Positions 1 through 64,000 of a stretch of DNA of 64,000 bases are shown piece after piece; position 1 is the first letter of the stretch; every line of letters begins with the position of its first letter. The stretch lies in contig CAJFCJ010000012.1 in assembly GCA_904063045.1 (NCBI GenBank), positions 1,426,001 to 1,490,000 on the forward strand, written 5' to 3'. The notes under the pieces are model-generated. The model was not told the origin of the DNA and ran no database searches. It was given only the letters and a program-made list of their open reading frames with translations. A program made the translations under genes and the position numbers. This DNA comes from Dimorphilus gyrociliatus. Its lineage: Eukaryota; Animalia; Annelida.

Positions 1-3000
1 GTTGCTTCTTTCACAGTTGACGGTCGGGAATTGATTTGCCTTCCACAGGCCTTCGAACTCTTCCTCAAGCACTTGGTGGGCGGACTACACACAGTCTATA
101 CGAAATTGAAGCGTCTCAATGTCATTCCAGTGGTTTGTAATGTCGAACAAGTAAGAACGCTCCGCGGCCTAGGCGCGATTCAACCGGGCGTCAACAGGTG
201 CAAACTGATCGCGCCCAGAGAGTTCGACGTTTTGTACGAAGATTGTACGAGTTCAAGGCTAGTATTCAAATTGTAGCATTTGCGAACGACAAACAAAGCG
301 CGGTTTTGTTTGTCGAGTATAGAATTCGTGTAAATTTTTAATTAGAATCACTCGAATAATTGCTCTCTATTTATCTTCTACGATTCTCTGTCAATACGCG
401 AACGTCGTTGTTTGCGCTCCTAATCCCTGCTATATATGAGAAGATTATAGATAAGATAAGGCATAGAAAAGGGAAAGCATTTAGAGACTAGGCAAATGTG
501 ACAAACACGTGTTTCCAGTTATGTAAACGACTGAATATATTTTAGCATTTAAAAGCATTTTATAATATATATCGTGTGAGCGCAAGACGCGATGCCAATT
601 CGAAAGTATTAGGATACGTACTTGGGGGAACCTTTCTCCGTTTAAAAACGTGCCCTGACCCTTTATAAACTAACCATCGTTAATACCCTCTTACGTCGCG
701 TGATTCAGTCGGTCTTCTTTCATATTGTCATATCGGTCCATTTGTTCGGCGAATTCGAAGAATATTAAATTTCAGTAGCAGATACAATTTAGATATATAA
801 AAATTTCCTTTTTAGCCCTTTAAACCCTATCCCACTTATGTTCTTCCTTTCATATAATTTATTTAATCCTATTATTATTTATTTTACTTGTGTAAACATA
901 ACCCTTATTATCTATTATATAGGTTATATATAGAATATATACTGTATATATGTATATATACATATACATATATATATATTTAAGTAAAAGTACTTTTTAG
1001 GTTTGCGTATCCTAATATCAAAGTGATATAAATGTAATTACACTGTAATATAATGGCCTATTTATATACTGTATATATAAATATTACATATATGCTATAT
1101 TATATAGTATATATGTTTATATATATATGCATACTTTTCATATTTACATAAAAAATTTCTCTTTCTATTTGAGCTTTAAAGCTTATTCAAGAGGCGTAAA
1201 TGGAAGATTAGAGAGGCATAGGATATACTCGAGCGAGTATAAACTAGATTGATGAATAACGTCTAATTACACAAACAACACGTTCGCCTGTACATGTATA
1301 AAGTTGAATACATTTATATTAATATATTAATGTATTAACAGTTACTAAATTAGGAATAGAAAAGAAGCTACTTAGGCGGGAGGGAAAAGAGAGCAAATGA
1401 CTTTATATATCTCCGTTGCCGAGATTAATTTGTTTTGCTGTTTAGGGAAATTTTTTTGTTGTTCTCTTTCGTTGTTTCCGTAGATTTATGTGCACGTGTT
1501 ACTTGGATGGAAATATGTAGAAATTGGCAAAATGTCGGTAACCTTTCACCTTCATACTTTACTTGAATAACGACCTGTGCCAATCGTTTTCGAATTTGGC
1601 GTAAAACGCGCGAATCGCCGGTCGAAGATAAATGGACAATGGTCAAGGAGGCTTTCACTGCTATATATACACGAAAACGGTTTTGTTATAAATCGTCGTA
1701 CATCTGTCGAATTTTTTTTTGAAAGTGAAGATCGTATTTTAAAGGGTCTGCACCTGAGGGGTGTCTATATACCAGATAAACGTCGGCATTGGATAAAAGG
1801 GTTTTGTTTTTATTATCAGTCTTCTCTCCGCAACTCTTCATAGAGTCTACTTAATAGATTATATATATGAGATAGAATAGTCACAAATGAAAGTTTATTT
1901 TTTAAGACTCCTCCCATTTTTTAATAACCGATAAAAACTGAAAATAATTAGGAGCGTCTCTTTGATGATGCAATGCGGTTTTCACCACCTGCGAGTTTAC
2001 TTTGCTTTACTTTGATCTTTTGACCAGAAACCGCTTCACCTGTTGGTGACGGTGCGTAATCCGAACGACGTCACGACGTCATTAGGAGACGCCGATTAGC
2101 GACCTTTGACGATTTGTATATAGTATATCGTAATTATATTTGTGACTTATCTCTACGTTGAAGATATTCCATGGCGAAATGTGTTTGGTAAAGGGTTTTT
2201 AGACTAAAAGCAAATATACATTGTATAAATGAGAAGGAAAATAAAGTGGAGGATATGAAACGCATCTGTTGCGGGCGTTGAAATCTTCAAAAGACACCCA
2301 GCGTAGGGTTTCATATTTCAAATTAAGACGCGGTAATTTACAAATCAATTGAAAACCGAATCGCTTATCAGTCGCATTGAAGTCACCGCGATCGGAACGG
2401 CGCGCAATTGTTTAACTAAGGCAAGTGTAATGAAAACATTGGCGGTTTGAGTAAAGAAAATGATATTTATTGTTCGTCTTTGTTTGTCGTACGATTTGCA
2501 TATTTAAAAAGCTATAAAGAGAGCAGCAAGCGTTCAGCGAGCAGTTATTATAATCCGGCTATATGTATTTAATCGACTTGAGACGCCGAAAGACATTCTT
2601 TATATAAACAAAGGTAAATCGATGGTGCAGGAAGTCAGTGACGCAGATTTTAAAAGCTTCCGCTTTTGCGCCGAGCGTCTTCTGATTGTCCCGTAATCGA
2701 TGCGTCATTGGCTAGTGACGGTCACATGACCTCATCATTGATTCCGTTATTGGTTGGCATAAGGATCACGTGTCTTCGTCACGTGGAAAAGATTGATGAT
2801 TGTTGCTGCTGAGTAAATAAGTAGAAAGCGTCCTTCTACTCCTGTAACCTGAAGCCGTTACCTGGCCGCAGATTAACGCGCACCAAACAAAGACATCGTA
2901 AATTAGAAGAGCGTTACCCGACCTCCGTAAACGGATGTCGTCTTTAGCAGCAGATGGTGCATTTTTCACGTCAAAATTCATAATAATTTTGCCGGCGGCT

Positions 3001-6000
3001 ACAAAACGCTGGTGCGGTCTTTGTCGAGTGCCGCCCTTCCATACACTGATCTCATGCATCGCTGCCAAATTATATAGATATATATAAAAATACAGTTCTC
3101 TTTATAACTTTATATATACAGTTCGCGTCCCGGCAGACCGGCCAAGCGAAGCTCGGACAGCGGGAACGGCGTGGATTCGGCGTCACCGATGGAGCGTTTC
3201 AAGAAACCGAGACCAGAGCACTCCGACATCGCATTCCCCAACCATCCGCACGACGTTAACCTGCACGGTAAGTTAATTGTAACAAAATAGAACGTAATAG
3301 GTACTATAGACCAAAAGCATACACATTTAATAGTTAAACTGTACACAATTATTAATATTAACGCTGTCATTAATATTAATATTGAATAAGAATATATCTA
3401 CAGTATATATATCTATATCTTAATATCCACATATACATATGATATTAAGGATCGATAAATACCTTTTAACTGTTCGAAACATGTCATCTGTGTTCTGTTA
3501 TAAATGGACTATGGTAAACTAAAGATCGTATTACATTTGTTTAGAACATATACAGTTTAGGAGCACTAATTGTAAATGCTACCCATTTTTGGGGACGCCC
3601 GAAATTGTTTATAGTGACGCCTTCGGCCTCTTTCTATTATAAGTGAACCCAAGAGTGTCATATCATCTTCATCTACGTGATGAGTGCCTTATTGTCCTTT
3701 CGAAGCCACGCTCCACTCTCATTCGTCATATTTAGTGACTGATGTTTGCTCTTTCCTTTTGATATATATATACAATACTGTATAGTTAACTGAAAGAGAA
3801 GAGAAATATTCTACACAAGCTATAAAGTTTTTTTTGTCTTTTCTTCTTTTCTCTCTCTCTTTCTGTCTCTCGAGCTTACAGTTCGTGAGGAAGAAAAGAG
3901 GAAGAGAGAAAGTATTTTTCTCTTTTCTCTAAAGTACATACCGCTTTTACCAATAGCTCCTTTTTCGATCCTAGTAATTAAAGACTAATCATTTAATTAT
4001 CCCAACGCGACATCACGCCAGCGGCCCTGTATACTATTTCAATTATAAATTAAAAGTTGCGTTGAAAAAAATGTCTTATATTGCAATACGTTCAGGTAAA
4101 TATTAATATAATTAAATACAAAGGATTTAAATTAATTAGATAGATTTTTTTCTAAATATAATAATATTGTATTGTTAAATAGAACGAATAAACACACACA
4201 CACACACACACAACACACGAAGACACGCATGCACAGATATAAATATACAGTATATATATATATATATATATATATATACTGTATATTCATATATTTAATT
4301 ATTATATATACTATATAAATGTACTATCTGAGTTAATGGAACTACAGTTTCCTCTATATAGTTTCTTAAAGCTAGCAGACTTTCATAGATTGCACGACTT
4401 TAATTAAAGAGTCGGAAGGGTAATTGTCCAGTTCCATACTGATCAAATTGCAGTTCTTCTGTTGACTGGACAATTTCGAGTAGATTATGTTACATGGCAA
4501 TTGTTTTCGTTGCCAATGATTTACTGTTGCTTTAGCTGTTCGACTCAAGTGGGAATTGTTGCAGATAAAAAATCGCCCCTCTTCAGTAACGGCTATAATT
4601 TCCCACCGCACCTGGCTGCCGCCTCCCTACAACCGTTCATGCCGCTCGCCCATCCGGCCATGATGGCCGCCATGCATAACCTCATCCCGCCCCCGGCCTT
4701 GCCTCTACGACCTTCGTCGCCTCGACAAGAACACAACAATAATCGGGTCAAAGATGACGATGATGACGACAGTAATCATGCAAACGAAGGTGGACTAGTC
4801 GATTTGTCCATCAAGTCCCGCGATAGATCTCCCATCAGCGCTGGAGAAGAGATGAGTGACGATGAAAGGGATGGATCACCGAGCCCTCAACCGCAAGAGA
4901 CGAAGAAAAACGCCTCCGGCTTTATTGGAATCGGTGGCATTTGCGGTGGTGGCAGTAGCGGAGGAGCGGGTAGCGGATCTTTTTCCCAAACGAGAGGACG
5001 CCTTGGTGTTGTACCACATCCAGGACTTTTGCCCGACCATGACGTACCAACGAACCCCGTTGAAACTATCTTAATGAACATACATGGAATGCTTAAAGTG
5101 GCAGCCGAAACTACTCGTCACAACGAACGACAGAACAACTTCGAAAAAGGTTCGTAATTAGGCCGTAATTAGCGCTGAACGTCATTAGAACAATATGGGA
5201 AATACGAGTAGAGTAAAGATGAAAAAGGAAAAAGGAATAAGCTAATGATGTCGCGAGCAATTAGCGACTAGTCACATCACGTAAAATAGACAGAAGCGAC
5301 AATCGATAAAGCAAATCATTTCTCAACGCGTCTATATGTGTGTATATATATATATAAACGTTCAGACAAACAACGCCTTCTTTTCATATGGCTACGTACT
5401 CATGTTTAGACCGCGACCCCTTTTATAGGTTCGCCCTTAATAAAAGCGAAGCATCGTGTTCATCGCTGCTCTTTACAGAGTAAATAGGTGATTTTGTTTG
5501 TACACCGCGTGCAGCCCTTCCTTTTCTCTGTTCGAGCGTTTTTTGTCGGAGGAGCTTTGTGCAAAATACACCGATAACGATCGCTTTGCATATGGCGCGA
5601 TAATGACATTCTCTTCTATATTTTACTCGTCTCATTGTATTCTCTTATTTACATTGTATGCTATATAGTTACGTATTTAATCATATAGGTGAATTACGGG
5701 TGGCTCTAAGTAGAGAAAGAGAGCTTCGAGGCCAATTAGAAAACGAATTAGCGTCAGAGAAGAGGGCCAATGCTGAATTAAGAAAGAAGTTGAACAAGGA
5801 GAAAGACTTGCGTAAACAATTCGAGGAGCAAGCAAATGCGGTTAACGTCGATAAAACGGCGGATGAACGGTGCGAATCGACCGGTATGTATATTGCGTAT
5901 TCATCGCTTTTTTTTCTTTTTTGTCCTTCAAATGTATACTTAATTCCATTTTCATTCTCTTCTTATTCATTCGCTAATGTTATACAGGTTCAATGGAATC

Positions 6001-6303
6001 CGGTACGAGTGATTCGTCGGACCGACCGCCAACTATGGTACCCGGAAAGCGTCTATCAGATCAAGCTATTCCAGGTAGGAATTGTTCTATTAATACAAAA
6101 AAAAAACTTTTTTTTATCCTCATTCCTTTTTTCTCTTTCGATGATTTTTACTAATTAAAATATTTTCTAACATTTCTCTCTAAGAACGAGGTCATCGCGA
6201 AGTAATGCAAAGTATAGTAGACGCTTATTTGGCTCAACAGAAATGCTCCGTTCCCAATGGTTATCCACATTCCACCTATATGAAACCAACAGAAGCCGTT
6301 TAA
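1..6303 (+). CDS. dac: Dachshund transcriptional cofactor, 5' partial; exons <1-257, 3122-3267, 4565-5149, 5689-5883, 5988-6074, 6185-6303
   Basis: Exon 1 encodes the DD1/Ski-Sno box ICLPQAFELFLKHLVGGLHTVYTKLKRL...GVNRCKLI. Exon 2 starts SRPGRPAKR. Exons 3-4 encode the DD2 coiled coil ETILMNIHGMLKVA...ELRVALSRERELRGQLENEL. Splice phases are consistent (2,1,1,1,1); stop TAA at 6301-6303. Confidence 0.95.
258..3121 (+). other. dac intron 1, 2864 nt, with probable non-canonical GC donor (AG|GCTAGT...TACAG)
   Basis: Only this phase-2 donor gives YEDCTSSSSRPGRP, which aligns without gaps to vertebrate DACH YNDCTNASSRPGRP. Confidence 0.7.
4192..4287. repeat. (AC)n microsatellite followed by a perfect 46-bp palindrome AATATACAG(TA)14CTGTATATT
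   Basis: Read directly: (AC)n at 4192-4212 and palindrome at 4242-4287, inside dac intron 2. Confidence 0.9.
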
Positions 6304-8058
6304 TTAATTAACTAATTGTTTCTTTTTTGTTTGTTTGTTTGTTTTTTCCTCTTCCTTTTTTTTTTTTAACTATTTTATTTTTTTTTGTGCTGCAAGCTTT
6401 TACCTCCGATTTTAGCTGTTGTTCAAATCGTCTCGAAAATATGTCTTACGTCCTATGTATACATATATACATAAATAACTATATAGCATATTGTTGTGTG
6501 TACATTGAAGAAATTATATATTCTATATATGTATATAAGGAGAAAAACGTATAATATGTGTTGTACCCGGAAATTATTATTTAATTACCTTATACGAATA
6601 AACAACGAACTAAAGACGGACTACAGTCGGTACTATTAAATTTCAATTAAACACCGTCTTACTTCAAACAAGCACTCGACATTCTCTATAAAAGATATAG
6701 CAGTTCGTGTAAATTCGACCGACTTATATTTAGAAGAGGGAAGGGGTGTTCGGCTGCATTAAAGTCGCCATGAAGTCTATGAAGTGACGGGTGTGACGAT
6801 GCAAAATACACAAAGCTCTTAAACACGAAAAGCTTTAGTAATTTTCTCAGCAAACACAAAATAAACAATTTGTGAACATTTGCTCTTTATACAGTCCCGA
6901 TCCAGTCCAGCGGCGATAATATTGACAGTAAATAATTCGCACAAACTAAGAAAGGTTAAATATATGTTTATATGCGAAAGAGCGATCCTAATTACGTTCG
7001 ATTGCCCAGTTCATATTTGCCTGTCAGATTTATGCAAGGGGAGATTTATTGCCGCGTCGTCTATTTGTTAATATTCGCGAAGAGCCGTAAAATCTATATG
7101 GAATAAGAAAACCGTTAGAAGTATCTGATACATTAGCGTTATAGAGTCTTTCTTTCTCTCTCTCTCTCCTTATTTTTTTTAACATCTATTCGGTTAACAT
7201 AAGAGAGTACCTCGATCGGTAAGATTATAAAGAGGAGAAAAAAAGAAAAAGAAAAAGAGTCAGATAAGCAAACAGGACGCCACTCAACACGCGGCCCTAA
7301 GGTACTTTACAATGACGCCCTTTTCAACTGTCCGCGGCGAATGTAAGCACTTACGCGGCGTTAGGCGACTTGAATGCAACAGTACAACTGCCGGTTCTCA
7401 AGCCGATTTCGATTGTTGAAAAGACGAATGATACGGACAGGTGTGAAAAGCTACGCGGCTCGGCAGGCAACCGTCATAAATCAATCTGGTCGAACGGTTC
7501 ACTGTCTGTTCGTCTGTGTGGGCTGACGACAGGAGGAAGAACGACCGTATACCAACGTTTTTTCGCCTGAAAAAATGCAGAAGACTAACGACTGCATGAT
7601 AAAATTTGTATGAGGCGAAAAACGCCGTACAAAGAGAATGAAGAACGACAATAGCTGAAAAAGGCCATGACCCGACATTAGGCAACAGATACTCTCAGAC
7701 TGAGAGCTTTATAATGAAATGACAGTCTTTACGCTTTTCTCCATCAATGTTTCATCTAACCTAGAGGCGATGCAGCGTTACAGCTTTTATATAATATACG
7801 ATCCCCCACCGTCGTTATTTATTAATTATTACAATTTTTTCCGTTTCGCTTTTCTTGTCAAACGCTCGCCGACATTCCGCGCCATCTGACGCAGTATTAA
7901 GTTTTGCGGTGGGCGTGGCTCATCCACTGTTTTATGTTTTTTATGTTATCGTTAATTTCTCTAATGAACAAAGTCTTTATTCTCAGCTTTAACCTTTATT
8001 AAATTAATTTCTCTAACAACAAGACATACACAATCATTATGCATAATTTACATATCAA

Positions 8059-9170
8059 TTAATTACTGGTAGGGGCGGGAGATGGTGCTGGAGCTCGCGA
8101 GATGACAAACGCAATAAACTTATGGACAAATTTCCTAATAAACTCAGGACAACGATAATCGTAAACCAAACGCTCAGCCGTAATTCTTAACTCGTAAAAG
8201 AGTTGTCTGCGGATACAAAGTACTTTTAGTGATAAGTTATGAGGCATGTGTTTTGACCCTCTTACTTTGAGTATGGATTCCTAACGGAGGCGTATCTTAG
8301 CGACAAAAATCGGTAGTAGAGGAATGGAAGGAAAATCATAGCTTTCCCGCTGTTGATTTTTCAAATATAAATATTTATGAAATATATGATTAATGTCAAT
8401 ATTATAAGTATGCATAATTAATTATACGAAAAAAAAAGAAAATTAGTTACCTGAATATCATAAAGACGACTAAAGGCATTAGAAATATTTCTGTTACCGC
8501 AATAAATCTTAATATAGAGACTTGTTGCGCTTGTAATTTGGTTAATAGATTTCTTATAAGAGGCATTGAATTAGGTCCGGATTGCTGTTGAATATGTTTG
8601 ATTAATAATGGAATTATTATTAAATTATCTTATTTTAATCATTACGTTCATCAAATCCACGGTAAATTTTGCTGAATGAAGGAGAGCGAAAAGAAAGATT
8701 GGTACCAAGACCATTGTGAACGGACTGTTGCTCATAAATATTAGTACGAAGAATAGATAATGTGCAGAGTCCTCCGCAAAAAGTCTCCCAGCGAATTCTC
8801 TACTGAATTGAATTCTAGGCAACCTTTGGTGTAATCGTAGGGCTGATGTCGCTCCAGCCGCTAGTAAAGCTTTATTGTAGTGTTGAACAGGATGACCTCT
8901 AATTTTTAAACAAAGAATGAGCCTCTATACAGATGGATATTTTAATTTACAAACCCTATGATTGGTATAAAATACATCAGTGTGAAAAATATTGTGAATA
9001 TTCGAGTTAGCCACAAAACTGAGGATATTTTGTCTCTCATCAAGAAACCCTGGTTGGAAATAAATAAATTGACGTCTGTAGTTGGAGAACATATGTAAAA
9101 TTACCAGTAGACCACTCTGCTGTCTGTTGGACGACTCTTGCGAGTTTGTTCCTTGAGAATCATCCGACAT
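8059..9170 (-). CDS. TMEM33: Transmembrane protein 33 (Pom33/Tts1 family, ER membrane), about 6 exons
   Basis: Spliced product contains WLTRIFTIFF, YNKALLAAGATSALRLHQRLPRIQFSREF, EDSAHYLFFVLIF and YYRFLSLRYASVRNPYSKQLFYELR, matching TMEM33 motifs; introns are GT-AG. Confidence 0.93.
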
Positions 9171-9452
9171 TATTATTTAATATTGTGTATAAGTCGACTC
9201 TAATTTCGTTACTACCAAAAATAATTGATTTATTGCACAGAAAGGCCGTCTAACTGTTTAATTTTCTTTGTCGTAAAATACGCAAATCACCAAAAGGCTC
9301 TTTTGGCATGTAATTCCGGAAACGGAAAGTTAGTATATTTTAAAGCAAAACTGGTAAGTAATTCTCGAAATATGCAACCATCGTGCTCTACTACCCATTC
9401 GGTAAACACGTCGTCGTTGTTGAAATTAAAAGTAAAGAAATCTCTTGCTTAA
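9171..9452. promoter_or_regulatory. Bidirectional promoter TMEM33/RARS1
   Basis: Head-to-head ATGs are 282 bp apart; tandem ETS-like cores TTCCGGAA (9314-9321) and CGGAAAGT (9323-9330). Confidence 0.6.
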
Positions 9453-12288
9453 ATGGACACAGAAGTGCAAAAGGTCTTGGAAAGGACAAAAGCTGCTGTA
9501 AGTGGGGTTATAAGTTAAAAAAGTGATTCTCATAGCATGGTCTTATCAATTTTTTTTAATCATATCATTTCCCCGAAACTTGCATCAGCCTTTAAATATC
9601 GAAATAATATTTCCCTAACTGAGTCATTTTCCCTTATGAGATGAAAAAAACATTTTTTTTAAAAACTTATTTTTATTAAATTGAGACCAAATTCTTTCAT
9701 TAAAGCTAATGTCGTCAATGACGTTGAAATTTCTTTTTATATCATAAAACAGATTAGCGTAAGAATACAGTAATTTCAATAATAGAGAATATATATTCCA
9801 GATTATCTATGGATAATGAACTTGCTCAATTCATTTTCTTATGTCAAAATATGTTTGCAACTCAAATACAAGCAATATACCACACACGATTTCGAATTTC
9901 ATTTAATAATAGAGTTGTGAATTATTTTATCTCAACTAGATTATATACTACATGTCATATTTCAAAATATTTCATCAGTTTCTAATTCTCTATAAATATT
10001 TTCAGGAGCAGGAAATCAACCATTTGGAATCCGAACTGAAAGCAATGCAACAGAATAGTTCAAACGATGAAAATGATCCAGCAATAGAGGCTTTGAGGAC
10101 AGAGAATTCAAAGTTGAAGTATCAAAGGATGCATCTACAGAGGGTAAAAATCAATTATAATTTTCTTACTAAGATTTTATTGAAAATTTACTGAATTTTT
10201 TATGCAGGCGATAAACGAACAGAGTAAAAACTCTGGCAAAAATATGACTAGTCTGATAAAAATATTGAAAAACTTCTTTCAAGAGTCATTAAACTCTAGC
10301 TATCCTCAGCTATCTCATTGCACTGTAGATGTAACACCATCAACTAAAATAACATTTGGTGATTACCAGTGTAATAGTGCTATGGCTCTCAGTGGGGTTT
10401 GTATACAAATTATTTTAAATAGTTTTTTAATTAAAATTCTTTCCTCAATTAGGAAATGAAAAAGTTAGGAGCAAAAACAGCTCCAAGAGAGATAGCACAG
10501 AATCTTGTAGCTAAGCTTCCCCTATCAAGCTCTGAAGTTATTGAAAAAGTAATTTTCGATTCATTTTGTTATATAAATAGAAAGAGTAATTTGCTTTTTC
10601 TTTTCATCTTCTTAATTTAGACTGAAATTGCTGGACCTGGATTTATAAATATTCACTTGAAAAATTCTTTTGTTTTAAGTGAATTAACTGCTTTAATTAC
10701 TAAGGGTGTTCGACCACCCTACGTTGGTCCAACCAAGCGTGTTATTGTCGATATGTCATCACCAAATATCGCTAAGGAAATGCACGTTGGTCATCTCAGG
10801 TATGACTCTTGAATTCTTGCTCTAAAAACTTATTGGCAATTGAATAATAGTTATTTTTTTTCATTAGATCAACTATCATTGGCGATAGCATTTCAAGGTT
10901 GTGCTCTTACGTTGGTCACGATGTATTAAAATTGAATCATTTAGGCGATTGGGGAACTCAATTCGGAATGCTTATAACTCATCTTATTGAGAAATTTCCG
11001 AACTATAAAACTGAAATGCCACCAATTTCAGATTTAATGGAATTTTACAGAGTTAGTTTAATTTTCAAATTGAAATTCGCTCTATATAATTTCTAAATGT
11101 TTCCAGGAATCGAAAAAGCGCTTTGACAGTGATGAAGAATTTAAGAAGACTGCTTATCAGAATGTTGTACGCTTACAAGCTAAAGAGGAGGATTATTACA
11201 AAGCTTGGCTTCTAATATGTCATGAAAGTTTTAAAGCTTTTAATAAAATTTACAAATATTTAGACGTGCAAAATTTAGTAAATAGAGGAGAAAGCTTTTA
11301 TCAAGATCTTATGAAAGATACAGTAGAAATGTTGGATCGAAATGGAGTAACAGAAATAGACGAAGGACGTAAAATTGCTTGGCCAACCGGAGAGAAAGGT
11401 CAGGGTGTTCCTCTAACTCTTGTTAAATCGGATGGAGGTTTTACCTATGATACATCTGATATGGCTGCGCTCCGCCATCGACTCTTCGAGGAGAAAGCAG
11501 ATTGGATTCTGTATTGTGTTGATCAAGGCCAAAGCACTCATTTCGATGCCATATACCAAACCGCTCAAACTGCCGGATGGTATGATCCAAAAGAGAAAAG
11601 AGTGGAACACGTTGGTTTCGGTCTGGTGCTGGGTGATGATAAGAAAAAATTTAAAACTCGTTCTGGCGATACAGTTCGACTACAAGAATTATTAGATGAA
11701 GGCTTAATGCGTTCCGAAAAGAAGCTGAAGGAAAACAATCGAGATTCGGTTCTAACTCCCGAGGAGTTCAAGGCAGCGAAGGAGGCAACGGCATTCGGCT
11801 GTATTAAATATGCCGATTTATCCCATGTTCGAACTCACGATTACGTTTTCAGCTTTGATAGAATGCTGGATGATAAAGGCAATACGGCAATTTATCTATT
11901 GTATGCCTACACTCGTATCCGATCAATCGTTAAGAATACAAATCTATCAAAGGAAGAAATTGAAAAGCTCGCAGCCAATGCCACTGCCGAGAGTTTACCC
12001 ATTGACCATCCGAGAGAAATACGACTTGCAAAATTTTTGCTTAAATGGCCAGAAGTTATAGAAACCGTATACAAAACTCTAATGGTGAATTCATTATGCG
12101 AGTTTCTATACGAATTAGCTGGTGTTTTCACTGAATTCTACGAAAAATGCTACGTTGTTGAAAAAGACCGAACAACAGGAGAGATCGTCAAGGTCAATAC
12201 ACACCGTCTATTGTTGTGCGAAGCGACAGCTAATGTGATGAGAGCCGGATTTGACATCCTCGGACTACAAGCTATTGATAAAATGTAA
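9453..12288 (+). CDS. RARS1: Cytoplasmic arginyl-tRNA synthetase with N-terminal leucine-zipper extension
   Basis: Contains [34 protein letters not shown] (HIGH motif), [22 protein letters not shown] and [20 protein letters not shown] at 9453; long last exon ends TAA at 12288. Confidence 0.97.
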
Positions 12289-12342
12289 CTTTTTGGCTTT
12301 GATAAAAGAATAAAAAGAAAAATAAATTATTGAAACATTTCT

Positions 12343-13200
12343 TCAGCAGAATTTGATAAAAAATTCGTAACTCGCGTTAATTATGCCCCATGATAACAAG
12401 CCCCTAACTGCATTTACATGAACGCCTTTATATATACTTCTTAATGAATTCCCCCTTTCTTCTATAAGAATACGAAAAGTAGTTCGAACATTGACAAACT
12501 CACCGCCCAGTTTACTTTGCATTCGAGTTTTTATAACATTCACAGGATAAAAGAGAGTTCCTGTCATTGCACCCAAAACAGCACCGCAAAGAAAGTCGTT
12601 CAAAATCGCCCTTATGTTACTTGTAGGCTGTTTAAAATTCAGAAATTCTCCTAAATGTTCTCTAGATATAAAGAATACAGCATTTGAAGGTCCATTCCGA
12701 AGTAGAATAGGCACGAGTCCACGATAAAATTCTCTATATCCAAAACGATTATGCATCACTCGCATTGCGTGTACAGTGTTTTTAAATCGATTATGATATG
12801 CTTTATCTTGTAACAGAGTCTGAACTCGCTCCAAAGGCGTGAGAACAGCTTCGCAGCATCCGGCACCCATCGCAGCAATAGTCTGTTTAAATTCTTTACT
12901 TTTCGTGAAGTTTAAAGAATCAGTAATTAAATAAAAACGTTCATAAAATCCAAACATCAAGCTGAGCGATAAAGATTTTTGTATCAAAGGTGGAAGAAGA
13001 CCTCTGTACAAATAGAAAGCTCCTTCTTTTCGTAATTGTTTTAGAGCTCTTTGCGTTGTTACTCCATACAATTGCTGACGGAACATTATCTTATTTATGG
13101 GAAATGTAGCGCTCACATTTACGAATGCAGCACCTAATCCACAAATAAATTCCCCAAAAGGTCCAGTTCTGTTTAGGCGTTTCTCAACAGTCTTTACCAT
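12343..13200 (-). CDS. SLC25A51: Mitochondrial carrier, SLC25A51/MCART1 NAD+ transporter family; single coding exon
   Basis: 285 aa with three carrier repeats; TFPINKIMFRQQLYG, LYRGLLPPLIQK and EAVLTPLERVQTLLQD are characteristic of SLC25A51/52. Confidence 0.93.
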   Translation of the reverse strand: MVKTVEKRLNRTGPFGEFICGLGAAFVNVSATFPINKIMFRQQLYGVTTQRALKQLRKEGAFYLYRGLLPPLIQKSLSLSLMFGFYERFYLITDSLNFTKSKEFKQTIAAMGAGCCEAVLTPLERVQTLLQDKAYHNRFKNTVHAMRVMHNRFGYREFYRGLVPILLRNGPSNAVFFISREHLGEFLNFKQPTSNIRAILNDFLCGAVLGAMTGTLFYPVNVIKTRMQSKLGGEFVNVRTTFRILIEERGNSLRSIYKGVHVNAVRGLLSWGIINASYEFFIKFC

Positions 13201-13221
13201 CTTGCTCTTTTAATGCTGTTC

Positions 13222-13407
13222 CTGAGCGATAATAAGTCAGATGACGTTATATAGATTTATTTAACACTTTATCTGCCAGTAAAGCTTTCGTTAGCAACTG
13301 GAATATATCTGTTACACAATGAGAATCGTTGTAAAGCCTTGATATCACTTGGAACTCAATTAGGGGCTGCATTCCCAAATAATTTGCTTCTGACCGGTCA
13401 TACTCAC
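13222..13407 (-). other. Probable 5' UTR intron of SLC25A51 (186 nt)
   Basis: Minus-strand donor CG|GTGAGT at 13407 and acceptor CTCAG| at 13222, 21 nt before the ATG. Confidence 0.55.
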
Positions 13408-13959
13408 CGGTTTAAATAGTCAATAGGTTACTAGATTAAAGTCACTTGTATACCGAATTTCAACACAGAAGATATACAAAGTTACTAAACCTCAAGTTTA
13501 CCATAGAAATACCTTAAAACAGCTAATATATCGTTTAACAAGAATATCAAACAGACAATTACAGTTATACTTTGTTGAAAAATAAATGAATTTTTTCAAT
13601 AATTAAAAAAGAAATAAATAATATTCTTACGTTTTGTTTTCCTTTTGAAAGTAAATAACAACTTTTATCTTTTAAGTGCTTAAAAAACAAATAAAATTAT
13701 CATCAGGGAACAAGGCAGTATAATGGATTATTTATTAACAGGATAATCCAGAATGAGAGTAGACAACTGTTTTGTTTAAAAGGAATTTTCGGATTTTAAT
13801 TTAGTTATATAATACAAAAACAGAAAAAATATTGTAAATTTCAATCAAAATCTTGATTTTTATATTTCGATCTTTTCTTGTTGTGAAAACACTTTTTTTT
13901 AATTAAATTTTCCTAACAAAAGTTACTTTTTTAATATTTATAAATAAATTACATAATGA

Positions 13960-14493
13960 CTAATTTGTTGATGCTAGTTTTAACTTTCTCTCTTTCATTT
14001 TTCTTTCAAAGTATTCTTTCATATTTTCGGCTGATTCAACAGTTCTAATACCCTTCTTTTCCTTCTTTTTTCCTCCGAACACGCATGATAAATCAGCTTC
14101 TGATTTGCTTTTAATATCCTTGCTCTTTCTTACTTTAACGTATCGACCGCGATCCGATTTCATTTTCGGTTCTCGTTTTTTGTCTCGAGCTTCTTCTGAT
14201 GATTTCGCAGAAATTGAATGTAAATCGTTCAAGTTTTTTAAAATATCACAAAATTCTGTTTGATGACTAAGCCATTCATCCGAAGATGCATTATCAAAGC
14301 CCACACCTCTAGTATCCGACTTTGCGCTAACCTTAACATGTTCGGCTCTTCCTTCTAAATTAGCACCTAATCCCTTTCCTTTCTCCCAACCCATCTTCTC
14401 AAGCATTTTCTGGCCAAATTTGTCTTCATCTTTACTCCAATTATTACCACATGGATTAGACGATATCGTTTGTTTCGATTTCTTGCCATTCAT
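13960..14493 (-). CDS. PINX1: PINX1/Gno1-like G-patch protein, 177 aa, single exon
   Basis: WSKDEDKFGQKMLEKMGWEKGKGLG G-patch, WLSHQTEFCDILKNLN, KSKDIKSKSEADLSCVFG and MKEYFERKM match the N-terminal two-thirds of PINX1. Confidence 0.85.
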   Translation of the reverse strand: MNGKKSKQTISSNPCGNNWSKDEDKFGQKMLEKMGWEKGKGLGANLEGRAEHVKVSAKSDTRGVGFDNASSDEWLSHQTEFCDILKNLNDLHSISAKSSEEARDKKREPKMKSDRGRYVKVRKSKDIKSKSEADLSCVFGGKKKEKKGIRTVESAENMKEYFERKMKERKLKLASTN

Positions 14494-14727
14494 TGTTTAA
14501 GATATTAAATTGCGCTATAGATTTCTTAGAAAACGCAAAATACTGAGCAGCACGTGTCCAGAAAGCAAGGAAGGAAGTGGCCAATAGTGGCTATAGAAAC
14601 TGGTAGTATATATATTTCATGTTTGAATTATCGTTAGTATGTTGTAGACTCCCGCCCGTTTATAACAATCAAGAAATAGAACGAATTTGTTAAAGTGACA
14701 AATTCGTTCCAAAGTCATCTAATCGTT
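14494..14727. promoter_or_regulatory. Bidirectional promoter PINX1/RAB20
   Basis: Head-to-head ATGs are 234 bp apart; E-box CACGTG at 14551-14556. Confidence 0.5.
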
Positions 14728-16046
14728 ATGACATCTCAAGACGTCACGGGTAAAAAAAAGGCGTACGTAGTTTTTTATTATTGTCAGTTGTCACTCGATT
14801 ATGACTCACTAGTAGACATCTCTGTAATTTTTCCTTCAAATTGTATTAAGGTAGTTTTAAAAGTTTATTCGAAGAGTATTATAGTAATTATTGTTAATAT
14901 TATTAAGTATACATTTAAATCTATAATAGAATCTATAAGTCATTTTCTTATAAATTCTTATTATATGCTAATATATTAGTATTTTTGAGCATGTTAACTA
15001 TATGACAATAGCTAATTTGTGAGTTATTCTATTCAGCTACATTATAGTAATTCGTTATATTTAATAGCTAACTTCAAAGTAGGTTAATCAATTCTTAAAA
15101 ATATGAAAGAATAATTTAAAGGAGATTACATTTATTGGATAATTCTTATTTTTAACATAACGGATCATTTAAAAAAAAGAACTTTTATATTTTAATGTAT
15201 TCTTTTTACAAAGAAATTTTCAGAATATTTTAAAGGTTCTATGTTAATATCTTATAGTAATGTATAATTCTTATTTATTAATATTGTACTATTAGAAACG
15301 TAAGTTACCATATGGTAATGAATCATCTGGAATAAAATGTCATCAAAAAATTTTATCAAATGACGCTTAATCATTAAATTTTGTATGTTTAGAGACTATT
15401 TTTTTATACTATTACGTAATATTAGTAATCGAAAGTTTATTATAGAGATTTAAAAGTTGTGATATTGGGTGCTGCTAATGTTGGGAAGACCACACTTATT
15501 CATCGTTACGCTAAAGGAGTTTTTTCGGAACATCCAAACACTTTAGGAGCTTCGTTTACGCTCAAACAATGGAAAAATAGAAACGTTGCCATTTGGGATA
15601 CTGCAGGGGAAGAACGGTTTCAAGGCTTAAGTAATTTTTACTGTAGACAAGCAGGAGCAGCTATTTTGGCCTACGATGTAACGGAAAGGAAGAGTTTTGA
15701 AGAGTTAAAAACAAGGTTTACTCAACTCTTAGCAGCTGCTGAACCGAATAGACTGGCAGTGGTAGTTGGCACTAAACACGATTTAGTTGAAGAAAAAGGG
15801 AAAGCTGTTGAAAGGGAAGAAGCAGTCCTGTTGGCTAAGCAATTAAATCCGAATATCTCCGATTATATACCAATTTTTGAAACGTCCAGCTTGAACGGAT
15901 TAGGAGTAACTGAAGTTTTTGAAACAATATTCGAAAAATGCCTCCGATTCGATGCTATAGCAACACATTTAGTTAATAGCACTATTGATCTATCTGCACA
16001 GAAGAAGGCCGGTAGTAACAATAGTAAAAATAACTGTGCTTGCTAA
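14728..16046 (+). CDS. RAB20: Rab20-like small GTPase; exons 14728-14762 and 15446-16046
   Basis: MTSQDVTGKKKA|DLKVVILGAANVGKTT, GASFTLKQW, NVAIWDTAGEE and YCRQAGAAILAYDV resemble Rab20 (GGAFYLKQW, ISIWDTAG); C-terminal CAC prenylation motif. Confidence 0.8.
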
Positions 16047-16714
16047 AGTCATTATTTTCAAGAAAAACAAAATGCTTTATATATACATTTTTAAGAAAAA
16101 GAAAAAAGTGTCAAAGATATAATTATTAGCAAAAAGATATTAATGATTACCATTTAATTAAATCAACAACATGTACAGAACTAAAGAAATTGTTGTTATA
16201 TAATGAAATGTAATTGTTCCAAAATTGATATGGGAAATATATCTCACAAAAACACATTTTTAATATTAAACTATTCGTTTGGTTTACGTTCTATAGTTAT
16301 TTTTACTTATCGTTAATTTTTTTTTACTTAAGACAATATTTAAATAATTACCTATGCGAATTATTTGTGGAGAGCAAAATAATATTGATTCTACTAAAAT
16401 GTATCAAATCTATTATTATGCAGTATAAGAGGAAGCTTAGAATAAAGAATGCTCGTCTTGTTCATTCAACCTGAAAGTTATTACGTTTTTCATTTATTGC
16501 CTTTTTTTTATATTTCTATTTTTTTCCATAATGTCTTTCTGCTTCCTGAATTGTAAGCAAAATAAAAGAGAAGAATATGTATTGGAAAATTTTCTCTTTG
16601 AAATTTGACTACGACTAGACAGATAAAACACTAATAAACATTTACACTTGTTTTTGTTTATTATCATTGAAACTTAAATTAGAAGATTATCATAAAACTT
16701 GAGTTTACTTTTTG

Positions 16715-18472
16715 TCAATTAAGCATTTTACTAAGTTCATTTACTAATCCCAAAAGTAGTGGATTACCTCCCAATTTTTCAATATTTTCGATAATTCTAG
16801 TTAACAATAAAATAACTTTTTTTAATAAGTCATGTATAGACAGAAAGATGGAAAATATATACTTACTGTTTTTCCAATTCTTTTAAAACTTTAATGGTAT
16901 AATCAAAAGAACCAGAGTCTTCGATTAGCTGTACACAATACTTTTTTACATCAATATCTTCAGTTCGTTGCCTTAAAATGTTCATTATTTTAGATTTATT
17001 CTTATCAATATTTAAGGAGTGAATAATTGGAAAAGAGAATTTCCCTTCAGTCAAATCTTCCGCAAAGCCTTTGTTCTTTGAATACTGAAAGAATAATGAA
17101 AGGAACGTGAAATTCTCAAAGAAAATAGTCTTGTAAAAACATAGTTACTTCATTTAAGCTTAGATTAGCGTAGTCATCTCGAATTTGGAAGAAAAGACCT
17201 AAATTATCTAATAACGGTTTCAGATCGCTGATAAATAGAAAACGTTAAATATTAATAATTGTAATAGTACCATGTAAATAGGAAATATGAATAATTTTGT
17301 TGGCAAAAACTAAAAGTACCTCTTGTTACTGCTAAATAATTGCATCAACCCAATGGCTAAACCAAATAATCCGCCAGTTTCTAAGTCAACAATTACCTTA
17401 TAAATAATTTGGTAAATATATATATATTAGTATACTCACTTCGAATTACCATCGTTCGATATTCATCTTCAGTTGGACATGTATAAGAATCCCTCCAGTA
17501 AATATCCATTGCTTGACCTCGATGCAACTCCAGAATTTGTTCTATAGTTTAATAGATAGTTATTTTCCGTTTTATATACTAATATATTTATATACTGTAT
17601 ATACTATATACAGTATCTAATATTAGAAATAAAAAAGAATTTAATCACTTGTAAATATTACGGGAACCTCAGGATGATTTAGTTCAATAGCTTTTTCTAA
17701 GCTAGCAAAGTACATATAATTAGCGGAATTAATTGCAGGAGGTATACCGAATATTGAATGAGCGACTGGAACACCTCTCCTTAATTTAGAATTATCTTCG
17801 ATATCATCGATTCTGCATAAAAAATAGAATAATTTTTGTATAGTCAGTCTTAAAAATTCTTTGTCGAGCTATTTCTAGCTTTCTACAAATTTAGCTAGCT
17901 TAATAATTAAGTTTATACTGTTATTGACAATTCTGTAAAATAATACCATTGACATTTTATAGTTGGACTTTATTTAAATAGTTAGTTTTATCTATACTAC
18001 TGAATAAATTCTGTCGTTTGATTGATGAGTAATGGATAACTATTTAATATCTCGTATGTCATGGGAAATGTTATCAATATTCCTTAAATTTAGTACTTAC
18101 ATTTTTGCTTTTTTATACTTAGAACAATAAACAGAAAAAGTAAAAGTAATAAATTAACTTACATTAAACTTGCGTTATGCAACATCTGAGCTGTTTCTGA
18201 GATAATCGTTAATTTTTCTTCTGATATTTGTAGCCAGTAATTGAACGCTAAAGCTAATTTATTGCGTATATTTTTTCCAGGAACTGTGGCAATGTGACGA
18301 TACGGGGCTTGAACTATCTAATAAAAAATTGTATTATAATATATATACTTTACTATTTATATACTTTTGTCAATTATTAATGTAAAAATAGAAAAAAAAT
18401 TAGATATACAAAGATATTAACCTCTTCGACCATATCATCGTGAGATTTTGGATTAAATGGAATTTTTTTCAT
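16715..18472 (-). CDS. GGPS1: Geranylgeranyl pyrophosphate synthase, multi-exon
   Basis: Contains PGKNIRNKL, [40 protein letters not shown], [29 protein letters not shown] and [16 protein letters not shown]; stop TGA at 16715-16717. Confidence 0.95.
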
Positions 18473-18722
18473 CTGTTAAATAAGGAATACTTTAATTTTT
18501 ACTTGACAGAATTTACTAGAGATGTTTGCTTTCCTTTGTAATTATTGCAACATTTATTAACAGACTTATGTAAGTTATATGGCTCTTAGTGGACATTTCC
18601 TTATTTCAGAGTTATTTATAGCGACTTGAATACTCTCTTTCACTACATAGGTAAAAAATATAAAAGCAAAAGACCTTTGGAAACTATTTATCTAATCACG
18701 ACGACAATTATCTAATGTTCAT

Positions 18723-20003
18723 CTACAGTTTACGATTGAATGCACGATATCTCATTCTCTTTCTTCCTCTTTTAGAGATTATTTCATTCACCCAACGATT
18801 ATTTTCTCCGTCACATTCTATATTTCTTCTTGCTCTACATCCAAGATAGTTTCCCCTATAGTCGACTGATGATCTTGCTCTTCTTCTTGGAGTTTTACAT
18901 TCGCCCAGAAGATGTGGCATATTTTTCTGCGTTGACCACGAGAGCGAACATCCGCAATGAAGTGGGTTTTGTCTCAAATCCATATCAATAAGTTTAGACA
19001 GATTTTTAACGATGCACTGATCAATGGAAGTTATAAGATTTCCGCTAACTTGCAAATGTTTCAAATTATTCAAGTATTTAAATACACTGGGACGCAATTC
19101 TTCAATTTTAGAATCACGTATGTCCAACCATTCAACATTCTTCGCTCCAATAAACATTTCCGGATGAAGGGTTCTGAGGTTAGTATGAGCCAGGTGTAAT
19201 TCGACCATTGATTTCAGCGACTTCAAAGCCCCATTAACAATTAAAACAAGTGGATTTTTAGATAGATCTAGATGTTCCAGAGATCTCAACCCTACCAGAT
19301 TTTTACGAAAAAGAGCAGGTAAACGATTATTACTCAAATCTAAATCTTTTAAATATCTTAGACGCACAAAAACTGATGGTTGTAAATCTCTCAAATCGTT
19401 ATGAGAGAGTGACAGGAAAGAAAGTTTTCTTGTTGGATAGAACGCTCTCGAATCAAGCCACCAAATAAAGTTAGAATCTAACCTTAGTTCTTTTAAACTC
19501 ATTAAACCTTTCAATTTGTCCCACCTTAAAGATGTCAGAAAATTATTCGATAGATCCAGATGTGTTATCTGTGATGAACCTTTGAATATGCCATTAGGTA
19601 GTGTCCTCAGAATGTTGTGCGACAAATCAATACTCTTTAGTTTCCTCAGAGACCGAAATACACCCGCCGGTAAAATTTGAATTAAACTGTTTTTCAATGA
19701 GAGATGTTGAAGACTCTGTCGAACACCCTTAAAACTTTTCCTTGTTAGGGTTAGGGGAACTTGATTATCAATAATTCGTAATTCTTTTATACTGGAATTT
19801 TTGAGAGAAGTTTCCGGTAGGCGTTGGACTTGATTGATACTTAAGTCGACAAGTAAATAGGATCCATTAAGGATAGGAGAACGATAAAGATTAGCAGAAG
19901 AACAATTTAAAATTGATTCCGTTACACATTCACATCGAAAAGGACAAAACTCAGCAAATATCCCAAAAAAAAAATTAAAGAGAACGCAGATACGTATGTA
20001 CAT
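18723..20003 (-). CDS. Secreted leucine-rich-repeat protein (signal peptide, LRRNT, about 12 LRRs, LRRCT, basic tail, no TM segment)
   Basis: 426-aa single-exon ORF with hydrophobic N-terminus, CPFRCEC, repeated LxxLxLSxN units and NPLHCGC. Confidence 0.85.
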   Translation of the reverse strand: MYIRICVLFNFFFGIFAEFCPFRCECVTESILNCSSANLYRSPILNGSYLLVDLSINQVQRLPETSLKNSSIKELRIIDNQVPLTLTRKSFKGVRQSLQHLSLKNSLIQILPAGVFRSLRKLKSIDLSHNILRTLPNGIFKGSSQITHLDLSNNFLTSLRWDKLKGLMSLKELRLDSNFIWWLDSRAFYPTRKLSFLSLSHNDLRDLQPSVFVRLRYLKDLDLSNNRLPALFRKNLVGLRSLEHLDLSKNPLVLIVNGALKSLKSMVELHLAHTNLRTLHPEMFIGAKNVEWLDIRDSKIEELRPSVFKYLNNLKHLQVSGNLITSIDQCIVKNLSKLIDMDLRQNPLHCGCSLSWSTQKNMPHLLGECKTPRRRARSSVDYRGNYLGCRARRNIECDGENNRWVNEIISKRGRKRMRYRAFNRKL

Positions 20004-21157
20004 GATGACGGCTCTCGAATGACGTCGTTGGCGATCCTATCGCTTTTTAGCCGTTTTCACGTTCGATTGACGTCGAATTCGTTTCGTTTCTACGCATCGT
20101 CGAACTAGCTCTCGTGGGAGAATGCGCAGAATAAAAACAGCAAAAAGCACGTTATCTATCCTCCCTCTTATTTATTTAGGATTCTATCGAATGAACCCGT
20201 TTTAATGCATCGCAATTCGATATAAGGAGACGTCTATAAGCTTACAGCCCGACAATCGAAAGCAAACCATTCGACCGGAAGACAAAATTGGCAGGCGCCT
20301 AATTTCAGAACGAATGTTCTAACGCAAGAAAGTCACGTTCGAAATACAAATAATTTCCCGCCTAGTTTGTTTGGTTTCTAGATACCCTTATCGGATGAGA
20401 CAATTTGAGCATAGGAAATTAATGGCAGAAGATCATCTACTTGTCGGAAATCAGTCAGCTGGTTAAGTTGTAATTAATGGGATCAGAATGTTCTATTGAC
20501 ATGTACGCCTCTATAAAGTTCCCAACTTCCAAACATCTCAATTTAAAGTTACAATAAAAACTTACCTTTAGTGAACAAAATAATTCATACTTACACTAGA
20601 ATGCATTCTGAACTGATAAATTATACTGCATGTTATTTGAATTTATAGTTCCAATAAACAATGATTTATCGTTTGACAAGTGGCAAGTTTTACGTATAAA
20701 TTTCGAAATTTAGTCTAATATCGTTCACCGCGATAACTATGTGAGTAATGATTCAATCAATTAAGCGTAAACAATAAGAGCCATTTTACATAAAACATTC
20801 GTTAAGTTAAAAATAATTCAATGAAAACTCATTTAAACTCGAACCTTTTTCTATATTCAAAGAACAAAAACCGAGCTTCAATATCCTATGTGAACGGAAA
20901 GTATTCTGTAGAAAAAATTGAAAACTGGTATTTGATTCACCTCACCAGTAGAGTTGTATAAACTCATAGGATGCACAAATTGTTTAAATAAGCAGATGTG
21001 TTTTGAATTCAGTTTTTATTATAAGCAATCTTTTTTGATAGTTTTTTTAATGGAAACGAACGGGAATTTCCCCTATAAGGTTGAATGTTCTGTACTTTTT
21101 AACAGTTCAATGGCAATAAAAAATAGCCTATAATATAAATGCTCCCAGGAATATAAC

Positions 21158-24100
21158 TTAAATAATAGAAAAGACTTTCTTTAATTCCACAATTAATACC
21201 CAATCACTTTTTTGCATTTCTTCTCGGAAACATTCTTTAAGTGCATCAATAGAATCACGTGATATCTAAAATAGATGTAAAGTATCTTTTTAGTCTATTT
21301 TGACAAACATGTTAAAGGGACTTACTTTAGACACAAGCATATCTTCTGCATCAAAATGACGCCCATACAATCGAGGAGCAACACCAGGAAGAGGTTCTAT
21401 CTTTATACAGACTTCGTCTCCTTTCTTCGCAGAATCAACGTTAGAATGGGATTTTTCTATGCTTACCACTCTTCCGAGTTCGCAAAATTCTTTAGTGGGA
21501 ACACACAGAGGAGTACCAACTTTCAGGGTGCCCGCTTCAATGATTACACCCATAACAATAGGATCTCTCTTGTTAAATATATATTGTGGTAATATTTTTA
21601 GCTTGCTTGGGAATACAACTACATCTTTTAGTTCTTCTCTTCGTTTCTTTTTCAAATCATCAAGATACTTATTAAAAGAATCATACAAGTGATATATTAT
21701 GTCAGCGGTGAAAATTTTTACACCAACAGAATCCGCTAACTCCTGAGCTTCTCTTTCAACCTTAACGTCAAAAGCAAGTATACATGCCCACTGAGGATCA
21801 TGTTCAAGCATTGTTGATGCTTTTACGACATCTCTCTTATGTAGAGGTCCAATATTTATACCAGCATACGGAATTTTCGAATCTCTGAAAAATTTTAGCA
21901 AAGCCTCCATGGAGCCTAGAGTTGAGGCTTGAACGTAAACACCTCGCTCCGATAGTTTTATTTCACTTAAAACATCTTGTAGCATCTTTGATAAATGAGA
22001 TTTATAATATTCGATCTCATCCGGATTTTTTGTTGAATATAGTGGTAAACCGGCCAAGGCTTTGTCTAGTTCTTTGGCAATAATTTTTACGCCTTGAGCA
22101 GCATTAACTATTTTATGCCTTTCATAACTGCTTTTAACGCGAAGTTCCTTCAGAGGTTGTGGCATCAGTAGGCCACGTATTTGGGTGACTATGGGTCCAT
22201 CTGACCCAGCTAAAATTATACAATCTCCTTCTTTCAATTGACCTTGAAGCAAAATTACATCTAGGGTTGTGCCCAACCCGTGTTGTTCTTTAACTTCCAT
22301 AACTGAAGCACATAATTCCTCAGATACAGCCAATTCTTTGGGTATCTGATTTTGTCCTAATTCACATATTGAAGCCAATAAATTTCCCATTCCATCCCCG
22401 CTGTGAGCGCTGGTTGGTACAACAGAAATGTATTCTTCAGGATTTTTATTTTCATGAAAGAGAGCAACGTTTAAACCTTGCTCCATCAGCTGAACATAAG
22501 AATGATTCCATCTTTCCTCAAATTCATGTTTTGTATGTGTTTGCATTTTTGCTAAAGTGTTAACCACATCTGTATTAGGATTTGGTCTCCAGTCATACAA
22601 ACGATCAATTTTGTTTAGAGCTATCACGAACGGAGTTTTTTTCTTTTTTAATAACTCAATACTCTCAATTGTTTGTGGTTCAAGGCCATGCATTATATCA
22701 ACAACTAAAACTGCAACATCACATAAACTGCTTCCTCTATCTCTTAAGTTTGAAAACGATTCGTGGCCAGGTGTATCTATGATTAGTAAGCCAGGTAGCT
22801 TCAGTTCCTGCTTTGTAAAGTTCTTACACATTTTAGTTTTATCTAAAATAGCTGCCTTTGGTACGTTTGTTGCACCAATCTGTTGGGTGATACCACCAGC
22901 TTCTCCCAATTGAACATTAGTTCTACGAAGTTTATCAAGTATTTTTGTTTTGCCAGTGTCTACGTGGCCTATATAAATAATAAATTATATGTTATTCAGT
23001 TTTGATAATTAAAATATTATAAATTTTACCAACCTAAAACGCACACAACTGGAGCACGTAATACATCAGTCTTCCTTTTGTCTTCATAGTAAAAATGCTT
23101 TCTCTTTACTCTCTCCTTGCCTCTCTCTATTGATGTCATACCCTTCATAGCATCATCTTCCCAATCTTCATCAGAGCTCTCTTCGTCCTCTTCGGAACTC
23201 TCGTCTGAAGATTCTTCGGAAGACTCTTGTCGATCCACAGACTTCTGCTCAACAATTTTCACTGATTTTTTATTAACTTTCTCAGAAACTGGAGGTGTCT
23301 TTTCGTCGTCTGAGGACTCAGCCCAATCCTCTTTAACATCTTCATTTTCATCAATTTTATCAGAGGAAGGAATTTCGGGAGATTTTTCTTTCTCCTCTGC
23401 AGGTGTTTTGTCCTTTGGCTCTTCAACAACAGTAACAGGAATAGCGGGAAGTTTTTCTTCTGTAGGAGTTTGCTGCGGCTTCTTCTTTTTAGTGTAGATT
23501 GGCTTTTTCCTTTTGATAGGTTCCTCTTCTCGATTTTCTTTTTCCTTTCCAGTTATACCAAATGATGCCAGGGCTCTCTCCGAAACCTTGCTTTGCCTGT
23601 TTGCTTTCTGCCTTTCTCTCTTCAATTTATCCTTCATTTTTTGTTTCTCTTTCTTTTCAGCAGCTTTTTTGTCTTGTTCTTCTTTAAGTCTCAAAGCTTC
23701 TTCTAGCCTTTTCTCTGCCTCTTCAGCTTCCTTTCTAAGCCGTTCCTCTTCTTGCCTCTTTTTTTCCTGTAGCTCTAAAATAGCTTTTACTTGGGCACTT
23801 TTCTTCTTCTTTGGCTCTTCTTCTTTCTTTTCTTCCTTTTTTTTCTTATCTTTCTTCTTTTTTTTACTTTTTTCTTTATCTTCCGCTTCTTCTGGTATGG
23901 GTTCTTCTGCAGGTTTAGGTTCATCTTGTTTTTTTGCTTGCTGTTCCTTCTCTTTTTTCTGTCGTTCCTTCTTTTCCCTCTTCTTTCTTGCCTTTTCTTC
24001 TTCTTTAGCCTCTACTTCAGCGCTAGGTTCCGCACTTTTGATCCCCATCTCAGCTAAAATGGCATCCAGATCATCTTCATCATCTTTTTCTTTTTCTTTC

Positions 24101-24850
24101 CCTTTTTTCTTTTTTTTCTTTTTAGATTGAGACTCACTTTTTTGTAAATCTTCTAAATCGTTATTAGTTTCAGCATTATCTTTTTCTTTCGTTTTCTTTT
24201 TTTTGTCTGGTTTTGGCGTCTCCTTAATTTCTTCGGATGGGCTAACATTATCGTCATCTTCGTCAATAGCATCATTCAACATTGAGAAGGCTGACATAGA
24301 TTTTTTGACATTGTTAGTTGGAGGATCATCATCGATATCGTCAATTTCGTTTTCAACATCATCATCGTCATCATTCAGCAGTTGTAAGACTTTATTATTT
24401 TTCTTATTAAAAAAAGGAATAATACATTTTTTAACAATACTTTCTTCTGATGTAAGCTTAATATTTAAATTTCAAAGTATTTCTTATTTATAGAATTATG
24501 CAATCAAACCATGCAGTATAGTAATATTATACTCTCATGAAATTTATATATAAATCCGGCTTAAAATTTACTTTCCTCTTCTCAATGTTGTGCAATATTA
24601 GCAAGCGTTCCTTACCTTTGCTTTTTTATTCTTTTTTACAGTGACAATGCTTTCCTCCTCGTCGTTACCATTTAAGATAATGCCATGATCTAACTCGACA
24701 TCTTCTTTATCCGACCTGAAATTAAATTATAATACAGTATTTCGTTAACATACGTCATGTTCTTTTTGACACGTGTTGTAAAGAAAATATGCTTTAAACT
24801 CACCAATCGTCGTCTGTTCGATTTTTTTTGCCCTTTTTTGGCTTGCCCAT
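21158..24850 (-). CDS. EIF5B: Eukaryotic translation initiation factor 5B
   Basis: K/E-rich N-terminus from ATG 24850 (MGKPKKGKKNRTDDDW), then LRAPVVCVLG|HVDTGKT, GEAGGITQQIGAT and IIDTPGHESFSNLR; last exon ISRDSIDALK...KKVFSII*. Confidence 0.97.
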
Positions 24851-25087
24851 CTTGTTTTCTTTTTAACAACATGAACAAGAGATTTACTGAAACAATATGA
24901 ACGTGGAATATCGAAATAATAAGTGTCGATATATCAGTATCGAGGAAAATACCTTAGAGTCGAATGAGCGACACTTTACGAGATTTCCGGTAGGTTGGCG
25001 CGTGCGCACTTAACAGACTAAATCGAAACTTTGATATTCTATTTTGGCTTTGAAATTTTTTAACATAAAAGAAATTAATACATATCT
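24851..25087. promoter_or_regulatory. Bidirectional promoter EIF5B/SLC39A11
   Basis: Head-to-head ATGs are 237 bp apart; ETS-like ATTTCCGGT (24983-24991) and NRF1-like GCGCGTGCGC (24998-25007). Confidence 0.6.
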
Positions 25088-26715
25088 ATGATTCCAAATA
25101 TACATCCAGTATTACAAACCTGTCTGGGTACAGCCTTCACATGGGGATTAACAGCTGTTGGGGCAGCTCTTGTATTTGTTTTCTCGGGAGGACAGGTATT
25201 TTCATCTATTTTCGCCCAAATATGCTACGTTCTCACGTTCGATATTTTTCTTAGAGGCGAGTTCTAGATGGAAGTCTAGGATTTGCAGCAGGCGTAAGTT
25301 GTGGAGGATGAATAAAAATCTTGACTTACTTATATCTAAGATTATTTAGGTGATGACAGCAGCATCTTTTTGGTCCCTTTTGGCTCCTGCTATTGAACTT
25401 GCCGAAAAATCAGGTCTCTATGGAGAAAATGGGGAATATTCGTTTATTCCAGTAGCTATTGGCTTCGGCCTGGGTGCTTTATTTGTTTACGGAGCAGATA
25501 TATTCTTGCCTTTCTTGGTTAATATATACATTAGTATATAAATATAATTAAATTAGCTCTCTATTTTCAAATATTGAAATGAATGAATTCTATCGTTTGC
25601 TTCAAAAATTCTTCTAAAAGATTTAAAAATTTATATGAGTGAACGTTTTTAATTGTAGGGAATAAACGATCCTACCTTGAGTTTAGCTGTAGCAACTTCT
25701 GATAAAGTCAAAGATGATGCAGATGCTGCAACGTTTTCTATAATTACCAAAGATGATAAGGCAGGTACATCAGGTAAATATAAATTATGGGCTTGATTAA
25801 ATATATTTAATCGGAAATTTATCAAGTCCATGCTTCTTTTTAACAGATAATTTAACAAGACGACATCAAACAAGCGGTGAATACGATTCAACATCAGAGA
25901 GGGCTTATACAGGAGACATACCAACCTCATCACAAATCAATTGGAAAAGAATTATGCTACTAATTATTGCTATAACAATTCATAATATTCCAGGTACACA
26001 GTAATTAATGAAAAAATTATGAACGATTAAAATGAGTTTCATAACCTTTCTTTAGAGGGACTAGCAGTAGGTGTAGGTTTTGGAGCCGTAGGTAAGACTT
26101 CATCAGCAACTTTTGAAAATGCAAGGTATATACACTTGTTGAAATAAATATTCTATATTGTTCTGCCCACTTTATATGTAATTTTTATATTTTACATTTA
26201 TAGAAATTTAGCAATTGGTATCGGAATACAAAATTTTCCAGAGGGTTTAGCAGTTAGTTTACCCTTAAAGGGCTCTGGAATGTCAACGTGGAAATGCTTC
26301 TTGTAAGTAAAATTCTATTATATGTTGTTGCTTGGTTTGGTTCTTTTTTTCAAAAATTACGTTTTTAGTTATGGGCAACTAAGTGGTATGGTAGAACCCA
26401 TTGCGGGCATATTAGGTGCTTTGGCTGTCGTCTTAGCGGAGCCAATATTACCGTATGCATTGGCATTTGCAGCTGGTGCTATGATATATGTTGTCGTTGA
26501 TGATATTATTCCAGAAGCTCAGTTATGGTAAGCTTTAGTAAGACAACACAAAGATTCTTGAAACAAATTTCAAGATTTGGCCTTCAAATTCTTGACTAAA
26601 CTTAATCTTTTAATTTGAAAATTTTTTTCTTTATAGTGGTAATGGAAAATTAGCTTCCTGGACAACAATTATCGGATTTATTGTTATGATGATTTTAGAC
26701 GTTGGTCTTGGTTAA
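25088..26715 (+). CDS. SLC39A11: ZIP11 (GufA subfamily) zinc transporter, about 9 exons
   Basis: Contains [87 protein letters not shown] and MMILDVGLG*. Confidence 0.95.
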
Positions 26716-27130
26716 AAAATTTTGCTAGTACTAAACAATTATTGAATTACAAGTATGTTTTTTTGGGATGTTTATATGTAAAGGAAGAATGATTAATTGG
26801 GAATTAGGTGATATGAACATTAGTAAAAAGATATATTGAAATTAATAATTTTTAATAATCAATTTAATTCTTTTCTGTTGAAGACTTGTTTGCGATTTAT
26901 TGATATTTTCTGATAGGAAATGTAGTTTTTATATCAACGTGTTGTGTTTTTTCTTATTTGTTATGAAATTTTTCTTTTTCTTTCAAAGATTTAAGGACCA
27001 AACATGATCATAAATACAAATGTTAAATAAAAATCTTACAGACTGGGTTTATTATTCGAGCTTAAACAGAAAAGAGAAAATACATATTCTAAAATAACCT
27101 AATTAGAAATGTTGTTATTTTTCTCGCTTT

Positions 27131-30100
27131 TTAATTCTTCACTTCTCCCATTGTTGGTGGTCTATTGATTGATAACGTAATATAATATTAGTATAATTAA
27201 AGTGTTCGTGCTTAAAGGATTTTTATGAAATATATAAGTATACCGTCGATGAGGCGATATTGGAACAATGTCCTCAGGTAGATCTTCTTCGTTGTCAGAC
27301 ATAACTTGATTTTCTGAATAGTACGTAAATAAATTGAGATACACATCATTAGTGAAACAAATGAAGTTATCTATTTTTTATGTATGAACCTAACTTTTAC
27401 AACAAACTGCTTTAGTATTATTATTTAAAAATAATAGCAATAATAATAAAAATAAAAATTAATTAAGTGAAATATCTACCGTCTAATCTGGAAAATATTC
27501 CTGTTTGCCTTCCGCTTTGAGCGGAAACTGTATAGCTAATAAGATCTTGAGAAATTTTCTTCTCCTCAGATCGAGAAACTGGAGGCTGAAAATTATGGCA
27601 ACATTTGAACAACTAATAGTTGTGTAAATAAGGCATCTTACTAATTTTCTTTGACGGTTAGGTCCCATAGATTTAGTTCCCATAATTCCGTCAGGCGTGT
27701 CAACCTTTAAGATTATTTACATGTCAATAATGTAGGGTACTGTATAAGATATTTATTGTTTTTCATTTTCTACTTACCGCGTAACTAATTGATGCTTGGT
27801 GTAAATTTGCAGCTTGCTTTTGAAGATTTTGTCGTAGATAACTTTCATCTTTGAGAGCATGCATACTAAAGAATAAATTAGAGTATAATTAATTATGACT
27901 AGTTAATACAGCTTTATTAGGAACAAAATAATTATTAAAACTCCTCTTTCTTTGATAGGTTTGAACTTAATTGAGGATAAATGCTAAAAAGCAGAAAAAT
28001 TACCTTTGCTTCATTATAGCAAATTTCTTTTCCCATGATTTTTGCATCTTATCCATTTCTCTTTTCAACCTATTTACTTCTGCTTTGAGACGATCTTGCA
28101 TCATTCTCTCATGTTCCATACTTCCAGCATCTTTAGCAGCCAATCTGGATTTTTGTTTCTCCTGATTTAACATTTGTTGCAGTTTAGTAATTTCGCTTGT
28201 TAATTGATCATTTTTCAAACGAGCTTCTTTCAAATCAGAGTCTTTGGTGTTTGATAGAGATAAATTTTTAGATTCTCTTATAGCATCAGCAGTTTCTTGC
28301 TGTGCCTTTTTCAATTTTTCTTCATATTGCGCGATTATTTCCTTTCTAATTTCTTCCTTTTCTTTTTCCAACTATGGATAGAAAGTGGAAGGCGTAAAAA
28401 TAGATATGAAACTAATTACAGGCTATTTCATAGGGATAAGAGATCGCTTACCTTCGATACAGCCATCTTATGATCACCTGCCATTGAATCCTGCAGAAGC
28501 TCCTTTTCAGAGTTTAACTAGATATTTTTTAATTTTGGTTTACAAAGAAGAGTTTCTTAGAAATTTTATGTAAAATAGAAAAATAGATTTTACATACCTG
28601 ATGTATAGTAGCCTTATTCTGTGTTAACTCTACTTTCAGCTTTTCTATTTCCCCCTCTTCCAGGAAAAGTAATAATATATAAGAGGTTTTATAAAGTATA
28701 TGATATGTTAAAACATTATTACTTAGAGCTCTATTCGAATCTTGTTCGGCTTTAATATTAGCTAAATGTCTTTCGTTTAGACTTCTTTCATGAGTCAAAC
28801 TCTCTTTTAAACCCTGAACTTCAGCTTGAGCCGCTATTAGTTCTTGATTCTAGTTAATTAATAATTTAATGATTAAGAGACTACTTAGAAAAATGTGTAA
28901 AAAGAGAAAATGGATACATGGAGAGAAAGAGAGGAAAAAACAACTCTTTTAGCTAGAAAAAAAACATTAGATAAAAAGGATAGTTAAAAAAATCATGCAA
29001 AAACAAAAAGCGGCATTCTTAGGTTCAAAAATTTTGTTCAAGTGTCTTAAAAATTTAGCCAAAATTGTAAAATCTTTCTTTACATTATTCTATTTTTGGT
29101 TAAAAACAAATGTAGGTAAGACACTCTTATGAAATTGTTAGCACTCTGTGAACCTCTTCCGATTCCACTGTAAACTCGGATTCATCATCCATAGGATATT
29201 CCAGACGAATTTTCAACTTTATAATATATTAATCATTGTAACAAAAACAAAATTCACTTCAAATCGTGCTTTTCTTTATATATTTTAAGGTTATTATAAA
29301 AATTAAAAGATGTATATAATTGGATATGAGGATTTGAAATAATCGAATTCTCTAATGATTATTAACAAAAATCTCGAATGATTTTTAATATACGGGTATC
29401 TTTAAGAATTACATAATATATAATCCACATATATATACAGTATATACATATATATAAAAATATTATTTCCGTATATTTTGAATATCATTCTCCAGGTAAA
29501 AATATGTCATTAAAACTCTCTTGGTTGGAATTAGAATGCAAAAACATTCGTGCAGGTGCATTCATTTTAAAAACAAAAAAAACAAATAGAAAACTTGTAC
29601 TAAAGGCCCATTATAGGGTAAGCCATTTAGTAAGGCGTACCACTGGAGTTGGTTCACGAAATGCAGATGTCCTATCCGGTTCGGTTGAAGGTGTTATGGA
29701 AACAAGTTTCGGTACGCTGAGTAGCGCCTTTACATATAGTTATTAAAGAATTTTGTTTATAATTTTGTCACCATCACCAAGATATGTTATTTTATTTAAT
29801 GAATTATTATTCCTATTACGTAATTACCCTATTAATCTATTCATAAATACACAGTATATATACATATATATTTAGTATCAAAACCATTGAAAGTATGAAA
29901 AAATTGAAAAAGCTAAGTATAAGTAAGTAGTAGTAATAATAATAAGTAATTGTAATTTACTAATAGCTTATATTTTGTTTACTGGTAATAAACAAAATTG
30001 AAACAAAAAGATCCGAAAAAAAAGAAAAATTATGAAGGTTTATATTTTTGTTTTGTTTGTTTGTTTATATACCGTAAATGATATTGTATGCTTGACTCTT

Positions 30101-33100
30101 TTCTCCGTTGCAGCACTTGCATTTCTTATTGAAATCTTTTTGTTTACACACATATATACAAGTATACACAGTATATATATAGAAATATATAGAAATTTCT
30201 TTTGCTGTTACTATATAATATTATTATTTCTATAATAATATTTTTAATGAATAATTAATTACTGTATAAAAATTAATTTAATAATTCTTTATATATCAAG
30301 TAAATAGATAAATAGTTAATAAAATTTTTTATTAATTGCTTACCTCGTCTCTTTCTCTTTGTAATTTTTCGCATTGAAGTTGTAACATTTCCATGCTAGT
30401 TTCGTTTCTCTATTTAAAGTGAATTAAATGCAATAATAGACATTCTATTGACATTTCATTCTTTATTCTCTTTCTCACTTACCTGTATCACATCTTTTAA
30501 TTCTTTTATTTTATCTTCTAAATTTCCAACTCCTTTACTTAGTTTTTCCTTTTCTTTTCTCATTTTTTCCCTTATTCTCACCTATGATAAATTATCATTC
30601 ATTTCGTGATTATTAACTATAAATTCTATTTTTTATATACAGCATATAATTTGCCTATTCGAGCTAGAGCATCTGCTAATTGTTGCTGGTAAGCTCTCCG
30701 AATCGTTTGAACTCTGTCTTCGTGTTCTCTTTTCATGTGTGCTAGTCGATCGTTTATTCTTGTATATCTAGTTAAAAAAGTTAAATATTAGTAATTTGCT
30801 ATAATTATCATGTAATAAATTATAAAATATGACAGCATTAGATATTTTAAATTAATAATTGAATATTTTTCCTTCTTGTTATCATTCTATGGATGAATAA
30901 TAAAAATAAAAACAGTAAAAACAGTCCATTATTAAACAATCAACAATCGAATAGATCGAACAGTAGAATAGATAGTATAGACAATCATCATAAAGTAACA
31001 ATAATATATTATTGTATACATCTTTAATTAAATTAATTAAAAGTTTGAATTCAGCTTGAGGATATAGCTTTCTTAAATTCTACTATTAAGAAAGAAGATG
31101 TTGAAAGGCAATTAAATTTTAATAAAGATAGTAAGTTAATAGTTACATTAGAAAATATCCTGTAGATGGCATATTTTATTTCGTTTCTCAACTTTCTCTC
31201 TCTCTCTCTATTTTCCCCTCTCATCTACTTACTTAGTCACTCACTCGTTCGCTTACTCACTCATTCATTTTCATTCTTCCTTTTGCATTATATTTTTTTA
31301 CAACAGGTCATATGTAAAAGTATCATTTAAGAACCAGCAGTAAAATCAAATAATGCGAAAATGATTTATTAAGAGTACTATAGATTTATAGATAAGGCAT
31401 ATAAATAAAAACTATGAGAATTTATATATATATATACAGTATATATATAAGAATCTGTCTGTACATTTTAAACTTGAATAGATTATTATCATTTTTATTG
31501 ATATATTAAAATTACACATTTCACGCTATAAAAGTAAAAAAAGAATTGATATTATGAACTTTTTATTGGTAGAAAAGCTTTTTCAGTTAAAAGTCTTTTT
31601 TTTTTAACTTTTTACTTGAATGATAATGTTCAAATATATTAACTTCGAAGCAAGTTATAGCAAAGCATTTATTCTATTCTATATAAACAGAACCAGTTAT
31701 AATATATAGAAAAGATCTACACAATTCCAAGTATCTAAAAGTAAACGCTCTGCTACAGCCGTCCAAAGCATCGGAATTCGATCGCGTAGCTTTTGGCCTA
31801 ACTATTAATCCTTCAGGCGACCTGAAAAACTGGAGATTGGCGGAAGATAAGGCGTTGAGTGCTCTTAAATACGACTCCTTAGTGAATAGAACAGCGGCTG
31901 CAATCGAACTATTGGACGCTATAACAGTTCAGGGATGTGATTCAGAAAGGTTTTTCTTCTTGTTTAAAACTCTATCCTTTTAATAGTTAATTATGACAGC
32001 AATGTTGATTATTACTAATATGTATTTCTTTATATCAAAGCAATCTTTGTTTTTTTTTTCAATTCTTCGTTCTCCCCTCCTTTCCTATCCTTTCCTCTTC
32101 CTTTCAGTGAAATGTTCAATAGGAATTGTAAAAATAAGGAATGATTGTAAATTTTATAAATATCGTTATTGTTTATTAGAAATTACAACTAAATATAATA
32201 TCTTCTTTCTGCGTATGGGAAGAAAAATTAATTGGCTTCCTGAATCACATCCTAGGAGAACGAAAAACGTAGACAAATAATTGATAACCTCCAAAGAAAG
32301 TTGACAATTGTTGCTAGAAGTCGACGAATCAAGCATATGAAAAATAGGACTACAGGGTATACGAATAATTCAAAATTTAATTCAGTAATGGCAACCCTTT
32401 GGGCTAAAAGACGAGAGCGAAATATAGAAAATATTCTACTAAATACTCCTACTGTACCTAATTATGCTAATAATTTAGAAATATTCAGATCTTCTATCGA
32501 CTATGGTAGACCTAAATCAGCGAATTTCCTTCTTACAAAAAAGCAGCAATATAAAAAATATTCTAGACCTAATAGTGGCTTTTGTTCAACTAAAAATAAG
32601 TACACGTCAATCAGCGAAACTAGGAGTAAACCAAAGGAAAAGCCAACTAATATAACGAATAATAAGAGTAGCGAAATGAGAATTATAAAGTAATAATAAG
32701 AATCATTTAGAGCCTAAAAAATTTTACTTTCAATGATAAAAGTATGCTATATTCATATGTTTAATACACGGTATAAATATATATAGACAGTATATATTTA
32801 AACACGTAAATTATTTAACTACTAAGTGGTGATAAGTTCTTAAAGAACTATTCTTTTTATTACTTTAAATCAAAGTAACAAACTTTCTATAGACTTCAAT
32901 GACAAACGAACAGCTATAAAGGATACAATATCTATTTGTTCATTTTCAATTATCTCTCCCAAATCGAGTGTCAATGCAGAGCAAATATTAAATAGTAAAT
33001 CATTGAAATTGAATAAATCTTCAAATTCTTTGAATCAATCAACTACATCGACGAAACATAATGGAAAGCACTTTAAAAATACTATATTAAATCTGGATAA

Positions 33101-35527
33101 TTCTAAGACGACTATTAAGAAGAAAAAGTCATTAACAAAAACCAAGAAAAATACAGTTTCACCTGATCATATAGAACCAATTGAAAAAAAGATTGTAGAC
33201 CATTCAAATTTCACTCAAACTTATAAAGATAAACTTGTTAACAACGATATTGATGATGATAATGATAATGGCCATGATAATGTTGAAAATAACTCTAAAT
33301 TATTGTTTAATGATAAACAGTTTATCTATGACAATTTAAAAGTAAAAGGTGACACAGCTGTTGAATTTTTCGAGTTGAAAGAAGACAACAAGGATATTGC
33401 CAAAAATTATTTACTGAGCAAAATTCCCAATCAAAAGGAGTGTGATGAAAAGGAATATGAGAAAGAAGGGGAAAACAAAGAAGAATATGAAGAGGAATTT
33501 ACTCAATCTACAAATGATCCATGGGTTTATCGGATTGAGGAATCGGATGAAACCTGCAGTTCAGATCTATCTGACCTAAATTCTGTCCAAGTTAATAGGG
33601 ATATTGATAATTTGCAGAGTTTTTTAAAAGATGAAGGAGAAATGGTTAGAACTTCGAGTGAAAATATTCACGAAAGTTTAACTGATAGAAAAGAATTGCT
33701 TAAAAGAGAAAAAGTAATTACTGATGAGAAATCAGTTGGCTTTAATTTACAAACTGGAATAACTCAATATACAAAAGAATCGAGCGAAATATTGAATAAT
33801 CTAGAGGCAAACGATAACATAAGCGAATTTTCAAGGAAATCGTCTAGAAATCGTTCTAGCCGAGCTTCATTTCCGAAAAGGAAAAGCTCTGATTCTGGAT
33901 TTTTAGCTTATAAGGTAAATCGTCAGATAGAAATTTTTCCTTATCATTTATATTAAAAAGTACAAAATTTATAATACATTAGGAACTCATGGGTAAAGAT
34001 TTCAAAGTAATTGAAAAGTTAAGGTGGCACGATCTTTCAACTTATTCCCTATCAATGCAGTCATCAAGATTTGAGTTACCCATAGATATACAAAATTTAG
34101 AGGGTTTAAAACCTTTGGAATATCTTCTGGAGTTTACAATTATTAGCGAAAGGAGAAGTGTCATTTACTCTAAAATCTTTTTCAAATATAGATCTGGTTT
34201 ATTTGGTGGTATTACACCGAAGGTTTGTGAAACTCTTATTACTTTTATCATACATTTGTATAACCTATTCTCTTCTATTGTAAAACAAAAAGGATATTAA
34301 TAAAGCAGTGTCGGATGTTTTTGTATCAGTTATAAATGTAGAAGAGCTAATGGGATTAAAGGAGATAACTTTAGCTGGTGAAAGCTATATGAATCAAAGA
34401 ACTTTTGGGGTATTTTGCGCTTTTGCGGAGAGATTACTTTTCATAAAAAGAGCGTAAGTAAAAAGGAAATTATAATGATTCTGCTTTCCTATCAATTCAC
34501 TTCTAATTTTCTTTTTTATGTTTACTTTAAATTCGTTCCTATCCTAGCTTATCTGGTATAAAATACTTTGGTTATCCTCAAAGGCCTCACTTAGAGCAAG
34601 CTGATTTTTACAACTTTAAGAAAACTGTTGAAATAATTAAAATTGATGAAAATCTTCAATATCTTTTTGACATTCTCAATAATCCAAACAACGTTCCAGT
34701 AGAATTGCTATCCACTACCGAAAAATTGATAAACTATACTGGCGAAGGGAAGTTAACGGGTTTGACCTCTTTAACAAATAATAGCAGACCGATTCCACTC
34801 ATATGGAAAAGGAACCAATGATTAACATAGAATAGTAGATAGTCAACGTTTTTTTAATATTTTTCATAAGGTTTATAAATTTGAATTGAGAGATTTAAAT
34901 TGGAAGATTTTAATAAAGTTTGCTTTTTTCCTTTATCTCTATCTATATTGTGTTCAACTATCTGTATCTTTTAAATGTAAGAAAGTCTATTCTACAGTTT
35001 AAATTCAATTATAAAATTAAAGAAAAAAGTATAAATACTTACAAATCTATAGATTTTGCTGTTAATTTATCACCGAATTCTGCTCTTAAAGCTTGTTTTG
35101 CAAAGTATACGTCCTTTTTCATTTCCCCAACGTCCTTCAATTCGAAAAAGAATGTTTAAGAATTGTTCTTTTGCAATTAAAGTTATTTTCTTTGTTATTC
35201 TACTTTTCCCTTACCTCTACGAGACCTTCTACTGTATCCATAGTATCGTATAGATCTAAAATTTCCGAAACATCCGTTTGACAAACTTTATCTTGGCGAA
35301 AAAAACCAATTTTTTGATCATCTGCCAATGTAGGCCTAAGCATTTACGATAAAATTTTACTTTTAATAAGAAAATTTTCAGGTAATTGTAAATTTAATCT
35401 ACCGTATTGCATAACTAGCTTGTTTATTGTTATCCTCGAGAAATTTTCTCTTAAAATTATCATCCTCTTCGTCCGTTTCGCTAAAAAATCCGTCAGATTG
35501 AGGGGTATCCTCTTGAACGGCCGCCAT
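27131..35527 (-). CDS. C10orf67-like coiled-coil protein (DUF4709/DUF4724 type), 15 or more exons; 4275-nt intron 3 at 30768-35042
   Basis: ATG 35527 MAAVQEDTPQ; exon 2 RPTLADDQKIGFFRQDKVCQTDVSEIL; exons 3-4 join as KSIDL|YTRINDRLAHMKREHEDRVQTIRRAYQQQLADALARI; C-terminal WEKKFAIMKQSMHALKDESYLRQ. Family assignment is from memory of C10orf67 motifs, and some middle exons are approximate. Confidence 0.72.
30893..34821 (+). CDS. Uncharacterised protein of about 800-850 aa, nested antisense in intron 3 of the C10orf67-like gene
   Basis: Phase-compatible exons 30893-30994, 31055-31130, 31691-31949 and 32297-about 32690, then about 32893-33914, 33983-about 34230, about 34293-34435 and about 34547-34821 (TGA). 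The exon 4/5 junction is unresolved. Confidence 0.7.
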
Positions 35528-36790
35528 CTTTGTTTATTAGCAACAGAGATATATACCATTAGGCCTACTACTGTCCCATTGGTGATTTTGTAGAATAAAG
35601 TTATTTAGTAGAAAATTTCGAAAGAAAAAAAAAATCGGATCAAATGGAGCTATGTAATTAATTAGTAAGAGAAAAAAGAGAGATTGCCTTAACAATGGAG
35701 CGAATACTTGTTGATTGATAAAAAGATCTAGGAATCTTCATCTCTAATTGATGATAAATAGAAATTTTTTGTCTATCTATTTCGCAAAGTAATGACATAT
35801 ATTAATTAATATATATAAAAAAGATATATATGGTTTGAAGAACACAGAGAAATTGCAATCTTTTAAGTAGAATGACCCGTCCTCTCCGTAGTACTTTCCG
35901 TTTTTAGACACTAAAACAAGGATTATAATTTATAAAATTTAATTTTAGTATATTAGATAAAGGATAATTAGATTTTCTAATATTAGAAAAATGATAAGGA
36001 AAAGGTCTGGATATTTGACATTCAACTATATTATCAGTTTAATGAGTTAACAACTTTAACTTACAAAAGTCTTATTAATAAGACACTTGGGCTTGTATAT
36101 TACATTTCCAGTCATAATAATGTTAGATAGTTATTAAAGTACTTTATTAGTCAGGAGAGGACTTTAGTAAACAATTGTGGCAGAAGAAGCGATAACGTTG
36201 AACGATTTGAACATTTTTTGAAAATTTTGTTTATGCTTGTAAATTCGTCATTTAAAATTTCATTTAACTCTTTTTTTTTGTGTGTTGATATATTTTAGTA
36301 AATAAAATACAATCATATTTATCATAGATACATAATTGTATATATTTTTGCGAAGAATACACGAAATAAAACCAATATATATGTGGCAATTTATAAAAAA
36401 AAAACATATAGTTCTGCTCCTTTCGGCTAAACTTTTTTTTTAAATTTATTCGTATGAAAGTATCATATCAACACAAAAACTTCCATGTAGATACACAAAA
36501 CGGATAAAAATTACACACGCATAAAATCAAAGTCACTACGTCGCATATACATGAAGTGAACTTAAACAGACAACCAATTAGGCCTATAAAGTATAACTTA
36601 AGAAGTACATATGGTGTTCAATCCGTATCTGCAGTTACTTCAATGCGTCTGTAAATAACAAAATAATAATTATGGTTCATAACCAGCATTGTTCAAAATT
36701 ATATTGCGTATTAAATTAGCGTTTATGAGTTTAGAAAGCAGACGTACAGATACAAGACGTTGATCATGCAACAGAATCAACTTGTTTTCG

Positions 36791-39549
36791 TTACTTCTTC
36801 CCACTAGACTTTACAGCTATAAGGCAATTAAAAATGCAGGTGTACCACAACCATTTAAACATTGTCACTACTTACCATCTAGGGCCTCCAGCGCATAAAA
36901 CTGTACGTCGTAATCTTGGTCATTTTTCATTCGTTCTAGACACGGTTTTATTTGCGTGTTTACAACATTGGCTTCTAAATTTGCCACCATCTTTTGCAGT
37001 GCTTTAGCCACATTGAAGCGGACATTGGCCACAGGATCATTAGCTAATTGAATTACAGCTGGAACCAGTTGGCGAACGCAAATATCGTGACCAACTGGCT
37101 TAGTCAGTAACTAAAAATATACAGATAGATTTTCTTTATAACGTCAAAAAACTATAAAACTTAATGCTGAAACTTACAGTTATACAGTTAAGACAGGTTA
37201 TTCGATGTAAGTAATTCTGATTTCTTGCTAAGTTCAATACTTTAGGTAGAACATGAGTTAAACCCCATTCAGGACCGAACTTTTCAACTAAACGTTTAAC
37301 ATTGGTAGTTGCTGCTTCTCTTATAGCAAACACTAAAAAGAAAAATCCAATCAAAAAGACAAATAACTCGAGTAAACTCAACTCACCGTGATCAATCAAC
37401 CATGTTAAACACAACGAATTTAATTTTTCATCAAAAAATTCAACACCCTATTAATATGAAATTAACTATTAATCTTTCTGTTAAGAAACTGATTAAACTT
37501 ACCAATTGTCCTGCTAAAAGAGGCATATATTCGATAATTGCTAGACGAACTCGCCATTTTTGATCTTCGGCTAACTCAACTATCGCTGGCAGTAAACTCT
37601 GAGATAACTGTTTGATACCAATAACCTAAAACAAAAACATCTATTAGATAAATTCAGATTACAGCAGAAAAATTATTTGCAGAGATTTATTTGCTTAAAC
37701 ACGAAATGATAAATGTAAAATCATCTTTCAGTGATAAATTAATATTTCATATATTTACTTTAGAATGATTTGTTTAATTAAGCTAAAAGTTAAATGTGAC
37801 ATCTTCGATAAATTACCTAACTAATATAATTACATATATACTTTTACGCTAACCTCATTTACTGCGTCCAAATTCGAGATAATATTCAATCTAACTTCAG
37901 CACATTCATCTTTTAGCTGTTGAAGAAATAGGGGCAACAACTGCTCGATCGTGCTGTAAATCAAAACTTTTATATAGAATTACCACGAGCTACTTGTATT
38001 TCTTACTTGTCTTTGCCCAAAATAGGACTAAGGCCCATGATCACGCTTGCTAAGGCTGATTTTACATGTTGATTAGCATCGTTAACAAGCTCCTTAACAC
38101 AAGGCATGATTGAGGTCATAATTATTTGTTCTCTAGAATCCACTGGTAGCGCTTGAGCGAATTCTATGTACGTAAAAAGAAAACATGCATTAGAAAATAT
38201 ACGCGGCTATAATAGTTTACCTTTGAGTTTGTGGCATGCTGCAGATCTTACTTCACCCTCGGAATCTTTCAACAGAGCCTGATACGCTGGTACTAAATCT
38301 TGTTTTGTAAGATTTGGGCCAATTGCTTTTTGTAGCTATTTGTATATAAAAAACAACAATAAGCAACAATAATGTAATGGTGATATAATAGACTGACTTC
38401 TGTGAATTTGTCGGCCAACATATACCGAACACGCCAGGATTTATCGCTGGATGCTTCTCTCAGAGTTCCCATAATCAAGTGTTCGATATCACTATGACTT
38501 AAAAGCTGAGCGATAGATGAGCATGATTGCACAGCCAGTAATCGAACAGAATCTTGTTCATCCTGAGCTAAGGTCGTAAACAATGGAATGAGGTCGTGCT
38601 TGACGTGCTCTGGTTCCAAAACAGCCGCAAATTCCCCTAATTTTGCAGCTGCAGCTCTTCTTACCATAGGAGTATCATCACCACACAAACTCTTAAAGCT
38701 CCTATTAAGATTACGTAAAAGAGTGTAACGATATCGTAATCTAAACGATAATAACTTACTGTCTAAGTTCAGCCTTGATATTGGGCGAGACTCGCGGGTA
38801 AGCTACACTGAATAAACCGCATGCACTAGTCCTAGATGTAAACCAGTCGCCGGAAGCTAAACGTTTCAATAATGGAACAAAATGATTATCCAAATCAGTT
38901 GGTGAATGATCCGGTGCGATGTTCCTTAGTGATTCAACTGCTTTCTCTCTTACGACAGTTTCTTCAACTGTAGCCAAACTTTCTAGTGGGGGCTAATATT
39001 TCAATAAGTTAGATTAGTATTTACATTTCTTGAGGATTAAAAATATTTATTTACTTACCAACAAAGTATAAGCGAATTGAGGCCCTCCAACTAAGGGAAT
39101 AAAGGATCCTAACTGTTCAGCTAAAGCCAATAGAACTTCATCCTCATCATATATAGTGTCTATAATTTGATCAATAATAATTTAGCAACCTAGAGATAAT
39201 TTGGCACAAAATATACATTACCTGTTAAAAATGGTAACAGTTCCTTCCTAGTGCGCTCAACACCTAGAGCTAGAGCAATAGTCGATAGCTTCTTTATGCT
39301 ATTCAATCTCAGCTGCAAGATCAGATAAAATTAGTCCAGACATTGTTTACTTCATCCGGTTCACTTGGATCTAGTGAACTAATTTTACAAAATACAAGAC
39401 TATTCCACGGACAAGCACTTTTAGTCGCTGTTTTTTGGATACATTGTTAATGAAAGAATAATCACCTGGACGTCATCATTTCTTAATTCGTCGATTAACA
39501 CGGCAATTGGGTAAAGAGCTTCGTCACCACCACTATCGCTTGACGCCAT
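36791..39549 (-). CDS. PPP2R1A: PP2A 65-kDa scaffold (A) subunit, HEAT repeats
   Basis: Contains [88 protein letters not shown] and [18 protein letters not shown]2R1A versus PPP2R1B cannot be distinguished in an invertebrate. Confidence 0.96.
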
Positions 39550-39751
39550 TTTGAATTTTTCTCTGATCTCGATTTTTCGTAAAAGAACGAGACTTTCGAA
39601 GCTTAGTGCTGATTGGCTGTTGAGTATAATCTTGTGAATGTAATGTGAAAGATAGCGATAATAAAGGTTTTCTGGATAACTCAATTGAATTTGAAACTTG
39701 AAATATATAAATATATTTGTCAAAGTCTTTAATACATAAGTTTAATTAAAA
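39550..39751. promoter_or_regulatory. Bidirectional promoter PPP2R1A/POLR3K
   Basis: Head-to-head ATGs are 202 bp apart; CCAAT box (GATTGG) at 39611-39616. Confidence 0.5.
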
Positions 39752-40191
39752 ATGATTATGTTCTGTCCAACTTGCGGTAATATGTTGATGGTAGAGGAAG
39801 GAACCATGTGTTATAGATTTGCCTGCTCCTCGTGTCCATACATTCATAACATCACTCGTAAAGTAAGTTTTTTTTTTCGTTAGAAACAAAATTTCCCTAC
39901 TCAATTACTCTATTTTGTAGATTGTAAATAGGCAATACCCGAAACTAAAAGAAGTTGACGACGTCTTGGGAGGAGCTGCCGCCTGGGAGAATGTGGATCA
40001 CACTCAAGGTTTAATCAGAATGTATTGCAACATTATGTAATAGCTATTTTTTCTGAATTTTAGAAACCTGCCCTAAGTGCTCTCATCCCGAGGCATTCTT
40101 TATGCAGATGCAAACTCGCTCGGCGGACGAACCTATGACGACATTCTACAAATGTTGCAACATGTCTTGTGGCCACCAATGGAAGGAATAA
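39752..40191 (+). CDS. POLR3K: RNA polymerase III subunit RPC11 (TFIIS-like); exons 39752-39862, 39921-40008, 40064-40191; absent from the ORF track
   Basis: MIMFCPTCGNMLMVEEG...CSSCPYIHNITRK|IVNRQYPKLKEVDDVLGGAAAWENVD...CPKCSHPEAFFMQMQTRSADEPMTTFYKCC closely matches RPC11. Confidence 0.97.
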
Positions 40192-40573
40192 TACACTAAA
40201 GCATATTGTTTTGCTTATTCAGCAAAAAAATTTTTAAGTACATTGATGGATGTTTCCCAGTCTCTAATCTCTGCAATTTCCGAAATGGCACAAACATTAT
40301 ACTCAACCGTCGATTAAGAGAGATGAGAAGACAAAAACAGATTGGTGCTATTGAGCGATGAACGTCATCTCATAATCATTTTAATGATTTTGTTAAAAAA
40401 AACAACAAAAAGAATATTTCATTTGTTTGTAATAAACAAACAGCAGACTACCTTTTTTTAATAAAAAGCAAACAAACAAATATTCTTTTGAATGTGTTAA
40501 TAAAATTTTTTAAAAGTGCTTCGTTCAAATAAACAATAATGAAAAATATTAACGTTACGCTCTTACTTTGATT

Positions 40574-43504
40574 ATGAAAACACTCTTAGTCTTATTAATA
40601 ATCTTTACAAATTGCCTTTTTTTGAGATGTTGGTCTTTTTTTGTCTGGTCCAAATGGAATGAGACTGATAGTGAATGTCGTAGAGATTGTTCCAATCCTT
40701 TCGGATATAAGGTTTATGTATTTAAAAAGCTCCAAAGACTATTTAAATATACATAAAATCTTCTTTTTTATATTTATAAATATAGAAAGCAATTAGATAT
40801 TGTACACAATGTGAATATACTGAAGGCGGTAAGCCCCTTTGTAGGATTGTTAGTAGTGAAAAATGCGAAGGTGGAAAAGCTTCATCAAGATCGAATAGTG
40901 TTCTATGTTATGATGCTTTAACTGTAAACTATTTATATTATAGTTTAATGTAAATAAAACTATTTTCATTAGTGTAGGGGTTGCGGATCTTATACCGGTC
41001 AATGGTCAAAATGGAAAATTGTTGGACGTAATTGCCCTAAAAGTACAAGCTATTGCGGTATGAAGTCGGTCAGATATCGACGAAGCTGCCATAATACAGA
41101 ACAAACTGAAATTGTTGCTCAAATATGCAAAACGACATATCTATATACTTACAAGTAAAAGAAAACGTAGCATCTCTCTTAAAAGGTTTTTTTATTCAAG
41201 TTCCATTAGTAAAACGATATTTTACTGTAAATAGATGCTCTTCGGAACTGAGTGACTATGATTATGAGAAGATAGACCGTTGTCCTTGTAGTTACTTGAG
41301 AGACGATAAGACTGATATACCTAGAGGGATATTTTCGCCTTGGACAACTTGGCAGTGTTCGAAGGATTGTAAATCGAATAGCGTAGATTACTTAGTCGAA
41401 AAAGTTTTAAAACTATTTTCATTAATACTCTTTGTATGTAGAAAACCCTCGCAACTAGAAAGCGCTTTTGCCGACGTATTAGCGAAGACTTTGGCTGGTG
41501 CAGAAATTTTAAAGGGGAACAATTTGAGAGTGAAGAAATTGAAAAAAGACCTTGTCTCTCTTCACTGAATAATGAACCTGTCTGTGTAAAGTCTTGGAGT
41601 CAGTGGGGCTCCTGGTCGGAATGTGATAATTCTAAATGTCGAATTGTATACGCTCAAAGGGAGAGAAATTGCACCGGTTACGGTCGTAAATGTTCTCATC
41701 AAGGTGGAACTAACAAGGAAGTGAAGGCCTGCTTTGATGGTAAATAGACAACCTTTTTATAATTGGCTCTCGTCTACAAAGTTTTTGTGCTATGATACAG
41801 ACAAAGGAGAATACATTGGCCAAACGTGTAAAAATATTGATGGAGAGTGGGGTCCTTGGTCTAGGTATTAGGTTTATAATTTGCGATTCTAGTTAACCTT
41901 TGTAAGTTTTGATAAAGATAGTTTTTCACACTGTGACAAGACGTGTGGAACTGGGATTATGGTCTCAAAAAGATATTGTAATAACCCAAAACCTCAAGGT
42001 TTTGGAGATTATTGTTATGGTACAAATATAAATATTAAAGCATGTGAGACTAACATTTTCTGCCCAGTCCATGGCAACTGGGGTCCGTGGACAAAATGGT
42101 TTTGCTCAAAAACATGTGGAACACATGGATATGGTGCATTTATATGAATATAACATTATAATCTTTAGTAAAAATTCATTTTACCTAAAATTAGGGGAAA
42201 GATTTCGTAGTTGTGATAATCCTAAACCATCTTTTATGGGTCAAAAGTGCCTTGGTAAAGATATGGAAAAGCGAAATTTTTGTATTCAAATACCGTGCCC
42301 ACCTGAAAGACCTAATTATTTGTCTGCAAGACTACGCGAGTCAATCAGTAGATATTTAAATGTGTCAAGGAAAGCTTACAATAAAAAGAAAGGCGAAGAT
42401 TTGAAATTGAGTCCGTTAGTTGTAAATTGAATTTCTTAAAGCTATATAAATATAAATAAATATTAGTAATGGGAAAAACGAAATGCTTTCAGGCCAAATT
42501 CGTTAACTTATGCGATCGAACGTGAGTTTCCAAAGACAATTTACGAATGGCAATTTGGCAACGAAATATTTGAATATAATCGTGAAATTCCTAAAAAGAA
42601 CTGGCTTTATGTAAATTCAACTTATGAGTCCAAGACACTTACGGTCACCAACCTTAGCGGAAGTGATTTAGGAGTTTATGTTGTTTGGGCTCGCTTCGAG
42701 CCTATGAGAAGGACAGTATTGGACATTATGTCCTTGTCCATTGATGGTTGGGACAACGATATTAACTCTGAAGAAGGCAAACCTCTTAGCTTGGACTGTA
42801 GAAGTGGTTATCTTACGCATATTTTTCCAAATGCCTACCTTGTTTGGATGCTAAATGAAACAGTAATTATAAAAACAAATACATTTCATGGAGTAAAAGG
42901 TTATTTTACAGTTATTTACCAATTTATCGGGCAAGGCTTCTCTGCCAGAGTCATTTCTTTTAGAAAAAACAAACATCAATGTTCACAGTGGCCTTTGGCA
43001 ATGTGTCGTTTTCGACTCTACTGCAATCCGGACCAGCCGAACTTGGATAACAAATAGTTTCAAGGTACTTCCTTTCTAAATGTTGTCTAGTATTATGTAA
43101 ATATTAAGATACTTAAAAAACTATCCATCAACCAGCTTACTGTTAGAGAAGAATATGATTTACTAAAGTTATTAAGAATGCCAGCTTTTTGGGCTGTTAT
43201 TGTGGGTGGTATTATCACTGTGACATTTATGGCATTTTGCTTTGGCTTGCATAAACAAAGGGTGCTCCAAAAGAAAATAGAGAGAGATCAAAGGTACCTT
43301 CTAGAATACTTTAGACAACGAGAAAAGCAACCACTGTTGCAAGACGATTACATGGAAGAAGCTATTATTTATTTAGCTGAGGGAGGCATTTTACACAGTG
43401 GAACATATCAAATAGTGCCACCTCATAAGTGGATATTAAAAGAAGTACCAAAAGATAAACCAAACAGAACAATTACTTCCAAGACGAATAACTTAAAAAT
43501 ATGA
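40574..43504 (+). CDS. Type I membrane protein: signal peptide, multiple thrombospondin type-1 repeats, two Ig-like domains, TM helix, short tail
   Basis: MKTLLVLLIIFTNCLF signal peptide; WSKW, WTTW, WSQWGSWSEC, WGPWS and WGPWTKW-C-KTCG repeats; LSLDCRSG...LVWMLN...SGLWQCVV; TM FWAVIVGGIITVTFMAFCFGL. Exon boundaries are approximate. Confidence 0.8.
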
Positions 43505-43602
43505 TCTACATTGTGACAATTTTTTTTCGTATGTATAAATCATGCAATTGTGCAGTACCTAATAATTTTTAAAGCTCCTTAAATTGATAAATATAATAAA
43601 TG

Positions 43603-46055
43603 TTAATAAGGTAGCAATTTCATCCATTCAAAATTAAACTCCTCCCCTTTTTCAACTTCTACATTTCTATTTATATCTGCTTTCTCAAGTAAGCACTTTG
43701 GTAACATAACGCAACGAAATTCGTGAATTATTCTCTCAAAACGCAAGGGAGGTAAAATAACTTTGTGATCTGCATGCATTGCTTTAGTAACGTAAACTTG
43801 ATCATGTTTGCGAATAAGATATAAATTTGAAATTCCAGATGTACATTTTAAAGTTTCCTCGATTTTTTCTACCGTGAACGTCCATGTTAGGTCCAGAAGG
43901 TTGCAGTTGTAGACATTAAACGTTGTAAAATTCTCAGACTATCATGTAAAAATTTCAAAATTGCCAAATAGGTCATATGTTAAAGGCTTGTCCTTTTGCT
44001 AACCAAAAGGAATTATTTATGGCACTTCAATTGCTTACTGAATAGACACTATAGCGTGATTTAAAAACAATTTAGTAATATTAGCAATTTTGAAATTTTT
44101 ACCGAGTTTATCACTAAAGTTATTCTAAAGTAAGTTTGAGAAAGATTCATATAAACTTTTAAAGTGGTTTTGGCAAGTGATAGAAGACAAATTGTGCCTT
44201 GTCCATTTGGCTTATGATTACTACAAGCGCATTTTGGATAAGGAATTTTTATAAAATTGAATGGATATACATTTTTCCTCAAAATCATATAGCCCTTCTC
44301 TTCTTGGTACCAATTTTCTGACAGTACTATATGGCTTGAGGGTCCACCAACAAAAATTAATTTTCCCTCGATTATTGGTAGATTTTCAATAGTATATACA
44401 GGCCAAGGTTTCCATATAAATTTTGATTTGACCTCCTTTAATTTTACAAGTCTCATTTCTTGACCATTTCTTTGCAAGCAGATATACTTTCCTTCGCATA
44501 TACCATAAGTTACATTTTTCCAATTATTATGTTTTGGGGGGCTTACTGTCTCTTTTGGTTTTTCTTGGTCACGAATGTTTACTGCAAATAATTGAGACCC
44601 CGTCTTTTTCCGCACAAGCATTTTGCCTGATTTGAGGGCACCAATGGGAAACAAGTCGTCTTGAGAGCATTTTAGAGGAAAACTAAACCAATTATTTAAA
44701 GTCGGAGAGTAAAACATTATTGAAATTGAATTAAGATTGATGAATACAAGCATTTCTTCCATTGTTTCATTGGAAGAAGTATGTAAGATTTCCAGATGCA
44801 ACCTCCTGTTTAGTAATTCGGAAGCGTGGGGTAAGTTAGACGTATCTATACCGTATGAATCAGCTAAAATATGTAATAATATATCGTAATCTTCTTGACT
44901 CCCTACGCCCTTCAACCATTTCATAACTGCTTCTACAGTGAAATTACTGCAGCTTTGAAATACTTCTTGTTGAATCAACCATAAAATGCCCTCAAACGGG
45001 AGACATACAATCTGCTTTAAGAGATTCTCACTGTAAGATAAATTGGATCATTAGACAGGAAAATTATAAGAATCATTTAATGAAATTTTATCTAGATTAG
45101 TTTCGAATTAAATGTTATAGAAGTAATACTGTTAAATTTTTATAAAAATCATTTAAATTTTAGAAGAATTAAATTGACCTGAAGAGAAGGGTTTCTAAAG
45201 CCGTAGAAGTAGCTATTTTCAATTCCTCTAATTCAAATACATCAGCCAAGAAAGCCATACTTAGACTATTTTTAACGGTTAGAAAGTCCAGCAATAAATA
45301 TTCACATTCTTTAACAATCTCTTCAACTACAAGCATTCTAGCTATTGTAACTAGGGGGATAACATTTTCCAAATCAACTTCTATTGTTCCGCTATAAAAG
45401 AAGTATAATATTTTACGAAAAACTTCGAAGTTCTTCAGAGAGCTAGATAAGTCGATAGTTTTTAGATTTGTCTCATTAAAATTGGTAGTAAACATAGCAT
45501 TAAAGTAGGGGGACGCAGCCGCCAATATTATTTTATGAGCTGAAACTTTTTGATAGTCCAGAGAAAATGTAATATCACAGAGAATAGATTGTTCAAAAAA
45601 TTCACAGAGCTTTTCATTTAGAGGACTTAAACTCTCCTTCTTATCTATAGTTCTTGTCGGTTGCCTATCAGTACTTTCCGGTTCAATACTCTGCACAAAT
45701 TGCAATTTAACTTTTAATAAATATTTGGAAAGCTATTTTAAATTATTTTGGTAGAAATCAAATGTTTAAGCTTAAGCGAAAAGTCACATATTAACTGCAA
45801 AGTAAAAAATAAATTTAGCCGATATTGAAAACATTTATTAGCTTAATCTGTATGAAGTAACTTTCTGTGTTTTGATTATTAGAAATAGCTAACATGTGCT
45901 CTTAAGTTATTAAAATTGGAAGTGATACTAGCACATGTTGTGAATGTTATTTACCACATTTTCGATTCGTTCTGCCTTACTTTGATGAAAGCCAGCGTTG
46001 CTAATCGATTTTCTTTTTCTTCCCTTAAAATTTTATCGAAATTTTCGGTCGTCAT
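43603..46055 (-). CDS. BTB/POZ-BACK domain protein with divergent C-terminal region
   Basis: Exon 1 46055-45981 (MTTENFDK...AFIK), then CDITFSLDYQKVSAHKIILAAASPYFNAMFTTNFNE (BTB); long C-terminal exons; stop at 43603-43605. Confidence 0.8.
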
Positions 46056-46295
46056 CCTCGATTTTGCTTTAAAACCAAATTTCCATAAGAACACTATATC
46101 TTTGGAACCTAAAAGTTCTTAGGAAATCTTCAACCAATGAGGAATACACGTTTGCGCACGCATTAAAACTGGTAATAGTAATGCTGTATTTCACCAATAG
46201 ATGTGTCTTATAATATCGCAAAATTTTCATTTATTGCGGAAAATCTGGAAATTCTATATGATTTATTTAGTAAATTGAAATTATTAACAAAACAA
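46056..46295. promoter_or_regulatory. Bidirectional promoter BTB gene/SNRNP48
   Basis: Head-to-head ATGs are 240 bp apart; NRF1-like TGCGCACGCA (46153-46162) and two CCAAT boxes. Confidence 0.55.
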
Positions 46296-47681
46296 ATGGA
46301 ACAACCTAATTATTCAACTGACATTGAGAAACATGAGCAATGGATATCACAGTTAATTTCAGATTTAAATTGGGATAGAAAGACTCTACTGGAAAAAGTA
46401 TTTAAAAATATAAATGAAAAATGCTTTTGTACTGATTTTTTGTATCATTTTCTCTCAAGGACAAATTCACTTGTTGTTCAAACGAAAAAGGGCATAGAAT
46501 GCCAGATAAAAGCCTTAAGAAACACGAAAATTATTGCCTCATTCGGGAAAAAGGTTATACAGACAGTGAAATTGTTAGTGTATCAAATAAACTATCTTGT
46601 ATTAGTGAAATTCTACTAAATTTCTTTTAAAGGACGAATTAGCATCGGCTGAATCCAAATTTGATGATTTTCAACCGCAAAGAATCCCAATAGGTTTGAG
46701 TAATAAAATTGGTAAAATACTTTACTGTTCAATTTCCTTAATTTTAGATTATACTGAAGTTATTAGGATCATAAAAGAGCATCAACCTGGTGAGTTCAAT
46801 TTATATATGATAAATTAATCATATATTAATTAATCTATGAAATTAAAAAATTATCATTTTTAGATGAAATTTGTTAACTATTGATTATTTTTGCAGTGAG
46901 AGCTGTAAATTCGTCGAAATTCGTGCTTTTGTATCCTTTGTATATACCGTTTATAATTAATTCCATTTTCTATTGACTTTTTATGATATATACTTTAAAG
47001 AAAGAAATTTGATACAATGAAAACCGATCAATCTTATATTATTTTATTATACATCATTACAGGTTTGGATATTACGTTGGGGAATATAAAACAATTCTTA
47101 AGAGTAAGTTTTTATTTTGAAGTGGATAAAAATTTGTAACTAAATTTATTAACAGCCACCTGGAAATGAAATTGACACTGCTTTGTCTCAATCCACTCAA
47201 CTCGCACTTTACGATTATTTTATGTCTTTGACAGAAAAGAACGAAACGCCTGTTCTCGAATTCAATCAAAATGATGGAAGTAAAAGTAAGATACAACTTA
47301 AATAAAACTTTCATCTAATCGCTTTGTTTTTTTTATTAGAGAAGAAAGAAAAATCAGAATTAGAAATTCTAGCTGAACTGCGAGATGCAAAGAGAAGAAG
47401 GCAGTCGTATAAAGGAAAAAGCACACATACGGGATCTAAAAATTACAGTGAAGTACGTAAATGCACTTTCCTTAAATATAACAGATATATCTGACACAAT
47501 TCAAAAATAGATCATTAGAGAAGTAATCGCAAATCAGATGGAATTAGTACAGCATGAATGGGAAGCGTCATTACCTGAAAAAGAGCATAAAACATCTAGT
47601 CGCTATTCATTCGAGAAAAAGAGAAAACATAGCAAGACTAGCGATTTCAGAAGAGATTATTATTCGAAGAGAAGAAGATAG
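46296..47681 (+). CDS. SNRNP48: U11/U12 snRNP 48-kDa protein; exons 46296-46397, 46460-46573, 46633-46693, 46748-46789, 47063-47103, 47156-47285, 47340-47452, 47511-47681
   Basis: CHHC zinc finger CSNEKGHRMPDKSLKKHENYC, then QLALYDY and ELEILAELRDAKRRRQSYKGK...YSEIIREVI (human LEILAEVRDYKRRRQSYRAK...YTEVIRDVI). All splice phases are consistent. Confidence 0.93.
46897..46949 (+). promoter_or_regulatory. 8-nt poison micro-exon (46897-46904) plus USSE-like U12 5' splice-site element (GTATCCTTT, 46932-46940) in SNRNP48 intron 4
   Basis: Sequence reads TTTTTGCAG|TGAGAGCT|GTAAAT...GTGCTTTTGTATCCTTTGTATATACC; inclusion creates a premature TAA at 47087-47089. Confidence 0.8.
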
Positions 47682-49660
47682 CTTTTATGATAATTGTTTA
47701 TCTACATGAGCAATTAAAACTATTTTTACTTATCTTTAACTACATTTTTAACTCGCGTTTTTTTTTCTTTTTTTAATAAAAAAGCAAATAAGACTTTTTG
47801 GGTTGGACGTATTTTTTTACAGTAATTTATAACAAACATTTGCCAAAAATACAAGGTAACAGCCGGCAAAGGTCATTTTATTTTACGCTTTATGCAGGCA
47901 CTCTATAACCTTTTTTTCTCTTCTAATATACTTTTCACTTACTAAATACATTGGGCGCATTACTTCATGCTTGTCAAAAATATTCGTTCCGTCGAGTGCC
48001 GATCAAGCTAAGAGTTGTATCAATAGCAAATTCACGCGGGAAGTTCATTTCGTATAAATTTCTCATCAATTAAAATGGCAACGTTTAATTGATTCAAAAC
48101 TAATAATAGGGTAAGCTATTCGATAGTTTTTTGAATGAAATACAAAATATTTCCCAAGAGTGAAATTTTATAATAAAAAAAAGAGAGAAAAATAGTCTTT
48201 TTAAGTTATCAGCGAAAACTTTACGTCTAGATCATCTTTTTGATGTAGTTTCTCTAAATTTTTCTCCTAGAGTCACGTACCAATCATAAATTAGATACAA
48301 AGGAAGAAAACAATCTATAAGTCACGCTTGCCCATTAAATGAGATTTTTCACCGTGAAAAAAAAAAGCCTGATTTAAACTCGCTTAGCGGGAATACTTTG
48401 TACTCTTTGATTTAGCTGCGACATCGATAACGATTGAGCTCTCACCCTCACGACAAGACCTACTATTGGATGCAAAACAGGCAATATGAATTATAATATA
48501 AACTAATATTGCTGCTTTATACTACGTAATTACAAATTTCTTTTAAGTTTATCTCTTATTATTGTTGTCACAGTTGTCTGTTTCTACAGCCACGGTACTT
48601 ATATTAATATAACAATATATACTATTATTTGATTGTAAAACTGTCGTGATAACTACATTTTTCTCTTTCATGAGAAAAGTTCTTTTATAAAAAGGGAATA
48701 TCTCATCCTCGTGCAACAGTATTACAATTTGCGAAATCAACCACACATTACGCTTGAAGCTTTTAACGATTGACGAATAATTCTAGCACTAAATTTTCAA
48801 TATATTTCTAATGTATATATATAGATCACTTTAAAACATTTAAGTATGTGTTTGTACTTGTTTAATTTATGTTAATACTCTTTCCAAAAATTTTCTTTCA
48901 TCTACTTTACTTTTTACTATAGTTAACGTTAGTTAATAATCTCACTTCGTTGTTGATTAGATATTCTGGTTTTAAATATCTCAAAGTGAAACTATCACCA
49001 ACTGATCAGATACTATACTCCTTTGATGAAGACCATTAATTTAGAGACAAGTTTTAAAAGAGTATATAGATAATTAGGAACATTTCGGAAACACTCTAAA
49101 AGCTATGAAATATATATATATTTTTGATGAGACAGCATAAATGATAATTAAGTAAGTATTTAATATAAAATGATTATAGAGTATATTTATTATAAATGAA
49201 CTGAGTTATAGAAAAAAGGTAAAGGGAGGGGGAGTTTGGCTTGGCAAAGCGTCCTTGACCTTACGTATAGTCGGGTAAATAATTTTCCGAACTGTTATTT
49301 CATCGATTAAAAAAAACATACCGAAATTATCGAAAGAAGTGTTTGGTATAAAAATTATCATATTTTTAAAACATAAGGAAAAAAATTGAGGGTAAATTTT
49401 TTCTTGATAATTCGGTATTTATAAGAAACCCCACATACAACATTACGACTCTGCAGCTAGGCGGAAACGATGCAGCAGCAACCGCAGCCACAACAGCAGC
49501 ACTACGAAACAAGCAGCGTCGTCTAATGTTCGATGTCCGTCCACTGCAATCCAATCTGTTTTTCGAACTTCTCTGTTAATGAAATTTGGCGAATAACTGA
49601 TAAGGATTGTAGGAAAATATTTAAGGTAGATAACCCAGCGAAAACCCTCCTCTAGGAAAA

Positions 49661-52600
49661 ATGTATCTCTGGTGGGAAGAGGGAGCCGTTCGTCGAAGCG
49701 ATTGTGTCGTTCATAGTGTATCATGGATGGGTCGTGTGCCAGACAGCGTTCAATCGGATGGCGAAGGATGGGAAATAGACGAGAATCAGTATTATACACA
49801 GGGCTGGTTAGCTACCGGTAATGCTAACGGCATGATTGGTGTAACATTTACTGAAACCGGCAACTCTTCCAATGCTTTTGATACACCAAATAGAACAAAT
49901 TTCAATCTCCGTGGACATAGACATGAGGTTTGTTTTAATTTTTTCATTTCAAGTTCTCAGTATCATATTTTCAATGGTATGCGACGCCTATTATGAATAT
50001 TTGAAGTCAATTTATATCAACTTGGTATAATTGAGTATGCTTGTCTTCTTCTAGTTTTTTTTTACCTAATCTTGTTTCCTTTCGCTTCGCGCTCTCATCG
50101 ATTATCCCGATACTTGGAACAGCACGAAAAAAGTGATGAGTTTAAGAGAAGTCGAGTACGAGAGCTTGATATGTATCGATTAGGCAAATTGCTAGCAGGG
50201 TCTTGGTAGAAAAAAATCGATTTTGTCAGTGCATTCGTTTCTATCTAGTCAGAGTGGGAGATAAGCGGCTTTTGGTTATGTCCATTTCACCGTTTTCCCT
50301 CCCGCATTCCAATTGTAATACCCAATTGGAAACGACCAGCATCTTCTCTCTGCATTTCATAATTACTGGTTTTGTTGTCAATACAGCTAATTTTGAAACG
50401 ATGACTTCTTTTGCTTAATTCCCTAGTCACGTCTCTACTTATAGTTTGTCAGCCGCTACTCCTTTCCCTGTGCGCTATCACTTCTGTGGTTGTTTAGAAA
50501 TACACAGGCATATATCGTTTGTCAATCCTTCTCCAATCGATTGGTAAATGCTAAATGAATGTTTTACTGAAATGACGCCGTTGGCAACTTTAGTTGGGTA
50601 CTTAAAAATAGAATTCGATTATTAGAAGTTCCTTTGTTCTGTTAGGTGGCTAAAAAAATCAGAAAAAAACGTGCTTGTAGGTTTGTTTTCCTTTCGGCTC
50701 GCTTTACAGACGGACGTTGACTGTTCTGCAAACGACCGATCTTATCGAATGAACGATGCGAAATATCGAGCGTTTGGTCGTCACTAGAATAAAAAAAGCT
50801 TATCGATCGGCTTTATCCCGTGTAAATATTAATATTTTTCCTTCCTCCTTTAGGTAACCCTCGTCCGATGGAATGAACCATTTCAGAAGCTTGCCACTTG
50901 TGATGTCACTGGCGTCATCTTTGTTTGGATACGGCATGAGGGACGTTGGTCGATTGAATTAATTAATGATCGGAGTTGTGCAGTAACTGATTTAACCTGG
51001 TCGCACGACGGCCGTATGGCTTTAATTACTTATAGGTTTGACAGAGAGCTTTATTGTGCGAACTATATTTAATTAAGATTTGCTTTTCATTTAGAGACGG
51101 CTTTGTGCTTGTTGGTAGCGTTACTGGTCAACGCTACTGGTCTAATACTCTCCCGCTGGATGGGGCGGTTATTACTTGCAGCTGTTGGAGTCCAGACGAT
51201 CAAAGAGTGTTGCTGGCGACTTCGAATGGGGTTGTTTTGGCTCTTACGGCCAGCGGAATTGCTTTGGGACAGATATCCACCTTGGGAGATGGAACAGAAA
51301 TCACACATTTATCATGGTCTTGTGAAAAATTTGTCTTGAAAGATTCTTCCAGCTCATCTGCTAGCAGTTCAGGGACTGATGTCATAAATCCACCTTCATC
51401 AAGAACTCACGTATTAGCCATTGTTTTTAAAAATGGTGCAATTCATTTAACCAAAGATCAAACTGACGCTACTTGGGCAAAAATTGTACGGACACTGTTT
51501 AGTGGAGTACAAGTTGATTGGTCACATGATGGAGAAATTCTTGCGGTAGCTGGATATACTCGTTTGGTTAATTTAGAATGCCAAAGTCAGGTTAGACTCT
51601 ATTCAAAAGAAGGTGTTTTACAAGTTTTTGTTCCTCTTCCAAATCAACCTGGCAAACCAGTTACCTGCGTATCTTGGGCACATTGTGATAGGCGGTTGCT
51701 AGTTGCAGCTGGATGTCATGTTCATACTGCTTGGGTTTTACCAGAACCACCTAAACTGCAGACATTCTGCTGTCGTTCTCTGCAAAAAAGCGTTCAACAA
51801 GAGAAAGATATTGCTAAATTACCGATTCCGGAATCACTACAAAAGAATGTTAGGGTATTTTTTTCTCCAACAATTCGAGGGTATATACCTGATGCTTGTC
51901 GAATACGTCAATTTGTTTGTACACCCCCACCGGCTGACGAACGTCTTTATTGTACAATGTTACGAGTTAATTCCACCGCTGAAGATGATGAACATTATAT
52001 GCTATATGTTGAATATATGGGTGGCTTAGTGCCGTTACTTAAGGGTAAACGTGTTTCTAAACTACGACCTGAATTTACTATTTACGATCCAAAGTCTCAA
52101 ACTAGTTCAGACGAATGCGAAGACGTATACAGCTCGCCAGCAAGGCGAAAACGATCAAAGAAAAGGAATATGGTACTTGTAAACAGCGAGGTTTTATATG
52201 ACGATAACCTACCAGAGCGTAATCGAATGGTACATATCACTTCAAATCTGTGGGGAACAAGATTTAAAATTCATGGTCTCGCACATTTTCTACCGGCTCA
52301 ATTGGCTTCCGTCACTTACAAAACATCTGTTCTACACCTTCAACCTCGCCAAATGACTATAAACTTGATAGAATTAAGTCGAGGTGACTTGAAATTTGAT
52401 TACGGGAAAAGAGATGTTAGTTGGAGTGAGAGCGATGACGAAAAAACGCCTGTCTCAACAGGACCTCTTCCACCTATTCAACCCGTTAAAGATGCACCTA
52501 TATCACCCGAACCCCCAGTGGCGCCGCCACTTCTTTTAGCACCCAACGATATCGACCCATCAGCAGTTTTGTCAATGGCTGCACATCGCCTCATGTCTAG

Positions 52601-53351
52601 CGACCTTCAATACATAGATGACGATTCGATAGAAGATTCAAACGAAGAGAAAAGGATAGTTCTAACACCGTCTTCACAAAAGAAAATTGATTTTGCTCTT
52701 GATTCGTCAAATTCTAATACACCAACCATTAATTCACGTCCACAAACACCAAATGCGACGCCTAGACGGCGAAAATTACGACATTTACTGCATTGCGGTA
52801 GTCTGGAACAATTGCAATCTCCATCTGAAGTTGGTCCAACTTCAATTTTATGTTCCGCTCCTCCATCCCTTCACGGTTCCCCTGTTAAGAGAGCCGTCGC
52901 TCGTCTAGCATCCCCACTCTTGGGCGTCAGACGGAGACATAATCGGCAAGGGGATAGTTCAGATGAAGAGGCTGGTGACTATAAGGACTTGGAATCTTGG
53001 CAAAAGGCTCGTTTACATAGGAAACTGCGACGTTCAAGGGGTCATAGTTGCTCCAGGTTACATTCCGTAGCGCCGGCGGTTGGCGGTTCTTTGCAACAGA
53101 ATCAACAGTGTCTAGTCATGCATAATAAAGCTCCGTTATGGAACGAAAATTCTCACGTATATCAATTGGATTTTGGTGGAAGGGTGACTCAGGAAAGTGC
53201 AAAAAATTTCCAAATTGAACTCCGTGGAAAGCAGGTCATGCAATTTGGACGAATTGACACAAACGCATACACCCTTGACTTCGAACGACCCTTCTCTGCC
53301 TGTCAAGCATTTGCAGTCGCCCTCGCCAACATCACTCAACGCCTGAAGTAA
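49661..53351 (+). CDS. TULP4: Tubby-related protein 4 (WD40, SOCS box, C-terminal tubby domain); exons 49661-49927, 50854-51035, 51095-53351
   Basis: Contains GWLATGN, NFNLRGH, VRWNEPFQKLATCD, RDGFVLVGSVTGQRYWS, SOCS box LQTFCCRSL, EYMGGLVPLLKGKRVSKLRPEF and HNKAPLWNENSHVYQLDFGGRVTQESAKNFQIE. Confidence 0.96.
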
Positions 53352-53714
53352 TGAAGTCGTGTATTAAGATCTACTCAGGATTTTTTTGCAAGCTTTTATC
53401 TAGTCAAAGCTGATATTCAAAATTTTTACATGATATCATCTCAACCTGTAGAAAAGTCTAGACGAATACTTTTTTCCTGTTGTAGTCTTTTAGATTAGAA
53501 CTAGTCGTCCAATATTTATTTATTTCTTTTTTTAACAACTGTACAAACTATATTGGGATTTTATAAACTTTTAGTCTTCGCCCTATAACTGCCTAAAATG
53601 AGTTATTAAAGCTAAATAAATGAAATTGACAAATCAAAAACTGGCGCCTAATTACGATATTAAAAGAGTTTTGAATCAAAAAGTATTCAGCTGCGCGGAC
53701 ACTGCCAAGCGAAA

Positions 53715-56320
53715 ATGTCTTTTTTCGTTGATACTGTAATTGCTCTATTCTTTGCTATTATCTCTTATAATAAAAACTATTTGTAACTCGTAAAGATCTT
53801 CGCTTAGAATGCAATTTATATTCAGAACGAATAATAGCAGTTTTTTGCTGTGTTTCACACAAATCAGAAAGTATTTTCTTATTTTCGTTTGTTACGTTAT
53901 TTTCGCAGGTCGATGATGCAGAGTGGAATTCGTCGGAAATAAAAAATAAAATAAAAGGTGGGGATCTTTTCAATGATGATGATCCTACAGGAGAAGTAGG
54001 TGGTTGAATTCGAAAAATTTCCAATTCTTTAAAATTACTTTTTTTTACGATTTTAGGGTTTGCGCTTGACATTTCCTGATAATAGCAGGGAATATAAAGG
54101 TTAGTTTTTCTTGACAATCATAGCTTTTGAATTGAATGAATGTCTGAATTATTTAAAGCTTATGTTCTCTATTGCTTAAAATCTTCAATTAAACAAAAAA
54201 AAACAAATAACCAGCTACTAATTGTTAATATGTGCTGCCCAGATGTCGATTTACACTGGGAATCTTCTAATTATACTGAAAGCTCGGCTTTAACTCCCAA
54301 ACCTGCTCTTTCTGCTAGAACACGCCCTAATAAAGGTTGCATGATGTTTCGATTGATCTATATTTATGAGATATTTTGCCCTTTGCAGACACAGAGAGAT
54401 ATGGAATCTCACCAGGTTGTTTTACCTCAGAATTGTTTAAAATTTATAAAGGCTATTTACCAAATCGCTTGAATTTTTAAACAGCAATTACTACATTATC
54501 TGATCAATCTACTCACTCAATGTCCTTGGCACAGTCGTCTCTCATAGAAGCAGAGAATAGAAATAAAAATCAAAAATTAACTATGGAAAGTAGATTGATG
54601 AGCCCTCCTCCATCAAAAATATCCGAGACAATTCTCAACATGTTTAGTGGAAAAACATATTTACTAGAAACTTATAGATCGTTAAATGATAAGTTAGAAT
54701 TAATAAGACATGCAATAAGATCAAAGGATTCAAATATAATAACTGCAACAACGTTACACTTTAAAAAGACGGTCCTACGGGAAATTTTTATGAAACATAT
54801 CGTTGATTTAGAATTCAATGACGCTTTGAATCACTATATAAGTTATTTAAAGCAAAAGGAAAAAAGGGAATTAATAACTTTTTACGACGAGTTGGAAAAT
54901 CATCATCCAGACAGTGCAAGGGTTGCCGAGTTTCGCAACGAAAAGCATATATTAGTCTATCAGTTAATGCATAAAAAAGAATAGTAAGAGTTTCATTATA
55001 AAATCGATAATGTATTATAGGTCTCGTAAATTTCATTAATAGCCCAGAATACCGAAATCCCGATGCTCTCTCTAAGATTTTCAATCATAATCGGCATTAC
55101 AGAGACCTATTCCAGAATTATCAGAGGTTTGGAGAGGATTCTAGGAAATTGGTATATTATACTTTATGATAAAGAACCGTCTAGCATTCCCTTTTCTCTC
55201 TCTTTCTCTTCGTAAATACATATATATTTTTATTTATAATTATAGCATGAAATTTATCCCGAGAGACGTTCCTTCGCAATTGAAAAAGACAGTGTTATCG
55301 GTTTGTTACACTGGTTGTGCTTGAATCATTGGGATGCAAAAAGATATGTATGTCTAAATTGCTTTAATTTTAACTTAATAAACTTTAAAGGTATATTATA
55401 ATATTACCAAAACAGGGACAGAATACTTACGATCACGATTTCTTCCGAAAAATTTATAATGTATTTCTTATAAATATTCTGCGAATTTTCTTCTTTTTAG
55501 CTCTTAAAAATATTTCTTTAAACAGATTATAGACAAGCATTACATCATGACAGCTGTTAGGGCTCTTGCTGAAAGGGGCCAATTTGAAGTTATAAAAAGC
55601 CTGTTTATAAAAAAGGTTCACCTTATAATACTTGGAAATTAATCTTAGTAAAAACTCATATATCATTTTTTTTTACTTTCTTTTTTTAGTCATTTCTTCG
55701 AGGAGAAAGAGTACTTTCGAAATTGCATGATTGGGACATTGCTAATGTGTGCATTATGATTAAAATGAATTGCCCACAAGTCACGGAGAGGGTAATACTT
55801 GATTAGATATTTCTTTTAGTTTTTTTCATTGTCTTTCTTTTTATTCTTTTTCACCTCATTTCTTCTTTCCGCCTCCTATCACTTCTCATACTCTTTCGTT
55901 TTAATTAATTTGGTACAGCTAATTTTTATTTTATAGGTTTTACAACCATTTTTAGAAGCTGTAACTCCAGTTTCTAATTTATTATATATTGCGGAGAGAT
56001 TACACTGTCCTGCAGTTATCATTAAGGTTTGTTTTTATTGTTATTGTTAATTGAAATTACAGTGTTCGGTTATTTTGAGAGTATTAATGAATTATTGTGT
56101 TTGATAGACTCTAGTCGAAAAGAAGAAAGATTATGAAGCCTTAAGAAGATACTCTGCCACCCTCAGACATGGTACACCAGAGAAGTTTTTAGCCAAACAA
56201 TATTTGGATAACGTTAGTATTTCATTATTCATTTATCATAAAGCGTTACTAAATTTACATTCATTTCCTTATCCTCCTCCCTCGTCTTCTCTTCTTACAT
56301 AGCCGAACGAATGGAAATAG
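53715..56320 (+). CDS. VIPAS39: VIPAS39/SPE-39 (VPS16B), VPS33B partner, divergent, about 13 exons
   Basis: Exon at 53909 DDAEWNSS...LFNDDD resembles the human N-terminus DEEEYWNSS. Also LETYRSLNDKLELIRHAIRSKDSNIITA and DKHYIMTAVRALAERG; last exon PNEWK* at 56303-56320. The first exon 53715-53735 is tentative. Confidence 0.82.
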
Positions 56321-57832
56321 ATAATTAAGTAAAAAAATATTAGTATAAAACTGAATTGTTACAAGTCCACGCTGACGAATCACAGTGATATTAGAAGGTA
56401 TTACGGAGAGAAAATTCTAAGGATTATAATCATTTAAAGTAAAAACATTCCATACAACATTCCTCTGATTCTATCTTCTTATGCATTAATTAATAGTGTT
56501 ATTTATTCAATAATTTCTAATATTCTATTTACAAAAAATTATCATATAAATAAACCTAGAAACTATATTTATAAATAGAATCTGTCAAATGATGTAAATG
56601 TTTCTCTAATTTGTATGCATGATGCGTTACTTCATATATTCGGAAAGGTTTTTGGAACGTACGATCGTTGGCTACTTTCTCTATTTCTTCCAATTTCTTT
56701 TATTGGTGCTTGTTATAGTATTAAGGGGGAGATTTTCTTGAAAAATAGTTCGCAAATAGGTTTAGAAGATAAATTTAATTTTAAATCCTTCTAATCATCC
56801 AAAAAGTCAATGATTCCATAAGGGAATATATAGGAAAAGAGTAATATATATTTCTGTTTTCTCTTTCGTATATTAAACACGTTTTGTTTATTGGAACAAA
56901 GATGAAAATGAATATGTGAAATAGCGTGTATAATAAAGATAAATATGAAATTTGTATAGTTAAAGTGTATCTGTCTATAAATGAAGAAGATATTTTGATG
57001 CTTTCATTTCGTCTTGTATGCGTGAATTGTTAGCCTTATGAAAATTTTATAATGTTGACTATATAAATTGGACGATATTTCTACAGTAATTAAATATAAT
57101 TAAGCATAATTCAATGTCGATCTTATATTAATTGAACATGCGGGAGGTATATTGATATTTATCAATTGTTATTTAATGTTTTTTCCCTCTTTCTAGAGTG
57201 TACTTTTACCCCAGTTTTCATTATTAATTATTAACCTCTTTACTACTTTTTCTTTTAAAGTTCCCCCTATTTATATTTAGAATTTATAATCAAGGCCTAA
57301 AAATTAATCGCGCAAGCGCAATAGTTAAAAGAGGAAGTCACGTGCCGTAACAACGGTATCTAAGGTCATCATTTCGAGTTTGCCGAAAGGCTATCTTCTC
57401 AATAGCAATTAAATTAAGGTTTGCTTTTTATTAGTTTTATTTAAATCATAGAAGATAAATAATTTACATCAGATTTTTATTAAAATCAAATAAAAAAGTT
57501 ATTTATTCAATATGAAAATTATTAAAAATTTCACTAAAGAAAAATATATATTGTATATAAGTGTATAGTTTTAATAGCATTATGGTATTTAAAATCATTA
57601 ATAAGTAGTTTTTATTTTTTAAATTAAGCTTAAGATGAATTTTGATAAATATTCTAAATATAGAGAAGAAAATAATAGATATCAGCTCTCCAATGGAGAG
57701 TAATCAGAGAAGGAGAGATTTAAAAAATATTAAAACTAATACTTAGTTATACTAATATACTAGCAAATATAGAAAGAAGTATATTATGGTACAGCCAATC
57801 TAGATTAAAATCTATAAATAAACTATGTCTCT

Positions 57833-57851
57833 TCTCTCTCTCTCTCTCTCT
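57833..57851. repeat. (CT)n microsatellite just upstream of the NME8-like ATG
   Basis: Read directly. Confidence 0.8.
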
Positions 57852-57903
57852 GTCTATTTTCCTCTTTTTCTCTCTATATCTTATTCCTCCTCTTGTTTAA
57901 GAG

Positions 57904-60900
57904 ATGGCAAGAAAGAAGCAGGAAGTTGCTTTACAGAACGAGATTGAATCGCAGGAAGAATGGGAAGAGGCTCTCGCCAAAGAGGGCTTAACAAGTGATA
58001 TATACTTTTCTATCAACTTAATAAATCACTTATTTTTCTAAATGATCATTTGCATCTACAGTCATAGACGTCTATCAGGAGTGGTGCGGTCCATGCAAAT
58101 CCGTTGTAGCCCTATTTAGACGTATAAAGAATGAAACTGGAGATGATTTGTTACATTTCTCAACAGTTCGTAACTTTTTTCTTAAACAATACTAGAACCT
58201 GTTCAGAGTTCATGATTTATTATAAAAATAGGCCAAATGTGATACTGTAGACGCTTTAGAGAAGTATCGAGGGAAATGTAAACCGTGCTTTCTGTTTTAT
58301 GCGGTAAGTTTATTAAGGAAAAGAAAGTCTCCAAAGAGGGAGCTACAACATCGATAACAACATAGATAAACTATCTTAACTTAGGAACTTGTTAATTTTT
58401 AGGGTGGAAGTCTAGTTAATGTTATACGAGGTACAAATGTTCCACTCTTGCAAAGGAATATTATGGAACAACGCGCGCAAGAAAGGAAAGTACTCGACGG
58501 AGAAGAAGAAAGAAAAGAGGTTTATTTTTACTTTTCGTATGTTTTTTCAATAATTTATATTTTTACCGTTAATTTTTTAGATTCGAGATCCGGAAATTGT
58601 ATATGACGAACCGGAAAGGGGCGAAGAGGACGAGGATGAGAGTGAAAAGGATGAGGAAATCGGTAAGAAATATTTTATATATATTTACATAGTAAAATTC
58701 TCTGTAAAAAAATATTATAAGAAGAAAAAAGTACCAATATCTCCATCTTGCATAAATTATATACTCTACCGATACAGATATCGTTTATCGTATGTATAAT
58801 TTATATAAAAGCAAACAAATATATTGTACCCTTTTCGATGATTGCTATAATTTCGCTTCATCACGTTTTATTACTATAAGACAAGGATAAAAAAAAAGAA
58901 AAGAATCAGATGGAAAGATAACTTTCAATTTCACTTTCTTACCTATCTAAACAAATATTTTTCTATTGTTTCCTATATGAACAAAAAAGAAGTGAAAGAC
59001 CATGACGAGCACGGCGATGAGCAAGATGTTGTTCGTCTCAATGGAGAGATTGTTTATTTCGATAGTTTTCCTCAAAAGATCAAGGAGGAAGGTATTGAAA
59101 TTAAAAAGAAAAAAGATAAAATTGAGCACCTACTTACTTTTCATTCAATCAATATTGCATTATATATAATACCAAAAGCAAACAGATGTTAATATTTTGC
59201 AAACAGAAAAATTGATCCCTTATGTTGTCATCTTCAAAGCAAACACCTCAAAAAAAAACAAACATAATAATTGCACTTCAATCTTTACGGATAAATTTTC
59301 CTCTTTCCACACCCTACCCAAACCCTGCTCACTTTTAAGAATAACAACTGTTTTATAGAGCTTATCAGCCTTCGCTTAATGGATTCCATTTACTTTTCAT
59401 ATTTTTTTTTCCTTATCATTAATTCTTTGAACGAAAATCAATGAAATTGGCGATTTTGTTTTCGAATTATATTTTACTTTAAAACCAAATTTCAAGTGAT
59501 TTTTATAATTATTACTTATAATTATTATTATTACTATTGTTACTATTATTAATATTATTATTATTATGATTATTAATTATCTTATCTGATCTAATATTAG
59601 TTTTCTTTTTGTTTCTTTTTTCGTTAATATTGAACAGAATCCATTCAAAAGGAAGTTACCGTAGCGATAATTAAACCTAATATTGTTGCTGCTGGACGGG
59701 TTAGTGAGATCATTAAAGAAATGCAGGAAGCGGGAATTGAGATACTGCAGGAGGAAGAGCGTCTTATCACAGAAGAAGAATGCAAAGAGTTCTATGAACA
59801 CAAGAAAGACGAAGTAAACGTATAATTAGAAAAGCTAATTAATATATTTATCATTAAATCTTTTTGCAGCCTTACTTTAATGATTTGGTAAAATATATGA
59901 CAGAAGGACCAAGCCATATATTAGTCATTAGCAAAGAAAATGAATCTGGAGAGGGTGTACTAGAGCAATGGCGCCACATGCTAGGACCTGCAAATGTTGA
60001 CGAGGCTAAAGAAGCGGCACCGGAGAGTCTTAGAGCTAAATATGGTGCTGATGGTTTTATGAATGCCTTACACGGTAGCGATAGCAAGGAGAGAGCTGTT
60101 CGAGAGTTAGCCTTCTTTTTCCCCAACTTCCATATTCCTACAACTAGTAGATCTGTTGGAGGAAAGCCTAAAATCCAGAGAACTATAGCTCTTATTAGAC
60201 CTGACGCTTATAATCAACGTAGAGGTTCAATCATGGATAAAATAACTGAAGCCGGCTTTAAAGTAGCCCTAAGCAAAGAAATCCAATTGTCCAAGGACCA
60301 AGCCGAAGATTTCTACAAAGAGCATAAAGAACAACCATATTACGAAGAATTAACAAATAGCATGTCAAAGGGACCTTTATTAGCCTTAGCCTTAGCCAGG
60401 GAAGATGCCGTAACTGGTTGGAGAGAGGCAATCGGTCCAACCGAAATTGATAAAGCAAAAGAAGAGGCACCAAATAGTCTCAGAGCGCAATTCTCAATTG
60501 AAGGCGTAGGAATCAATCAAATTCATGGTTCAGATAGTGTCGAGAAAGCTGAAGAGGAATTAGAATACTTTTTCCCATCGCAAAAGACCGTTGCTCTCAT
60601 TAAACCAGATGCTTATCAGACTAAGGATGAAATTATGGAAAAAATTAGGGAAGCTGGTTTTAGAATTGCCGCAAGGAAAGAAACAGAAATACCTAGGGAT
60701 CTTGCCGAGCAATTATATAAAGGTCAAGAGGGCAAAGACTTTTTCAACGATCTTGTTGATCATGTTACGAGTGGTCCTACTTTATGTTTGGTACTTAATA
60801 GAAATGACGCTGTGGAAGGATGGAGAGGACTCATGGGCCCTACAGATCCAACTGTTGCGAAGAGCGACGCTCCAAACTCAATTAGAGCCAATTTCGGTCA

Positions 60901-63900
60901 TGATATTTTAAAGAACGCTGTCCATGGAAGTTCCAACATAGATGAAGCTAATAAGGCTATTGAATTATTATTTGGTGAAATAGATGAAAGTCAGGGTAAG
61001 TTAACCTTTATATATACTTTTTAAATCAATTTTTGTTTGGCATTGGTTTGTTGGAATTGTTCTCTTACTATCTTTTCTTTAGCCATCAATTGTTCCTTTT
61101 TCTTTCAAGGTCAAATTTTTTCGATAAAATCAAAGGGGCATTTTATTTTCATATCTTTTCCCTTTATTTTTTCAACATTTCATATATCTTTTCAACTAAT
61201 CAATTCTTTCTTCTTTTATAAATCTTTACGCTTTCCTAACTGATATTAGAGCTGGATAATAATAAGATAGGATATCCTAATAGTGGAAGTCCTACAGTAG
61301 ACCATCTTAAAGATGGCGAAGAGTTAATTGGTTCGGATAACCAAATTGTAAAAAAAGAGGGAGGAAGCGAAGGAGAAGAAGAAAAAGAGGATGAAAAGAA
61401 CGAATATAATGAAGAACCCCAAAAGGATGGGGAAATGCAAAGAGTTGATAAGAGATCTAATGAGGAGCTTGAAAAAGACAAGCAATCAATTACAAGTAGG
61501 CCTAATAGTTCTCGGAGTAGAATATCTGTTAAGACATCAGGTACGAATGGTTCCAATCCACCCAGTATACGCAATAGTAGAACAAGTCTACGCAGCGTTA
61601 AGGAAGAAGATAAAATTTCCATAAAGAGTAGAACGAGTATACAAAGCGAACGAAAAGACAAATTAAAGAATGATGACAATCAATCAATTAAGAGTAGTTC
61701 AAGTAACAAAAGTAGAATTAGTCGTAAAAATGAGGATGGACGATCAATTAAGAGTCAGAAGAGTTTAAGTAGCCAACATTCAAGGGAAAGGATAACGAAA
61801 GTTGAAGAAGAAAAAGATCAAGATAGAAAATCAATAAGGAGTCATCGCAGTATTAAATCAAAGTTATCCGATAATTTAGATAATCAATCAATTAAGAGTC
61901 GAACTAGTTTAAAAAGCTCCGAATTTACAAGAAAAGGTATAAAATAAAGTAGAAGAAATGAGAATGTAAAATTTTTACACCTTAAAAATGTTGTATTAAA
62001 CTTATTCTTTATTGTCACCTTGGTAACGATAAAATAATCATACAACAGCACGAAAGCCCTTATTGTCATAGATAATTTAATATTGTTACATCTACACATA
62101 TATATTATACATTTAGAATTATGATTACTGTATTGTTGATATCTTTTTTTTAAGATTAGCATTTGCAATCTTCCCCCAATTTGTGTTTTTCTTAGTGAAA
62201 AAGCTATTAATTAGAGGTTAATTAGAGTACGAAACGGACAAGTTTAAACCTATCTTTGTTATTGCATGTTGGTCCTAGAGAAAAATAGTTTTTTTTATTA
62301 AAAAAAGAACTAAATATAGATTTCTTTTTTTAAAAAATACAACTTGCTAATCGATAGAAGATGAAACAATTGAAAAAATACAACCTGCTGAGGAACAAAA
62401 AAACAATGACGAGGATGTGGTAGATTTTAATTTGGGTACTGTACACGATGCCCTAGTTGTTGGGGAAGCAATTCTTCAAGCCACGGATGAAGGTGATAAA
62501 AGCGAGAACAAAGATGACGAGCAGTCGCAAAAAGATAGTAATGAAACTGAAAATGCTAAAAATGATCCAAACGAAGAGCAGGTAGAAGAAGAACAACAAC
62601 AAGACGAAGAAAATACGGATGACGCTGATAATCAAGATATGTCAAATTTAGATAGAGAGGAAGAGCGCGAAGAGACAGCTCAGACTATTACTGATGAAAA
62701 TCATGAAGATAATGTCTCAGATAATCGCGATGATATTCAGGAAACTAAACAAGAAGATAATGCAGATGATTATGAGAAAGATGGTTTTGATGAAAAAAGT
62801 GAACAAGAGGAAGCAGAGGAGAGTGTACGTCAAAATCAGGTAGAAAATCTAGAGCAGGTGGAGCAGAATCCAGAGTTAGAGCAAAATGAGGAAATAAAAC
62901 AGACAGATACTTTAAGCGTGCATAGTTCTTCTTCAAAGGAGGCCAAAGATAAGGATGAAAGCGATAAAGTATCAAATAAAAGTCAAAATGAACAAGATAA
63001 TGAAAGTCTTAAGCCGAATGAAAGTTATGATGAAAACGATAATGATAACGATAATGATAATGATAATGAAAACGAGAACGAGAATGAGATAGAGAATGAA
63101 AATGAAAATGAAAGTGAACATGAACATGAACAAGATGAACACAATGATGATCAAGACTATACAGACACATTAGGAGGTGATATAAAAACCACTCCCAGAT
63201 TCCTCCCCTATTTTTCTCCGAAGACGATTGCATTCCAGATTATCTCTATGTGCACTATAATTATATGTTAATTAGCTTGCATCATTAGCTTTTTAATCTA
63301 AAATTTTTTTACCCATAAAGCTATATTTTGCACATGATGTCATTTCTTATTCTTTAAAGTTAATTGAATGTTTATTTTTCAAGCTGAGGATGTTGCTGAA
63401 GAATCTAAAGAAGCCGAAGAAGACAAGCCTAAAGAGGATGATGAGGAAGCAGCAGCTGAAGAAGGAGAAAAGGCTGGCGAAGATGAGGCGGAAAATAATG
63501 CTGAAGAGGGTGAAGCGGAACAGCAAGAAGAGGCTGAAGCCGAACAAGAAGAAGAGAATGCAGAAGGTTTGTAAAATTTTGTTTCTCTCTTTTTTCCTTT
63601 AAAAGGTTTGTAGGCGAGGAATGTGAGGAATATTATTATCTATCGAATCACTCGGTCTGTCTATGTAAATATATTTCAATCATAAAATAATATGAACAGA
63701 AGAAAAGGGTGGTGAAACTGAAAAACCAAATGATGGTCAAGGTGATGAAGAGAAACAGGATGACAAAGCCGAAACCGCTGAAGACGAACAAAAGCCTGAG
63801 GAAGAAAATAAAGAAGAAGGAGGGAATGTTAGTCAAGAAGGGGAGCAAAAAACGAAAGCAGAAGAAAAAGAGGATGAGCAAGAAACTAAAGAGACAGGAG

Positions 63901-64000
63901 ATGAAGAGAAAAAAGAAGAAGAAACAAAGCAAGATGAAAATGCAGAGGAAAATGAGGAGGAAACAAAAGAAGACACTAAAGAAGAAACTAAAGAAGAAAC
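57904..64000 (+). CDS. NME8: Thioredoxin plus three NDP-kinase domains with a very long charged tail (NME8/NME9/TXNDC3-like, outer-arm dynein intermediate chain type), 3' partial
   Basis: Contains MARKKQEVALQ, VIDVYQEWCGPCKS and three NDK domains (IKPN..NALHGSDS; IRPD..NQIHGSDS; IKPD..NAVHGSS), then phase-1 exons 61250-61936, 62358-63176, 63384-63566 and 63700->64000. Confidence 0.9.
59519..59580. repeat. Imperfect (ATT)n trinucleotide repeat in an NME8-like intron
   Basis: Read directly. Confidence 0.75.

Follow-up and report, generated by a model that had tools for sequence, protein, structure and literature searches.

The SNRNP48 (U11-48K) gene of the annelid Dimorphilus gyrociliatus has one intron that is several times longer than the others and that contains, in this order, a U2-type 3′ splice site and a U12-type 5′ splice-site motif. 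Does this intron house the autoregulatory element, the USSE, that is known from the same gene of other animals? To our knowledge, the USSE is the only documented case of an snRNP of one spliceosome enhancing the other and feeding back on its own proteins. Found in SNRNP48 and RNPC3, it consists of U12-type 5′ splice sites in tandem, which bind U11 and are not used as donors, and through exon-definition contacts it switches on a U2-type 3′ splice site upstream (PMC5473595, PMC8329584). The output in SNRNP48 is a poison cassette exon, subject to NMD, together with a long isoform that stays in the nucleus and has the USSE within an extended exon 5, or “E5E” (PMC5473595, PMC8329584). In RNPC3, which codes for U11/U12-65K, the element is located in the 3′ UTR, where U11 on U12 5′ splice-site-like motifs activates an upstream 3′ splice site and a nuclear-retained long isoform results (PMC5473595). 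The mechanism is stated to be conserved in animals and plants and to be absent in Diptera (PMC3584512). D. gyrociliatus has lost about 80% of the ancestral minor introns, mostly by deletion, and is scored as keeping some (PMC10639083).

The window (the whole 64,000-nt stretch of DNA that was analysed) contains the complete coding part of the gene (Table 1). Its introns measure 62, 59, 54, 273, 52, 54 and 58 nt, exactly as listed in an earlier note on this DNA, and six of them are found as GT..AG joints in a cDNA contig. Identity searches were run exon by exon, and joining was limited to exons 4 and 5, with or without pieces of the intron between them, as a check of the frame. The exon 2 peptide carries the finger pattern C-x5-H-x9-H-x3-C, and its PDB matches are the CHHC finger of human U11-48K and full-length 48K only (E 2e-4). 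The exon 7 peptide, which includes LEILAELRDAKRRRQSYKGK, has residues 204–239 of human 48K as its sole PDB match (E 3e-7), and the matches of the two exons to the human protein are collinear. A phmmer search with exon 7 against 1.84 billion representative proteins retrieved 49 matches; the conserved RRRQSY segment of SNRNP48 is present in all those inspected, and P0018, one of the 49, is identical to the human segment. Pfam searches with single SNRNP48 exons remained blank even at E 10, because the CHHC finger model is too short for the 38-aa exon, and a search of metagenome contigs with exon 8 gave no confirmed relative. Judging from the exon 2 and exon 7 peptides, which match human 48K alone in the PDB, the gene on the plus strand at 46296–47681 is the SNRNP48/U11-48K orthologue, as the earlier note had named it.

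Table 1. Features of the SNRNP48 locus (positions are those of the window)
Feature	Position	Strand	Remarks
SNRNP48 (U11-48K) gene	46296–47681	+	8 coding exons, 257 codons, stop included
SNRNP48 coding exons	46296–46397, 46460–46573, 46633–46693, 46748–46789, 47063–47103, 47156–47285, 47340–47452, 47511–47681	+	frame and splice-site check; joints of cDNA contig
SNRNP48 exon 4	46748–46789	+	phase 1 at both ends, (D)YTEVIRIIKEHQP(G)
Intron 4	46790–47062	+	273 nt; no other intron of the gene is long; productive mRNA arises when all of it is excised at once
Sub-intron, 107 nt, GT..AG	46790–46896	+	spliced out in cDNA contig
Candidate U2-type branch site TTAAC	46874–46878	+	19 nt 5′ of the alternative AG; predicted from sequence only
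Alternative U2-type 3′ splice site TTATTTTTGCAG	46885–46896	+	seen in sequence; used in cDNA contig
Putative 8-nt poison micro-exon TGAGAGCT	46897–46904	+	seen in sequence; layout as in the fish-like vertebrate (L013)
Micro-exon U2-type donor GTAAAT	46905–46910	+	read through in cDNA contig
Perfect U12-type 5′ splice-site motif GTATCCTTT	46931–46939	+	26 nt after micro-exon, 34 nt after AG; unspliced in cDNA contig; U12 branch-site partner lacking in the rest of intron 4
In-frame TGA	46974–46976	+	stop of the isoform with alternative 3′ splice site and retention; translation ends in KEHQPVRAVNSSKFVLLYPLYIPFIINSIFY before the stop
ATATACTTT, 8/9 match to U12 5′ splice site	46988–46996	+	A at +5; chance level, probably no second site
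TAA	47087–47089	+	stop if the 8-nt micro-exon is included; 3 more junctions downstream

Intron 4 begins with GTGAGT directly after the end of exon 4, closes with AG at 47062 and has a G+C content of 21%; the median intron of the species is 66 nt (PMC7854359). The acceptor ending at 46896, the stretch of exactly 8 nt that follows it and the GTAAAT beginning at 46905, all of which the earlier note had reported, are present. So is the perfect U12 donor motif, although the note had placed it at 46932–46940, 27 nt past the micro-exon, and it begins and ends one position earlier. Computed translation also bears out that inclusion of the micro-exon shifts the frame to the TAA at 47087, ahead of three junctions. 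Rfam detected no RNA family in the window, be it an snRNA such as U11 or another, and at E 1 it found nothing in 46700–47150; the long intron thus hosts no known small RNA. A repeat search of intron 4 returned A+T-rich palindromes only.

The upstream acceptor within intron 4 is used in vivo, as can be seen from a 4860-nt contig of the public run X2, which matches the locus with no mismatches and lacks introns, and hence represents cDNA. Introns 1, 2, 3, 5, 6 and 7 are spliced in it exactly at the modelled GT..AG borders. Within intron 4, position 46789 is joined to 46897 and 107 nt bounded by GT..AG are skipped (the alignment table gives the joint as 46788/46896, and the cut, counted +1, is 46789/46897). 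This junction, which the earlier note had suggested looking for in RNA data, means that the proposed upstream U2-type acceptor serves as a splice site in transcripts of the gene. Downstream of it the contig is unbroken through 46897–47103, with 46897–47062 retained. Since no contig covers 46790–46896, what is retained cannot be put down simply to unspliced precursor or to DNA. The cDNA isoform matches the mammalian “extended exon 5” isoform of 48K. The joint 46904/47063 expected for the micro-exon is absent from the contigs, where an NMD target would be under-represented, and the productive joint 46789/47063 is likewise absent; contigs drop minor or rare forms and carry no information on levels.

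The same isoform accounts for the state of the public annotation. The top phmmer match, P0001, is the product annotated at the identical locus of GCA_904063045.1, the D. gyrociliatus assembly (PMC10212961). This model of 166 aa starts at an ATG at 47017–47019, inside intron 4, which opens the longest ORF of the isoform with the alternative 3′ splice site and retention. Spanning 47017–47681 (L001 3001–3665), it is without exons 1–4 and hence without the CHHC zinc finger, and is truncated owing to the retained isoform. The P0001 annotation and the X2 cDNA run may share RNA data and were not counted as independent. The truncated model could make D. gyrociliatus seem to be without the CHHC-finger part of the protein in comparative surveys.

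We compared the intron with its counterparts in other animals. In Dimorphilus it is the fourth, in phase 1, and lies between the exon that ends in “ILxxxP G” and the exon before “L(A)IYDY”; the position is the same in L012, L006 and L013. L012, from assembly GCA_000003605, is Saccoglossus kowalevskii (PMC7137802). Its exon 4 (4202–4240) has the phases and the AT.../...CCN G ends of Dimorphilus exon 4, and the phase-1 intron that follows, 3 kb long, contains GTATCCTAA (5531) and ATATCCTTG (5546), 15 nt apart and 47 nt after a strong acceptor. L013 comes from a fish-like vertebrate, and its protein aligns with human 48K over 230 residues (E 5e-71). Its phase-1 intron 4 of 3.5 kb contains ttttcag/TAACAGGG/GTGAGT (5152–5165), then GTATCCTTT (5227) and ATATCCTTT (5243), with the tandem motifs 16 nt apart and the first of them 75 nt after the micro-exon acceptor. 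A distance rule of 25–50 nt between 3′ splice site and USSE was not applied, given the 75 nt in this vertebrate. In the A+T-rich invertebrate L006 the phase-1 intron at the same position is 476 nt long and holds a single perfect ATATCCTTTT (2956). In the metagenome contig L008, the sequence covers just the final 1.8 kb of an intron 4 that is longer.

Since exon phases and end bases agree with Saccoglossus, and order and micro-exon length with L013, comparison of the sequences identifies Dimorphilus intron 4 as homologous, with the vertebrate layout in compressed form. The claim that this is the homologue of the USSE-bearing intron thus holds: the phase-1 position is common to Saccoglossus, L013 and L006, all with U12 5′ splice-site motifs. 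An SNRNP48-like gene on the metagenome contig L007 (9000–10800; JGI 3300056788) has an intron 4 that is short and free of U12 5′ splice-site motifs, so the element would be dispensable in some lineages. No intact CHHC-finger exon was recognised in L007, which may derive from a lineage that lost the switch. In Saccoglossus (L012 5546–5584) and in L006 (2956–2987) the last U12 motif is directly followed by TGTTTTTAG/T, 13 or 8 nt, and GTAAAT or GTTAAA, that is, by a micro-exon-like unit 3′ of the motif, the reverse of the order in L013 and Dimorphilus.

What the Dimorphilus intron does not have is a tandem pair of U12-type 5′ splice sites: intron 4 contains one consensus copy only. The earlier note had spoken of one perfect and one degenerate site, and of degenerate copies, GTGCTTTT and GTATATACC, flanking the perfect one. 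With agreement to the U12 consensus at just 4 of 9 positions, these copies carry no weight as evidence. Closer to it are ATACCGTTT (7/9, at 46944) and ATATACTTT (8/9), both at chance level, as 1.5 matches of 7/9 and 0.18 of 8/9 are expected per 273 nt. There is thus a single consensus site, with no second copy above chance. This speaks against a single-site reading, since the published USSE is defined by the tandem pair and reviews count both sites as part of it. We therefore file the element as a single-site variant which most likely works like a USSE, and not as a canonical member.

On balance, we consider it probable that intron 4 is an orthologous USSE autoregulatory switch reduced to one U12-type 5′ splice-site motif. 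The idea that the same switch survives here keeps its gene, its homologous intron, the AG/8 nt/GT layout and, from the cDNA, the use of the acceptor; it loses the second site. According to the model, U11, as part of the U11/U12 di-snRNP that contains 48K itself, would bind GTATCCTTT at 46931. Bound U11 would not splice, and exon-definition contacts would instead promote the U2-type acceptor (AG 46896) that lies 34 nt upstream, in a U11-dependent manner. Splicing of exon 4 to 46897 would yield unproductive RNAs in two forms. One, which corresponds to the cDNA, keeps 46897–47062 as an extended exon 5 and meets the stop at 46974. In the other, the GTAAAT at 46905 would be used, with the 8-nt exon included and the stop at 47087. 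The unproductive RNAs would be directed to NMD or nuclear retention. Full removal of the 273 nt alone is predicted to give the 257-aa protein, so that excess U11/48K would lower 48K output.

The main rival to this model is that the intron is a relic. It would be homologous to the USSE-bearing intron, with the alternative 3′ splice site used without U11, the 107-nt excision being a constitutive decoy and the lone GTATCCTTT a decaying remnant. The loss of the second U12 site fits such decay, as does the loss of about 80% of the minor introns of the species (PMC10639083). The acceptor, with a good pyrimidine tract and the TTAAC branch site, could act by itself. Moreover, D. gyrociliatus splices short introns best and intron retention rises with size (PMC7854359), and excision of 107 nt could be favoured in this way without U11. 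However, a perfect 9/9 motif in an intron of 21% G+C in a compacted genome suggests selection, and the counterpart of this intron in L006 likewise keeps one perfect motif. Besides, the loss of most of an essential mRNA to a constitutive decoy would be costly in the absence of regulation. We therefore regard decay as unlikely, though as an explanation to be taken seriously.

Much less likely is that the motif, the AG-N8-GT arrangement and the length of the intron are coincidences of A+T-rich DNA without connection to one another and that the alternative joint is splicing noise. The motif by itself is common enough. The earlier note had estimated that it would occur about twice by chance in the window, and indeed about 2.4 copies of GTATCCTT are expected and 2 are seen, while the shorter RTATCCTT is found 5 times against about 7 expected and is not enriched. 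By chance, 1.9 cases per window are expected of a YAG with a pyrimidine tract 20–80 nt 5′ of the motif; there are two, one of them elsewhere, on the minus strand at 34297. The composite of a YAG with pyrimidine tract, 8 nt, GT and RTATCCTT 20–80 nt past the AG, on the other hand, has an expectation of 0.125 per window and of about 2.7e-4 (roughly 3e-4) in the 273 sense-strand bases of intron 4. Accident would also have to account for U12 motifs in the homologous intron of three other animals and for the presence of the joint in the only assembled contig over the SNRNP48 gene.

That GTATCCTTT is a working U12-type donor, preceded by a 34-nt exon (46897–46930) and followed by a minor intron to 47062, is suggested by its perfect 5′ splice-site consensus but is highly improbable, as no TTCCTTRAY-like branch site is present in the last 60 nt of intron 4, the cDNA contig runs through the motif without a break, as the earlier note's view that it is no ordinary donor would have it, and in the known USSE such sites are unused as donors (PMC5473595, PMC8329584).

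Compared to the SNRNP48 USSE described in 2010 (PMC5473595, PMC3584512, PMC8329584), the favoured single-site switch shares the gene and the phase-1 intron, a sense-strand, unspliced U12-type 5′ splice-site motif downstream of a U2-type 3′ splice site, and unproductive isoforms with premature stops, of which the one in the cDNA corresponds to mammalian E5E. An AG/8 nt/GT unit between the 3′ splice site and the motif is likewise found in L013. In contrast, Dimorphilus has one consensus U12 site, whereas the pairs in Saccoglossus and L013 are spaced 15–16 nt from start to start. The unit is compressed: the motif follows the AG by 34 nt, where the distance is 75 nt in L013 and 47 nt in Saccoglossus, and an intron of 273 nt takes the place of one of about 3 kb. 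Outside the motifs there is no sequence similarity. The RNPC3 USSE follows the same U11 principle and differs in the gene, in its position in the 3′ UTR and in giving an extended 3′ UTR, not a frameshift. With the AS-NMD poison exons of splicing factors (SR proteins, U1-70K) the Dimorphilus element has in common a premature stop in the gene of a splicing component; their sensor, however, is a protein-binding element, whereas the one proposed here is a site for pairing with an snRNA of the other spliceosome.

Since the system and its deep conservation have already been published, the novelty is limited. New are the occurrence in an annelid whose genome is compacted, the form with a single site, the 8-nt unit shared with a vertebrate and the mis-annotated public model. 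A spiralian with a 74-Mb genome would thus offer a natural minimal switch, in which the vertebrate 8-nt layout and a decoy acceptor that is used are combined with a single U12 site, and with such a minimal version the need for the tandem arrangement can be put to the test. The putative feedback would also have outlasted massive loss of minor introns. A bolder proposal, which we find rather doubtful, is that USSE function in D. gyrociliatus, and perhaps in the L006 species, needs no more than one U12-type 5′ splice site, that the poison exon of exactly 8 nt goes back to the bilaterian ancestor, and that the unproductive form is the main steady-state SNRNP48 RNA. If true, this would contradict the view that duplication is needed for two U11/U12 di-snRNPs to stabilise each other, and the minor spliceosome would be kept on a tight leash by default in a compact genome from which about 80% of the minor introns have disappeared.

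Several minor observations were made in the course of the analysis. Three of the RTATCCTT motifs fall within 1.4 kb of one another on the minus strand (34297, 33397 and 32926), one of them with a 3′ splice-site-like sequence 49 nt upstream; a convincing U12 branch-site partner was found for 0 of the 3, and a scan of the window for U12-type introns gave no convincing pair of donor and branch site. In intron 3, a perfect U12 branch-site consensus, TTCCTTAAT, is present at 46734–46742, 5 nt before the AG, despite the U2-type donor (GTTTGA) of that intron. Such 9-mers occur 4 times in the window against 3.8 expected, a similar site is missing at the same place in Saccoglossus, and the match is probably due to chance.

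The joint of exon 4 to 46897 (46787–46903) generates CCT-GTGAGAG, which resembles a 5′ splice site and overlaps the final base of the exon, and in Saccoglossus joining of CCAG to TGAAAG (L012 4238–4240 with 5566–5571) would have the same effect. Recursive splicing through the regenerated GTGAGAG was considered as a productive route and rejected, since it removes one exon base and leads to the same frameshift.

The X2 contig continues unbroken from the 5′ end of SNRNP48 past 45800 (window 45800–46397) and about 3.3 kb further upstream. There it enters the territory of minus-strand ORFs (44061–45705), and either overlapping head-to-head transcripts or an assembly merge may be the reason. A coral metatranscriptome run contains contigs of exons 1–2 and 8 (46218–46504 and 47511–47651) that differ at a few positions (A>G and T>A); coral-associated samples hence hold a close relative or another strain of D. 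gyrociliatus. Elsewhere in the window, Pfam recognised large exons of a TULP4-like protein with WD40, SOCS and Tub domains (51054–53351, plus strand), an eIF5B-like GTPase (21290–22909, minus strand), a triple NDK-domain protein (59864–61024, plus strand), the C-terminal half of an arginyl-tRNA synthetase (11266–12288, plus strand) and an LRR protein (18723–20003, minus strand).
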